Assembly (NCBI GenBank): GCA_002269645.1
Contig: NIVC01003108.1
Coordinates: 61,685-118,954 of the forward strand
Length of the DNA: 57,270 nt
Reading direction: 5' to 3'
Origin: Macrostomum lignano
Lineage: Eukaryota
Both the position numbers and the translations under genes were made by a program. Under the pieces are notes generated by a model that saw only the letters and a program-made list of their open reading frames with translations, did no database searches and was not told the DNA's origin. This document shows, one piece after another, positions 1 through 57,270 of this stretch. The first letter of the stretch is position 1; the number at the start of each line of letters is the position of its first letter.

Positions 1-466
1 GTAGCAGCACATTTGCATGTAAACTAGTTCAGTTCAGTAGTAAGTTAAACTGAAGCATTTTAATTTATTTTAAAGCCAAGGCTCATATTATTGGCTCTTA
101 ACCCCCCAGCTTAAACCCTCCAAACGCGCCTTTCCACACTCCTCCGGCCCGCCCAATTTTTATTGCCTCTCGAATTCCAGCCTAAAGCTGCCATTTGCAT
201 TTCAGTGGACTGGCCAATGTACATTATTGCTGAACCAATTAGCAAGCTGTTAACGCCTGAAAGCTTGGGCTTCTAAACTTATCAAAGTCATTTCAAAAAG
301 CTTATGCATTCTTCATTGCTACTGAACTGAAAGTGGAAAGCTGTTTTGCTAAGCATATATGCCTGAGTGGCCTATCTAGTTATTTCAGTATTTGAGGCCT
401 AATCTTTATGATTCATTAAGCTTATTATGTATGCATAGAAACTGGACTCAATATTTGAACCTGCAG

Positions 467-1604
467 GAGTCTGCACAGCCCTCAAAGCGGACCCGCGCCA
501 CGGCCATGTCCGTGTTCATGCGGAATACCGCAACTCCAATCCGCTCTGCGGTCGCTGCCGCACTCCAGCTCCCAGCTGATCGCCGAGGCCAACAGCGCCT
601 TCAAGAGCCTCAGCCTGCGAGCAGCGGCAGGTCTACGAGCGGAAAGCGAAGGCTGAGAACAAGAAGTTCGATCAGAAATTCGGCGACAAGTTTCGTCGCG
701 ACTGCGAGGGCTTCACGCTGGAGTCCCGCGCCAAAGCTTCTCAGGAGGCGGAGGCTTTCAGGCGGTGGAGCGAGGACCTGCTCAGGCAGATGCTGTCGGA
801 TGCAGAGCTGCAGTGGCTGCGACCGGCCGTTTGTGGTCGGTGAGCTGCTCGACTTCGCGCCCGCAGATCCGCACGAGTCCCGCCAGAACCTGCCTGCGGA
901 GCTCGGCTTCGTGCGCTTCAGCCTGCGGTCTGGCGTCACCGACCGCCTGCCACCACATCGTCAGCCTGACCTCCCAGCAGCTGCCGATGCACCTGCGATT
1001 CCAGTGCAAGGATCTGGCTGAGGAGACTCACGGAATCCACATCGACCATCAGCTGGGAGGCAGCGTCGCCGCCTTCGACCGCGAGCTTCGCCGGCTCTGC
1101 CAGGACGACTCGGGCCGCCCGCTGCCTCTGTTTGTGCCAGCAGACAGCCTGCAGCGAATGCAGCATGGCCTGATGTACATCTACGGCTCCAGCGCTGATC
1201 TCGCAGCTGCCCCCTGGTGATTGAGCCTTCGAAACCTTCCAAGTCTCGCGTGCTCAGTCTGGAGCCCCTCATTGCGGCACCTGATGGCCTGCCCAGCCAT
1301 GCCCGAGGACAAGAGGGCGTCCGTGCTGGACTTGCAGATGACCGCCTTGCTGCAAAAAGTCCGGTTCACAGGTGAGCTGCTCAAACTGCACTACTCGCAG
1401 TAGTAAGCATGGCAATGATACTAGAAGCCCATAAACCCGCACTACTCGCAGTAGTAAGCAGACAATAAAACTGAAGCCCACATCCCGCAGGCTACAGCGA
1501 GTGCTGCCAGTTCCACACCGGCCAGGACAACACAGAGTTCTGCGCCCTGACCAGAGCTCACCGCTACGCCTGGCGCGATCTTTGAGCTGCTGTACGACGG
1601 CTAG
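467..1604 (+). CDS. mael: Maelstrom homolog (HMG box + MAEL domain), broken by several 1-nt indels (consensus errors or pseudogene); 5' exon(s) not identified
   Basis: Joining frames gives HMG-like KRTRATAMSVFMR..QLIAEANSAFKSLS.EQRQVYERKAKAENKKF, then LPAELGFVRFSLRSGV, LRFQCKDLAEETHGIHID and PLPLFVPADSLQRMQHGL. After a GT-AG intron (1372-1490) comes GYSECCQFHTGQDNTEFCALTRAHRYAW. These parallel vertebrate MAEL blocks (LPCEIGCVKYSLQEGI, FRFHCQAASDSSHKIPIS, CKWHEEND.LFCAL). The 3' end is uncertain. Confidence 0.8.
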
Positions 1605-1984
1605 GATTCGAACTCACGACCGCGCACAGGCGTTAGACGAGCAGCTGGTGACGCCGCTGCGCCTATCAGGCGGAGGACAGCCGCGGTGGCTGGAAAACTC
1701 TCGCTGGCAAAGCGCGCTAACCCGTGCCCACCGCGGTCGGTTGCCATGGCCAACGCAGCCTACTACTTCCGCAGCCCCGGCAAACGCCTCAGCCAATGGC
1801 GCTGCTGCTGAAAATTTTCAAGTTTTGTCGGGCGGCGGGGGCGCGGCGTTCGTCTGACTGAGCAGCCGCCGATGCCGATGCGCGCCGCCTGCCGCGTCTG
1901 AAGATGCCGCCATTGAGTCCGATGGGAGGCCGCCGGACGGCCGCTGTCCTTGGTCGGGCGTCGAGCATTCGCTCTTCGGAGCCG

Positions 1985-2170
1985 CGTTTGATAATGCCTC
2001 CCGCGGGTGCGGTGCCGGCTCGCTTTGAAGATGCGCCGCGGCGGCGGTGGCGGTGCCGGCTCGCTTTTGAAGATGCCGCCCGCCGGTGGCGGCCCGGCTC
2101 GCTTTGAAGATGCGCTATCGACGCTGGCAGCAGCTTTCGCTCCTCTGAGCAGGCGCCTTTGAAGATGCCG
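1985..2170 (+). repeat. Short imperfect GC-rich tandem repeat (core CCGGCTCGCTTTGAAGATGCGCC, ~4 copies)
   Basis: TTTGAAGATGC recurs at ~2025, 2068, 2103 and 2158. Confidence 0.7.
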
Positions 2171-2567
2171 CACCGATGACCGCGCCTCGCCGGGACCCCT
2201 CCGGGCCTGTCGTCTCCCGTTGGCGGCGCCGGCAGAGGTGGGGGGCGCCGGCCGGGCCGGCATCGCGCAGACGGCGCGGCCCAATTATTGTAGATTAATG
2301 GTTGATAGCAATTATTTACTGAGCGACTGTTTGTTAAAATTGAAGCAGAGTTTGTTAAGCTTTATCTATTTTATATATTCAGCAAGCTCGCATTGTACCA
2401 AATTTTCGACCTTTTTACGAGTGGCATGATAATTGCAGATAAATTATCCGTGTTTATGAAATCTTGGTTATCAGATGACTAGTTTTGCTTTTGTCTTGTT
2501 TTTACTTTTTAAAAGTTTTTTTTCAAAAAGCATTCGTCAATTTTTGCGATAAATGTTTCATTGATTA

Positions 2568-3587
2568 CAATCCCAACCCTCTGATTTCAAGGTCAATCTC
2601 CACCCCCTGATTTCAAGGTCAATCTCCACCCTCTGATTTCAAGGTCAATCCCCACCCTCTGATTTCAAGGTCAATCTCCACCCTCTGATTTCAAGGTAAA
2701 TCCCCACCCTTTGATTTCAAGGTCAATCTCCACCCTCTGATTTCAAGGTCAATCTCCACCCTCTGATTTCAAGGTCAATCCCCACCCTCTGATTTCAAGG
2801 TCAATCCCCACCCTCTGATTTCAAGGTCAATCTCCACCCTCTGATTTCAAGGTCAATCCCCACCCTCTGATTTCAAGGTCAATCTCCACCCTCTGATTTC
2901 AAGGTCAATCCCAACCCCTGATTTCAAGGTCAATCTCCACCCTCTGATTTCAAGGTCAATCCCCACCCTCTGATTTCTAGGTCAATCTCCACCCTCTTAT
3001 TTCAAGGTCAATCTCCACCCTCTGATTTCAAGGTCAATCTCCACCCTCTGATTTCAAGGTCAATCTCCACCCTCTGATTTCAAGGTCAATCTCCACCCTC
3101 TGATTTCAAGGTCAATCCCCACCCTCTGATTTCAAGGTCAATCTCCACCCTCTGATTTCAAGGTCAATCTCCACCCTCTGATTTCAAGGTCAATCTCCAC
3201 CCTCTGATTTCAAGGTAAATCCCCACCCTTTGATTTCAAGGTCAATCCCCACCCTCTGATTTCAAGGTCAATCCCCACCCTTTGATTTCAAGGTCAATCC
3301 CCACCCTCTGATTTCAAGGTCAATCTCCACCCTCTGATTTCAAGGTAAATCCCCACCCTTTAATTTCAAGGTCAATCCCCACCCTCTGATTTCAAGGTCA
3401 ATCTCCACCCTTTGATTTCAAGGTCAATCCCCACACTCTGATTCCAAGGTCAATCTCCACCCTCTGATTTCAAGGTCAATCTCCACCCTTTAATTTCAAG
3501 GTCAATCTCCACCCTTTAATTTCAAGGTCAATCCCAACCCTCTGATTTCAAGGTCAATCCCCACCCTCTGATTTCAAGGTCAATCCC
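2568..3587 (+). repeat. 26-bp minisatellite (CTCTGATTTCAAGGTCAATCTCCACC), ~39 copies
   Basis: Direct tandem units visible. Confidence 0.97.
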
Positions 3588-4004
3588 GGTTTTTACCCCA
3601 ATGGTCGCTTCTGGTTCTAGATTACTATTGCAAGTTCTTGACGCCTCGATTGTAAAAAGTTGATTTTTTTGAGAGCTCAGTTTTTCTTTGAGTATCGCTA
3701 GTATATCGCCTGCTGGTATCTAATACTGTTTTTAAGGTGTTTCCGTTTTATTTAATTATGTACTTTAAGGCTGATGCCATCTGGTATCCTGTTTTTCAAT
3801 TAAGCCTTTTTCATGTTTTAACAACCCTGTATGCATAGCGAGTGCCCTTGCTGCGGTCAGCAGATATAAATATATGATTCTGATGTATTTACCTGTTTTA
3901 AAACTGCTATCTCTGGTATGCGAGACAGTAAATAATTATTTTATTTTTTGTCATTATTTGAACTCTGCGTTGCAATTTTTTGTCCAGATAATATCTATCC
4001 CAAT

Positions 4005-4780
4005 ATCAGACTGTCACATTCACAGAGAGCTCATTGTCAGACTGTCACATTCACAGAGAGCTCATTGTCAGACTGTCACATTCACAGAGAGCTCATTGTC
4101 AGACTGTCACATTCACAGAGAGCTCATTGTCAGACTGTCACATTCACAGAGAGCTCATTGTCAGACTGTCACATTCACAGAGAGCTCATTGTCAGACTGT
4201 CACATTCACAGAGAGCTCATTGTCAGACTGTCACATTCACAGAGAGCTCATTGTCAGACTGTCACATTCACAGAGAGCTCATTGTCAGACTGACACATTC
4301 ACAGAGAGCTCATTGTCAGACTGTCACATTCACAGAGAGCTCATTGTCAGACTGTCACATTCACAGAGAGCTCATTGTCAGACTGTCACATTCACAGAGA
4401 GCTCATTGTCAGACTGTCACATTCACAGAGAGCTCATTGTCAGACTGACACATTCACAGAGAGCTCATTGTCAGACTGTCACATTCACAGAGAGCTCATT
4501 GTCAGACTGTCACATTCACAGAGAGCTCATTGTCAGACTGACACATTCACAGAGAGCTCATTGTCAGACTGTCACATTCACAGAGAGCTCATTGTCAGAC
4601 TGTCACATTCACAGAGAGCTCATTGTCAGACTGACACAGAGAGCTCATTGTCAGACTGTCACATTCACAGAGAGCTCATTGTCAGACTGTCACATTCACA
4701 GAGAGCTCATTGTCAGACTGCCACATTCACAGAGAGCTCATTGTCAGACTGACGCATTCACAGAGAGCTCATTGTCAGAC
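4005..4780 (+). repeat. 31-bp minisatellite (TCAGACTGTCACATTCACAGAGAGCTCATTG), ~25 copies
   Basis: Direct tandem units; source of the spurious HIHRELIVRL ORFs. Confidence 0.97.
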
Positions 4781-4787
4781 TTACATT

Positions 4788-4860
4788 GGACAGAGCAGTT
4801 CAGCGGTTAACGCGTCGGACTCGTGCCAGGAGTACCCGGGTTCGATTCCGCGAGCGGCCA
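4788..4860 (+). mobile_element. tRNA-derived sequence (SINE head or tRNA pseudogene)
   Basis: 73 nt with A-box-like AGTTCAGCGG, B-box GGTTCGATTCC and terminal CCA; acceptor and T stems pair poorly, so not a functional tRNA. Confidence 0.6.
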
Positions 4861-5323
4861 CACAAAAATGTCGATTTACACACACGAGGGCCAACCTTCA
4901 AGGCAGAGAGTGTACGACTCTTACATGCTTTACAATGAAAAAGTGCGTGCTGTTTGGCAAATTTCAAAATCCATCTTTCATTGAGAGATTATAAACGCAT
5001 TAACATAAAATCTATTGCTAAATTTAGACTCTCGCCTCGGGTGTTTCGTCTTTTATGGCATTGGGTAAAATTTGCCAAATCTGGCTGGCTGCATGGCCCG
5101 CTGCAGTCGGGTGCGAGCTGCCACTCCGTGGGAAATTTCTCGTGACGGCCACACCCAGTGTAGCGGTCGCTCAGTCCGGGTGCTCCCTTCGGTTCCGTTC
5201 ATAAAGAGCGCGCGGACCGAGGCTTCTGGAGTTTTTCTCGAATCTCCCCCGCCCCTGCTCGGCTCGGAAGTTTTCTCAAGCGCAGGCAGATTAGTTGGGT
5301 GTTGACTAGCAGCCTACTGCTGC

Positions 5324-5611
5324 ATGCAGGAGCGCCCCCGGCCTTGGCATCAGCCCCCCAGCAGAGACCGCAACTTGGACATATTCGACAAGGCTCTGAT
5401 CGGTTTCGAGCAGCAATTTTCGAGCTCAAGGCGCGGCAGCTTCGACCAGCAGAACCGTCCCCGTCGTCAAAAGCTGCAAAATAAGCCGATAATCCAGCGG
5501 AAGAGGTTCAGCAGCAGCGATAACCGACTGGCTGAGATTGAAGAGACCAGCCAGCTAGGAGAAGAAGACATGAGCCGGTGCGTGTCGCTGCGGGAGTCGG
5601 ATTGCAAGTAG
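5324..5611 (+). CDS. Possible coding exon or small ORF, unknown product
   Basis: GC-rich 95-aa ORF with coding-like codon usage; no recognisable domain or confirmed splice partners. Confidence 0.25.
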   Translation: MQERPRPWHQPPSRDRNLDIFDKALIGFEQQFSSSRRGSFDQQNRPRRQKLQNKPIIQRKRFSSSDNRLAEIEETSQLGEEDMSRCVSLRESDCK

Positions 5612-5616
5612 AGTTT

Positions 5617-6190
5617 TGCTAGATCTCAGTAGATCTCTGCTAGATCTCAGTAGATTTCTGCTAGATCTCTGCTAGATCTCTGCTAGATCTCAGTAGATCT
5701 CTGCTAGATCTCTGCTAGATCTCAGTAGATCTCAGTAGATCTCTGCTAGATCTCAATAGATCTCAGTTAGATCTCTGCTACATCTCAGTAGATCTCAGTA
5801 GATCTCAGTAGATCTCTGCTAGATCTCAGTAGATCTCAGTAGATCTCTGCTAGATCTCAGTAGATCTCAGTAGATCTCTGCTTGGATCTCAGTAGATCTC
5901 AGTAGGTCTCTGCTAGATCTCAGTAGATCTCAGTTAGATCTTTGCTAGATCTCAGTAGATCTCAGTTAGATCTCTGCTAGATCTCAGTAGATCTCTGCTT
6001 GGATCTCTGCTAGATCTTAGTAGATCTCTGCTTGGATCTCAGTAGGTCTGCTAGATATCTGCTGGATCTCAGTAGATCTCTGCTAGATCTCTGTAGATCT
6101 CAGGTAGAACCTAGTAGATCTTTGCTTGATCTCAGGTAAATCTCAGTAGATCTCTGCTAGATCTCGATTAGATATCCGCTAGATCTCATG
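5617..6190. repeat. 10/11-bp satellite TAGATCTCAG / TAGATCTCTGC with palindromic AGATCT core
   Basis: Interleaved tandem units visible. Confidence 0.95.
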
Positions 6191-6462
6191 AGCAAGTATG
6201 TCGGATGAAAGCATGGATATATGAATATGATACTTAAGAAGATCTCTAGTTAGACTTCAGGTGCATCTTTGAGTAGCTGGATCTCAGATAAGCTCACTGC
6301 ATGGATCCGCATAGCTTGCAGATCCACTATTAACGACAGCATTTTTAGAAACTGAAAGAGGCAGCGAGTGGGAAAAATAAAATCAGTAGTGCAGACGCAT
6401 TTCGTCAGTAGCTTGAACGCGCATGACCACACAAATTTGGCGATAATCGGACAAAAAAGTTC

Positions 6463-9382
6463 ATGCACTCAAACCGCGGCCCACTATTGACAGCAGCTTC
6501 CAGCAGTACAGCCGGCAGAGGGTCTCCACCAGCAGCAGCAGCGGCGGCGGCGGCGGCTTAGGCGGCTTCGGCACCGGCCTCGCTCTACCCCGGCGAACTC
6601 ATTCAATCAGCTCGGACGGCTGGGGCCGCAGCGGCGGCAGTTCCGGCTACCAGCGGCAGGTGTTCCGGCAGAGCTTCCGGCAGGCTGTAAGCTGGGATGG
6701 GGTCGGGTTGGTGTGTATCAGGGGTCGGCAAACTTTATTACCTCAAGGGCCTGATAGAGAATCCTGCTCATGGCTGCAGGCCAGATGAGTGGAAAGGAGA
6801 GGGAATGGAGGATGAGATATGAATGAAGAGAGGAGAGTCGGGAGATGGGACGTGGGAAGAGATGAGAGAAAAGATTTGAGGAGAGAAGACGGGAGAAAGA
6901 AGAGGAGAGAGAGAAGAGGGGAGAGAGGAGAGGAAAAAGAAGAGAGAGGGGAGAGAGGAGAGGGGGAGAGAATAGGAGAGAGGGGAGAGAGGAGAGAGAG
7001 GAGAGAGGAGAGGAAAGAGAGGAGAGGGAGAGAGGAGAGGGGGAGAGAATAGGAGAGAGGGAGAGAGAGGAGAGAGAGGAGAGGGGAGAGAGGAGAGAGG
7101 GGAGAGAGGAGAGGGGAGAGAATAGGAGAGGGGAGAGAGGAGAGAGGAGAGGAAAGAGAGGAGAGGGGAGAGAGGAGAGGGGAAGAGAATAGGAGAGAGG
7201 GGAGAGAGGAGAGGGGAGAGAGGAGAGAGGAGAGAGAGGAGAGGGAAGAGAGGAGAGGGGAAGAGAATAGGAGAGAGGGGAGAGAGGAGAGGGGAGAGAG
7301 GAGAGAGGAGAGAGGAGAGGGAAGAGAGGAGAGGGGGAGAGAATAGGAGAGGAGAGAGGGAGAGGGAGAGAGGAGAGGGGACAGAGGAGAGAGGGGAGAG
7401 AGGAGAGGGAGAGAGGAGAGGGGGAGAGAATAGGAGAGGGGAGAGAGGATAGGGGACAGAGGAGAGAGGGGAGAGAGGACAGAGGAGAGAGGAGAGGAAA
7501 GAGAGGAGAGGGGAGAGGGAGAGAGGAGAGAGAGAGAGGGAGAGAGGAGAGGAAAGAGAGGAGAGAGAGGAGAGGGGAGAGAATAGGAGAGGGGAGAGAG
7601 GAGAGAGAGGAGAGGGAGAGAGGAGAGAGGGGAGAGAGGAGAGGGGAGAGAGGAGAGGGGAGAGAGGAGAGGGGAGAGAGGAGAGGGGAGAGAGGAGAGG
7701 AAAGAGAGGAGAGAGAGGAGAGGGGAGAGAGGAGAGGGAGAGAGGAGAGGGGAGAGAATAGGAGAGAGGGGAGAGAGGAGAGGGGAGAGAGGAGAGAGGA
7801 GAGAGAGGAGAGGGAAGAGAGGAGAGGGGGAGAGAATAGGAGAGGAGAGAGGGGAGAGGGGAGAGAGGAGAGGGGACAGAGGAGAGAGGGGAGAGAGGAG
7901 AGGGGAGAGAGGAGAGGGGGAGAGAATAGGAGAGGGGAGAGAGGATAGGGGACAGAGGAGAGAGGGGAGAGAGGACAGAGGAGAGAGGAGAGGAAAGAGA
8001 GGAGAGGGGAGAGGGGAGAGAGGAGAGAGAGGAGAGGGAGAGAGGAGAGGAAAGAGAGGAGAGAGAGGAGAGGGAGAGAATAGGAGAGGGGAGAGAGGAG
8101 AGAGAGGAGAGGGGAGAGAGGAGAGGAGAGAGGAGAGAGGAGAGAGAGGAGAGGGAGAGAGGAGAGGGGAGAGAGGAGAGAAAGAGAGGAGAGAGAGAGA
8201 GGAGAGGGAGAGAGGAGAGGGAGAGGAGAGGGGAGAGAGGAGAGGAAAGAGAGGAGAGAGAGAGAGAGGGAGAGAGGAGAGGGGAGAGAGGAGAGGGGAG
8301 AGAATAGGAGAGAGGGGAGAGAGGAGAGGGGAGAGAGGAGAGAGGAGAGAGAGGAGAGGGAAGAGAGGAGAGGGGGAGAGAATAGAGAGGAGAGAGGGAG
8401 AGGGGAGAGAGGAGAGGGACAGAGGAGAGAGGGGAGAGAGGAGAGGGGAGAGAGGAGAGGGGAGAGAATAGGAGAGGGAGAGAGGATAGGGGACAGAGGA
8501 GAGAGGGAGAGAGGACAGAGGAGAGAGGAGAGGAAAGAGAGGAGAGGGGAGAGGGGAGAGAGGAGAGAGAGGAGAGGGAGAGAGGAGAGGAAAGAGAGGA
8601 GAGAGAGGAGAGGGAGAGAATAGGAGAGGGGAGAGAGGAGAGAGAGGAGAGGGGAGAGAGAGGGAGAGAGGAGAGGAGAGAGAGGAGGAGGGAAGAGAGG
8701 AGAGGGGGAGAGAATAGGAGAGGAGAGAGGGGAGAGGGGAGAGAGGAGAGGGGACAGAGGAGAGAGGGGAGAGAGGAGAGGGGGAGAGGAGAGGGGAGAG
8801 AATAGGAGAGGGGAGAGAGGATAGGGGACAGAGGAGAGAGGGGAGAGAGGACAGAGGAGAGAGGAGAGGAAAGAGAGGAGAGGGGAGAGGGGAGAGAGGA
8901 GAGAGAGGAGAGGGAGAGAGGAGAGGAAAGAGAGGAGAGAGAGGAGAGGGGAGAGAATAGGAGAGGGGAGAGAGGAGAGAGAGGAGAGGGGAGAGAGGAG
9001 AGAGGAGGAGAGGGGAGAGAGGATAGGGGAGAGAGGAGAGGGGAGAGAGGAGAGGAAAGAGAGGAGAGAGAGGAGAGGGGAGAGAGGATAGGGAGAGAGG
9101 AGAGGGGAGAGAGAGGAGAGGGAGAGAGGAGAGGGGAGAAAGGAGAGAAGGGAGTGAAAGGGGGAGAGGGGAGCAAAAATAGAGCTGAGAAGACACAAAC
9201 CTTGAGTGGGCCGGATTGCTATTGTGAAGTTTCAAAGGACCCGAGGGCCGGATGAAGAGGCTTCGCGGGTCGGAGTTTGCCGAGCCCTGGGTCTGCCTGG
9301 ACCTCAAACAAGTCCACTCCTCTTTGCCAGGCGCCGCCACCTGTGCTGACGGGCGGTCGCCAGCAGTCTTTCTACTCCTACA

Positions 9383-9440
<58 letters not shown>

Positions 9441-11348
9441 AGGCTGGGCAGGCTGGCTGCAGCACCACCGACCTCCGTCAGCCGCTCCGGGAAGCAGCGG
9501 CACCAACAGCAGGAGCTACTTTGTCACCACTGAGACGTCGTCCGCGGGCGGTGTCGGCGGCGGCGGCGGCGGTATCAGCGGACGGCAGTCGTCGGCGGGG
9601 CGGCGCGTACTTCTCCGAGGGTCTGGTCATCAAGCCGGGCGGTGCGTCAGCCAGCTCGGCCATGCTGCAGCAGCAACAGCAGCACCAGCACCAGCAGCAC
9701 CAGCAGCACCAGCAGCACCAGCAGCACCAGCAGCTGTTTCGACGCGACTCCACAGGCAGCGTGGAGCGGGAGCTGCTGCGCTATCAGCAGCGAGACAGCG
9801 GCGGCAGCCGGCAGTATAAGGTGAATGCTACTAATTGGCTTCGCGGTATCTTTAGACCCGAGTAGGCTGATGCATTCACAGCCAGAGCTGCTGTAAGTTA
9901 AGCAGAACTGGCTGTGGTTAGTATCTAGAATTGCGTCTAAATGGCCGCATCTAGAGAACCAATCTAGAGTCGAGCCGTGAAATCCGCGGTTATCATTGTG
10001 AACCGGCTTCCTCCCCCCACACGCCCGTCAGGTGGAGGCCCGGCAGCCGGACGAGAACGTGCACTCCGAGGGCTTCCTAGTTCAGCGCCGGTCCATCGGT
10101 CGCTGGGGCGGCGGCGACGGCGGCGGCATCGCCAGCCGGGAGCAGCGGACGGCCATCAGCGAACAGGAGGAGCAGCAGAGATTCCAGCGACAGCAGAACG
10201 CCGACTACCCGGTGCTGAAGGTGCACCAGCCCTACAAGATGAAGTTTCTCATGAGCAAGGAGGCTCCGCCCGCAGTGTACAGCAGCGGCAGCGCCGAAGA
10301 GTCCTCGGTCAGAGAGAGGTTCGCCAGCGACCTGTACCGCGGCCGGCACGGCAGGCAGAGCGTCGTCGGTGGCTTCGGCGGCGACGGTGGCGCCGTCCGA
10401 CAGTTCAGCCAGCAGCGGTTCATCTATGGCGCCAGAGCCGAGTCGCCAGAGGCATCGGCGATCGTCCAGACCCATACAAAGACATCGGACAACTACGGCG
10501 GCACCATCAGGGAGGGCACCATCCAGAAGCATCTGGCCACGGAGAAGTCGGCCGGGTTCAAGGACGACGAGCTGGAGGCGGCGCTGAGCAGGCTGGAGCT
10601 GAGCGAAGGCGGCCAGCGGGATGAGGAGACTACAGAGACTAAAACAACAAAGACTACGACACAGACTGTGCAGAGCGGCGAGTCCAAGGAGACGTCGGCG
10701 GCGGCGGCAGCTGCTGCACTGAAGCGCAAGCAGTCCACCATGTCGCGGGTGTCGGTGCAGAACGACAAGGAGGAGGAGGAGGTCAGCTACTTCATGGACG
10801 GCGACCGGCTGAGGAAGCGGGTGAAGCGACGCCGCTACGCGGATGGCAAGCTGGTGAACGAGAAGGAAGAGGTGGCCAGCCTTACGGAGGCCGAGCAGCG
10901 GGAGATCAGCGAGCACCGCAGCCAGTGGCAGTGGAGCAGCAGCGGCGGCGGCGCCGGCAGCAGCAGCAGCAGCAAGACAGTCGTTGTCACAGAAGACGGG
11001 AACCGCGCCGTCCGGCGCCCCAAGAAGCGCCGCTGCGCCTGCTGCTACCCGCGGCACAAGCGCTACAAATCGGTGCCAGAGACGGCCCAGCCGCAGCAGC
11101 AGCAGGCAGCGGCCCAGCAGTCCAGCTGGAGCAGCCGGCGCGGCCCCGACGGCGCCGTGATCACCGAGACAACGACTACGACAACGACGGCGAACGGTGG
11201 CTCCGTCACAGAGACGAAGACGAGAAAACAGAAATCGAAAAGCGGCGGCTGCTGCGGCCGGAAGAAGCGGAACAGCCGGCGGGCTGAGCAGCAGAACGGA
11301 GCCGGGGCTGCGAGTCAGCCGGTTGTCACCTTTGATGAGCGCAGGTAG
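6463..11348 (+). CDS. Unknown low-complexity Gly/Ser/Gln/Thr-rich protein, copy 1 (exons ~6463-6686, 9331-9820, 10032-11348)
   Basis: Phase-0 GT-AG junctions (QSFRQA|APPPVL; QYK|VEARQ) and a 438-aa last exon. Exon 2 is 490 nt, one extra G near 9600 relative to the in-frame copy 2. The start is uncertain because ATG 6463 is one base out of frame. Confidence 0.65.
6790..9180 (+). repeat. ~2.4 kb polypurine (GA/GGA) low-complexity tract, intronic
   Basis: Almost exclusively G/A on the + strand. Confidence 0.97.
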
Positions 11349-11644
11349 ACGGACGCGAGCAGATTGGACTGACCATTAAATTGTTATAATCGGTAATGGT
11401 TGCATACGCTCGTAACAATACTGCTTATTGAGTTTTTATCATTGTGCGTCAGCTGATCAGGCTAAAATTATACGCGGCCAATAGCTATATTAGCTAGCTC
11501 GTATATTGTTCATGGCTTCTACAAATATAATTAATTTTTTATGATTATTGTGCTCTAAATATCACGGGAACTCCGACACAGCCTTAAAAGCTTCCAATTT
11601 TCACTACTGTGTATCTTGTGTGACTCGTCTGTTACGGTAAATAA

Positions 11645-12230
11645 GAACACAATGATGCGGTCCAGTTATCCCAACTACAATCGGTGAACACAATGATGCG
11701 GTCCAGTTATCCCAACTACAATCGGTGAACACAATGATGCGGTCCAGTTATCCCAACTACAATCGGTGAACACAATGATGCGGTCCAGTTATCCCAACTA
11801 CAATCGGTGAACACAATGATGCGGTCCAGTTATCCCAACTACAATCGAGAACACAATGATGCGCGTCCAGTTATCCCAACTACAATCGAGAACACAATGA
11901 TGCGGTCCAGTTATCCCAACTACAATCGGTGAACACAATGATGCGGTCCAGTTATCCCAACTACAATCGAGAACACAATGATGCGGTCCAGTTATCCCAA
12001 CTACAATCGAGAACACAATGATGCGGTCCAGTTATCCCAACTACAATCGGTGAACACAATGATGCGGTCCAGTTATCCCAACTACAATCGAGAACACAAT
12101 GATGCGGTCCAGTTATCCCAACTACAATCGAGAACACAATGATGCGGTCCAGTTATCCCAACTACAATCGTGAACACAATGATGCGGTCCAGTTATCCCA
12201 ACTACAATCGTGAACACAATGATGCGGTCC
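11645..12230 (+). repeat. 40/41-bp minisatellite (ACACAATGATGCGGTCCAGTTATCCCAACTACAATCGGTGA), ~14 copies
   Basis: Direct tandem units with no unique spacers. Confidence 0.97.
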
Positions 12231-13402
12231 CGTGTACGAGTGTTAGTGTACACGCATCATTAAGTCTAAATTGTAGGTAAATCCCTGATTATTTGGCTTG
12301 CATCATTTCTAATTATCTTTCGAATGAAACATACGAGCTAGCCTAAAATTAATTCAATATTCGGTTTCACAAAATAATTTAGAAACTCGAACAGCAGCCG
12401 TCTTCTTTTTTTAACCATATAATGCCACTGTAAATATGAATGGCAATATTCGCCAGCTAATAATATTAGTAGTTGATTACTGCCTTGTGCATTCCATGCC
12501 TGTTGTAAAAAAGTTTATTTAATATAAAAATTATCTAAGGAATTTATGACAGGCGGACAGCCGTAGCGAATGCGGTCGAGGTTTTTTAAAGTGCGATTTG
12601 GGATGAGTGGGGGGGGGACAACAAAAATGACAACAAATAAATGAATTATATATTCGATGCGAGAAAAGATCAAATAAACAGCTTTGTGACCAATTAATTA
12701 ATAATTAATCATTTACTGACGCTGAAAAAGTCATGGCTGTGACACTTGGGGAGTAAACAACACAATCACCAGAGTAAGTAGTATAGATAGATTATCAACT
12801 GAGTAGTCTGTAGCGAATCTGATTTGGTAATTCGTGAGAATAATGCGACGAAAATTGATCGAACCATATGGCTAGCAAATCAGGCAGAAAAGACAGAAAA
12901 GCAAAAAGCAGAACAGCAGCTAGCGACTAAGATTTGGTTAGACAGGAGAAAAAAGCAGAAATGTTCCTGAAACACGGCAAAATGGAATTTTTTTAAATTA
13001 AGGTTATTGTTTGCAAAATTAATTTTTGCGTCGAAATTTAGGATTAAACATTTGTTAACATACTACTGTGAAAAATCACACGAATCTTTTTAATGAATAA
13101 GCAGTAATACGGCAAATAAAACAGAATCGTAAATTAGTAAAAAACTGGCGGCTTCATAAAAAATTCGTTTAACTGAGAAAATAATTAATAGAGAGCTAAC
13201 TAGAGGGGAAATTTCTATCGTTAAAAATGTTCTTGTCGCGATATACTTTCCATACTACTCAGGCCAAGCAATAGTAGTCACCTTTGCTTATGCCTGCCTT
13301 AATATATTTTTCTCTCGGAGAAAACGGGCTGTAAAATTATTTTTTTCAACTCCCAGAAAAATGTCCTGTTTCTTAGAAAAACAAATCGATCAGTCAACGG
13401 CT

Positions 13403-15960
13403 TCACCACAGGCTGCCTGAGCTGGCACCGCCGGGCGGCTGGTGCGTCCGGATGCCGCTCCTGGCCGGCTTAGTGTCATCGAACTGGGCGCCGGACAGGC
13501 TGAACGAGCTCTCCTGCATGTGGCGCCCACCGCCCCGGGTTGGCGGCCTGTGGTAGACGTTCTCTGGGGCCGCCTCCGGGCCGCCACCGCCGCCAGCGGC
13601 TCCCGGCTGCTCCTTGGCCGCCGCCTTCTGACGCTCCTGCTCGGCCTTCAAATCGATTACTGGACCGTCGTAGGCGTCCCTAGCAACCGCCACGGTGCCG
13701 GCGGACTTGGCAGCCTCGCGCTTCTCCAACCGGTTGTAAACGTAGGGCGGGAAGGCCGGCATCGGCACGAAGCGGCCGGCGCCCTGCGTGACCTTCAGCT
13801 GGCGCTCGTCAACCACGAGGCGGCCGCCGCTAATAACGAACTCGGCGATGCCGTGGCACACCATGCCTTCGAATATGTTGAAGTCCACGTTCTGGTGGTG
13901 CGTCTTGGCCGAGATGGTCCTGCGAGTGTGCATTCGGATGATGATACAGTTTCATGCTTTCGCAAATAAAGTCCACTTGGCTTTCTTATGGTTATAGAAA
14001 TTAGCAATGAAAATCCCCCTAACCCGCACAATTTGGAAAATCCTCAATGGAAAATCATCAACTTGCAAATATGGAAAATCTTCAATAGAAAATCCCCAAC
14101 TTGTACAATATGGAAAATCCTCAATGGAAAATCCCCAACCCGCACAATATGGAAAATCCTCAATGGAAAATCCCCAATCTGCACATGGAAAATCCTCAAT
14201 GGAAAATCCCCAACCTGTACAATATGGAAAATCCTCAATGGAAAATCCTCAATGGAAAATCCCCCAACCTGCACAACATGGAAAATCCCCAATGGAAAAT
14301 CCCCAACCTGTACAATATGGAAAATCCTCAATGGAAAATCCCCAACCTGTACAATATGGAAAATCCCCAATGGAAAATCCCCAACCTGTACAATATGGAA
14401 AATCCCCAATGGAAAATCCCAACCTGTACAATATGGAAAATCCTCAATGGAAAATCCCCAATGGAAAATCCCCAACCTGTACAATATGGAAAATCCCCAA
14501 TGGAAAATCCCCAACCCGCACAACATGGAAAATCCCCAATGGAAAATCCCCAACCTGTACAATATGGAAAATCCTCAATGGAAAATCCCCAATGAAAAAT
14601 CCCCAACCTGTACAATATGGAAAATCCTCAATGGAAAATCCCCAACCCGCACAATATGGAAAATCCTCAATGGAAAATCCCCAACCCGCACAATATGGAA
14701 AATCCTCAATGGAAAATCCCCAACCCGCACAATATGGAAAATCCTGAATGGAAATCCCCAATCTGCACATGGAAAATCCTCAATGGAAAATCCCCAACCC
14801 GCACAATATGGAAAATCCTCAACGGAAAATCCCCAAACCAAGAAGTCCTCAAGCCTCACCTGGTCTCCTTGGCATTCCAGACCACAATGTCGGCATCGGA
14901 TCCCACAGCGATGCGGCCCTTCTGCGGGTACAGGTTGAACACCTTGGCAGCGTTGGTCGAGGTGGCGGCCACGAACTGGCAGGGGTCCAGGATGCCGGTC
15001 TCCACGCCCTTCTCCCACAGCACGCTCATCCGGTCCTCCACGCCGTTGACTCCGTTGGGGATTCGGCGGAAGTCGTCTTTGCCCAGCGCCTTCTGGTCGG
15101 CCTTGAACACGCAGTGATCGGTGCCCGTGCAGGTCAGCTCGCCCGTGGCCAGCATGCGCCACAGGCGCTCCTTGGTGCTGGGGTCGCGCAGCGGCGGGCT
15201 GAGCACGTGACCGGCGGCGTGACGCCAGCAGGTGTGCTGAAGGAGGGATGGTGGGAGATGCCATGGCTCAATGGAGAGTTGCTGAGATGCCAGTTGGCTC
15301 AATGGGGAGTTGCTGAGATGCCAGTTGGCTCAATGGGGAGTTGCTGGGATGCCAGTTGGCTCAATGGGGAGTTGCTGAGATTCCAGTTGGCTCAATGGGG
15401 AGTTGCTGAGATGCCAGTTGTCTCAATGGGGAGTTGCTGAGATGCCAGTTGGCTCAATGGGGAGTTGCTGAGATGCCAGTTGGCTCAATGGGGAGTTGCT
15501 GAGATTCCAGTTGGCTCAATGGGGATTTGGGAAGGCACAGAGTGTACATGCCTGATGATTAGAAAGTCAGGGCCGTTGTGTACACTCTGTGTGAGCGTGT
15601 GTACAGCATCTGCTGTTAATATTAATTTTTCGCTCCGCTACTGTCAGTAATGCAATAGAAAATTGATAAGAGACCAGAACATTCCCATAGCCAAACCTGA
15701 TAGCTGGAGTTGTCACAGGCCAGCCCGGCGGCGATGGGCTCGCCGTAGCAGACCTGGCCACGCCGGCGCGCCTTGGAGATGGCCTCGCCGGCCTCGGCGC
15801 TCATCACGTGCACCACATAGAGCGGGCAGTTGGCCTCGTCAGCTATGGCCAGCGCGCGCGTAGTGGCCTCGATCTCCATGGCCTCCGGGCGGGAGTAAGA
15901 GTGACCCTCTGGCCCGCGGATTCCGTCAGCGACCAGCTGTTCGGCTTTGCGCTCGATAAT
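13403..15960 (-). CDS. DPYS: Duplicated 3' half of dihydropyrimidinase/CRMP (exons 3'-5': 15697-15960, 14860-15236, 13403-13919); no own exons 1-2
   Basis: Intact frames and splice sites, same exon lengths as the full copy (264/377/517 nt). Confidence 0.9.
14005..14840 (+). repeat. 39-bp minisatellite (ATGGAAAATCCTCAATGGAAAATCCCCAACCTGTACAAT) in DPYS intron 4, copy A
   Basis: Tandem units; source of the MENPQ/WKIP ORFs. Confidence 0.97.
15255..15525 (+). repeat. 31-bp minisatellite (GGGGAGTTGCTGAGATGCCAGTTGGCTCAAT) in DPYS intron 3, copy A
   Basis: Tandem units. Confidence 0.95.
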
Positions 15961-16009
15961 CTGGTTGGGGGAGGGTGGGGAGCGGATTAGCGAGGAGCGG
16001 ATTAGCGAG

Positions 16010-16995
16010 GATTTGAGGATTTGAGGAGATTTGAGGAGAGAAGACGGGAGAAAGAAGAGGGGAGAAAGAAGAGGAGAGAGAGAAGAGGGGAGAGAGGAGA
16101 GGAAAAAGAAGAGAGAGGGGAGAGAGGAGAGGGGGAGAGAATAGGAGAGAGGGGAGAGAGGAGAGAGAGGAGAGAGGAGAGGAAAGAGAGGAGAGGGGAG
16201 AGAGGAGAGGGGGAGAGAATAGGAGAGAGGGGAGAGAGGAGAGAGAGGAGAGGGGAGAGAGGAGAGAGGGGAGAGAGGAGAGGGGGAGAGAATAGGAGAG
16301 GGGAGAGAGGAGAGAGGAGAGGAAAGAGAGGAGAGGGGAGAGAGGAGAGGGGAAGAGAATAGGAGAGAGGGGAGAGAGGAGAGAGAGGAGAGAGGAGAGG
16401 AAAGAGAGGAGAGGGGAGAGAGTAGAGGGGGAGAGAATAGGAGAGAGGGGAGAGAGGAGAGGGGGAGAGAGGAGAGAGGAGAGAGAGGAGAGGGAAGAGA
16501 GGAGAGGGGGAGAGAATAGGAGAGGAGAGAGGGGGAGAGGGGAGAGAGGAGAGGGGACAGAGGAGAGAGGGGAGAGAGGAGAGGGGAGAAAGGAGAGGGG
16601 GAGAGAATAGGAGAGGGGAGAGAGGATAGGGGACAGAGGAGAGAGGGGAGAGAGGACAGAGGAAAGAGGAGAGGAAAGAGAGGAGAGGGGAGAGGGGAGA
16701 GAGGAGAGAGAGGAGAGGGAGAGAGGAGAGGAAAGAGAGGAGAGAGAGGAGAGGGGAGAGAATAGGAGAGGGAGAGAGGAGAGAGAGGAGAGGGGAGAGA
16801 GAGAGAGAGGGAGAGAGGAGAGGGGAGAGAGGAGAGGGGAGAGAGGAGAGGGGAGAGAGGAGAGGGAGAGAGGAGAGGAAAGAGAGGAGAGAGAGGAGAG
16901 GGGAGAGAGGAGAGGGGAGAGAGGAGAGGGGAGAGAGGAGAGGGGAGAGAGGAGAGGGGAGAAAGGAGAGAAGGGAGTGAAAGGGGGAGAGGGGA
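16010..16995 (+). repeat. Polypurine GA tract, copy B (~1 kb)
   Basis: Same flanks as the tract in copy A, but shorter. Confidence 0.95.
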
Positions 16996-17153
16996 GCAAA
17001 AATAGAGCTGAGAAGACACAAACCTTGAGTGGGCCGGATTGCTATTGTGAAGTTTCAAAGGACCCGAGGGCCGGATGAAGAGGCTTCGCGGGTCGGAGTT
17101 TGCCGAGCCCTGGGTCTGCCTGGACCTCAAACAAGTCCACTCCTCTTTGCCAG

Positions 17154-17205
17154 GCGCCGCCACCTGTGCTGACGGGCGGTCGCCAGCAGTCTTTCTACTC
17201 CTACA

Positions 17206-17254
<49 letters not shown>

Positions 17255-19163
17255 AGGCGGCTGGGCAGGCTGGCTGCAGCACCACCGACCTCCGTCAGCC
17301 GCTCCGGGAAGCAGCGGCACCAACAGCAGGAGCTACTTTGTCACCACTGAGACGTCGTCCGCGGGCGGTGTCGGCGGCGGCGGCGGCGGTATCAGCGGAC
17401 GGCAGTCGTCGGCGGGCGGCGCGTACTTCTCCGAGGGTCTGGTCATCAAGCCGGGCGGTGCGTCAGCCAGCTCGGCCATGCTGCAGCAGCAACAGCAGCA
17501 CCAGCACCAGCAGCACCAGCAGCACCAGCAGCACCAGCAGCACCAGCAGCTGTTTCGACGCGACTCCACAGGCAGCGTGGAGCGGGAGCTGCTGCGCTAT
17601 CAGCAGCGAGACAGCGGCGGCAGCCGGCAGTATAAGGTGAATGCTACTAATTGGCTTCGCGGTATCTTTAGACCCGAGTAGGCTGATGCATTCACAGCAG
17701 AGCTGCTGTAAGTTAAGCAGAACTGGCTGTGGTTAGTATCTAGAATTGCGTCTAAATGGCCGCATCTAGAGAACCAATCTAGAGTCGAGCCGTGAAATCC
17801 GCGGTTATCATTGTGAACCGGCTTCCTCCCCCCACACGCCCGTCAGGTGGAGGCCCGGCAGCCGGACGAGAACGTGCACTCCGAGGGCTTCCTAGTTCAG
17901 CGCCGGTCCATCGGTCGCTGGGGCGGCGGCGACGGCGGCGGCATCGCCAGCCGGGAGCAGCGGACGGCCATCAGCGAACAGGAGGAGCAGCAGAGATTCC
18001 AGCGACAGCAGAACGCCGACTACCCGGTGCTGAAGGTGCACCAGCCCTACAAGATGAAGTTTCTCATGAGCAAGGAGGCTCCGCCCGCAGTGTACAGCAG
18101 CGGCAGCGCCGAAGAGTCCTCGGTCAGAGAGAGGTTCGCCAGCGACCTGTACCGCGGCCGGCACGGCAGGCAGAGCGTCGTCGGTGGCTTCGGCGGCGAC
18201 GGTGGCGCCGTCCGACAGTTCAGCCAGCAGCGGTTCATCTATGGCGCCAGAGCCGAGTCGCCAGAGGCATCGGCGATCGTCCAGACCCATACAAAGACAT
18301 CGGACAACTACGGCGGCACCATCAGGGAGGGCACCATCCAGAAGCATCTGGCCACGGAGAAGTCGGCCGGGTTCAAGGACGACGAGCTGGAGGCGGCGCT
18401 GAGCAGGCTGGAGCTGAGCGAAGGCGGCCAGCGGGATGAGGAGACTACAGAGACTAAAACAACAAAGACTACGACACAGACTGTGCAGAGCGGCGAGTCC
18501 AAGGAGACGTCGGCGGCGGCGGCAGCTGCTGCACTGAAGCGCAAGCAGTCCACCATGTCGCGGGTGTCGGTGCAGAACGACAAGGAGGAGGAGGAGGTCA
18601 GCTACTTCATGGACGGCGACCGGCTGAGGAAGCGGGTGAAGCGACGCCGCTACGCGGATGGCAAGCTGGTGAACGAGAAGGAAGAGGTGGCCAGCCTTAC
18701 GGAGGCCGAGCAGCGGGAGATCAGCGAGCACCGCAGCCAGTGGCAGTGGAGCAGCAGCGGCGGCGGCGGCGCCGGCAGCAGCAGCAGCAAGACAGTCGTT
18801 ATCACAGAAGACGGGAACCGCGCCGTCCGGCGCCCCAAGAAGCGCCGCTGCGCCTGCTGCTACCCGCGGCACAAGCGCTACAAATCGGTGCCAGAGACGG
18901 CCCAGCCGCAGCAGCAGCAGGCAGCGGCCCAGCAGTCCAGCTGGAGCAGCCGGCGCGGCCCCGACGGCGCCGTGATCACCGAGACAACGACTACGACAAC
19001 GACGGCGAACGGTGGCTCCGTCACGGAGACAAGGACGAGAAAACAGAAATCGAAAAGCGGCGGCTGCTGCGGCCGGAAGAAGCGGAACAGCTGGCGGGCT
19101 GAGCAGCAGAACGGAGCCGGGGCTGCGAGTCAGCCGGTTGTCACCTTTGATGAGCGCAGGTAG
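17154..19163 (+). CDS. Unknown low-complexity protein, copy 2 (exons 17154-17636, 17847-19163); lacks its own upstream exon
   Basis: In-frame 483-nt exon plus 438-aa last exon nearly identical to copy 1. Confidence 0.7.
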
Positions 19164-19461
19164 ACGGACGCGAGCAGATTGGACTGACCATTAAATTGCT
19201 ATAATCGGTAATGTTTGCATACGCTCGTAACAATACTGCTTATTGAGTTTTTATCAATGCGCGTCAGCTGATCAGGCTAAAATTATACGCGGCCAATAGC
19301 TATATTAGCTAGCTCGTATATTGTTTATGGCTTCTACAAATATAATTAATTATTGATGATTATTGTGCTCCAAATATCACGGGAACTCCGACACAGCCTT
19401 AAAAGCTTCCAATTTTCCCTACTGTGTATCTTGTGTGACTCGTCTGTTACGGTAAATAAGA

Positions 19462-21660
19462 ACACAATGATGCGGTCCAGTTATCCCAACTACAATCGGG
19501 AACACAATGATGCAGTCCAGTTATCCCAACTACAATCGGTGAACACAATGATGCGGTCCAGTTATCCCAACTACAATCGGTGAACACAATGATGCAGTCC
19601 AGTTATCCCAACTACAATCGGTGAACACAATGATGCGGTCCAGTTATCCCAACTACAATCGAGAACACAATGATGCGGTCCAGTTATCCCAACTACAATC
19701 GGTGAACACAATGATGCGGTCCAGTTATCCCAACTACAATCGGGAACACAATGATGCGGTCCAGTTATCCCAACTACAAACGAGGAACACAATGATGCAG
19801 TCCAGTTATCCCAACTACAATCGGGAACACAATGATGCAGTCCAGTTATCCCAACTACAATCGGTGAACACAATGATGCAGTCCAGTTATCCCAACTACA
19901 ATCGGGAACACAATGATGCGGTCCAGTTATCCCAACTACAATCGGTGAACACAATGATGCGGTCCAGTTATCCCAACTACAATCGGTGAACACAATGATG
20001 CGGTCCAGTTATCCCAACTACAATCGGAAACACAATGATGCGGTCCAGTTATCCCAACTACAATCGGGAACACAATGATGCGGTCCAGTTATCCCAACTA
20101 CAAACGAGGAACACAATGATGCGGTCCAGTTATCCCAACTACAATCGGGAACACAATGATGCAGTCCAGTTATCCCAACTACAATCGGTGAACACAATGA
20201 CGCGGTCCAGTTATCCCAACTACAATCGGAAACACAATGATGCGGTCCAGTTATCCCAACTACAATCGGAAACACAATGATGCGGTCCAGTTATCCCAAC
20301 TACAATCGGTGAACACAATGATGCGGTCCAGTTATCCCAACTACAATCGAGAACACAATGATGCGGTCCAGTTATCCCAACTACAATCGAGAACACAATG
20401 ATGCGGTCCAGTTATCCCAACTACAATCGAGAACACAATGATGCGGTCCAGTTATCCTAACTACAATCGAGAACACAAACATGCGGTCCAGTTATCCCAA
20501 CTACAATCGAGAACACAATGATGCGGTCCTGTTATCCCAACTACAATCGGTGAACACAATGATGCGGTCCAGTTATCCCAACTACAATCGAGAACACAAT
20601 GATGCGGTCCAGTTATCCCAACTACAATCGAGAACACAATGATGCGGTCCAGTTATCCCAACTACAATCGGTGAACACAATGATGCGGTCCAGTTATCCC
20701 AACTACAATCGAGAACACAATGATGCGGTCCAGTTATCCCAACTACAATCGAGAACACAATGATGCGGTCCAGTTATCCCAACTACAATCGAGAACACAA
20801 TGATGCGGTCCAGTTATCCTAACTACAATCGAGAACACAATCATGCGGTCCAGTTATCCCAACTACAATCGAGAACACAATGATGCGGTCCTGTTATCCC
20901 AACTACAATCGGTGAACACAATGATGCGGTCCAGTTATCCCAACTACAATCGAGAACACAATGATGCGGTCCAGTTATCCCAACTACAATCGAGAACACA
21001 ATGATGCGGTCCAGTTATCCCAACTACAATCGGTGAACACAATGATGCGGTCCAGTTATCCCAACTACAATCGGGGACACAATGGTGCGGTCCAGTTATT
21101 TCAACTACAATCGGTGAACACAATGATGCGGTCCAGTTATCCCAACTACAATCGGGAACACAATGATGCGGTCCAGTTATCCCAACTACAATCGGGAACA
21201 CAATGATGCGGTCCAGTTATCCCAACTACAATCGATAACACAATGATGCGGTCCAGTTATCCCAACTACAATCGGGAACACAATGATGCGGTCCAGTTAT
21301 CCCAACTACAAACGAGGAACACAATGATGCGGTCCAGTTATCCCAACTACAATCGGTGAACACAATGATGCGGTCCAGTTATCCCAACTACAATCGGGAA
21401 CACAATGATGCGGTCCAGTTATCCCAACTACAAACGAGGAACACAATGATGCGGTCCAGTTATCCCAACTACAATCGGGAACACAATGATGCGGTCCAGT
21501 TATCCTAACTACAATCGGGAACACAATGATGCGGTCCAGTTACCCCAACTACAATCGGTGAACACAATGATGCGGTCCAGTTATCCCAACTACAAACGAG
21601 GAACACAATGATGCGGTCCAGTTATCCCAACTACAATCGTGAACACAATGATGCGGTCCC
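19462..21660 (+). repeat. 40/41-bp minisatellite, copy B (~54 units)
   Basis: Same unit as 11645-12230. Confidence 0.97.
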
Positions 21661-22833
21661 GTGTACGAGTGTTAGTGTATACGCATCATTAAGTCTAAAT
21701 TGTAGGTAAATCCCTGATTATTTGGCTTGCATCATTTCTAATTATCTTTCGAATGAAACATACGAGCTAGCCTAAAATTAATTCAATATTCGGTTTCACA
21801 AAATAATTTAGAAGCTCGAACAGCAGCCGTCTTCTTTCATTAATCATATAATGCCACTGTAAATATGAATGGCAATATTCGCCAGCTAATAATATTAGTA
21901 GTTGATTACTGCCTTGTGCATTCCATGCCTGTTGTAAAAAAGTTTATTTAATATAAAAATTATCTAAGGAATTTATGACAGGCGGACAGCCGTAGCGAAT
22001 GCGGTCGAGGTTTTTTAAAGTGCGATTTGGGATGAGTGGGGGGGGGACAACAAAAATGACAACAAATAAATGAATTAAATATTCGATGCGAGAAAAGATC
22101 AAATAAACAGCTTTGTGACCAATTAATTAATAATTAATCATTTACTGACGCTGAAAAAGTCATGGCTGTGACACTTGGGGAGTAAACAACACAATCACCA
22201 GAGTAAGTAGTATAGATAGATTATCAACTGAGTAGTAGTCTGTAGCGAATCTGATTTGGTAATTCGTGAGAATAATGCGACGAAAATTGATCGAACCATA
22301 TGGCTAGCAAATCAGGCAGAAAAGACAGAAAAGCAAAAAGCAGAACAGCAGCTAGCGACTAAGATTTGGTTAGACAGGAGAAAAAAGCAGAAATGTTCCT
22401 GAAACACGGCAAAATGGAATTTTTTTAAATTAAGGTTATTGTTTGCAAAATTAATTTTTGCGTCGAAATTTAGGATTAAACATTTGTTAACATACTACTG
22501 TGAAAAATCACACGAATCTTTTTAATGAATAAGCAGTAATACGGCAAATAAAACAGAATCGTAAATTGGTAAAAAACTGGCGGCTTCATAAAAAATTCGT
22601 TTAACTGAGAAAATAATTAATAGAGAGCTAACTAGAGGGGAAATTTCTATCGTTAAAAATGTTCTTGTCGCGATATACTTTCCATACTACTCAGGCCAAG
22701 CAATAGTAGTCACCTTTGCTTATGCCTGCCTTAATATATTTTTCTCTCGGAGAAAACGGGCTGTAAAATTATTTTTTTCAACTCCCAGAAAAATGTCCTG
22801 TTTCTTAGAAAACAAATCGATCAGTCAGCGGCT

Positions 22834-25800
22834 TCACCACAGGCTGCCTGAGCTGGCACCGCCGGGCGGCTGGTGCGTCCGGATGCCGCTCCTGGCCGGC
22901 TTGGTGTCGTCGAACTGGGCGCCGGACAGGCTGAACGAGCTCTCCTGCATGTGGCGCCCGCCGCCCCGGGTTGGCGGCCTGTGGAAGACGTTCTCTGCGG
23001 CCGCCTCCGGGCCGCCGCCGCCGCCAGCGGCTCCCGGCTGCTCCTTGGCCGCCGCCTTCTGACGCTCCTGCTCGGCCTTCAAATCGATTACTGGACCGTC
23101 GTAGGCGTCCCTAGCAACCGCCACGGTGCCGGCGGACTTGGCAGCCTCGCGCTTCTCCAACCGGTTGTAAACGTAGGGCGGGAAGGCCGGCATCGGCACG
23201 AAGCGGCCGGCGCCCTGCGTGACCTTCAGCTGGCGCTCGTCAACCACGAGGCGGCCGCCGCTAATAACGAACTCGGCGATGCCGTGGCACACCATGCCTT
23301 CGAATATGTTGAAGTCCACGTTCTGGTGGTGCGTCTTGGCCGAGATGGTCCTGCGAGTGTGCATTCGGATGATGATACAGTTTCATGCTTTCGCAAATAA
23401 AGTCCACTTGGCTTTCTTATGGTTATAGAAATTAGCAATGGAAATCCCCCAACCCGCACAATTTGGAAAATCCTCAATGGAAAATCATCAACTTGCAAAT
23501 ATGGAAAATCTTCAATAGAAAATCCCCAACTTGTACAATATGGAAAATCCTCAATGGAAAATCCCCAACCCGCACAATATGGAAAATCCTCAATGGAAAA
23601 TCCCCAACCCGCACAATATGGAAAATCCTCAATGGAAAATCCCCAACCCGCACAATATGGAAAATCCTCAATGGAAAATCCCCAAATTGCAAAATATGGA
23701 AAATCCTCAATGGAAAATCCCCAACTTGCACAATATGGAAAATCCTCAATGGAAAATCCCCAACTTGCACAATATGGAAAATCCTCAATGGAAAATCCCC
23801 AACTTGCAAAATATGGAAAATCTTCAATGGAAAATCCCCAACTTGCACAATATGGAAAATCCTCAATGGAAAATCCCCAACCTGCACAATATGGAAAATC
23901 CTCAATGGAAAATCCCCAACCCGCACAATATGGAAAATCCTCAATGGAAAATCCCCAACTTGCACAATATGGAAAATCCTCAATGGAAAATCCCCAACTT
24001 GCAAAATATGGAAAATCCTAAATGGAAAATCCCCAACTTGCACAATATGGAAAATCCTCAATGGAAAATCCCCAACTTGCAAAATATGGAAAATCCTCAA
24101 TGGAAAATCCCCAACTTGCACAATATGGAAAATCCTCAATGGAAAATCCCCAACTTGCACAATATGGAAAATCCTCAATGGAAAATCCCCAACCTGCACA
24201 ATATGGAAAATCCTCAATGGAAAATCCCCAACCCGCACAATATGGAAAATCCTCAATGGAAAATCCCCAACTTGCACAATATGGAAAATCCTCAATGGAA
24301 AATCCCCAACTTGCAAAATATGGAAAATCCTCAATGGAAAATCCCCAACTTGCACAATATGGAAAATCCTCAATGGAAAATCCCCAACTTGCACAATATG
24401 GAAAATCCTCAATGGAAAATCCCCAATTTGCACAATATGGAAAATCCTCAATGGAAAATCCCCAACTTGCAAAATATGGAAAATCCTCAATGGAAAATCC
24501 CCAACTTGCACAATATGGAAAATCCTCAATGGAAAATCCTCAATGGAAAATCCTCAATGGAAAATCCTCAATGGAAAATCCCCAACTTGCACAATATGGA
24601 AAATCCTCAATGGAAAATCCTCAATGGAAAATCCTCAATGGAAAATCCTCAATGGAAAATCCCCAACTTGCACAATATGGAAAATTCTCAATGGAAAATC
24701 CCCCAACTTGCACAATATGGAAAATTCTCAATGGAAAATCCCCCAACTTGCACAATATGGAAAATCCTCAATGGAAAATCCCCAACCTGCACAATATGGA
24801 AAATCCTCAATGGAAAATCCCCAACTTGCACAATATGGAAAATTCTCAATGGAAAATCCCCAACTTGCACAATATGAAAAATCCTCAATGGAAAATCCCC
24901 AAACCAAGAAGTCCTCAAGCCTCACCTGGTCTCCTTGGCATTCCAGACCACAATGTCGGCATCGGATCCCACAGCGATGCGGCCCTTCTGCGGGTACAGG
25001 TTGAACACCTTGGCAGCGTTGGTCGAGGTGGCGGCCACGAACTGACAGGGGTCCAAGATGCCGGTCTCCACGCCCTTCTCCCACAGCACGCTCATCCGGT
25101 CCTCCACGCCGTTGACTCCGTTGGGGATTCGGCGGAAGTCGTCTTTGCCCAGCGCCTTCTGGTCGGCCTTGAACACGCAGTGATCGGTGCCCGTGCAGGT
25201 CAGCTCGCCCGTGGCCAGCATGCGCCACAGGCGCTCCTTGGTGCTGGGGTCACGCAGCGGCGGGCTGAGCACGTGACCGGCGGCGTGACGCCAGCAGGTG
25301 TGCTGAAGGAGGGATGGTGGGAGATGTCATGGCTCAATAGGGAGTTGCTGAGATGCCAGTTGGCTCAATGGGGAGTTGCTGAGATGCCAGTTGGCTCAAT
25401 GGGGAGTTGCTGAGATGCCAGTTGGCTCAATGGGGAGTTGCTGAGATGCCAGTTGGCTCAATGGGGAGTTGCTGAGATGCCAGTTGGCTCAATGGGGAGT
25501 TGCTGAGATGCCAGTTGGCTCAATGGGGAGTTGCTGAGATGCCAGTTGGCTCAATGGGGAGTTGCTGAGATGCCAGTTGGCTCAATGGGGAGTTGCTGAG
25601 ATGCCAGTTGGCTCAATGGGGAGTTGCTGAGATGCCAGTTGGCTCAATGGGGAGCTGCTGAGATGCCAGTTGGCTCAATGGGGATTTGGGAAGGCACAGA
25701 GAGTGTACATGCCTGATGATTAGAAAGTCAGGGCCGCTGTGTACACTCTGTGTGAGCGTGTGTACAGCATCTGCTGTTAATATTAATTTTTCGCTCTGCT

Positions 25801-28800
25801 ACTGTCAGTAATGCAATAGAAAATTGATAACTGACCAGAACATTCCCATAGCCAAACCTGATAGCTGGAGTTGTCACAGGCCAGCCCGGCGGCGATGGGC
25901 TCGCCGTAGCAGACCTGGCCACGCCGGCGCGCCTTGGAAATGGCCTCGCCGGCCTCGGCGCTCATCACGTGCACCACATAGAGCGGGCAGTTGGCCTCGT
26001 CAGCTATGGCCAGCGCGCGCGTAGTGGCCTCGATCTCCATGGCCTCCGGGCGGGAGTAAGAGTGACCCTCTGGCCCGCGGATTCCGTCAGCGACCAGCTG
26101 TTCGGCTTTGCGCTCGATAATCTGGTTGGGGGAGGGTGGGAGCGGATTAGCGAGGAGCGGGATGACAGTATTGGAAATCGATACAGGCTTTACTGTCAAG
26201 ATGAACTGCGCTACTGGGGGAGATGACTAAGAGACTGGTTTATTTTGAGACAGGGAGAGACGGAGATGAAGACGGAGAGAGGGGGATAAAGGCAGAGAGA
26301 GGGAGATGGAGACGGAGACAGGGAGATGGAGACGGAGACAGGGAGATGGAGACGGAGACAGGGAGATGGAGACGGAGACAGGGAGATGGAGACGGAGACA
26401 GGGAGATGGAGACGGAGAGAGGGAGACGGAGACAGGGAGATGGAGACGGAGACAGGGAGGCAGAGACAGAGAGAGGGAGATAGAGACGGAGAGGTAGATA
26501 GAGACGGAGACAGGGAGATGGAGACGGAGACAGGGAGGCAGAGACAGAGGGAGGGAGATAGAGACGGAGAGGTAGATAGAGACGGAGACAGGGAGATGGA
26601 GACGGAGACAGGGAGGCAGAGACAGAGAGAGGGAGATAGAGACGGAGAGGTAGATAGAGACGGAGACAGGGAGATGGAGACGGAGACAGGGAGGCAGAGA
26701 CAGAGAGAGGGAGATAGAGACGGAGAGGTAGATAGAGACGGAGACAGGGAGATGGAGACGGAGACAGGGAGGCAGAGACAGAGAGAGGGAGATAGAGACG
26801 GAGAGGTAGATAGAGACGGAGACAGGGAGATGGAGACGGAGAGAGGGAGATAAAGGCAGAGACAGAGAGAGGGAGATAGAGACGGAGAGGTAGATAGAGA
26901 CGGAGACAGGGAGATGGAGACGGAGACAGGGAGATGGAGACGGAGACAGGGAGATAGAGACGGAGACAGGGAGGCAGAGACAGAGAGAGGGAGATAGAGA
27001 CGGAGAGGTAGATAGAGACGGGGACAGGGAGATAGAGACGGAGACAGGGAGATGGAGACGGAGACAGGGAGGCAGAGACGGAGACAGGGAGATGGAGACG
27101 GAGAAACGGAAAGGTAGATACTCGTAGAGACGGAGAGGATAGGGAAGAGAAGGAGATAAGATGGAGATACAGATGGGAGAGAGGAGACAGGCAGGTGCAA
27201 AAGCCGCTTACCTTGCCATTCTCAGCGTGCACCTGAGCCACAGCGCCCAGCTTCCGGCAAGCCTGGAACACATTGAGCATCTCGTCATCCTCCAGCAGGA
27301 AGACATTCCTGTAGGCCATGAAGCACTTGAACGAGTTGATGCCTTTCTCCTTCACCAGGGTGGCCATCTCGTTGGCGGTCTTGTCGCCCCACTGTGGCAC
27401 GATCACGTGCAGGCCGTAGTCGCAGCAGACTTTCTCGTCCGCCCAGGCCCGGTACTTGTTGTACCAGTCCATCAGAGAGTCGCCGCGCGGGCAGGCCACG
27501 AAGTCGATGATCATTGTGGTACCGCCGGCCAGGGCAGCCCGAGTGCCAGTGTAGAAATCGTCCGCCGAATGCGTGCCCATGAAGGGCATCTGCATGTGCG
27601 TGTGCGGGTCGATGCCGCCTGGGGGGGGGGACAGGGATGATGGCAAGGAGTTCGAATTTTTATTGAATTTTGAGAACCATGCTATTGTGTATACTGGGGT
27701 CACGCAAGGTCAACTTCAATATGCTTCATAAAGATACTGTATATAGGGGTCACCTGAAGACAACTACAATAAGCCAGATACTGAATAGTAAGGTCATGTC
27801 AGGTCAATCAAACTATGCTAGAGACTGTATAGAGAGGTCACGCCAGGTCAACCACACAGTCCCGGAAGCTATTAACCGGGTTCAAGCCAGGTCAACCACA
27901 CAGTCCCGGAAGCTATTAACCGGGTTCACGCCAGGTCAACCACAACAGTCCGGAAGCTATTAACCGGGTCACGCCAGGTCAACCACAACAGTCTCAGAAG
28001 CTATTAACCGGGGTCACGCCAGCTCAACCACAACAGTCCGGAAGCTAGCTCGTATTAACCGGGGTCACGCCAGCTCAACCACAACAGTCCGGAAGCTATT
28101 AACCGGGTCACGCCAGCTCAACCACAACAGTCCGGAAGCCATTAACCGGGTTCAAGCCAGGTCAACCACAACAGTCTCAGAAGCTATTAACCGGGTTCAA
28201 GCCAGGTCAACCACAACAGTCTCAGAAGCTATTAACCGGGGTCACGCCAGCTCAACCACAACAGTCCGGAAGCTATTAACCGGGGTCACGCCAGCTCAAC
28301 CACAACAGTCCGGAAGCTATTAACCGGGGTCACGCCAGCTCAACCACAACAGTCCGGAAGCTATTAACCGGGGTCACGCCAGGTCAACCACAACAGTCCG
28401 GAAGCTATTAACCGGGGTCACGCCAGGTCAACCACAACAGTCCGGAAGCTATTAACCCTCAAACGGAAATTTGGGGTCCAATGGACCCCACGATAACTTT
28501 TCCCATGTGTTTTCAATGGAGGTTTTTCTATTATCGTGGCCTAACCGTTTGAGGGTTAACCGGGGTCACGCCAGCTCAACCACAACAGTCCGGAAGCTAT
28601 TAACCGGGGTCACTCCATGTCAACCACAACAGTCTCAGAAGCTATTAACCGGGGTCACTCCATGTCAACCACAACAGTCTCAGAAGCTATTAACCGGGTT
28701 CAAGCCAGGTCAACGACAACAGTCTCAGAAGCTATTAACCGGGTTCAAGCCAGGTCAACCACAACAGTCTCAAAAGCTATTAACCGGGTTCAAGCCAGGT

Positions 28801-29040
28801 CAACCCGAGTGCCTCACCCGGCATGATCAGCATTCCAGCGGCATCGATGACGCGAACTCCGCCGGGAGTGAGCAGGCCGGTGCCAACCTGCTTGATGACG
28901 CCGCCCTCCACATAGACGTCGGCCTCCTGAATGCCGTCATCGTTCACCACTTTGCCGCCCTTGATTAGCAGGCGGTTCTGCGACGACTGCACGTGATGGC
29001 CGAGCTTGTTGACTCCGATTTGGACTTTGGCGTCGTTCAT
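22834..29040 (-). CDS. DPYS: Dihydropyrimidinase (DHP/CRMP family), 5 exons: 28818-29040, 27212-27618, 25858-26121, 24926-25302, 22834-23350; 595 aa
   Basis: GGIDPHTH metal motif, [25 protein letters not shown] (carbamylated Lys), [56 protein letters not shown]; all introns GT-AG with matching phases. Confidence 0.97.
23437..24905 (+). repeat. 39-bp minisatellite in DPYS intron 4, copy B
   Basis: Tandem units. Confidence 0.97.
25320..25685 (+). repeat. 31-bp minisatellite in DPYS intron 3, copy B
   Basis: Tandem units. Confidence 0.95.
26246..27190 (+). repeat. 20-bp purine-rich repeat (GGGAGATGGAGACGGAGACA) with higher-order variants, DPYS intron 2
   Basis: Tandem units. Confidence 0.93.
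27835..28805 (+). repeat. ~44-bp minisatellite (GAAGCTATTAACCGGGGTCACGCCAGCTCAACCACAACAGTCCG), DPYS intron 1
   Basis: Tandem units, interrupted once at 28456-28555. Confidence 0.93.
28456..28555. mobile_element. 100-bp piggyBac-type MITE
   Basis: TTAA on both sides (28452-55, 28556-59), TIR CCCTCAAACGG/CCGTTTGAGGG, internal palindrome TGGGGTCCA-A-TGGACCCCA; the repeat unit resumes exactly after it. Confidence 0.85.
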
Positions 29041-32000
29041 TTTTGTCCGCTTTATTTGTAGCTTTGGGTATCACAGATCGATAAATAGAGATGTCAAAAT
29101 CCGGACTCGGACTGAAATGCGAAATTGATTTTTTAATGTTTAGATGAAGGTACGCTCGCAGTTATAGACCTGGCTGAAACCATACATGCGCAACACCCGG
29201 CGAGGGGCCCAGCCAAGGTAAGTCGCAGAAATTCCCCATCAAAAATAGACTAAAAACTAACTAGATGACGAGGCATTTAGCCTTATAAATACAGTCTTCG
29301 TTACTCCTGCCGGTTACTAAAAAATTAAATTGTTAAGGTTTGTTTCATATGTTGCATTTTTCGTTAAGAAGTAGGTCGCACGGCTGTTGTAAATCAGGAC
29401 GGTTGCGCATGTATGCTGAAATTATCGAATAAAAGACGTGACAGATAGACATTGGTATCGACATACAGACAGACACTAAGACAAACAGACAGAGGATAGG
29501 ACAGACCAACAAGTGCTGCTTGCTGCCAGCGCAGTGTAGAGTAAACTGATTGAAATCAGCAACAGTCTCGCAGGCACAAATAATGCCAGAAATGCAATTG
29601 CAAAGGCCCTGCACACTGCAAGCACGTAATCAAGATCTAAGACTGCACAATATAAGTATAAACAGACCCTGCAAACAGGCTCCAGGCCTCAAGACCTGTA
29701 GGCCTGCTTCATGTCACAGTTCTGTGATTCTGTTGCATAGCAAGTTCTTATCTTTTGTCTTAGGTTTACCACCATAAATACAAGCACTTTTAATACTGGC
29801 ATGATTGCTTGTAAAAAATCTTATAACACAATGTGTACATTTGCCAAATTTTTTTAAAATTAAGCTTTTAAAAATTTGTAATTCTTTGGTGGTCATGCAT
29901 ATCTTTTTTGATGAAAAATTTGAATTAGAAGTAGGTCAAATATTTGAGAATTGATGTTTCTTAATGCTTTCAATGGGCATTCTATTTGAATTTTGTATAC
30001 ATTTGTGTTGTGTTTGTTTAGTTCAATAATTTAAGTCTCTCCTTGGCCAATGCACAATATAGAATGTACATTATCAATAAAAGTTAAGGGGTTTTATGAA
30101 CCTTTGACTAGGCTGGCAATTTGTAGTGTTGATTGAGTTTTATTATTAATAGGTCAGATAGACACTATAGAAAAGAGGGAAGTTATAAAGCTAGCCTAAA
30201 ATGCAATATGCAAATGAAACAAGCATTTTCAACCTTTTAAATTGCTTTGATCTTGTTTGTATTATTTTATAATATAGAGAAAGCAGATGTGACATAGAGA
30301 TGTCACAAGTACATTTGCATATGTGTTTATAGGGAATTTTATATAGTTACTAACAAAACATAATTTTAGGCTATCAGAAGACTGCAAAGATCATTTTGCA
30401 TTAGAGTTAGATGCTTATCTAATATGATTAGGCATAGGGGCCTATTTATCCTTGCATTCTTACAAACTTTAAAAAACTTACTACTTAGCAATGTCTTATT
30501 TTTCTGCATGAAGTAATTTTGGCATCAAATTTTAAACAAACAAACTAAAAAAGTTTGTAAAAATATAGTTCATACATTGTCTTCTTAATGTTGGAAAGTC
30601 TTAAATTTTGCATATTGAACTTTAAAGACTTGAATGGCTTAATGATCCTTTAATATACTCATTTTCTAAGTTTGTTAAAAAAACTCCGTGTCAAAATAAT
30701 AAAAAAACAGAAACTAGGACATTGTCAAAAACTCTAATATTGTTAGTTGCTTCCTATAGACTTTTTGTAGCTTAAATAGTCCTTCTAGAAGCTAATGACT
30801 CTAAAACATTTTTGCCATTGATTAAAAATTTAACTTGGTATGCTTTCTTTTAAATTTGAGCAACTTAACTATAGCATAGTTTTGTGCTTCATTGTGAAAT
30901 TACAATTGATTTGAGTCACATAAGAAATAAATGTCAATCAAATGATTAAAAAAGCAAGGTTAAGAAAATATATAAAATTTAAATGTTGCTCATTTCTTTT
31001 TTATTTTTAGTTCATAATTGTAGTCTAATCATTAAATTAGATTTCATATAGTTCTTTGACTGTTAATTTTTATTAAGTATCAACAAATAATTACTAGATA
31101 TTTTGTTATTGTTTGCATGGTGTAGTCCTACACTACACTACATATTAAAATTAAAAAAGACTATTCTTGATGGACAGTTAGCAATCCATCTATGTATTAT
31201 CTATCGAAATTATCTAGCTTATCTAGATTTTAGTATCTAATATTAGTATAATTACAAAACAACGATTTTATACATTCTCTGCTCTAGATTTTAGTCATGG
31301 TGGTTAGAAGTCAAAATTTAGATTTGCAATTGTTTACTTAGTAACCCATATCATTTATAAAGTTGCTCTTTGTATACGCTTCGTGTCGCGCAACGCACGA
31401 TAATATTTTGTTTTGAGTGAGTATTAACGACGTCTGTGAATACAAATTTGCAAAAAAATATGTTGGCAATCATTTTTTATAAACGGCGGTAATAATCTCT
31501 AAATTTTAAAAATCAGGACGAATTTTTGCGTTTAAAAATGTGTGCGTAAATAATAAGTTCATCAAAACAAAACTATATTCTTTTCGACTGTCAAGCTTGC
31601 TTTTCTTTATCAGTTGATTTTTGAAAATATAGATAATCTATAAAACATTTGTATACAGGATGATAAATTCAATTACTGATAAAGCAAAGTGACGAACACG
31701 GACGTCTTACCATGTTGATTATTGCTTAAATCATATTTGAGTATATTAATTATTGAGGACGGAATTTATGCACCTTCCCAAGCTCTTTCTAATGTACTTT
31801 ACTGCCTACTGCCAGTGGTAATGTCATTTTCTTCTTCCTCGATTTTGTTCCCCATTACCATTATTAATTCCTTCCTTTGTTCAGGCGCCAATCTAGTTGG
31901 CGCCAGATGATATGGGAGAATCACATGACTGACAGATTTTGCTCGTCTGTAGGGTCAAACCATGCTTATAATACGAGATAGGGGCGCATCGCTGCGAGAT

Positions 32001-32700
32001 AGACTGCAGTTCCAAAGCGACTCCTCCATATACTATAGCAATCAAGCAATCAAAGACTGAAAGATAATCTAAAAAAGTAAACTTCGGCGTTCGTCTAAAA
32101 TAGATATTTATAAAAGTTGATACGGAAAGTTGATTACCCTTAAGCTCCCCACGTCAGAATCATATCATATTTCTAAATTATACATGTACATGTAGGTCAG
32201 TTTATTGGCTCAATAAGCAGCCTCTTTGTCGACAGCCAGTTAAATTATGGGGGGGGGGATCAGCCATAATTTATAACGCGTACGACAAAAAGTACATTCA
32301 AAGAAAGAATTAGATCATAAATAAGATCAAAAAGCTTTTCCCAGAATCTCTAGTGTAGCAGCAGTTAAAATACCAATAAATCTCTATATCTATATGCTAA
32401 AATGAACCTTATTTACAATAGAAGATTCAGGAAGGAGAGAACAGCGGCCAGTGCATGAGTTTAGGAGAAGCCGGCAACGTCTCAAAGCGGCACTAAGTGG
32501 ATTTCTTTGTTCGGAAAAGGTGAGAAATTCCAATGATTGCTTTTCACTCAAAGCTTGGAGTGTTGCTGTGGCAACCAAACTAACTGGCAAAGAAGCTTAT
32601 AATCACACTGCGCACACATAGGAAATATGCATTAGGTTGGCTCAGACGAGCTTGCTTTCTACCAAGGAGCATAAGGAGGGACTACCAAACCTCTTGAGTC

Positions 32701-34627
32701 ATGCTACTTCACTCGGAAGCTCTGTACTCTCTGCTGCTGCTGCTGCTGTTCCTGTCTGCCCGCCTGCCTGCAGCTGACGGCCTCGAAAACTCGCGCGCCT
32801 GGCTGAGGGGTTTCGACAACCTCAGCGACTACGAGGAGACGTCAAACCGAACACCTGTATACTCGATAAAACTTTGCCTGTTTGACGCCTCCGAGGCAGC
32901 TCACCTGGTCACCTACAATGAGACTGACAGAACCTGCAAGGAGTTCCGGTGTCGACTGGGTCTGCCGAACTGCCGAAAGTGCCGCAGCTTGTCACTGGGC
33001 GGCTCGGGCGCGAACAATGTCACGGAGGTCTAGGTGAGTTGAAGCCTTTACCGACTGTTTCAACTTTAATCTCGAGAAAGTTTGGCGCAGATCTTCATTT
33101 AGAAATCGCTTTCCTGTCTTGACAATCAAGTGAGCCAGAAGACTTCATTGTACAGTTTTTTTAACACCGCAGACCCCGAAGCCCTTCGCCGACCAGTGCT
33201 GGATCACGGTGCAGCACCGAGTGTCCGACTCCGTGGACTTCAACCGCAGCTGGGCCGAATACAAGGCCGGCTTTGGCGAGGGACCGGCTGGCAACTTCTG
33301 GATCGGTGCGAACTGTTCTTGCTGCACTGCTGCTTGTTTGCCTTTCCCTCTTAATGTGTCTCAAACTTGTCTATGGTTGAGATGCTTTTGAAGTATAGCG
33401 TCGTCATAATTGAGATACGTCTTCTATATATGATGTTCGTGAAATAGTCCAAATTTCTATGGTGATGTCAGTTTGTTAGTCTATGGTGATGTCAGTTGTT
33501 AGTCTATGGTGATGTCAGTTGTTAGTCTATGGTGATGTCAGTTATTCTATGGTGATGTCAGTTGTTAGTCTATGGTGATGTCAGTTGTTAGTCTATGGTG
33601 ATGTCAGTTGTTAGTCTATGGTGATGTCAGTTGTTAGTCTATGGTGATGTCAGTTGTTAGTCTATGGTGATGTCAGTCTATGGTGATGTCAGTTGTTAGT
33701 CTATGGTGATGTCAGTTGTTAGTCTATGGTGATGTCAGTTGTTAGTCTATGGTGATGTCAGTTGTTAGTCTATGGTGATGTCAGTTGTTAGTCTATGGTG
33801 ATGTCAGTTGTTAGTCTATGGTGATGTCAGTTGTTAGTCTATGGTGATGTCAGTTGTTAGTCTATGGTGATGTCAGTTGTTAGTCTATGGTGATGTCCGT
33901 TGTTAGTCTATGGTGATGTCAGTTGTTAGTCTATGGTGATGTCGTTGTTAGTCTATGGTGATGTCAGTTGTTGGTCTATGGTGATGTCAGTTGTTAGTCT
34001 ATGGTGATGTCAGTTGTTAGTCTATGGTGATGTCAGTTATTAGTCTATGGTGATGTCAGTTATTAGTCTATGGTGATGTCAGTTGTTAGTCTATGGTGAT
34101 GTCAGTTGTTAGTCTATGATGATAGACACGCTGAGCACAGCCGCTCCACTTAAAAGACTCGCACTCCAACATTATGCCTGTTAACAGGACTGGAGCAGCT
34201 GCACTCTCTCACCAACTCAAGCACTCAGTCGCGAAAGCTTCGAATTCTGATGAAGTCGTGGAACAGCACCGAGTTCTGGGCCGAATACTCCAACTTCAAG
34301 GTGGGCCCGGAGTCCGGCAAATACAAGATCAGCTTTTCCAGCTCTTACTCAAAAAGCCACTCAACAATTGGAAACTCGATGTCTGTCGCTAATGGCCAGC
34401 TGTTCTCCGCCAGGGACGCCAACAATGACGAATGCAGCAACAGAAACTTCAACTGCGCAGCCCACTACAACGGCTGGTGGTTCAGCTGCTGCTCCAATAT
34501 CTTTCCGAATGGGCAGTTCTTCAACTATCCGACTGCTCTGAGCGCTCCGGACTGGAAAGGCATCGTGTGGCGCTACGGATTCGGGCCAGCGTACTCGCTG
34601 ATGGAGATAGAGATTCTCATCGCCTGA
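32701..34627 (+). CDS. Secreted fibrinogen-related domain (FReD) protein; exons ~32701-33030, 33173-33305, 34188-34627
   Basis: Signal peptide; [32 protein letters not shown]|[50 protein letters not shown] sits just before the strong exon 1 donor, so exon 1 linkage is uncertain. Confidence 0.85.
33455..34117 (+). repeat. 23-bp minisatellite (GTTAGTCTATGGTGATGTCAGTT) in the FReD intron
   Basis: Tandem units. Confidence 0.96.
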
Positions 34628-34638
34628 GTTGTACCGCT

Positions 34639-35173
<535 letters not shown>

Positions 35174-36779
35174 TAGATCAAGTAGGCGGAACCGACTTTC
35201 TTATCATAAGCTTTATGCACCCAGTTTTGACCATAGATATCTGTTTGAAAACCCCAAGCGCAAAGCCCCGGAATCAAGTCATCCTTGCCACGAAATGGCA
35301 CCAATTCAAATTCGCGTATATATTGAAACCTTCCTTCGTTTCCTTGTGCGAAAATGGCAAACACTGTGGCCCGATGGGGCGTTTTCCTTGTGCTCCCGGG
35401 AGGCAAAGCTACGACACGAGACAAAGGGAGTGAGCATCGGTGGAATGCATCTTGATTTCCTGAGCAGCAGTCCAGATGCTAGCTAGAGAAGTCCATGATT
35501 TCTTCATACATACGCACAAGTAGCCAAGTCCTTCCCTGCTCCATACTGTCAACATCATTAATAATTCCGTTTAAGGTTTCTGCAAAATAAAAGCACTGCA
35601 GGTGATCCGTGCATGCAGAATTCATAGCAAAATTTACACTGCAGTCTCATGATGTAGCTCGTAGCAAAGAAGAGAGAGTATGGCTGTTTTCCTTGTGAAA
35701 TCATTGATTTATCCCAACGAATGTATGAATAGAAATTTATTTTTTCAAAGAGAGTTTCAGCCTTGGTGGCAAAATTCACTTGGTTAGTAAAACAACGTCT
35801 AAGAGGTTCGCGGGTGAACATCTGATATTTTAATTTCAAGAATCTTACCATAGAGACCTGAGTGGAATGGAGACGCTTTCATAAGATGTCCTGTGTTTGC
35901 ACGTCGTGTTTGCTTAAAAAGCAGAACCGATTTCTTTGCCACGAACCAGCCAGCAGAAAGTTCAACTAAGGGAGACATTAGAAGCAGTGTTCTACCGGTA
36001 TGGCGTGCTCCCATAGCAACCTGCATGCGCTCAGCCTCCAAAAGGCAGGAAGTCCTGTTCGACAACGTCAAAATTAAAGAAGCAGCTTGCATTGGCTAAA
36101 CTCACTCGTGTAACCACGCCATAGAGAAAGACCGTCAAAGACTCTACTTAAAGGGGGCCATGGTTTGCTTGTTTTCCTTTAGGATGCTCATTTTGGCAAT
36201 GACAGGGTCGTGGACAGCTGTACGCTCTCAGCAACGAAGTTTTTCGTCCTTAGCAACCAACTAATTTTCAAATAAGCTTTATTCCTCATCGCATATTGCG
36301 GCTTCCTACATTAGACTTCTTTCCTTCTCTGCCAGACTCTTTCTCCATAATGTATTCTCTCGCTATTTTGTCCCACATTGCTTCGGGATGTTAGACTAGC
36401 TGCGACGATGTTGTTTGATGTGAAATTGATAGAAAAAAGGTACCTACGAGGAACAGTTTTCATGGAATTACTTTTAAAGTGGTTTAAGCAATAGGCATAT
36501 ACTACTGTTGAAGTGGTTACTTGCATCGCCATTCCGCGAAAAAGAGTTGCGGCAAGAAAACTCTCTGGCTTTCTGGCTTCGCAGAAATTCACAATATGAA
36601 GAACTACCAATAAGTGCAGTTCTGTAAAGCCGAGAGATTTCATGGGACTTCGGTTGCAGTCAGGCTGGCGAGGAAGCTAAGAAACCGTTTCTAACTCGGC
36701 CTTCCTGCTCAAGAAAGAGAATTTTTCCAGCTGTTCGTTAGACAAACACACTTGGCAACATCGGCTGCCGCTGCCAGTC

Positions 36780-36900
36780 GCCAACGCAAGTGCGGCATAT
36801 GGGAACTGGGGGCGTTGCTCAGCGCAATTCGCACATTTCAACAGGTCATTCAAGTCAGTCCAGGCTTGAACCCCATTGAGCATGTTTGGGAATTCAGCGA
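36780..36900 (+). mobile_element. Possible Tc1/IS630 transposase remnant
   Basis: Peptide SPGLNPIEHVW resembles the Tc1 catalytic motif SPDLNPIEH.W; nothing else recognisable. Confidence 0.35.
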
Positions 36901-37479
36901 CGAGTTCAACAGGGTGCATGATTGTGAAGCAATTGTATGAGGGTCTGTCTGATAGTACATGCTATTGTTATTTTGATGTGCTGATGTGGTGCTTTGGCGA
37001 AGATTATCTAGGTATTCTTTATTAGTTTTTGGCAAAGCATTAGGGATAGGGTTGGACTTTAGGTACATGCATGCAGGACACGGAAATTTGGGTAGGACTT
37101 CAAAACTAGCCCTGTTCTTTGTTGGTGTTTTGTCAACCAAAATTTGGTTACTCTTCAACAACTTATACTACTTAAAGTTAGTAGCCTTTAGTCGCTTCGA
37201 ATCCGCTTCGCAAATTGACTAGGTGAGCGCATGATTGGATTACGGGAAGCTTTGTTCAAGCAGTTCTCTACCTGGTAAAGCAGCACTTGCGCTTTCTGCC
37301 ACTTCATTGGAGGCGAATCCATTTAACTCATTTCCTGACCACCCGAACAGAACAGAGAGAAGAACATTTTCTAGCCTATAGCAGCTCCAAGGCTGTTGTC
37401 GGATTTTTCTATTAAAGCTTGGAGTTCTGTTCATCACAGGTTGAGTCACAGGATTGCAAGCACAGAGCTGAACTCAGTC

Positions 37480-40400
37480 ATGAACTGCACTCTGCTGCTG
37501 GGCCTCGCCGTCTGCTGCCTGGCACTGAATAGTCTTGTCCAAGCAATCTCTGCTGATGAGGCTCTTCTAAAAGCAATGGGTCTCAAGTCCATCTACAATC
37601 GAGAGGTTCGCCCGGAGCCAGACCTGGACAATGCCAACCTCATTGACGTGTCATTCAACCTGAACAGGCTGGTTAAAGTGGTACGCTCGGAATCGAACTT
37701 CTGAAACTCTTGCCTGAATAAGGATCTTAGCTCGTACATAAACCAGATTTTTAGATTTTTAATAAAGATTTTCTTAGTTTTTTAGCACTCAAAATCCAAT
37801 ATTCTCCTTCTTTTCTGGATTTTTGCTGGAGTTTGTGCTCCTACTTGGGATCCAAAGGTCAATGACAAACAAGTCATTCATATTCATCGCAAATTCTTTT
37901 CATGCTTTTCAGGATTCCGCTGCTCAAGAAATTATGCTCCAGATGTGGTTCAACTTGGTGAGTCTTCATCCAATAGACTTAGTTGGGTAGGCTCTACAAT
38001 TCCCTCATGAAGATTTGATCGAGCGCAAAGATCTTCGCCCCAAACCCCGGCAGGAGTGGACGGACCCTCGGCTGGCCTGGTTGGGAAAATTCAACTCAAC
38101 TTTCGACAATGTGAGCTCGATATTCGTGCCGGCAGACCTGATCTGGCAGTCCGATGTCGGCTTCTTCGATCTGTGAGACCCTTCTGCATCATTCTTTAGA
38201 GAAACTTTACGAGAACCTGCTGACTTCATCATTTTTAAACAAATTTCCAAGGCCCACGGGCAGTGCATTCAGAAGGATGTACTTGGAACACTTTTAAATT
38301 ATAAAATTATCATCACCTGAAGTCGCTTGATTTAACATTTTCCAATTTTTGGATATGAAACTTTTTCAATGCATTTTGAAATGCTACTACTCATTTTACG
38401 AGTTGTCCTTGTCCGAAATTTAAAGCTTCATTCGCATTCTAGATTGGATTTCAAGCGAACATCAAGTGAGCGAGTAGTTCTTGTTCTGAAAAACAATGGC
38501 ATGGTGCAGTACTCAATCGAGGTTCTCACTCTGTCCAAGTGTGAGATGGACATGGCCGGGTTTCCCTACGACACGCAGACCTGCACTCAGCAGGTGGGCT
38601 CGGCAGTCCAGACAACGGAGACAATCAGGCTCAAGTTGGAAATTCAGAGCGAGAGGGATACTATAACTACCTATTTGGCTAAGAATACCGACTTCTGCAT
38701 TCTGAATGTGACAGCGAAACAGACGGTCGATGTTGAGTACGACAAGATCGACTTTACTATAAAGATCAAGGTGAGTTCAACTATGAAAAAGAAAGCTAAC
38801 TATCTGTTCAGTGCCCAACTGGCTGAGAATATTGGCAAGGGAATAAAAGTATTATCTAAGCCACGAATCAAAGGGCAGAACTGCAACGCGTTTGACTCTC
38901 TCGCGAAAAGTACCTGTCTGGATTCGGTTCCGTGAGCGGTCACACAAATTTTGTGTTGCTATCCGTATGCGTTCTCAAGGTTTTGTGTCCTGGCTGGCTG
39001 TGGGTCAACCGTCATATCGCCTTGATACGGCAGAAATGTTCAAAAAGCCCCGCTAACGAAGTAACGAATGCACCTCAATTAGTCAAAAGCCAAAAAGAGT
39101 CCAATGACAGTAAAAGCACGAAATCTGGCAGCAAGGTGATCGAATTTCAAGAAAATTTCCTTAAAACTCCTGAAATTTAAAAGTCACTGATGGTAACGCT
39201 ACAGAAAATGCTTACTGTGTATTTCAGCGTCGAACCACTTTCTACGTGATGAACCTCATCTTGCCCAGCATCCTCCTGCTCGCCATCTCAACTCTGGCCT
39301 TCTGCCTGCCGCCAGACTGCGGCGAGCGAATCTCGTTCAGCGTCACCATCGTGCTGTCCATGTGCGTGTTCCTGCAGCTCACTAGCAACTACATACCTGC
39401 TCAAAGCAATTCCGTGCCTCTACTCAGTGAGTGCAGCTTCAGCACTTTTTCATTTAGCATCTCTGCTCACTGTCACCCGGATGTAATTTTGCATCAGAAT
39501 AAAATTTTACCCTGAGCCAAGAGTCCTTTTTGGCAGTGATGTTTAAGCGCCGAAGGCAGGTGTTTTTTGGGGACTTGACCAGCTGAGCACCCCCAGACTA
39601 TTTACTCCCCTCACTCGAGCCCATCGCCGCGAGCACTTAATTAACCTGAGGCCTGTTTTGCCAGAGAATAAATACTTCGTGCACAGGCACAGCTACCTTC
39701 TGCTTCTCTACCTTCTGAGTGGCTAACTCCCCCTTGACCTCTGCTGTATGGCTAACTAACAGCTAATGGCAGCTAAGCAATAATCTCAAAGGTAGTGTCC
39801 CAAACTCAATGCCAGGAAACATTTCCGAACACCGAATTTCCTTTTCCGCCAGCCTACTACTGCAGCCTAGCAGTCGGCATGACGATGGTCAATGTTATAG
39901 CGAATGCGTTCGTGTTGAACTGCCACTACCGCCGGCTGACGCAGCCCCGGGTTTCCAACTGGCTGATCCGCCTGCTGTTCCTCAACCGGTTCGTAGCCCG
40001 TCGCAGGCGGCTGTTTGGCATCGATTCGGTGAGCGGTGACGCACTCAGGCCCAGCAATAGCTAAGCATTGCTGTTGGAATAGCACGGATGTGAAAAGTTC
40101 ATGAGGAATAGCTCAAATGCTACCCGATCCCTGGGGCATTGTCTGATTTATTTTTAAGCTAGCTATCTGATATGTGCAAAATCTCCTTATAGCGCACTGC
40201 ATGCGTTTGCTCCAGGCCTATGAAAATGTCAAAAGTGAAATTGTATTTTGCGTAGGAACTTTAGTTCCAAGAGGGTGCCCGCATGTGCACTGGCTAGCAG
40301 TATATATAGTAGATTTGATGTTGTTAGAAATCTACTCTTTGATGGAACAATGCGCACGATGTCTCACGTGTGTGCTTTTATAGTTACCTGAACTTTTGGG

Positions 40401-41303
40401 TACGTAGAAACGGAAAAAGATGATTTTTTCGCAGCAAAGGCCAATAAAGCGATTTAATTTGTCTATGCTAGTTAATTGTTCCAGTGGAACTCCTCCTCTG
40501 GAAGAGAAAGGGGGTGGCACTCCATCGCCAGAATTCCATTCCCTGAAATCCATCAGCCGAAATCCCATGACTTGAATCTTATCTTTCAAATCGTCTCCAA
40601 CTCCTCTATACAACCTTTCAAATACCATATCTTGTTTTCCGTGTTCGCGAAAACTTTATATTAAATGGCCCAGCTACTTAACAAATCCCATACTTTTTTG
40701 TTTGGAGTTTGAAATTGAACTTTGAGCAGCCGTTAAATAGATTTCCAACTAAAAGCCGTATCTTTTCACAATCACATGACAAAATGAGAGTTAGAAAGGC
40801 TTAATTACGCACGTATTTAAAGAGGTAGACTAGTATTGTTGCACGCACTAGGATCACCCGAAACAGTAAAAACCCGACATGGTAAATAAAGCCAGACGGC
40901 CCAACTCAGGCTTCAATCGTTTTGTTTGAGCAATCTCACGCTAGTTAACCAAACAATTTCGTTACAAGTACATGTACTTTTCAGACGAGTTGATGCCTCA
41001 GTCCTCTTTACTGATTTTCAGCGCACCAGAAAGGCCGTCAACGCTCTGGATGGCAGAGCGGAGGGCTGTCAGAAACCTCCGGGCGAGTCAGCTGAAGGCA
41101 AGGACTCGCCATTGCCGGATGCCGCTCCCAGAAGGCTCGACTCGGCTTTCCTGCATTGTCATGACAACGATTGGGATGTTGTAGTCTCAGTCACGGACAC
41201 TGTTTTCTTTCTGCTGTATTTTTTCTTGACCACGGCCATCATCGTGACTCTGGTGATAATCGAGACCAGGAACTCCAAGGTGAACTGCATCACTGGTGAC
41301 TGA
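37480..41303 (+). CDS. Divergent nicotinic-type Cys-loop receptor subunit 1; exons 37480-37680, 37913-37957, 38054-38172, 38443-38770, 39228-39426, 39853-40028, 41022-41303; 449 aa
   Basis: Signal peptide, YNREVRP, WTDPRLAW, IWQSDV, Cys-loop CEMDMAGFPYDTQTC, RRTTFYVMNLILP, LPPDCGERISFSVTIVLS, TM3, TM4; splice phases consistent. Confidence 0.92.
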
Positions 41304-41522
41304 CGTGGGGCAACTTCTCCGACGAGACAATAGAGAAACTAATGACTGACTGATGGAATGAATATTTAAGTTTGATCTATAAGTTTGTCTTCGTTTTGCA
41401 GTGCAGGAGAGAAATTCAGAAATCACTGGCGAACCTGATTACGAATATAAAGAAGATTCGTACATTGCCTATGAGCGTATAGAAAAGGTTATAGTATAAA
41501 GATGCTTACGAGCTATTTTTAT

Positions 41523-41890
41523 TAGATGCAGGGGGCTGTGTGCACCCTGGCGCACTTTAAGCGACATTGTCACACAACCGGCGTGAGGCATTGCTGCCCA
41601 TTCCGCCGACTCCCCTGAGCAGGCACACAAGCGCGGATACCTACGCAGTCATACGCACAGGCACTCACTCACACAGGAGTGTACAGCGGCCCTGACTTTA
41701 TTATCGTTAGGCATGTACACTTCATTGTGCCTTAGAGGTTGGCCCTCAAGGCCGGTTAATTGCACGTGCAGAGCCAAGCCGAGATTCCAATTTAGCCCCA
41801 AATGAATGTGACTGCACTTGGAATCGAGACTGGGCCGCTGGCACATCAGAGCGCCGCGGTCGTCCCCTGCTTACGAGCTTACGAGTGTCC
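41523..41890 (-). mobile_element. tRNA-derived SINE copy (same family as 44631-44925)
   Basis: Reverse complement matches 44631-44925 in both the head (TGTGCCAGCGGCCCAG.CTCGAT.CC) and the tail (GGCTGTGTGCACCCTGGCGCACTT...CCCATTCCGCCGACTCC.CTGAGCAGGCACACAA). Confidence 0.75.
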
Positions 41891-42815
41891 TGCAGTAGTA
41901 ACGGAGACAACCTTCATTTTTGGTTCGACCCGAGCGTCTTTGACCTCTGAGCTACTTTATTTGATTTCGCTGGCCAGCAACACGAAAGTATAAATCGGTT
42001 GCTTGGGTGAGAAATTAGTTTAAAAAATAGCAAAAAAATTGTGTATTTTTGAGGGCTAGACATGCTAAATTTGGTGTCAGGGGCGGGCTGGGGGTTAGGG
42101 ATGATCGCAATGTAGGTAGCGACCTACTCAAACTGACAAGGAAGGATACAACATCATAAGTTTGAACAGCTAAATGTAGGCATTTCGGTTGTTGGTTCGT
42201 CGCAAAGGGACATTTGGCACCGCCGGAAACATTTTTTAATGTATTCATTCATTGTTAACTTCCGGTTAGCAACCAGCCCTCACAATGCTTCCAATTCCCC
42301 CGACGAGTCGGTCCGGAAAATGCTCATGGTTTGGACGAGTATCAAGGCAAATCTGAAAGTAGCTTTATGTCGGACCTGGACGGAAATTGACTGAACTGAT
42401 TTATTTAGTTTAACTGAGTGGACAGTAGTTGTCATGAAAGGGCATTCAGGACAGAATTTCCACTGCCTCCGTAATCCCATTAACTTTATCTGTATTGTTC
42501 CTAATAACTTGGTTGAACAGTTTGAAAATCTTCCAAACATACATCTACCAATGAATCAATTTAAGGACAAAATGTTCCCAGTTGTTTTACTAGATTCCTA
42601 TTCCTAGCTCGAGCCTAACTACAAATTCAAGTACCAGTGCAAGATGAAATGTACCCAGAATGTACGCAAATGTACGAATGTACCGAAGCCCACCACGGAA
42701 TGATTGCTTGAATTTACCACTCCTCTCTCTGCGTCTGATTATTTTGAAGACAGAGCAGCTATCCAGTGAAATTGTACGATTGAAGGCAGCTGAGGAAAAA
42801 ACTCCTTTTGCATCA

Positions 42816-42829
42816 GTTGTCATGGCAAC
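42816..42829. promoter_or_regulatory. RFX X-box-like palindrome GTTGTCATGGCAAC
   Basis: One mismatch from the palindrome GTTGCCATGGCAAC; ~1.4 kb upstream of the receptor 2 ATG. Confidence 0.3.
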
Positions 42830-43477
42830 GAGAGGGTCATAGTTGCTGGTACAACGGAAAAGTTCTTCTTTGTCGTGTTCAGAAACTCATACATGTTGTT
42901 CAAGAGCAAATACAAAATTTGAGTCTTTCGACAAACGTAGCCGAAGAGATCAGGTGAGAATGCATAGGTAGGGACACACTTTAATGTTAAAAAAGTTACA
43001 ATTCATTTTTCTATAGAGCTGTATCAGACTTGTTAAAGCCTCGCTGTTTGCCATCGTCCTTGAGAAACGGAGGCTGTAGAGAACTAGGCAAATACCGCTT
43101 GTAACAGACAGTCTCACTGACATTGTCAGTAAATAAATGGGAAATAAATACGATTGAAGCCCTGTCGAAGCCCTTCGTCAGCATTTCGACAAATATCGGA
43201 GCGCTCCATCAATCGATAGGCCTAAAGTTGAGATCTACGCGGCTCATGGACCTTCGGCTTCCAGGCAAATAATAATCTTTTTATCTCCCATATCCTAAGT
43301 CTAAGTCTAAGAGAGTGCTTGAAAATGTGGCTAATCTTGATCTCAAGACAATCTTGATGTCTGGAACACTATCCGCCAAGCAAAATTTGTACTTGCACAG
43401 TGTAGATATATGCCAAGAGCAACTGTGGTTGTTGATTGCATTAAAACTCTCCTCTGACGGCAACGGCATCTCCGGCG

Positions 43478-43855
43478 GCAGCCTCAGATCGTTTGGCAGC
43501 GGCGGCGCGTTGCCTGACCGCCTGAGGGTGGCGTTGTTCCAGGCGGTGATCGAGACCGTCCTGTTGTACAACGCCGAGACCAATGCGGCACTCTATCACC
43601 GCACCGACCTGTTCCGTCCCAGCGAACTGTTGCGCCATCAGCGACTCCAGCTGGCAGGCCATCATCCGAGCCGAGTCGTACTACCCACAGCCGGTGCAGG
43701 AGGTGCTGTTGCTGACGCTGCAGACACCCTACTATCGACGGGGACAGGTGCACACTCGGCGCTTTGTTGACTGCCTGCTGTCTGATGCCGGCGCCCCGGA
43801 CACTGCCGGCGGTGCGGCCTACGTTCACGCCCAGGCCCTGAAACGCGACCTGTGA
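43478..43855 (+). mobile_element. 5'-truncated non-LTR retrotransposon (RTE-like) 3' fragment
   Basis: RLRVALFQAVIETVLLYNAET and LQLAGH.IRAE resemble the post-RT C-terminus of RTE-type LINEs; frameshifted. Confidence 0.65.
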
Positions 43856-44225
43856 CATTGTCCCACACTTTACTGGCTGACAATGTATTTTGTTATTATA
43901 GTTGTTGTTGTTGAGAGCATTGTAAAAGGGATTCAGGTTTATCTCGCTAGTGACCTCGCAAATAAAGGTCTGACAGACAATTTGTGTTGATTCCAGTCTC
44001 TTTTTGGCCTTGTTTCTCAAGTAGCATCCGTACTTTAACGGCTATAGTCACATTGTTTGAAGAAGGCAAGCAGGAGTGACAGCAAAGAGAGACCCAATGA
44101 GATCCCTTCAGACAGTGTGAGTGGGCCGCATCCTTGAAGCAGATAGTTATTCACGAAATAGTTTCTCCAACACCTTGGCTGCCAGCCAGAACTGAACAGA
44201 ATATAGCGGACTGTGACTCACTAGC

Positions 44226-45898
44226 ATGCTGTGGGCTGCACTATCAAGCTTCATCGCTCTCTTGCTCTGCCGTGCCGCAGCGGCAGCGGCTGCCTCGGCT
44301 TCTCCAGATGAGGCCTTGGAATTGGCGCTGAAACTGAAATCCGCCTACAACAAGGACGCCAGGCCGCCACCTGACAACGGTTCGGCAAACTTGGTGACCG
44401 TCTTTTTCAACCTGAATAATTTGGTTCGAGTGGTGAGCCTCCAATTTTAATGTGTTTGTGAGCCAATATCATTGCTCTGAGCATGTGGTCGAGCTTGGAT
44501 CTTTCCAACCCGCAGGACTCGGCAGCGCAGGAGATCATGCTGCAGGTCTGGTTCAGCCTGGTGAGACTTCTTGTTATTCGATGCGCAGCAATCTCGTAAT
44601 AAAGTCGAAAAATGTCTTATTAAGATTTGGGGGCCGTAGCCTAGTGGGTCTAGCGCGGTGCTCTTATGTGCCAGCGGCCCAGGCTCGATCCCTGTGCGTA
44701 TGAATGCGAACGTATCCGCGCGCTTGTGTGCCAAGGATCACTGTAGTGTACAGGACGAAAAATTCAAAGATTGCGTAATTTTAGGGGGTGCTACAGTGGT
44801 CCTTGTTGTGTGCCTGCTCAGAGGAGTCGGCGGAATGGGCAGTAATGCCTCTCGCCGGTTGTGCGACAATGTTCACCTGAAGTGCGCCAGGGTGCACACA
44901 GCCCCGAGTCCCTGCCTCTAACTAAAAAACTAAACTTATAAATATTTCATCTACGTCGGATGATACGCGACCATTTCATAGGTTAAGTGTATTAGAGCTC
45001 ACAGCAGTAAAATTTACCAACACACAAATATCTCAAGCAACTAGCATTTTTAAAGAAACAACGAGGCTTTGGATGGACGCCTATCTGCAACTGTCAAGTA
45101 TTTACGCTTTTTTCCTTCCCAGTTTTCCACAATATCCGAATCTGCATGATAAGAGTTAAAAAGTAACAAATACAAGAGTTGAGACTCTCATAGATAGCAA
45201 CAACCTTCTAACTACGAGACGATACTTGGGTAAGTGCATTAGCGCTTCCAGCGTATGTAAAAACTATCGATTTTTTCGAATAAATATCTCATGAAAGACA
45301 ATTCAATGGGTTTGCATGGCATCACGGAAGCTTGTTTACGTACTCGTACGTGCCAACACTATTCCCTGCAGTACTGGTTTGACAGCCGCTTGGTCTGGAA
45401 AGGAAAATTCAACTCCAGCTTTGACAACGTGAGCTCCATTTTCGTGCCAGCCGACCTGCTCTGGCAACCCGACGTGGCCTTTTATGACCTGTAAGTTCGT
45501 CCGTACGAACGATTGATGGCACTGATAAATGTAGAGAAGTCACTTGTAGATCACAGACACTATAGTACCTGGATAGGCCACTCAGTACATTTGAGTATAA
45601 ACTTTGAGTTGAGTATGAGATAATTAGAAGCACTTAAATGTAGTTTAGGTCAAGACTCACCCCTAGCCCCTCTCAATCTTCCGACCGCGTCTTTACACGC
45701 TTATTTACGTTTTCATTTTTTTGTCATTTTACGATATCTTTTATTTTCTATGCTTCCTAAATATAAGATATATAATATATAGTATAATTGATTACACCTG
45801 CCACAATAGGCAGATGTGCAACTGACTGCTCAGCTATTTTCAGTCATTGCTATCTGAAGGCGCGTACGGCTATTCAGTCCAAGGAAATGGGAGGGTCG

Positions 45899-45963
<65 letters not shown>

Positions 45964-48521
45964 TAATCAGAAAGGACTTTCTTAAGCTCATTAGCATCGT
46001 AATGAACAATGCATTCTAGTCTGGACCTGCGTCGAACATCCAGCGAAAAGATCGTGTTGGTTGTCAAAAGCGACGGCCTGGTGCAGTACACATCGGAGCT
46101 GCTCACCCATTCCAAGTGCGAAATGAATATGGCTGAGTTTCCTTACGACACGCAGAGCTGTCACCAGCGGGTGTCCTCGGTGGTGCACACGAACGAGACA
46201 ATCGCGTTGCGCATTAGGGAATCGAAACCCGGGGACTCGCTGACGGACTTTCTGGTCAAAAATATCGACTTCTGCATTGTGAACGTCAGTACTGTTAAGT
46301 CCATTGACGTGATCTACGATTTTGTGGAGCTCCGTGTTGATATCAAGGTTCGGACCCAGTTAGAGGTTACATTGGCCCATGAATGCTTGTTTGATGCGGT
46401 CCGTTGGTGATAGATGTCTTTAATGGTGGATGTCTTTGTGATGGATGTCTTTGTGATGGATGTCTCTGTGATGGATGTCTTTGTGATGGATGTCTCTGTG
46501 ATGGATGTCCTTGTGATGGATGTCTTTGATGCATGGATGTCTTTGTGATGGATGTCTTTGATGCATGGATGCCTTTGTGATGGATGTCTTTGTGATGGAT
46601 GTCTTTGTGATGGATGTCTTTGTGATGGATGTCTCTGTGATGGATGTCTTTGTGATGGATGTCTTTGATGCATGGATGCCTTTGTGATGGATGTCTTTGA
46701 TGCATGGATGCCTTTGTGATGGATTTCTTTGATGCATGGATGCCTTTGTGATGGATGTCTTTGTGATGGATGTCTCTGTGATGGATGTCTTTGTGATGGA
46801 TGTCTTTGATGCATGGATGCCTTTGTGATGGATGTCTTTGATGCATGGATGCCTTTGTGATGGATGTCTCTGTGATGGATGTCCTTGTGATGGATGTCTT
46901 TGATGCATGGATGCCTTTGTGATGGATGTCTTTGATGCATGGATGTCTTTGTGATGGATGTCTCTGTGATGGATGTCTCTGTGATGGATGTCTTTGTGAT
47001 GGATGTCTTTGATGCATGGATGCCTTTGTGATGGATGTCTTTGATGCATGGATGTCTTTGTGATGGATGTCTCTGTGATGGATGTCTTTGTGATGGATTT
47101 CTTTGATGCATAACAAGAGGCTGATGGAGTGATCATGCATGCAGATATTTAGATAGCATAGCACTGTACTAGAGCATCTGTGGGCTAGCGAAAAGATGTC
47201 ACATAATGTAGGACTTACTGAGAATTCCAGAATTTTCCATATCTAGCTCAAGGTTCAAATTTTAATGAGAATAATTTTGCATTCATTCTTAACTCCCGAA
47301 AATTATTGACAGCGGAAAACTACGTTTTACATGATGAACCTAATTCTGCCCAGCTTCCTACTGCTCGCCATCTCAACTCTGGCCTTCTGTCTCCCACCGG
47401 AATGTGGAGAGAGATTGTCCCTGAGCATCACCATCGTGCTGTCCATGTGCGTGTTTCTGCAGCTGACTGGAAACTTCACGCCAACACAGGGAGACTCGGT
47501 GCCTCTTCTAAGTGAGTTCTTCGTTTTGCCGCAGTAGAAATGTGTCAAGTGTCATGGGGCTCATGGAGGGCTCATAGGGCAGTTGCTAAGATTTCAAAGG
47601 CTCATAGGGAACTGCAGGAATTCTTGGGCTCATGGAGAATCGATGAAATGCCACGGTTCATGGGGGGAATTGCTGAAATTCTGTGGCTCATGTGTTCAGA
47701 TGCTTTGAGCCAAAGCCCATAGGGGATCTGATCTTTTAGGCTAGATATTCAGGGCGGATGCTTTTTTGGTTCAAACATCATTTTCCTTAAAAGATTGACA
47801 ATAGTGACTGTACAAGGTTAAAAGCCACACGTAGTTTATTCAAAAAAAGATTCTTTCCTTTGTTGCCTCCCCAACGGGGGGGGCAGACGAAATTGCTAGT
47901 TGCAGTCTAAATCTTCTTAAAGAACAGCAGCAGAAAGTGTGTTGCTATTAGAAGAAATTGCTTGCAACATTGCAGCCTGGTACTTCAGCCTCGCGGTGCT
48001 TCTGACCATGGCTAACCTGGTTGCCAATGCCTTCGTTCTGAGCTGCCACTTTGAGCAGTTTTCTGAGAACGCTCGAGTCCCCGGCCGTCTCACTCGGCTG
48101 CTGTTTCTCAATAGGCTCTTCTGCGGCCATCCGTCTCGTACAGAATCTCCGTCGGCACGAAATTCCAATGTGGTGATCGAGCCAACTGCTGCTGAAGTGC
48201 GTGACCAACAATCATTCACTGTGGATTGTTGATTAGCTTTTGCACAGGTGCATGCATTCACATATTTCATTCCAACTCTAGAACACGTACTCCGACGGAA
48301 CGGAACTTCGCGTCATCTCCCAACGAAGGTTAGGAAAAGCCGAATCTGAAACAACGATGCAACACCCAAGTTTCAAAAGTGACTGGAGCGCCGTTGTGAC
48401 CGCCGCTGACCGCTGCTTTTTTGCCTTCTTTTTCTCGTTGACAATGTCGCTAGCGCTGGCGATTGCGATTCTGGATGCCATGAACTCCAAGACCAGCTGC
48501 ATCGTGGGCAAGAATAATTAA
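44226..48521 (+). CDS. Divergent nicotinic-type Cys-loop receptor subunit 2; exons 44226-44432, 44516-44560, 45372-45490, 46020-46347, 47313-47511, 47976-48196, 48282-48521; 452 aa
   Basis: Same exon sizes (45/119/328/199) as subunit 1; CEMNMAEFPYDTQSC, LPPECGERLSLSITIVLS, DWSAVVTAADRCFF. Confidence 0.92.
44631..44925 (+). mobile_element. tRNA-derived SINE copy in receptor 2 intron 2
   Basis: A-box TAGCCTAGTGG, B-box-like GGCTCGATCCC, body shared with 41523-41890, A-rich end. Confidence 0.75.
45900..45960 (+). repeat. (CA)n microsatellite
   Basis: Direct observation. Confidence 0.99.
46425..47110 (+). repeat. 15-bp based minisatellite (TGTGATGGATGTCTT, with TGATGCATGGATG variants) in receptor 2 intron 4
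   Basis: Tandem units. Confidence 0.95.
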
Positions 48522-49328
48522 GAAACTATGGTTCTTGCTAACAAATAGTTTGTTGACTGTCCTCTGAGTCCAGGGTTGCTGTCGGATTCAATCAAGGATG
48601 TTGATTGTATGGTAATAGTTTCTGCCTAAATAATAAGTCCGGCTCCGGGAATAAAAAAGCCACTTTTTGACTCGACAGCTTTGAAAATGTCTTGGCTAAA
48701 CATTTTGCTCATTTTTCAGACAGATTACCGCATCAGATATCCTTTATCAGTGAAAAGCTCTAAAGTATGATTTTCAAAAGACTGTTGAAGTCGCAGTTAG
48801 TAGCAGACGTGTGGTTTTGCACACTTGGTTCTTTCTACTGAAGCCGAGAGCATAAAGTAGAGCGGAACCATGGAAATGGACTTGCTAAACATGTTAGATG
48901 GACACTCTATGTGATAGGAGCAGAGAGAGTAGATCAATGTTTGAGCACCCAAAAGCCTGGAAAACAGTTTCTCTTTTCATACATGCAGTTATGTTGGCCT
49001 CACGCCAATAGTTGGCTTGATCGATACGTGGGTCAGGTTTCTCGCGTGAGCACTATGCGATAAGCAGAGCCGTGAATAAAATAGAGTCCCAGCCATTGTC
49101 TTTCACTCCTGGCTAATTCTCGCTCAGCGCGTCAAATTGATTTGTTCCTGCTAGAATTGATCTTAATTTAATTGAGACCCAATTGGCTACTAGTGCTCTT
49201 AACCTTGCAAAATCGACGGGAAAAGCCTATCACGATCGGGTCTAAGTTGAAAGGAAAGATGCATAAAACGAGTGACGTTAACCCCAGAGTGTCTACACAA
49301 ACATAGCAGCTCAGTCAGACTGAAAACA

Positions 49329-50228
49329 ATGTCATACCAGACTCCCCAAGACTTCATCGTTGCCATTCTGTACTTTGTATCCTTCACTGCCGCTGCGACC
49401 TCGCCTGACGAAGCTCTGTCATTGGCACTGGGCTTGAAGACCAGCTACAACAAGGACGCGCGTCCTCCGCCCGATGCTGGCTCAGCGAATCGAATCGGCG
49501 TTTTCTTTAACCTGAACAACCTCGCCAGGGTGGTCAGATTGATCGCTTTTAATCGTCCTTCATCGGAATAATTGGTTATAGTTACCTGTAGTTACAGCCA
49601 AAAATCAAGGCACACCCCATGGGGTACATCAGCCCCGATTTACTCATTGGCAAGCATGCATATAGCACACTCTGCGCGTTGGATGCTGTCCCTTATGGTC
49701 GTGAATCGCACGACAGGCTCCTGCAGGCCAATTTTTCTGTACGGACCGCAAATAATTAAGCCGCTGTCTGTAAGACACAACAAAATTGTATCCAAGACCA
49801 TTGATGACCGATTTCACTGCCCACAGAACTCAGCGACAGGGGAGATGACTCTGCAAGTCTGGTTTAATTTGGTATGACTAATTTGCAATGAATAAGTTTC
49901 TGTTAAACTTTCCCACCCCGAGGTTGCAGCAGATGTACACATAAAGTGGCCAAGGTAAACTCAACAATTCTGGGTAATTAGAGAAAATTTGAATAAAATG
50001 CTCCTCTAGTTTGGCGTTCCGTCGGACCTCCAGCGACAAAATTGTTCTAGTTGTCGAAAACAACGGCTGGGTGTCGCACACTGCGGAGTTTCTGACCCAG
50101 TCCAAGTGCGCAATGAATATGGCCAGGTTTCCCTACGACACGCAGAGCTGTCGCCAGCTCGTGTCCTCAGTGGTGCACACGAGTGACACCGCTAAGCTGT
50201 TCATTCGTCCAACAAAATCAGCGGACTC
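49329..50228 (+). pseudogene. Cys-loop receptor subunit 3, disrupted: exons 49329-49532, 49827-49871, exon 3 absent, exon 4 from 50010 truncated at 50228 by the Polinton
   Basis: YNKDARPPPD, TLQVWFNL, CAMNMARFPYDTQSC; homology to the paralog stops at GCG GAC TC. Confidence 0.88.
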
Positions 50229-50238
50229 AGTAGTATAT

Positions 50239-50477
50239 ACGATACAAAATAGCCAGCAAACCGTTCTCACCATTGCAAACAATTTAACCCTTTATCAGTG
50301 TGAAATGACTTGTTTTCCCTTCATTTTCGCTCGTCTTCACTTCGCTCAACTCGCTTCGCTCATCCTCGCTTCATTTCGGTCAAACAAGTCATTTCACACT
50401 TACAACGATTAATTCTCTTTGAATGGTGAGAACACGCTCTCGTCGAACGCTTTGGTTTGCTGGCTATTTTGTATCGT
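50239..50477. other. Nested fold-back at the element terminus
   Basis: Perfect inverted arms 50239-50262/50454-50477 (24 bp), 50263-50274/50422-50433 (12 bp) and 50297-50315/50382-50400 (19 bp). Confidence 0.93.
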
Positions 50478-50610
50478 CAACGCTTCCAACTCTCCCCAAT
50501 ACACACAAACTCTCTATAACCCGTCGCACGCGCCGCAGGCGCGAAGGGTCTGGAAGTTTTGGTAGAGAAAGAATAGAAGCTATTTATAGTCAGCTCACCC
50601 ACCCACTCAA

Positions 50611-50675
50611 CATTCCATTTAGACCAGATTTTTCGTTTTGGTTTTCGTTTTCAAAAATCTGGTCTAAATGGAATG
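50611..50675. other. 23-bp perfect inverted repeat with 19-nt loop
   Basis: CATTCCATTTAGACCAGATTTTT / AAAAATCTGGTCTAAATGGAATG. Confidence 0.95.
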
Positions 50676-50714
50676 CAGACAATCTTTTTTCTGTTACTAA
50701 AAATAGAACAAAAA

Positions 50715-51113
50715 ATGACACACGTTACTAATATGCAAAATCTGAATGAATTGCAGGTAGGAGATCCAGTTGAATACCGAGGTGAGGGTCTTTTTGATGT
50801 GGTTGGAACAGCAGCAAATTTTGTTAAAGACAATATGGGTCTTTTAGGGCAAGCAGGCTCCGCAGCAGGTTCTATAACAAATGCTGTAAAAGGAGGAATT
50901 GAAGCAGCTAGAGCAGCAGAAGAACTAAAGAAATTGAGAGAATTTAACGACACCCTCTCACAAATAAATGCAATAAAAGATTTAAAGCTGGCACAAGCCG
51001 CACAACCAACAGAAACCCCTACGAAAAGCACTCCAATAAGTAATAAAGATATTCAGGATTTTAATAAAATGCTAACCACCATTAAAGGCGGAAAAGGATT
51101 AAAAAAATTTTAA
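50715..51113 (+). CDS. Polinton small ORF with Gly/Ala-rich amphipathic segment (putative virion core or membrane-active protein)
   Basis: AAAAATG start context; RGEGLFDVVGTAANFVKDNMGLLGQAGSAAGSITNAVKGG; function inferred only. Confidence 0.65.
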   Translation: MTHVTNMQNLNELQVGDPVEYRGEGLFDVVGTAANFVKDNMGLLGQAGSAAGSITNAVKGGIEAARAAEELKKLREFNDTLSQINAIKDLKLAQAAQPTETPTKSTPISNKDIQDFNKMLTTIKGGKGLKKF

Positions 51114-51123
51114 CAATATAAAA

Positions 51124-52098
51124 ATGGACACGGATAATGAACGGCTACATTTTATAGGAGAAATTGTAGATACTTTAAATCTAGATGATAATAAACATAG
51201 CCACACAATGTTAAAAAGATTGGATCGTTTAGGTAAAAAACTTGACTACGACATCGATACATTTAAACTTGCTGCAAAATATGCACAAGAAGGAAGGCCA
51301 ATATCCTTTAAGAATCGTGGTAGAAATTATAGGCTGACAGAGTCCGATGTAAAATTTTTATTGGAGACTCACACTAAAAAGGACGGTGGTTTACTACCTA
51401 TTTTACCAATTCTTTTAGGCCTCGGAGCAGCCGGAGCAGCCGGTTTAGCAGGCAAAAGAATTCATGATAACCGAAAACAGTTAGCAGAATTAAAGGCAAA
51501 ACAGGGAGGCATATTACCACTTGCAACTTTGTTACCAATAATTTTTGCAGGAATAGGAGCAGCTGGAGGAGTTGCTGGTGGAGCAGCTGGAATTGCAAAA
51601 GCAGTAAATGACAAAAAAGCTGCGGATGAAAAAGCTAAAAGAGAGGCCGAATTTCAAAGACAGCAAATAACGCAGGATGCTCAATTCAAACAGAAACTTA
51701 TTGACACCATTAATAGTAGTTCAGCAACAGCAGAGCAAAAAAGAAATGCAGAAGCTAGGTTAGCAGCCGGAAAAGGTTTACTGTTAAATGGCAGCGGCTT
51801 GGTACTAAAAGGAACAACCCAAGGAAGTGGAGTTGTAGCAGATAAACTACAGGAATTTGGTCAAACTTTAGAAAAAACGGGTGAGAAAGCTAAAGGGTTT
51901 TTTGATAATATTGGAGCTAATTTTAGGCCGGCAGTTCAGAAGATTTTTACTAAGTTAGGAAAAGATTTTAACATAATTGAAAAACACGACGGAAGCGGAT
52001 TATATCTCGAAATGAGACCAAAAGCAGGTTCAGGAATTTTCTTAAATTCAAACGTTATGGGCAATGGACTACTGTTACCAAAAGCAGATCTCGAATAG
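51124..52098 (+). CDS. Adenovirus pX/mu-like core protein precursor, 324 aa
   Basis: Two GG-[LI]LP hydrophobic blocks (DGGLLPILPILLGLGAAG; QGGILPLATLLPIIFAGIGAAGGVAGGAAGIAKAV) resembling the adenoviral pX C-terminus GGILPLLIPLIAAAIGA. Confidence 0.65.
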   Translation: MDTDNERLHFIGEIVDTLNLDDNKHSHTMLKRLDRLGKKLDYDIDTFKLAAKYAQEGRPISFKNRGRNYRLTESDVKFLLETHTKKDGGLLPILPILLGLGAAGAAGLAGKRIHDNRKQLAELKAKQGGILPLATLLPIIFAGIGAAGGVAGGAAGIAKAVNDKKAADEKAKREAEFQRQQITQDAQFKQKLIDTINSSSATAEQKRNAEARLAAGKGLLLNGSGLVLKGTTQGSGVVADKLQEFGQTLEKTGEKAKGFFDNIGANFRPAVQKIFTKLGKDFNIIEKHDGSGLYLEMRPKAGSGIFLNSNVMGNGLLLPKADLE

Positions 52099-52182
52099 GC
52101 TCCTGGGAGGTGGGTCAGGACGCTAAAAACATAAAATTAAAAAACCAATAATTCAAACATTATATAAATTATATTCTATAAA

Positions 52183-55100
52183 ATGGAACAAAGATTGACC
52201 CCAGATCAGATTCGACAACTTCTTGCAAATGAGCGCCAACAGTTCAATCTATTACAAAGACAGATTGAACAAATTGAACGGCGCCAAAGACAGCAACTTC
52301 GGCGAAGAGCAAGAGAAAGACAGAGAGAAAGGCAGAGAGAAAGAGAAATACAAGAACAACAAATAAACGAATTAGCAAATAGTATAAGGGCAGAAGAAGC
52401 TTTTAAGCGTTTAGTAGAAAAGGTTGAATATGAAAAAAGAATAGCAGAATTAGAAAAAAACCAAAAGAAACAAACACGTCGGAAAACTAAGAATAAATCG
52501 GATGAAAAACCATTAGAAGAGTTTATTAGGGTTTATCGATTTGAACCAATGCAGAAGGTGCTAGATTTTATTGAAACCCAACTTTCAAACGGATATAGTG
52601 TTGAAATTACTAATGCTAGTGTACAATATTTTTATAACGATAGCGGCGATGATCGCGAAGAGATTAATCAATACTTAGCAACATTTTATAATATAAAACA
52701 GTTTCAAGCTTGGATTAAGCATTTGGTAGAAAACTATAACATGAATTTAAGTATGTTTTCTGGAAGACTTAAAATGACACCAAATGAAATTACAATTAAA
52801 CACGAAAGGTCAAAGCAGGGTATGGGAACAAATGTCATGTGTGAAATTGCAGAGTATAAAGATGAGTACTGTTACATACCTAGTGATGGAAATTGTTTCT
52901 ATAAGTGCGTTAAATTTATATATGGTGATAAAGCCCCACGCAAAGACGAATATGGTGCTTGGTTGTACGACTCAAGAACCCAAAGAGGTTTAATGACAAA
53001 TTCAAGAATTGGAAGATTCAATGAATATTTTAATCTTAATATAGGGCTGTACAACACCAAAAATCGCGGCATTGAACCAAAGTCTCAAAGAGGGATTCAC
53101 CACGATTGGTTATTAATAAATTATTTCCACACACCCGATTACCACATTGGGCATTATTGTCTTATATCAAATAAACAACGAGGAATCGCCCTCGAACGGA
53201 TAAAAGACAATTATAAAGTAGTGTTTAAAAACCCAACACCCGAAAATGTTAAGGAGTTAAAAATATTCAACACACCCACAAATCCCAATAAATCAAATGT
53301 ATATATATTTGATTTTGAAACATATTTAAATTATAATCAACAAGCATGCCCGTATGCGGTTGGTCTTTTAAATTATAATGACTTTTCTAATAATTGTAAC
53401 GAAACCCCAGAGGAAATAAAGAAACTAACTAAGATCTTGATATCAGATCGCGGTTGTGATTTTCAAACAGACGGAGCTAAACCGACTGCGTTAGAAAAAT
53501 GTTTAAATACCTTGGTACAGTTAGGTCAAAAAAGATTGTTTTGATCGCACACAACTCATCCCGCTTTGATTCATACATACCACTATTTTGTAATATAAAA
53601 CCAATTAAAATTCTCAAAACCCCAAGAGGAATATTATCAATCACTTTTGTAAACGATTACGCGTCAAAAGAGGTTAGTGCGTTTATAAATAAAGATAAGA
53701 AGAAGAATCACAAGGATTCGAAACAAACCATTACGATGCTTTGTTCATATCAACACGCTTCAATGAGTTTAAAAAAGTTTTGCTCATCAATGACAATTAG
53801 AGAGGATTTGCGAAAAACCTCAATGGTTCATGACATTACCGAGCACGATTATCTAGAACGCATAGACGAATGGTATGAATATTTACAATTTGATCTTATT
53901 TCTTTATGTGCCTGTATTCATAAATATAACGAAATAGCATATGAAATTGGAGGAATGACAATGTTTGATACCTTACGTGTTCAAGTTTAACATTAAAATG
54001 TTGGTTTAAAGATTTTGTTAGAGTTGAAGACAAAATGAAACAATATCTAAAGACAGAAGAAAAAACTAATTACATTAAAAAAGTTGAAGAAATAATATCT
54101 CCGTTGAAAATAGAAGATTATTTTGACTTAAGCAATCTTGAAAAAGCGAAATACCAAACACTATTAAGAAAAGAATTTTCAGTTCACTCTCATACCAATC
54201 CTTATATAAGAAGGTTTATGCGGGACGCAGTCAAAGGAGGTAGAGTATTTGCACTAATAAATAAATACGAAAGTGATTGTTTTCAAACAATAGTAGACGT
54301 TGTAAAAGACCATTTAAAAACACCAACAAGCGACCCATGCGAGGTTATATCATCTTATCTCAAAAGCGATATGGAAGAAAAAAAGAAAAGCAATTAAACT
54401 AAAAATCAATATCAATTGGGTACCGTATCAGATTGTTTAATGAATTTTGATGGGGTCTCATTGTACCCATCCGCCATGTCTGATAAGGATAGCGAATATC
54501 CAAGAGCAGAAACAGCCAGGGTGTTTGATATAAGCGAGGAAAAAGATTTCTTATCACAATTTAATTCACAAACCTTTCGACCAAAAACAGCGGTTTTAAA
54601 GATTATGTATGAGAATCCTAACACCGTTTTTCTTCAACATCTCCCATCGAAAGATAAAGAGAAATTTTATAATCCGGAAACAAAAGCAAACGAAACAAAA
54701 ACATTAAATAGGTTTAAAACGGAAAGGTAATTGACACCTTATGTTCCGTAGATATACAAGAAATTGTAAGAATGGGTGGAAAAATATTAAAGATATATAG
54801 TGGAATTGTATATGAAAAAAATTACGATTTCTCTCCGTTTCAGAATTATATTACAAGCCTTTTTGAAAGGAGAAAAGTATTTAAAAAAGAAAATAACGAG
54901 GCAGGTTCTGAATTGGTAAAAACACTATTAAATTCATTATATGGCAAAACAGTTCAAAGAGACATTACTTTCACAACACATCTCTGGAATTTGCAAACAT
55001 TAAAAACAGAATACTATGACACAATCAAATCATATGAGAAAATATGTGACGATTTATATTATGTTGAAAAAAATAAAGACACGCAAGAATATGTAGATGA

Positions 55101-55779
55101 GGAAGAGGATTGTCCTATAACAAGCCTTTGTCCAGCACAATTAGGAATATTTATCTTAGCTCATTCAAGAAGGATCATGAATAATTTTATCACCTCTATA
55201 GACGGCTCAAAGACTCCAGAAATTTATTACGGCGATACAGATTCGTTATATATACATAAAAAATTGGGACACATTAAATAAAAACGGGCATGTTGGAAAT
55301 AATTTAAGTCAAGGAAAAAATGATTATGGAGAGGGTGGAATTATATTCGGTTATTTTATCGCTCCTAAAATTAAATATTGTCTTTTATTGAAAGACGATT
55401 TTATTATGGAAGAGAAAAAAACATTTAAAGGATGTGCAAATGATAAGATTAATTTTGCATCGTTTAAAACGTTATATGATGGGCAGTCAATAAAAGTAAA
55501 TAATAATGCCCCATGGAAACGATCGTTTGAAGGAGGCATAATAATCCCCAAAGTGGATCAACAATATCAAAAACATATACCTCTACGATAAACACATTTA
55601 AAAGAGAAAAACCGGATAAAAACGGAGTTATGAAACCATTCTTTAAAAACTATTTTGATGACAAACCACAACACGAAAATTCAATTGCATATTATAACAG
55701 TTTACTATTTGATGTTGATTATAATTGTTTTGAGTTTGATATTGATGAATTAGCACTTGAAAAAAACCAAAGCATGTAA
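52183..55779 (+). CDS. polB: Protein-primed family B DNA polymerase with N-terminal extension and OTU-like protease; split by ~6 single-base frameshifts
   Basis: ExoI YIFDFETY, ExoII IAHNSSRFDSY, ExoIII YLQFD, AVKGGRV, motif A FDGVSLYPSAM, motif B KTLLNSLYGKTVQ, motif C YYGDTDSLYI, FIAPKIKY. Confidence 0.95.
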
Positions 55780-56094
55780 TTGTTTGACCATATCATTAAC
55801 TTCAATTTCATATATTATTGAAGGCCAATTGTCCTCGCAGTCGGCAGGGTAACTTAAACATTCCTTTATTTTTTTCCTAAGTTTTTTTATTCGTCTAACC
55901 AATCTATCTATTTCAATTTCAATTACTGTTTCAGCATAATCAATTGCTTTTTGTATAAAACGCTTTCTTTTATCCAAGTCGTATCGGATAGGAAACATAT
56001 CGTCCCCATAATCACTATAAAACATAGTATTTATTTTTTTATTAATATAATTAAGTTCACGCTCTTTAGTGATAAGGATAATTTGTATCTCCAT
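55750..56094 (-). CDS. Polinton hypothetical protein (likely start at 56094)
   Basis: ORF with TATAAGAAAATG start context; overlaps the polB end convergently. Confidence 0.55.
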   Translation of the reverse strand: MEIQIILITKERELNYINKKINTMFYSDYGDDMFPIRYDLDKRKRFIQKAIDYAETVIEIEIDRLVRRIKKLRKKIKECLSYPADCEDNWPSIIYEIEVNDMVKQLHALVFFKC

Positions 56095-56183
56095 TTTCTT
56101 ATAAAAAAATTTAGTCATCTTCGTCAGTCTCCCAAACGGAAGCTAATTTTACAGTCCTGTCACTCTTTTTATTTTTGTTTGTT

Positions 56184-56441
56184 TTATTTTAAATTGCAAC
56201 CCACCCTCGTGCTGTATTTTATAATGAACGCTTTAGGTTTATTAATAACTAAAACTGGAAAATTTTTAACATCATTCCCACTTAGACATAGAACTGTATG
56301 TGAATCCAATTGTAAAAATATCGATTGAAGTCCAATAAATTTAACCTGTCTCAAACATATAATATTATATTCTTTATTCTCCAACATATTGGGGGTGACA
56401 TAATTAATCACATTAGAATCGGTTTTCAACCAACTTTCCAT
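56184..56441 (-). CDS. Polinton hypothetical protein (likely start at 56441)
   Basis: ORF with TTAAAAATG start context. Confidence 0.45.
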   Translation of the reverse strand: MESWLKTDSNVINYVTPNMLENKEYNIICLRQVKFIGLQSIFLQLDSHTVLCLSGNDVKNFPVLVINKPKAFIIKYSTRVGCNLK

Positions 56442-56466
56442 TTTTAATCTAAAAAAATAACAAAAA

Positions 56467-56928
56467 ATGAAAGACATTTACGAATGTAAAAAATGTAACG
56501 TGACTATGCATAGAGCTCAAACAGCAAGCGGAGATATATATCATATGTGCTATTCATGTTCTAAAATATATCAATTTGAAAAAACAAAAAAGATTGAAAA
56601 TTCATATTACTATTTTAAAAACACAATATTAAGAAATCTTACAAGAGACATTTCTCATCCAATTTTAATTCCCGGAAATAATGTTTATTTATATAACAAC
56701 TTTTTCAATTTAAATAAAGGAAAGGGATTAAGTTCGAAAGACTCCGAAAGGATTTTAATTTTAGTTGGATATTATTTTAATTTTCTTATTCGAGAGAATA
56801 CAAAGTTTATAAGGATAGGTAACATACCTAACGAAATGTTACTGAAAAGTCATTGGAATTTTTATGTATTGATAAAAAATTTAAACCTAGAATTACAAGA
56901 GAATTACCACTTTGGGAAGAATATATAA
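56467..56928 (+). CDS. Polinton hypothetical protein with N-terminal CxxC..CxxC zinc-ribbon-like motif
   Basis: YECKKC...CYSCSK; AAAAAATG start. Confidence 0.6.
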   Translation: MKDIYECKKCNVTMHRAQTASGDIYHMCYSCSKIYQFEKTKKIENSYYYFKNTILRNLTRDISHPILIPGNNVYLYNNFFNLNKGKGLSSKDSERILILVGYYFNFLIRENTKFIRIGNIPNEMLLKSHWNFYVLIKNLNLELQENYHFGKNI

Positions 56929-56962
56929 CGTATGCGTTAGAAAAATTAAACAACTTGAAGTT

Positions 56963-57166
56963 CTACAGCAGCGCTACCTGATCGGGGGCTTTGTACCCCA
57001 TAGCCATAGTTTCTGGTTTGTATTCAATAGTTTCTATCGGCGGAGCTTTGGGTTTATCGAGTCTCAACTCTTTTAACTCCATATCGGTAAAAGTTTCAAC
57101 ATCTAAAATTCTATTTCGATCTTTTAAATATTTTTTCATATAATTCAACCGCCGTTGATAACTCAT
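56963..57166 (-). CDS. Polinton small hypothetical protein
   Basis: 67-aa ORF, charged and Pro-rich. Confidence 0.4.
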   Translation of the reverse strand: MSYQRRLNYMKKYLKDRNRILDVETFTDMELKELRLDKPKAPPIETIEYKPETMAMGYKAPDQVALL

Positions 57167-57270
57167 GAATTGTTATCTCTCCATCATCCAATATTTTTGC
57201 ACATATAAATACAACTGATTTTTATATTGTTTGCAATATCTCTTAATGATTTATATTTATCCTTTCGTTT

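Follow-up and report, generated by a model that had tools for sequence, protein, structure and literature searches.

The window, that is, the whole 57,270-nucleotide stretch of Macrostomum lignano DNA analysed here, contains three LGIC-like sequences, designated G1, G2 and G3, and these were the only ones returned when the whole window was searched by tblastn with G1 as the query (Table 1). An earlier note made from the DNA letters had described three head-to-tail paralogs with matching exon sizes. All three copies are real and lie on the + strand, and exon sizes and intron phases agree between G1 and G2. However, only G1 and G2 are intact, whilst G3 is no more than a fragment from which the TM exons are absent. 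Each intact gene has 7 exons that translate without stops, with GT-AG at every intron. Exons 2-5 are of the same size in both (45/119/328/199 nt), and the intron phases are identical. The 45-nt micro-exon is missing from the public models of several paralogs.

Table 1. Receptor genes, their exons and neighbouring elements in the window.
Feature	Position	Strand	Remarks
G1	37480..41303	+	Intact nicotinic-like pLGIC subunit gene, 449 aa
G1 exons	37480-37680, 37913-37957, 38054-38172, 38443-38770, 39228-39426, 39853-40028, 41022-41303	+	Stop codon within the last
G1 micro-exon	37913..37957	+	45 nt; encodes the loop D region DSAAQEIMLQMWFNL
G1 exon 4	38443..38770	+	Cys-loop, loop B GSAVQT, loop F, beta9, loop C TAKQTVDVEY, beta10
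G1 exon 5	39228..39426	+	TM1 and TM2, with PPDCGERISFSVTIVLSMCVFLQL
G2	44226..48521	+	Intact paralog, 54% identity to G1, 452 aa
G2 exons	44226-44432, 44516-44560, 45372-45490, 46020-46347, 47313-47511, 47976-48196, 48282-48521	+	Stop codon within the last
G2 micro-exon	44516-44560	+	Counterpart of the G1 45-nt micro-exon
G2 exon 4	46020-46347	+	Counterpart of G1 exon 4
Minisatellite	46407..47105		15-bp unit, about 45 copies; within G2 intron 4
G2 exon 5	47313-47511	+	Counterpart of G1 exon 5
G3	49329..50250 (end approximate)	+	Broken copy, closer to G2 than to G1
G3 pieces	exon 1 49329-49532; exon 2 49827-49871; exon 3 remnant ~49952-49965; partial exon 4 50010 to ~50250	+	
G3 micro-exon	49827-49871	+	Counterpart of the G1 45-nt micro-exon
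Low-GC element	50260..57270	+	Virus-like or Maverick-like fragment (GC about 30-40%); adjoins G3 and continues past the window end

One copy had been called dead, and G3 bears this out, being both truncated and frame shifted. Its exon 3 is reduced to a remnant of roughly 14 nt, a loss that puts exons 2 and 4 out of frame with each other. Of exon 4 about two thirds survives, and loop C is lacking along with the TM exons. Homology to G2 exon 4 stops at 50182 at the DNA level and at about 50250 at the protein level. GC content and skew shift at about 50200-50260, the border between G3 and the low-GC element. Within that element Pfam identified DNA_pol_B_2 at 54772-55278 and, weakly, Adeno_PX at 51124-52095; no further copies of it were found within the rest of the window. 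Transposon-like and virus-like insertions flank the G1-G3 genes, and the minisatellite in G2 intron 4 yields long spurious minus-strand ORFs.

Both intact genes are contained in public M. lignano protein models, which are uncharacterised. P0159 (PAA53260.1) and P0160 (A0A1I8GYM8) have the same exon junctions as G1, the G2 junctions are also present in P0160, and P0001 (UniRef A0A1I8GYC2, M. lignano) shows 98.5% identity to G2. Lookup of P0159 on contigs led to one NCBI contig; the same lookup with P0001 gave no match. A second public contig of the locus, 98.8-99.5% identical, is without the last exon of G1 and exons 4-7 of G2. Its breakpoint coincides exactly with a (CA)n microsatellite, suggesting a misassembly. 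A literature search for G1, G2 or G3, for M. lignano nicotinic receptors and for their expression found nothing specific.

Fold, pore and binding-site residues

Pfam Neur_chan_LBD was matched by G1 (112 bits, E 3e-32) and G2 (119 bits, E 2e-34), and Neur_chan_memb at 80 and 61 bits, respectively; all domain scores exceed the curated cut-offs. The best PDB sequence matches were alpha4, beta4 and 5-HT3A, with E values from near 1e-41 to about 2e-40. An AF2 model of G1 covering exons 1-6 (pLDDT 87.7) predicts a beta-sandwich ectodomain and TM1-3. TM4 lies outside the model and is encoded by exon 7, where HMMER gave a weak alignment to alpha4 M4. The top Foldseek matches were muscle nAChR, alpha7, alpha4beta2 and 5-HT3A (TM about 0.75), a fold search that does not discriminate between nAChR and 5-HT3A. 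Judged by their sequences, G1, G2 and G3 are subunits of Cys-loop channels and belong to the cationic nicotinic/5-HT3 branch.

The Cys-loop, which the earlier note had reported as kept together with a cation-type TM2, is indeed present as C-x13-C with FPYD (CEMDMAGFPYDTQTC in G1, CEMNMAEFPYDTQSC in G2), and 'CGER' precedes TM2. The pore, CGERISFSVTIVLSMCVFLQL, has Glu -1' (GER) and Leu 9' in all family members; in G1 the TM2 also carries Val 13' and a family-specific Gln 16'. Channels formed by G1 and G2 would be cation selective. An anion-selective channel was considered and rejected, the PAR motif before TM2 being absent.

When aligned to human alpha4 by HMMER, G1 has 'GSAVQT' opposite loop B 'GSWTYD', and the G2 counterpart is 'SSVVHT'. 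The replacement of the loop B Trp noted earlier is correct, the residue being Ala in G1 and Val in G2, with Ile, Gln or another residue at this position in other paralogs. At loop C, alpha4 'YECCAEIY' lies opposite 'QTVDVE.Y' in the HMMER alignment; the Cys-Cys pair had been recorded as absent, and neither G1 nor G2 nor any other member examined has a Cys in this loop. Both marks of the alpha type, YxCC at the loop C tip and the loop B Trp, are lacking. Loop C is predicted to be a tight 4-residue hairpin (AF2 strands 206-217 and 222-232, turn DVEY in G1). It was previously described as short, which holds, but the shortening is only modest: from beta9 'E(W/F)' to pre-M1 'RR' a count by eye gives 5 residues fewer than in alpha4, and compared with a beta2-type protein the loop C window lacks 3 residues. 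MAFFT placed 'DFCI' opposite alpha4 'YECC' in the loop F/loop C region. This was rejected for the HMMER alignment, which pairs 'DFCILNV' with alpha4 beta9 'EWVIVDA' and with which the AF2 strand positions are consistent. The beta6 nAChR signature 'WxPPAI' is also gone. G1 and G2 still have the Trp of loop D ('MWFNL' / 'VWFSL') and one Tyr in loop C, and an alpha-like partner could therefore still find a complementary face on them.

In both sequence (E about 2e-40) and structure, the match to 5-HT3A is about as good as that to nAChRs, and 5-HT3A beta6 also has no 'PP' motif. However, 5-HT3A has a highly conserved Trp in loop B (W184; PMC9977066) that the M. lignano family lacks, and a specific 5-HT3 assignment was rejected for this reason.

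Extent and evolution of the family

An exhaustive search of 1.84 billion representatives was carried out with a profile built from four M. lignano paralogs in public databases. Raw ranking was misleading because many high scores are sums over fused multi-unit gene models, and profile scores were recomputed per unit. With this profile only M. lignano proteins exceeded 290 bits per unit, all others reaching 175 bits or less, although a family that appears species-restricted may really be Macrostomorpha-restricted, as the databases may lack other macrostomids. There are about 10-13 distinct paralogs, mostly in tandem, in at least 4-5 arrays that are seen as fused multi-unit public models.

We built a distance-based NJ tree from the best 150 profile hits, with few labelled references and no identified sequences of cephalopod chemotactile receptors (CRs) or other flatworms. 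The family formed a clade with a bootstrap of 0.945 for the core, or 0.885 when two further M. lignano proteins are included, and within this set of hits no sister group to it had support. Human alpha4, the beta2-type P0117 and P0112, P0082 and P0139 made up a separate small clade; one beta2-type protein scores 788 bits to PDB beta2. Grouping with ordinary non-alpha subunits, which the earlier note had set down as the result that would count against its proposal, was not seen in this limited tree. The lineage-specific expansion that it proposed is supported by the M. lignano-only scores, the tandem arrays and the separate clade.

Identity among the paralogs is 0.87 in TM2, 0.68 in TM1-3 and 0.37 in the LBD, and amounts to 0.20 in loop B, 0.24 in loop F and 0.14 in loop C. 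Between G1 and G2, pS is 0.70 (saturated) and dN is 0.40, with a dN of 0.14 in TM1-3; dN/dS is well below 1 despite the saturated dS. The two genes arose by an old duplication and evolve under purifying selection. Birth-and-death turnover had also been suggested, but recent turnover is not supported: the duplications are old, with synonymous sites saturated and introns unalignable. Given the hypervariability of loops B, C and F and a nearly invariant pore, ligand or partner specificity probably differs among the paralogs. Alternatively, the variability of the loops may reflect relaxed constraint and not ligand diversification.

Candidate function and comparison with known receptors

Our preferred reading, to which we assign a probability of roughly 0.55, is that the locus holds two functional genes and one dead gene of a Macrostomum-restricted nicotinic/5-HT3-type clade that is gated by a cue other than ACh. 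All the parts required for folding, assembly, gating and cation conduction have been kept (signal peptide, Cys-loop/FPYD, TM1-TM4, the Glu -1' ring and the Leu 9'/Val 13' gate), and the ACh box of the principal face has been dismantled (loop B Trp to Ala/Val, no Cys-Cys, tight loop C, loss of WxPPAI). As read from these residues, ACh binding on their own principal face would be impossible for such subunits. The channels would most likely be homomeric or assembled between paralogs, with non-ACh gating at a remodelled interface pocket.

We consider it unlikely that the genes instead encode structural or complementary subunits, non-alpha in function, which co-assemble with M. lignano alpha-type subunits in ACh-gated channels. 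A missing loop B Trp and Cys-Cys is the defining non-alpha pattern: ordinary non-alpha subunits typically lack both, and the muscle non-alpha subunits are likewise without the loop B Trp. The vertebrate non-alpha subunits (beta2/beta4, muscle beta/delta/gamma/epsilon) also resemble G1 and G2 in a loop C shorter than that of alpha subunits, in the loop D Trp and in GE(K/R) at TM2. Moreover, the loop C Tyr is kept as well as the loop D Trp, and pore and gating elements are canonical and cationic. However, identity to vertebrate non-alpha subunits is ~30% over conserved columns, the family falls outside the beta2-type/alpha4 clade in the NJ tree, and it combines loss of the beta6 'PPAI' motif with the TM2 Gln 16'. 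Similarity to 5-HT3A about equal to that to nAChRs also argues against such a role, and some ten or more paralogs with hypervariable loops F and C would be unusual for mere partners. It is more improbable still that these are decaying, unexpressed relics of a duplication burst (pseudogenes-in-waiting). G3 is dead, the second public contig is without five of the exons of G1 and G2, and transposon-like or virus-like insertions lie around the genes. Yet the ORFs of G1 and G2 are complete with consensus splice sites, their dN/dS lies well under 1, the paralogs share 87% identity in TM2, and the (CA)n breakpoint of the deviant contig points to misassembly.

Cephalopod CRs (van Giesen 2020, Allard 2023 and Kang 2023, as reviewed in PMC11526382) resemble the M. 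lignano family in their descent from nAChRs, the loss of ACh-binding residues, a cation-type pore, expansion in one lineage and, as the hypervariable loops B, C and F would suggest, variable pocket residues. By analogy with these a chemosensory role is possible, and the 'new ligands' put forward earlier for the G1/G2 family would be an analogy of the same kind. Neither the 60 best PDB sequence matches nor the 50 structural matches listed included a chain described as a chemotactile receptor, and the cephalopod comparison is therefore an analogy only. Orthology to the CRs is very unlikely on taxonomic grounds, the clades being cephalopod-specific in one case and flatworm-specific in the other. 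CRs have sensory expression and are gated by hydrophobic ligands, whereas the M. lignano family is known here from its sequences. We are doubtful that the paralogs are peripheral chemosensory channels of epidermal or ciliated sensory cells, each tuned to a different environmental chemical: the CR-like set of features favours this, but the family is small, its duplicates are old and under purifying selection, the PDB matches contained no CR chain, and a sensory role is not demonstrated for most of the nACh-like orphans of spiralians (PMC6896357, PMC10338036). It also seems rather improbable that a flatworm lineage independently made nicotinic-type channels into peripheral chemoreceptors or other non-neurotransmitter sensors, convergent with cephalopod CRs. 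Were the chemoreceptor reading true, this would be a second animal lineage to have converged on such receptors.

If gating by a non-ACh cue is correct, as we prefer, these genes would provide a flatworm example of neurotransmitter receptors being repeatedly converted to sense other cues. Attempts to de-orphanise channels of this kind would then also gain a suitable organism, as M. lignano is a genetically tractable model for which RNAi and transgenesis are available. Divergent, flatworm-only LGICs also have a bearing on the search for flatworm-specific channel pharmacology.

Expansions of nAChRs have been described among spiralians in molluscs and annelids (Jiao et al. 2019, PMC6896357), with no mention of flatworms in the text of that survey. 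Orphan nACh-like receptors without signature motifs include Alpo4 of Alvinella (PMC10338036) and the cephalopod CRs (PMC11526382). Spiralians were already known to have such orphan nicotinic-like expansions, to which M. lignano adds one more clade. The likeness extends to nicotinic-type cationic pLGICs that are arranged in tandem, divergent, without the loop C Cys-Cys and agonist-orphan. However, spiralian expansions number dozens to hundreds of genes, against the 10-13 or so in M. lignano, and Alpo4 has retained its aromatic box with the loop B Trp, a residue that the M. lignano family has lost. Lastly, the molluscan expansions are reported to be largely intronless retrocopies, whilst the M. 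lignano genes have retained an ancestral, intron-rich organisation that includes the 45-nt exon.

Structure of the receptor array

Short coding blocks were found by six-frame ORFs and frame translations, and their splice sites were then checked. The region is eukaryotic and intron-bearing, with three repeats of such blocks on the + strand (Table), separated by intergenic gaps of 2.9 kb and then 0.8 kb. A tblastn search of the whole window with G1 matched only G1, G2 and the partial third copy, G3. All introns of G1 and G2 are bounded by GT-AG, intron phases are identical, and exons 2-5 are equal in size in the two genes (45, 119, 328 and 199 nt). The three tandem paralogs with matching exon sizes reported in the earlier note are therefore borne out for exons 2-5 of G1 and G2, the third copy being a fragment. 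Vertebrate nAChR and 5-HT3 genes have a 45-nt exon at the same position as exon 2. Intron 4 of G2 also carries a minisatellite (GTGATGGATGTCTTT); on the minus strand it creates three spurious ORFs, 238-265 aa long, that overlap one another.

Positions of the receptor exons and neighbouring features (window coordinates)
Feature	Position	Strand	Remark
Duplicated near-identical large blocks	~6700-19200 and 13400-25400
Strongly purine-skewed microsatellite tracts	6.7-9.3, 15.6-17.2, 26.2-27.2 kb		with the duplicated blocks
Duplicate ORF pair	10032-11348 / 17847-19163		438 aa
Duplicate ORF pair	13403-13933 / 22834-23364		176 aa
Fibrinogen C-terminal-domain gene	32701-34627	+	Pfam Fibrinogen_C, E 1e-15
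Long (GTCT/CTGT)n-type microsatellite	~34.4-35.2 kb
G1 exons	37480-37680, 37913-37957, 38054-38172, 38443-38770, 39228-39426, 39853-40028, 41022-41303	+	449 aa
ORFs between G1 and G2	43315-43855
G2 exons	44226-44432, 44516-44560, 45372-45490, 46020-46347, 47313-47511, 47976-48196, 48282-48521	+	452 aa
Minisatellite, 15 bp	46407-47105		~45 copies
G3 exon 1	49329-49532	+	frame translation, comparison with G2
G3 exon 2	49827-49871	+	45 nt
Low-GC element fragment	50260-57270
Element ORFs	50673-51113, 51124-52098, 52183-53544, 53499-53990, 54035-54397, 54416-54730, 54772-55281, 56467-56928	+

In G3, about 14 nt of exon 3 are left. Exon 4 begins at 50010, and similarity to G2 stops at 50182 (DNA) or ~50250 (protein). 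The TM exons are absent, and the claim that one copy is already dead is therefore correct. GC content and strand skew shift at ~50200-50260, from where a low-GC element runs to the window end.

DNA similarity among the copies is restricted to exons. By the Nei-Gojobori method G1 and G2 differ with a saturated pS of 0.70 and a dN of 0.40 (0.14 across TM1-3), and G3 and G2 with a pS of 0.69 and a dN of 0.26. G1 and G2 have been under purifying selection, and their duplications are of old date. Birth-and-death turnover, the term used previously, is a fair description of the array, but the turnover is not recent, given the saturated pS of ~0.7 and the confinement of similarity to exons.

Binding site and pore of G1 and G2

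Both G1 and G2 match Pfam Neur_chan_LBD and Neur_chan_memb, and a PDB sequence search returned human alpha4, beta4 and 5-HT3A in a near tie (E ~1e-41 to 1e-40). G1 exons 1-6 gave a confident AlphaFold2 model (pLDDT 87.7); its top structural matches, muscle nAChR, alpha7, alpha4beta2 and 5-HT3A, are not separable at TM ~0.75. Residues were read from the HMMER alignment to alpha4, a loop table and family alignments. The Cys-loop with FPYD and the loop D Trp are kept in both genes. At the loop A Tyr position G1 has Phe and G2 keeps Tyr; in place of the loop B Trp they have Ala and Val, respectively. Neither gene has a loop C Cys in any of the three sources. Moreover, the nAChR beta6 signature 'WxPPAIYKSxC' reads 'YSIEVLTLSKC' here. 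TM2 (GERISFSVTIVLSMCVFLQL) matches cationic channels in its Glu at -1', Leu at 9' and Val at 13'; the Gln at 16' is specific to the family, and position 20' is uncharged. The missing ACh-binding box beside a retained Cys-loop and cation-type TM2, as first noticed, is thus upheld. G1 and G2 are intact, constrained genes for cation-type subunits of the Cys-loop channel superfamily (pLGICs) with a dismantled principal ACh-binding face.

In the G1 model beta9 (residues 206-217) and beta10 (222-232) are predicted to be joined by a 4-residue turn, DVEY. Loop C, which had been called short, is indeed shorter than that of alpha4, by 5 residues, but not dramatically so; its window in the loop table has 3 residues fewer than in a beta2-type protein. 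Also conserved in G1, G2 and the paralogs are the Gln at 16' ('VFLQL'), a beta9 Cys ('(D/E)FC(I/V)') and a tail motif after TM4 ('NS(K/R)xxC(I)'), which in G1 lie within 39228-39426, 38443-38770 and 41022-41303, respectively.

A Macrostomum lignano family and its possible function

A profile from four M. lignano paralogs was compared with 1.84 billion representative proteins, and scores were recomputed per unit because many top matches were long gene models with 2-5 LGIC units. Above 290 bits per unit there were only M. lignano proteins (public models P0001-4, P0007, P0008, P0009 and P0011). The next-best matches scored no more than 175 bits and were generic nicotinic-like proteins, for example "alpha-9/10-like" proteins from Lingula and Pecten. 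Clustering at 90% identity of all the M. lignano units collected gave ~10-13 distinct core paralogs, a lower bound. Several are adjacent within fused models (three units each in P0007 and P0008, two each in P0163 and P0002), which points to at least 4-5 tandem arrays. The lineage-restricted tandem expansion that had been proposed is thus supported, with the core paralogs mostly arrayed.

In an NJ tree of 167 units (316 columns, 200 bootstraps), a distance method applied to a biased sample without labelled cephalopod chemotactile receptors (CRs) or other flatworm sequences, nine core units were monophyletic (bootstrap 0.945). Adding M. lignano P0011 and P0045, the latter of which keeps the loop B Trp, gave 0.885. 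No sister group of the family clade had support in this tree, and G1 is ~30% identical to all units that lie outside it, among them human alpha4. A separate small clade of five united human alpha4, P0082, P0139 and two vertebrate proteins of beta2 type, one of which, P0117, scored 788 bits to PDB beta2.

Mean pairwise identity among the paralogs is 0.87 in TM2, 0.68 in TM1-3 and 0.37 in the ectodomain, with 0.24 in loop F, 0.20 in loop B and 0.14 in loop C. A near-frozen pore with hypervariable binding loops would be expected for receptors differing in what they bind; an orthosteric site that is simply unconstrained would also give this pattern. The principal face of the G1 and G2 subunits would itself not bind ACh, and we favour, with a probability of roughly 0.55, the reading that these subunits form channels gated by an agonist other than ACh, with specificity differing by paralog.

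The main rival is that G1 and G2 enter ACh-gated heteromers, where they would partner alpha-type subunits in a structural or complementary position. Non-alpha subunits likewise have neither the loop B Trp nor the loop C Cys-Cys, and the loop D Trp still present in G1 and G2 is consistent with such a role. The core clade lies apart from the alpha4/beta2-type clade in this distance tree of a biased sample, and therefore the grouping with ordinary non-alpha subunits that the earlier note named as counting against its proposal was not found; we regard the partner role as unlikely. Less probable again is a specifically chemosensory role, which could be argued by analogy only, with cephalopod CRs (PMC11526382) and the orphan nACh-like receptor Alpo4 of Alvinella (PMC10338036). 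That G1 and G2 are non-functional is highly improbable, being contradicted by their intact ORFs and low dN/dS.

In spiralians, divergent nicotinic-like genes are documented to have undergone massive tandem expansion (PMC6896357, whose text does not mention flatworms), and Alpo4, an orphan member without alpha signatures, has been studied structurally (PMC10338036). This kind of system is already known; new here is a flatworm-restricted example. Molluscan expansions are reported to be retrocopy-driven and largely intronless, whereas the M. lignano genes keep an intron-rich structure, which, 45-nt exon included, points to an origin by DNA-level tandem duplication.

Public models, a second locus copy and flanking sequence

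A word-indexed protein search returned M. lignano proteins only. P0001 (UniRef A0A1I8GYC2) is G2, at 98.5% identity. Its cluster contains PAA53260.1 (BOX15_Mlig027167g2), which covers exons 1-6 of G1 and reads through the exon-6 donor, and A0A1I8GYM8 (P0160), a 1593-aa chimera that runs from the upstream fibrinogen-domain gene through G1 and a transposon-like stretch into G2. The inferred exon junctions, including exon 6 to exon 7, are used independently by models in this cluster. The models bear no other name than "Neur_chan_LBD domain-containing protein" or "hypothetical protein", and no paper on them came up in literature searches.

Annotation errors are systematic in the family models (P0001-P0004, P0007-P0009, P0160 and P0163). 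Several paralog models leave out the 45-nt micro-exon, and P0001 has a mis-spliced exon 3. Neighbouring genes are also run together, joining LGIC units to one another, to a fibrinogen-domain gene or, in P0009, to a C-type lectin. The ORFs between G1 and G2, taken as coding by P0001 and P0160, had no Pfam match and by eye resemble a retrotransposon tail; their coding status is probably an annotation artefact.

A second public copy of the locus (NIVC01003108.1 25142-47722, reversed) is 98.8-99.5% identical to window 27658-45945. This copy lacks 40812-42258, including the last exon of G1, and diverges after (CA)n at 45900-45961, in G2 intron 3, into unrelated ORF-free sequence with no G2 exons 4-7. 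Either this copy is an allele or homeolog, degraded or structurally different, or the repeats led to a misassembly.

The fibrinogen-domain gene lies directly upstream of G1 and is followed by a long microsatellite. Further upstream are the duplicated blocks with their ORF pairs and microsatellite tracts, and the duplicated segments contain amidohydrolase/dihydropyrimidinase-like exons on the minus strand. G3 adjoins a fragment of a virus-like or Maverick/Polinton-like element of about 30-40% GC, which continues past the window end. It encodes a family-B DNA polymerase of the protein-primed type (Pfam DNA_pol_B_2, E 2e-12), with motifs Exo I, Exo II, A, B and C seen by eye. The polymerase is spread over five ORFs in three frames, which implies three or more frameshifts plus one in-frame stop (~53.5, 54.0, 54.4 and 54.75 kb); either this copy is decayed or these are long-read indel errors. 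A 324-aa ORF matches Adeno_PX weakly, below the cut-off, and the first polymerase ORF has an OTU-protease-like 'DGNCF' motif.

What the first reader, a model, noticed from the sequence alone, without database searches (positions are those of the whole stretch)
50200..50260. Polinton/adintovirus-like element integrated mid-exon in a Cys-loop receptor gene, with a predictable target-site duplication
Seen: receptor 3 exon 4 tracks its paralog up to GCG GAC TC (paralog GGG GAC TCG CTG), then switches to AGTAGTATAT and AT-rich viral-type ORFs. Known: Polintons begin 5'-AG (often AGTAGT) and make 6-bp TSDs. Inferred: the left end is 50229 and the TSD is GGACTC (50223-50228). This would be an exactly mapped endogenous virus insertion that disrupts a receptor paralog.
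Basis: partly seen in the sequence, partly recalled or inferred. Interest (0 to 1): 0.8.

Follow-up and report, generated by a model that had tools for sequence, protein, structure and literature searches.

The report
Endogenous Maverick-type virus splitting receptor exon
A decayed copy of a Maverick/Polinton-type (adintovirus-like) DNA virus sits inside an exon of a duplicated flatworm neurotransmitter-receptor gene; its left end can be mapped to the base, but this is a well-known kind of insertion, so the finding is correct and fairly ordinary.

Summary
The Cys-loop exon of the third of three tandem receptor paralogs follows its two paralogs up to base 50228. An AT-rich element then starts at 50229 and runs past the window end.

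The element encodes a protein-primed family B DNA polymerase (PF03175). Its closest relatives are a family of at least 10 copies in the flatworm Macrostomum lignano (about 92% DNA identity, colinear). Six independent copies of this family, each with an unrelated flank, start at the same base with the same 9-mer. That 9-mer is the (AGT)2 end motif published for Mavericks. So 50229 is a true element terminus, not a truncation or an assembly join.

Sibling copies carry an A32-type packaging ATPase and a double-jelly-roll capsid gene further downstream.

Three things could not be tested because no sequence reached the right end: the right inverted repeat, the predicted GGACTC duplication, and an integrase. 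No integrase lies in the first ~15 kb of the sibling copies.

Two caveats. The window copy is dead, with seven frameshifts in the polymerase. The receptor copy also lacks a 119-nt exon, so it is defective even without the insertion.

Verdict: a new member of a known kind, of modest interest. The self-complementary module next to the end, which differs between lineages, is the only unusual feature.

The parts
49329..50228 (+). Receptor paralog 3 (rec3), 5' part. It comprises exon 1 (49329-49532), exon 2 (49827-49871) and a truncated exon 4 (50010-50228) that holds the Cys-loop (C-x13-C). Exon 3 of the paralogs is absent.
   Evidence: The exon 4 peptide hits Neur_chan_LBD at E 1.2e-9, profile positions 100-160 of 216.
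44226..48520 (+). Receptor paralog 2 (rec2), the intact comparator. Exons 1-5 are 44226-44432, 44516-44560, 45372-45490, 46020-46347 and 47313-47511. Exons 6-7 lie at about 47975-48520.
   Evidence: Joining the exons at canonical GT-AG sites gives an open frame with Neur_chan_LBD (E 1.2e-34) and Neur_chan_memb (E 2.2e-10).
50223..50228 (.). Host bases next to the element. These are the predicted 6-bp target-site duplication (GGACTC). Untested.
   Evidence: Position follows. TSD length of 6 bp (5-8 bp) comes from PMC8097293 and PMC10748475. No right end is available.
50229..50238 (+). Left terminus of the element, with an (AGT)2-type end motif.
   Evidence: All six independent copies start here. 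The motif is published for Mavericks.
50239..50477 (.). Self-complementary module (foldback) next to the end. The outer arms are 24 nt and perfectly complementary, and further arms are nested inside them.
   Evidence: MFE -94.6 kcal/mol for 50229-50700, z = -12.3; three stem pairs are changed on both sides between the window copy and the M. lignano copies.
50478..50672 (.). Rest of the non-coding left arm. It holds short CTTCCAAC/CTCCCCAA-type repeats, a GC-rich palindromic core (around 50527-50545), and a second hairpin (50611-50675).
   Evidence: This stretch is conserved in all sibling copies from 50512 onward.
50673..51113 (+). ORF A (146 aa), open. Small Gly/Ala-rich protein, presumably a virion or core protein.
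   Evidence: Compared with L006 it shows 12 synonymous and 5 nonsynonymous codon differences. There is a weak tblastn match in the Lottia locus.
51124..52098 (+). ORF B (324 aa), open. It has two hydrophobic Gly/Ala-rich segments and is probably a virion core or membrane-active protein.
   Evidence: Weak Adeno_PX hit (E 4.9e-4, below the cut-off). A homologous segment lies next to the DJR capsid gene in relative L001. Compared with L006 it shows 57 synonymous and 22 nonsynonymous differences.
52183..55770 (+). Protein-primed family B DNA polymerase, a pseudogene. It carries seven frameshifting indels relative to the intact 1206-aa M. lignano gene and no nonsense substitutions. The N-terminal part has a conserved Cys/His (OTU-like) region.
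55750..57270 (.). Small ORFs of unknown function on both strands: 55750-56118(-), 56184-56477(-), 56467-56928(+, Cys-rich N-terminus) and 56963-57166(-). The element continues past the window end.
   Evidence: No Pfam family was found. The region is colinear with L006 13600-15129.

Best explanation
The window ends in the left ~7 kb of an endogenous Maverick/Polinton-type (adintovirus-like) virus. The host is a Macrostomum flatworm (M. lignano or a close relative).

Shown:
- The element's genuine left terminus, an (AGT)2-type end, is joined at base 50229 to the middle of the ligand-binding-domain exon of rec3. Rec3 is the third of three tandem Cys-loop receptor paralogs.
- This copy is a fossil. 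Its polymerase carries seven frameshifts, while two small upstream genes are still open.
- Rec3 also lacks an internal 119-nt exon.

Inferred:
- A linear double-stranded genome, replicated by its own protein-primed polymerase, was inserted end-first by an integrase-type reaction. The reiterated AGT at the very end fits the sliding/jumping-back step known for protein-primed replication.
- Such a reaction would have duplicated about 6 host bases, predicted here as GGACTC.
- The rest of exon 4 and exons 5-7 should resume after the right end, more than 8 kb beyond the window.
For: Junction: the exon follows its paralogs to 50228 and then stops.

Element identity:
- PF03175 pPolB is present.
- The closest relatives are M. 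lignano proteins (PAA48597.1 and nine others, two of them intact at 1206 aa).
- Window 50229-57270 aligns colinearly with L006 8021-15129 (92.0% over 7159 columns) and with L007 (91.8%).

Terminus:
- The window, L005, L006, L007/L010, L008 and L009 all start with the same 9-mer and have unrelated upstream flanks.
- (AGT)2//(ACT)2 ends and perfect 6-bp TSDs are documented for Mavericks (PMC8097293).

Viral gene set in sibling copies, downstream of the part seen in the window:
- Pox_A32 ATPase (29-30 bits, cut-off 22.8).
- DJR-like capsid gene (E 8.6e-5).
- A fibre-like ORF with an F5/8 type C (discoidin) domain.
- More distant relatives (L001, L003, L004) also pair this polymerase with a DJR capsid gene.

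Decay of the window copy:
- Seven frameshifting indels in the polymerase, none in a homopolymer run, and no nonsense changes.
- 51 of 1189 residues differ.
- This argues for a real, old integration rather than a contaminating free virus.
Against: - The right end, the inverted repeat, the TSD and the resumed exon are all outside the window. No sibling locus reached a right end either; the farthest reach was 15.6 kb from the left end.
- No rve integrase was found in the window or in the first ~15 kb of the sibling copies, which tested ORFs tile almost fully.
- The protease is recognisable only by eye.
- In one sibling (L005) the first 283 nt are replaced by an unrelated foldback. The module next to the end is therefore not a fixed part of the family.
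- The window's own genome is not in the searchable collections, so continuity across the junction could not be checked with reads.
Confidence: 0.85

Rival explanations
1. The first 283 bases (50229-50511) are a separate MITE-like foldback element, and the virus proper starts at about 50512. On this reading the exon was hit by the foldback, or the foldback and virus travel together only in one lineage.
For: In L005, similarity to the window starts only at 50512. An unrelated 269-nt foldback takes the place of the window's module, carries the end motif at both of its ends, and abuts the conserved part directly. The end 9-mer also occurs at four other places in the window without any other similarity to the element.
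Against: Five of the six independent junctions (window, L006, L007/L010, L008, L009) carry end, foldback and conserved part as one contiguous unit with different flanks. The mobile unit therefore includes the foldback. The window's foldback lacks the end motif at its inner side, so it is not a complete two-ended element.
Confidence: 0.12
2. The element is an integrase-less, adenovirus-like linear virus that entered the chromosome by end-joining at its genome terminus. It would then not be a Polinton/Maverick in the strict sense, and no regular TSD would be expected.
For: No integrase was found in the window or in the first ~15 kb of the sibling copies. Integrase-less relatives of adintoviruses are reported in animals (PMC8502044).
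Against: At least several kb of each sibling copy remain unread. Six insertions all end at exactly the same terminal base, the family has many copies in one genome, and the (AGT)2 motif matches the one associated with 6-bp TSDs in Mavericks. All of this fits integrase-mediated insertion better than random end-joining.
Confidence: 0.1
3. The junction is an assembly artefact that joins a host contig to a free or contaminating viral genome.
For: The composition changes sharply at the junction. No reads were available to check it.
Against: The viral copy is pseudogenised, with seven frameshifts in the polymerase that are not of homopolymer type. The family is demonstrably integrated at several other loci in M. 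lignano contigs, with host flanks. The break falls exactly at the element's first base and inside a recognisable exon.
Confidence: 0.03

Closest known systems
The multi-copy element family of Macrostomum lignano (assembly GCA_002269645.1; polymerase proteins PAA58900.1, PAA57278.1, PAA48597.1 and others, annotated only as hypothetical proteins or DNA-directed DNA polymerase)
   Same: It is colinear with the window from the first base (50229) to the window end, at 92% DNA identity. It has the same end 9-mer, the same foldback (in five of six copies), the same ORF A and ORF B, and the same polymerase and small ORFs.
   Different: The window copy differs by about 6% in substitutions and has its polymerase broken by seven frameshifts. 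Two M. lignano copies keep an intact 1206-aa gene, while ORF A and ORF B are open in the window but frameshifted in L006. The window may come from another strain, subfamily or sister species; I could not decide which.
Vertebrate Mavericks / Polintons (Kapitonov and Jurka 2006; Barreat and Katzourakis 2021, PMC8097293)
   Same: Both have pPolB and an (AGT)2 end motif, and both are integrated in the host genome. Sibling copies add an A32/FtsK-type ATPase and a DJR capsid gene. The size is more than 15.6 kb, within the 13-25 kb range.
   Different: Integrase, long TIRs and the 6-bp TSD were not seen here because they were out of reach. The gene order differs from the two-module vertebrate layout, as far as it could be read. 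The foldback module next to the end is not described there, to my knowledge.
Alpha adintoviruses (Starrett et al. 2021, PMC8502044)
   Same: Both are animal-associated, and both have a PolB of the PF03175 class with an extra N-terminal Cys/His domain. UniRef labels one M. lignano fragment 'OTU domain-containing'. Both have adenovirus-like small core proteins, though the Adeno_PX hit here is weak.
   Different: My own tests did not confirm the OTU fold (no Pfam hit, no PDB sequence hit, no significant Foldseek hit). Adenain and integrase were not demonstrated.
Adenovirus and phi29-type protein-primed linear genomes
   Same: Both use a family B polymerase of the protein-primed class. Both have a short reiterated sequence at the very end of the genome, which in those systems allows sliding or jumping back after initiation. 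That mechanism is established knowledge and was not tested here.
   Different: Those viruses do not integrate as part of their cycle and have no foldback module next to the terminus.

Membership tests
Polinton/Maverick (Adintoviridae-like) elements | Protein-primed family B DNA polymerase (PF03175) | tested here: met
   An open stretch of the window gene hits PF03175 at E 1.9e-12 and 47.3 bits, above the 25.8 cut-off. The intact sibling P0184 hits at E 1.9e-18. Homologues carry PF03175.
Polinton/Maverick (Adintoviridae-like) elements | Retrovirus-like (rve) integrase | tested here: inconclusive
   No hit was found in any ORF of the window part or in the ORFs that tile the first ~15 kb of the sibling copies. 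The remainder of every copy lies outside the loci that could be fetched.
Polinton/Maverick (Adintoviridae-like) elements | Double-jelly-roll major capsid protein | tested here: inconclusive
   The gene is not in the window. In sibling L006 (20243-21714, minus strand, split once) there is a PF21738 hit at E 8.6e-5 and 22.3 bits, below the cut-off of 27. It has intact homologues of 486-501 aa at 42-49% identity. Precomputed PF21738 hits lie next to the polymerase in relatives L001, L003 and L004.
Polinton/Maverick (Adintoviridae-like) elements | A32/FtsK-type genome-packaging ATPase | tested here: met
   The gene is not in the window. In sibling copies that are colinear with the window, PF04665 scores 29.1 bits (L006 19393-20193, minus strand) and 30.0 bits (L008), above the 22.8 cut-off.
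Polinton/Maverick (Adintoviridae-like) elements | Adenain-like cysteine protease | tested here: inconclusive
   The candidate ORFs (L006 17915-18163, L007 16793-17257) gave no Pfam hit. A protease-like Cys motif was seen by eye only.
Polinton/Maverick (Adintoviridae-like) elements | Characteristic end motif, 5'-(AGT)2 or (AG)3 | tested here: met
   The window element starts with (AGT)2 at 50229. The same start occurs in six independent copies. The motif is as published (PMC8097293).
Polinton/Maverick (Adintoviridae-like) elements | Terminal inverted repeats of 100-1500 bp | not testable with these tools
   The right end lies beyond the window and beyond every sibling locus.
Polinton/Maverick (Adintoviridae-like) elements | Target-site duplication of 6 bp (5-8 bp) | not testable with these tools
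   Only left junctions are available. Short segments in the window and in L005 that are bounded by the end motif show no matching flanks.
Alpha adintovirus PolB class | N-terminal OTU-like cysteine protease domain fused to PF03175 | tested here: inconclusive
   There is an invariant Cys and a nearly invariant His across 19 homologues, and UniRef labels one fragment as OTU. Against this, there was no Pfam hit, no PDB hit with a profile, and no Foldseek match at E <= 0.001 for an AlphaFold model with mean pLDDT 72.
Cys-loop ligand-gated ion channels (host gene) | Neur_chan_LBD and Neur_chan_memb domains, plus the C-x13-C loop | tested here: met
   Rec2 exons 1-5 give PF02931 at E 1.2e-34 and PF02932 at E 2.2e-10. 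Rec3 exon 4 gives PF02931 at E 1.2e-9. The C-x13-C loop is present in the rec3 exon 4 translation.

The most novel reading that the evidence does not exclude
This flatworm Maverick family carries, directly behind its (AGT)n end, a ~240-270-nt self-complementary module. The module is completely different in sequence between lineages (window/L006-L010 versus L005), yet it is palindromic in both. Within one lineage it is kept palindromic by changes on both arms. This could be an exchangeable hairpin cassette with a role at the genome end, for example as an origin, a packaging signal or an integration signal. It could also be a small two-ended parasite that rides on the virus ends. I am not aware of such a terminal architecture being described for Polintons or adintoviruses.
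Probability: 0.2. Interest if true: 0.5.

Novelty: new member of a known kind. Interest (0 to 1): 0.3.

Why it matters
The finding gives a base-exact left junction for an endogenous Maverick/adintovirus-type element in a flatworm. It also ties that element to a family in Macrostomum lignano, a model animal, that has many copies and was active recently: copies are 94-98% alike and two have an intact 1206-aa polymerase. In the literature I could search, nobody has described this family.

For genome annotation, two points follow:
- The AT-rich block should be masked as a virus-derived repeat.
- Receptor paralog 3 should be called a pseudogene. It has both an internal exon loss and the insertion.

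For virus evolution, the modular foldback next to the end is a small but concrete lead. Otherwise this is the expected behaviour of a known class. Adintovirus-like integrants are reported from all eumetazoan phyla (PMC8502044).

Tried and rejected
**Reaching the right end**
- Exact look-ups of window ORFs found nothing, and a word-based protein search returned no self-hit, so the window's own assembly is not in the collections.
Seven went to M. lignano polymerase copies (L005-L010). All are limited to 10 kb past the polymerase and none has an internal deletion that brings the right end into view.
- A search with the sibling capsid protein found only three short foreign contigs and no annotated M. 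lignano protein to anchor on.
- Exact look-up of ten sibling ORFs found none in the collection.

**Other searches that gave nothing**
- Searching IMG/VR for close relatives found none, and only two distant (~30% identical) polymerase hits with a profile. Their contig ends were uninformative.
- The rest of the window holds no other copy of the element.

**Target-site duplication**
- I looked for a TSD around short segments bounded by the end motif (window 12777-13067 and 12777-13259; the L005 foldback). No matching flanks were found.

**OTU assignment of the polymerase N-terminus**
- Pfam, a PDB profile search, and an AlphaFold model searched with Foldseek gave no significant match.

**Explanations rejected**
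- Frameshifts as long-read homopolymer errors: none of the seven lies in a homopolymer run.
- Truncated copy, with 50229 as a random breakpoint: six copies share the same first base.

**Not used**
- I printed a stop-masked six-frame translation of the sibling right arm for a family scan but did not submit it, because the ORF-by-ORF scans already tile that region.

**Species**
- I could not tell whether the window is M. lignano itself. Only one weak repeat match links the host flanks.

Full report
**1. The observation**

The window holds three tandem paralogs of a Cys-loop receptor gene on the + strand:
- rec1, about 37.5-41.3 kb
- rec2, 44.2-48.5 kb
- rec3, from 49.33 kb

Joining the predicted rec2 exons 1-5 at canonical GT-AG sites gives an open frame. 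It hits Neur_chan_LBD (E 1.2e-34) and Neur_chan_memb (E 2.2e-10).

The rec3 exon that carries the Cys-loop starts at 50010 and follows both paralogs up to ...GCGGACTC at 50228. Rec2 reads GGGGACTCGCTG at the same place and continues for another ~119 nt. From 50229 the similarity is gone, the sequence reads AGTAGTATAT..., and GC content drops from about 0.45-0.50 to about 0.28-0.37.

**2. What is inserted**

The layout from 50229 to the window end is as follows.

| Window coordinates | Feature |
|---|---|
| 50229-50672 | Non-coding arm |
| 50673-51113 | ORF A, open |
| 51124-52098 | ORF B, open |
| 52183-55770 | One long gene broken into several open stretches |
| 55750-57270 | Several small ORFs on both strands |

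The long gene is a protein-primed family B DNA polymerase (PF03175, E 1.9e-12, above the curated cut-off).

A word-based search with one stretch found about 100 fragmentary homologues in animal assemblies, including Lottia gigantea. An exhaustive HMMER search with the N-terminal stretch found one protein 91% identical, PAA48597.1 of the flatworm Macrostomum lignano. Its 90% cluster has ten M. lignano members, two of them intact at 1206 aa.

**3. The left end is real and exact**

I fetched six M. lignano loci around these polymerases (L005-L010).
- Window 50229-57270 aligns colinearly with L006 8021-15129 (92.0% over 7159 columns) and with L007 (91.8%).
- L008, L009 and L010 start their similarity to L006 at the same base.
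- Printing the junctions side by side shows that every copy begins with the same 9-mer. Upstream sequences are unrelated, except that L007 and L010 are the same locus.

That makes six independent junctions, the window included, so 50229 is the element's own terminus. The motif is (AGT)2. [quoted passage not shown]

**4. Class of the element**

Downstream of the part seen in the window, the sibling copies carry on the opposite strand:
- fibre-like ORFs, one with an F5/8 type C domain
- a protease-like ORF, recognised by eye only
- an A32-type packaging ATPase (PF04665, 29-30 bits, cut-off 22.8)
- a capsid gene with a sub-threshold DJR-like hit (E 8.6e-5), which has intact 486-501-aa homologues elsewhere

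More distant relatives of the polymerase (L001, L003, L004) also sit next to DJR capsid genes.

ORF B has a weak adenovirus pX hit. A homologous segment lies next to the capsid gene in L001. Between the window and L006, synonymous differences dominate in ORF A (12 against 5) and ORF B (57 against 22), so both are real genes.

All of this fits the Polinton/Maverick, or Alpha-adintovirus-like, pattern (PMC8502044, PMC10748475). One thing is missing: no integrase appears in the window, nor in the ~15 kb of sibling sequence that tested ORFs tile. The element is longer than 15.6 kb, and I could not read its far end.

**5. State of this copy and of the host gene**

Against the intact L006 gene, the window polymerase has seven frameshifting indels and no nonsense substitution. 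Only 51 of 1189 residues differ, and none of the indels lies in a homopolymer run. The gene is therefore a true pseudogene that decayed after a period under selection. In L006 it is ORF A and ORF B that are frameshifted, so different copies decay in different genes.

The host copy is also damaged in a second way. The 119-nt exon 3 (W-x-D-x-R-L-x-W ... P-A-D-L-x-W-Q) is present in rec1 (38009-38173) and rec2 (45372-45490) but has no counterpart in rec3. Only a 138-nt intron separates rec3 exon 2 from exon 4, and joining them shifts the frame into stops. Rec3 is thus a pseudogene regardless of the insertion. The order of the two events is unknown.

**6. How it most likely got there**

- Shown: an end-exact junction of a linear-virus-type genome with host DNA, repeated at six loci.
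- Inferred from the family: insertion by an element-encoded integrase that duplicates 5-8 (usually 6) host bases. The predicted duplication is GGACTC (50223-50228).
- Inferred from established knowledge of adenovirus and phi29 (not tested here): replication primed by a terminal protein. The reiterated AGT would allow the sliding/jumping-back step.
- Expected: the remainder of exon 4 and exons 5-7 should follow the right end.

**7. The unusual detail**

Behind the 10-nt end lies a 239-nt self-complementary module (50239-50477). Its outer arms are 24 nt and perfect. A second hairpin lies at 50611-50675. As single-stranded DNA, 50229-50700 folds at -94.6 kcal/mol (z = -12.3). Between the window and the M. 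lignano copies, three stem pairs changed on both sides.

In L005 the first 283 nt are replaced by an unrelated 269-nt foldback. It carries the end motif at both ends and abuts the conserved part directly. In L006 the 94 nt upstream of the end are an inverted copy, 79% identical, of sequence just inside the element. I cannot explain these facts with the data at hand. They feed the rival reading in which the foldback is a separate element.

The end 9-mer occurs five times in the window against 0.13 expected. This hints at other derivatives that use the same ends.

**8. Limits**

The window's own assembly is not in the searchable collections. No reads were available. The right end, the TSD, the TIR length and the integrase remain untested. 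The OTU assignment of the polymerase N-terminus was not confirmed.

**9. Verdict**

The finding is correct in its core and maps the left junction exactly. The element is a new member of a known kind, and an undescribed family as far as the searchable literature shows. Interest is modest at 0.3. The terminal foldback module is the only feature worth following up.

Noticed in passing
window 12777-12785(+), 22206-22214(+), 36498-36506(-), 37164-37172(-): The 9-mer that starts the element occurs four more times in the window, five in all against 0.13 expected. The sites at 12777 and 22206 lie in a duplicated segment. Each has one-mismatch inverted partners about 290 and 480 nt downstream. These may be short non-autonomous derivatives that use the same ends. 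They show no 6-bp flanking repeat and no other similarity to the element.
   Followed up: partly
window 49872-50009 (rec3) compared with 45372-45490 (rec2) and 38009-38173 (rec1): Rec3 lacks the 119-nt exon 3 of its paralogs. Exon 2 joined to exon 4 is out of frame, so rec3 is a pseudogene independently of the viral insertion.
   Followed up: yes
L005 8014-8282 (M. lignano NIVC01002322.1): This sibling copy has a different 269-nt foldback in place of the window's first 283 nt. The foldback carries the end motif at both ends, the inner one with three ACT units, and its centre holds repeats like those at window 50478-50511.
   Followed up: partly
L006 7927-8020 (M. lignano NIVC01002506.1): Just upstream of the element end, directly after an assembly gap, lies an inverted copy (79% identical) of L006 8269-8340. 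It is either a remnant of another copy's right end or part of a larger palindrome. Upstream of the gap is a ~7-kb AT-rich satellite.
   Followed up: partly
L008 9539-11137(-); L006 about 23040-23621(+): Sibling copies encode a 532-aa fibre-like protein with an F5/8 type C (discoidin) domain (E 1.2e-11). At the edge of the readable part there is an interrupted frame with a phospholipase-A2-like H-D-x-x-Y motif, seen by eye only.
   Followed up: partly
L010 9141-16126(-) (M. lignano NIVC01003109.1): The public annotation places a spliced 185-aa gene model on the minus strand across the virion-gene part of a sibling copy, running over the locus edge. This suggests that transcripts map to the element.
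   Followed up: no
window 1-29000 and 46407-47105: The first half of the window is dominated by satellites and minisatellites. These include a GA-rich array at 6881-9173 and 16036-16971, and 40-nt and 39-nt units. There is also a tandem segmental duplication with a period of about 9.4-10 kb. A 15-nt minisatellite fills rec2 intron 4.
   Followed up: no
window 55750-56118(-): The 122-aa ORF that overlaps the polymerase 3' end shows 6 synonymous against 23 nonsynonymous differences from L006, together with frameshifting indels. The frame called here is probably not the real gene, or it is already decayed.
   Followed up: partly

What the first reader, a model, noticed from the sequence alone, without database searches (positions are those of the whole stretch)
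50229..50680. Left end of the element is a multi-stem fold-back, not a simple TIR
Seen: starting 10 nt from the terminus, three nested perfect inverted arms (24, 12 and 19 bp) fold 50239-50477 onto itself around a pyrimidine-rich loop with CTTCGCTC-like repeats. A 6-bp GC hairpin (50529-50543) and a separate 23-bp perfect hairpin (50611-50675) follow. Known: the Polinton model relies on end-to-end TIR pairing with protein priming, while self-folding ends are typical of parvovirus-type and poxvirus genomes. I am not aware of this much internal structure being described for Polinton ends. Inferred: a structured replication origin, packaging signal or integrase platform, possibly a distinct lineage.
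Basis: partly seen in the sequence, partly recalled or inferred. Interest (0 to 1): 0.8.

Follow-up and report, generated by a model that had tools for sequence, protein, structure and literature searches.

The report
Self-folding end of flatworm Polinton
The end of a virus-like jumping element (a Polinton) in a flatworm genome can fold back on itself into long, perfect hairpins while its first ten bases stay free, which may be how it presents its start point for copying, but this rests on one copy and one end.

Summary
All five arm pairs sit at the stated coordinates (24, 12, 19, 6 and 23 bp, perfect), and the fold z-score is -12.8 / -11.1. The longest arm in 300 shuffles was 12 bp and in the element body 10 bp. 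The end is a true Polinton terminus: a tandem host paralog shows a Cys-loop receptor exon cut exactly before AGTAGT at 50229. Downstream lie a pX-like ORF and a broken pPolB, 95% identical to a named Macrostomum lignano polymerase. The parvovirus/poxvirus analogy fails, because the terminal 10 nt stay unpaired and the (AGT)2 protein-priming motif is intact. My best reading (0.4) is an intrinsic TIR whose displaced single strand folds locally into a duplex next to a free 3' template, like Streptomyces telomeres. Rivals are nested palindromic elements without a clear target duplication (0.25), a duplex or RNA-level signal (0.2) and a neutral template-switch scar (0.15). The right TIR, sibling ends and Repbase could not be obtained, so conservation and covariation are untested. 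Palindromes are already reported in casposon TIRs and in virophage/PLV TIRs (2026 preprint). I found no such report for pPolB animal Polintons in the held library.

The parts
50005..50228 (+). Host exon of a nicotinic-receptor-like (Cys-loop) gene, interrupted by the insertion
   Evidence: PF02931 E 4.5e-10 for the ORF at 50011; ungapped alignment to the tandem paralog exon (about 46015-46238) ends at 50228
50223..50228 (+). Predicted 6-bp target-site duplication, left copy (GGACTC)
   Evidence: Last bases shared with the paralog; right copy is outside the window, so inferred
50229..50238 (+). Element terminus: (AGT)2 end motif plus ATAT; 10-nt tail left unpaired by the fold-back
   Evidence: Sequence; pairing probability 0.04-0.19 on either strand; motif per Barreat 2021 passages
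50239..50477 (.). Fold-back A: nested perfect arms of 24, 12 and 19 bp (55 bp, all Watson-Crick)
50275..50296 (.). Left side of the 22x21 interior loop (partner 50401-50421); degenerate symmetry, with TTAA at 50284-50287 and 50409-50412
50316..50381 (+). 66-nt apical loop, pyrimidine-rich on +, about 3 copies of a 14-15 nt unit containing TTCGCTC; no DNA fold on either strand
   Evidence: TRF period 14-15, 2.3-3.2 copies
50434..50453 (-). 20-nt one-sided insert; small side hairpin with two G-T pairs on the minus strand only (not significant)
   Evidence: RNA z -1.3, DNA z +0.5
50529..50543 (+). 6-bp all-GC hairpin with a GCA triloop, apex of a weak degenerate hairpin 50482-50580
   Evidence: 0 of 500 shuffles for the apex; whole domain RNA z -2.1 with unselected bounds, -3.6 with bounds chosen after seeing the fold, body controls down to -2.7
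50581..50589 (.). TATA-like box (TATTTATAG on +, TATAAATAG on -), about 30 nt upstream of hairpin B
   Evidence: Read from sequence; function inferred, not tested
50611..50675 (.). Hairpin B: perfect 23-bp arms, 19-nt T-rich loop with GTTTT repeats
   Evidence: Rfam only sub-threshold miRNA-shaped hits, none at gathering score
50715..51113 (+). First ORF (132 aa from the likely start), no family found
   Evidence: Start context shared with the ORF at 56467 (D6, E 0.007); no Pfam, no homologue, Atlas hits below 0.8
51124..52098 (+). 324-aa ORF with a weak adenovirus pX-like segment (core-protein-like)
   Evidence: PF05829 E 4.9e-4, below cut-off; 12 homologues incl. one from Lottia gigantea
52183..55761 (+). 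Protein-primed DNA polymerase B, broken (five frame changes against the closest full-length relative; one in-frame stop)
   Evidence: PF03175 E 1.9e-12; 924 of 973 core residues identical to M. lignano BOX15_Mlig030240g1

Best explanation
The fold-backs are an intrinsic part of this Polinton family's end and act on single-stranded DNA. Shown: the end, the arms, the free 10-nt tail and the pPolB. From established knowledge of protein-primed replicons: pPolB copies from a terminal protein at (AGT)2 by jumping back and displaces one strand whole. Inferred: on that displaced strand each end folds on itself, so nt 11-34 pair with an internal inverted copy and rebuild a short duplex (a 'local panhandle') beside an unpaired 3' template carrying the end motif. 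The TP-pPolB complex (and possibly integrase or the packaging ATPase) could then load without the two ends of a 15-20 kb molecule meeting. The internal copy lacks the 10 terminal bases, so it cannot act as a second start or integration end. Intra-strand template switching or repair on the folded strand would keep the arms perfect while loops drift. Hairpin B is a second module of the same kind, or a promoter-proximal one.
For: The arm begins at nt 11, immediately after the end motif, and pairing jumps from at most 0.19 to at least 0.95 at that point. All 78 pairs of the four long arms are Watson-Crick with no G-T, which fits DNA better than an evolved RNA (inference). Arms are perfect while the interposed loop is about half diverged (55 of 55 versus 11 of 21; Fisher p 4e-7, partly circular because arms were defined as perfect runs). 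There is no non-trivial target duplication at the outer boundary of A or around B, whereas the same scan recovers TTAA around a host piggyBac-type MITE at 28456-28555. There is no other copy in the window. Two separate long hairpins lie in the 490-nt non-coding end and none with arm of 10 bp or more and loop up to 20 nt in the 6.5-kb body. Precedent for protein priming on a self-folded end: Streptomyces telomeres (PMC5449611 passages).
Against: One copy and one end only. The right TIR is outside the window. No sibling DNA was found in prokaryotic genome, phage or plasmid collections, and no eukaryotic DNA collection was open, so conservation and compensatory changes are untested. Adenoviruses and most Polintons are thought to manage with end-to-end pairing alone (own knowledge; model restated in the legend seen). 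In the Halocafeteria preprint, TIR palindromes go preferentially with non-pPolB replicases. Strand asymmetry, expected if only the 3'-end strand mattered, is weak. A TA-flanked MITE at 50245-50471 is formally possible from the sequence.
Confidence: 0.4

Rival explanations
1. A and B are small palindromic non-autonomous elements (MITE-like, or elements that leave no target duplication) that inserted into the AT-rich end of this copy or subfamily and have no role for the Polinton.
For: Size (239 and 65 nt) and the shape, long imperfect inverted arms round a short-repeat loop, are typical of MITEs (own knowledge). The host window is rich in repeats and holds a real TTAA MITE. TTAA flanks the inner hairpin on both sides and the left side continues CCCT. 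TA flanks 50245-50471. A likeness of the loop to palindromic Crypton-type repeats of marine invertebrates is recalled only. Kojima and Jurka 2011 confirm Cryptons lack TIRs and that animal Cryptons show no terminal repeats, but the text has 0 hits for 'palindrom'.
Against: The TTAA candidate has only 3 of 15 ungapped end matches against 12 of 15 for the host MITE, and it would leave the outer 24+12 bp arms unexplained. The TA candidate needs 4 further flanking pairs to be complementary by chance or target bias (about 1 in 256). Two independent insertions within 450 nt of the terminus and none in 6.5 kb of body are needed. No second copy in 57 kb.
Confidence: 0.25
2. The symmetry is intrinsic but read as duplex DNA or as RNA: dyad binding sites or cruciforms for integrase, packaging or transcription factors, or a structured non-coding RNA transcribed from the two-way TATA-like box (outward through the middle domain and A, or inward with B as a cap-proximal hairpin).
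For: TATA-like box at 50581-50589 lies about 30 nt before B and reads as TATAAATA on the minus strand. The minus strand folds better as RNA (A: -119.9 versus -89.6; middle: -45.3 versus -29.5 kcal/mol), with 5 and 8 G-U pairs in the minus-strand folds. CGCTC repeats are enriched (4 observed, 0 of 500 shuffles). A phi29 pRNA-like or adenovirus VA-like RNA is a recalled analogue.
Against: No G-U in 78 arm pairs. The RNA asymmetry is largely compositional (middle domain z -2.1 versus -1.8 with unselected bounds; body controls reach -2.7). No Rfam family at gathering score. No hairpins at gene ends, so no giant-virus-type hairpin rule. No expression data.
Confidence: 0.2
3. Neutral scar: strand-displacement replication switched template near the end and left inverted duplications that are tolerated and occasionally re-homogenised, with no function.
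For: Inverted duplications near ends of linear replicons are a plausible by-product; the Halocafeteria authors raise accidental annealing as an alternative for their palindromes. This copy is close to its named sibling (95% aa), so perfect arms need little post-insertion selection.
Against: A single recent switch gives one uniform palindrome, not perfect arms interleaved with a half-diverged loop and a 20-nt insert. The exact sparing of nt 1-10 and a second hairpin would be coincidence. The same points argue against a read or assembly fold-back artefact.
Confidence: 0.15

Closest known systems
Polinton/Maverick (adintovirus, Polintoviricetes) ends; Barreat and Katzourakis 2021, PMC8097293 (passages; 2 of 713 supplement rows)
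   Same: (AGT)2 end motif, predicted 6-bp TSD, non-coding end within the 46-1447 bp TIR range, pPolB, pX-like ORF
   Different: Internal fold-backs are not mentioned (0 hits for palindrom/hairpin in text and supplement). Whether they are nonetheless common in TIRs could not be checked.
Palindromes in TIRs of endogenous virophages and PLVs of Halocafeteria seosinensis, bioRxiv 10.64898/2026.07.28.741278 (passages and section 7)
   Same: Self-complementary sequence in TIRs next to the TSD in integrating relatives of Polintons; a replication role is proposed
   Different: There: 52-nt palindromes at the extremity (subtype 5), found with gap limit 10, mostly with non-pPolB replicases, hairpin priming proposed. 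Here: pPolB element, arms start at nt 11, loops of 66 and 19 nt, free end, so hairpin priming is not possible.
Streptomyces telomeres (Tap/Tpg end patching), PMC5449611 (passages)
   Same: Terminal-protein priming on a single-stranded end that folds through several palindromes; GNA triloops (one here, GCA at 50535-50537)
   Different: Seven tight palindromes in about 180 nt, including the first 13 nt, an internal origin and a dedicated primase. Here long arms, big loops and a pPolB. Analogy of function only; no homology tested.
Casposon TIRs, PMC4046053 (passages; one supplement passage)
   Same: Self-synthesizing pPolB transposons, some of whose TIRs contain internal palindromes
   Different: Prokaryotic, Cas1 integrase, median TIR 56 nt; no role shown in the passages read
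Parvovirus/AAV and poxvirus hairpin termini (recalled; search listings only)
   Same: Self-folding end; GCTC repeats occur in the loop (AAV Rep-site likeness recalled)
   Different: Their hairpin includes the very end and primes or seals it. Here the end is unpaired and no HUH Rep or resolvase was seen in the 7 kb available.

Membership tests
Polinton/Maverick | [quoted passage not shown] | tested here: met
   PF03175 E 1.9e-12; 118 homologues, best named ones from M. lignano and L. gigantea; broken in this copy
Polinton/Maverick | 5'-(AGT)2 or (AG)3 end motif at a true insertion boundary | tested here: met
   AGTAGT at 50229; paralog homology ends at 50228
Polinton/Maverick | Terminal inverted repeats at both ends and 6-bp TSD | not testable with these tools
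   Window ends 7 kb into the element; left TSD copy predicted only
Polinton/Maverick | Retroviral-type integrase, packaging ATPase, protease, capsid genes | tested here: inconclusive
   None among the 14 ORFs at or beyond the element's left end scanned; the rest of the element is outside the window. Only a weak pX-like hit supports a virion module.
Parvovirus/poxvirus-type hairpin-primed end | Terminal nucleotides fold back to give a paired 3' primer or closed loop | tested here: not met
   nt 1-10 pairing probability 0.04-0.19
piggyBac-type MITE (inner hairpin) | TTAA duplication with matching CCC...GGG terminal repeats | tested here: not met
   TTAA on both sides but 3 of 15 end matches; host control 12 of 15
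Tc1/mariner-type MITE (50245-50471) | TA duplication at the outer edge of the TIRs | tested here: inconclusive
   TA lies inside the arms, with 4 more complementary pairs outside it (by eye; this start lay just outside the range)
hAT/Mutator-type MITE | 8-10 bp target duplication | tested here: not met
   No flanking direct repeat above 4 bp among the candidates listed at the tested boundaries
Helitron 3' end (GC hairpin then CTRR) | CTRR followed by T, about 10 nt after the hairpin | tested here: not met
   CTGG at 50550-50553 is followed by A; rule recalled
Crypton-type non-autonomous palindromic repeat | Dispersed copies sharing ends with a tyrosine-recombinase element, no TSD | not testable with these tools
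   No eukaryotic DNA collection; resemblance recalled; neither shows nor excludes it
Known structured RNA (Rfam) | Match at gathering score | tested here: not met
   0 of 18 matches reach their gathering score

The most novel reading that the evidence does not exclude
A clade of pPolB-encoding animal Polintons (flatworm, perhaps also the related Lottia family) starts replication on self-folded single ends. Each displaced terminus rebuilds its own duplex origin beside a free (AGT)2 template, a convergence on the Streptomyces telomere design. This would replace the end-to-end 'racket' of the standard Polinton model and give a 250-nt testable origin.
Probability: 0.25. Interest if true: 0.75.

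Novelty: new variant of a known kind. Interest (0 to 1): 0.5.

Why it matters
How Polintons replicate has been modelled rather than shown, and their cis-acting ends are described by little more than length and a 6-bp motif in the papers read. A strongly structured end that spares exactly the priming motif points to a defined origin that can be tested with a short DNA fragment. It also prompts a cheap survey of TIR self-complementarity across Polintons, which the Halocafeteria preprint itself calls for. If the hairpins are only nested MITEs, the finding is ordinary.

Tried and rejected
Sibling or relative DNA: the pPolB alignment (15 of the 118 hits) against genome contigs matched 58 stretches, 0 confirmed. 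The 24-bp arm had 0 exact matches there. The end against plasmids and phages, and a pPolB relative against both, gave no match. The cluster look-up for sibling proteins could not be made, so copy number is unknown.

Published TIR sequences: Jeong's zip holds coordinates and protein tables (member list and part 1 of 266; 30 of 749 flatworm rows). Barreat's supplement rows seen give only end motifs. Starrett's supplement had 0 hits in 4.0 M characters. Zhang's Table S7 with the C. elegans TIR was not in the stored, cut file. Kapitonov and Jurka 2006 is not held, Repbase was unavailable, and bioRxiv supplements were closed. Any of these may show that such fold-backs are routine.

Rejected: hairpin-primed end; giant-virus hairpin rule; Helitron end; known RNA family; bacterial promoter/terminator reading (at chance level); assembly fold-back artefact (arms interleaved with diverged segments); enrichment of GNA mini-hairpins (2 per strand, uninformative); TTCG enrichment (59 of 500 shuffles); recurrence of the loop motif elsewhere in the window (only GA-repeat matches). 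The first ORF has no relatives. The tree is the quick one, on 160 columns, with 4 of 118 hits dropped for short overlap and no labelled Polinton reference groups, so it cannot place the family in a named group.

Full report
Observation. The sequence at 50229 begins AGTAGTATAT. As single-stranded DNA the region folds at -93.0 and -100.2 kcal/mol on the two strands, z -12.8 and -11.1, with 0 of 100 shuffles as good. The longest perfect arm averaged 8 bp in 300 shuffles (maximum 12) and never exceeded 10 bp in 27 windows of the element body. Of 252 windows across the whole 57 kb, only the three overlapping this end reached 17 or more. The feature is real.

Context. The window is eukaryotic and repeat-rich. 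Upstream lie tandem nicotinic-receptor-like genes (PF02931, PF02932). The exon ending at 50228 aligns without gaps to its paralog near 46015-46238, and the alignment stops at GGACTC, immediately before AGTAGT. This fixes the element's left end at 50229 independently of the motif and predicts a 6-bp duplication. Downstream, GC content falls to about 0.3. There is a 132-aa ORF of no known family, a 324-aa ORF with a weak pX-like segment, and a family B polymerase in pieces (PF03175). pX-like segments are typical of adintovirus accessory genes per Starrett 2021 (passages). The polymerase changes frame five times against the closest full-length relative and has one in-frame stop. It is 924 of 973 residues identical to a named Macrostomum lignano protein, and the next named relatives are Lottia gigantea polymerases (mostly 38-51% on the piece searched). 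A quick tree of 114 of 118 hits puts it with the M. lignano protein, inside a 38-row group that includes the Lottia rows. It is therefore a Polinton of a family with at least one close sibling, and nothing here marks it as a separate lineage. Integrase, capsid genes and the right TIR are beyond the window.

Anatomy of the end. The first 10 nt stay unpaired (probability 0.04-0.19) and pairing begins abruptly at nt 11 (0.95 or more) on both strands. Fold-back A has 55 perfect pairs in three arms, a 20-nt insert on the right side only, a 22x21 interior loop that is weakly self-similar (4.6% of shuffles), and a 66-nt loop with a 14-15 nt repeat unit that cannot fold as DNA. All 78 pairs of the four long arms are Watson-Crick. 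Between A and B, a GC hairpin with a GCA triloop is above chance (0 of 500 shuffles). It crowns a degenerate hairpin whose significance is doubtful (RNA z -2.1 unselected, -3.6 selected, controls to -2.7). A two-way TATA-like box lies about 30 nt before B. The first ORF probably starts at 50715, because its upstream context matches that of the ORF at 56467; the whole structured tract is then non-coding.

Is it nested mobile DNA? No part recurs in the window. Symmetric and asymmetric scans give no convincing target duplication round A or B. The asymmetric scan recovers a host TTAA MITE at 28456-28555 with 12 of 15 matching ends. A TA-flanked element at 50245-50471 is possible if four more flanking pairs are coincidence. 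Elements that leave no duplication cannot be excluded. A likeness to palindromic Crypton-type repeats is recalled only, and Kojima and Jurka 2011 (PMC3212892, passages) do not mention palindromes. Without the genome this rival keeps about 0.25.

How it most likely works. The (AGT)2 motif is linked to jumping-back protein priming (Barreat 2021, passage), and Polinton pPolBs carry a terminal-protein domain (Krupovic 2024, PMC11161782, passages). Strand displacement releases a full single strand, which in the standard model re-forms an origin by pairing its two TIRs (model as restated in the legend; the original paper is not held). If A lies in the TIR, each end can instead fold on itself: nt 11-34 become duplex and the 3' 10 nt stay free as template. 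The internal copy lacks the end motif and so cannot misfire. This is inference, but it explains where the arm starts, why the pairs are pure Watson-Crick, and why the hairpins cluster at the end. Streptomyces telomeres show that terminal-protein priming on a self-folded end exists (PMC5449611, passages). It is not hairpin priming, since the end is free. I put this at 0.4, a duplex or RNA-level signal at 0.2 and a neutral template-switch scar at 0.15.

What is in print. Ten full-text searches gave no description of internal fold-backs in TIRs of pPolB animal Polintons; I saw listings, of the top 40 or fewer where there were more hits. In-text searches gave 0 hits for palindrome or hairpin in Jeong 2023 (PMC10748475), Barreat 2021, Zhang 2024 (bioRxiv 10.1101/2024.01.15.575659), PMC5803895 and Pannagram (10.1101/2025.02.07.637071), and 0 for hairpin in Starrett 2021. 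Barth 2024 (PMC11296320) and PMC6431247 mention hairpins only for poxviruses or Helitrons. Against novelty: palindromes in TIRs are reported for endogenous virophages and one PLV subtype of Halocafeteria, mostly with non-pPolB replicases (10.64898/2026.07.28.741278, section 7), and for some casposons (PMC4046053). A palindromic repeat is also labelled in a figure legend of 10.64898/2026.10.13.758929. Subscription papers, Repbase and bioRxiv supplements were not seen, and no published Polinton TIR sequence could be inspected. The feature may therefore be common and merely unreported.

Verdict. This is a real, strongly non-random structure at a verified Polinton end, a new variant of a known kind. 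Its function is inferred from geometry alone and the decisive comparison with the right end and sibling copies was not possible. Interest 0.5.

Noticed in passing
window 44230-48520 and 49330-50228: Tandem nicotinic-acetylcholine-receptor-like paralogs; the second is cut in its ligand-binding exon by the Polinton, and the first has a 15-nt minisatellite (46407-47105) next to the same exon.
   Followed up: partly
window 28456-28555: 100-nt piggyBac-type MITE (TTAA duplication, 11-bp perfect ends starting CCCT) inserted in a 44-45 nt tandem array; used as positive control.
   Followed up: partly
window 41532-44905: About 3.4-kb segment with roughly 300-nt degenerate inverted ends (85-94% in blocks); part of one end (41683-41721) also matches 15541-15579 and 25702-25740. 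Probably an old DNA transposon or an inversion between repeat copies.
   Followed up: no
window about 6500-15600 and 15600-25800: Near-duplicate 8-10 kb block (GA-rich tract, GCG/CAG repeats, 438-aa ORF at 10032 and 17847, 40-, 39- and 31-nt minisatellites) with different array lengths.
   Followed up: no
window 50697-50726 and 56449-56478: Shared 30-nt A-rich start-codon context (83%) before two Polinton ORFs; other ORFs also start after A-runs (51124, 52183), suggesting a common promoter or translation signal.
   Followed up: partly
window 50715-52098: Both ORFs next to the end carry repeated GxG motifs that look like adenain-type cleavage sites (recalled pattern); three unnamed relatives of the 324-aa ORF carry PF08398 and one carries PF05829.
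   Followed up: no
window 29181-29415: 14-bp perfect inverted repeat 207 nt apart in host DNA, possibly another small MITE.
   Followed up: no
window 55750-57166: Four small ORFs after the polymerase (three on minus, one on plus) with no convincing Pfam match.
   Followed up: partly
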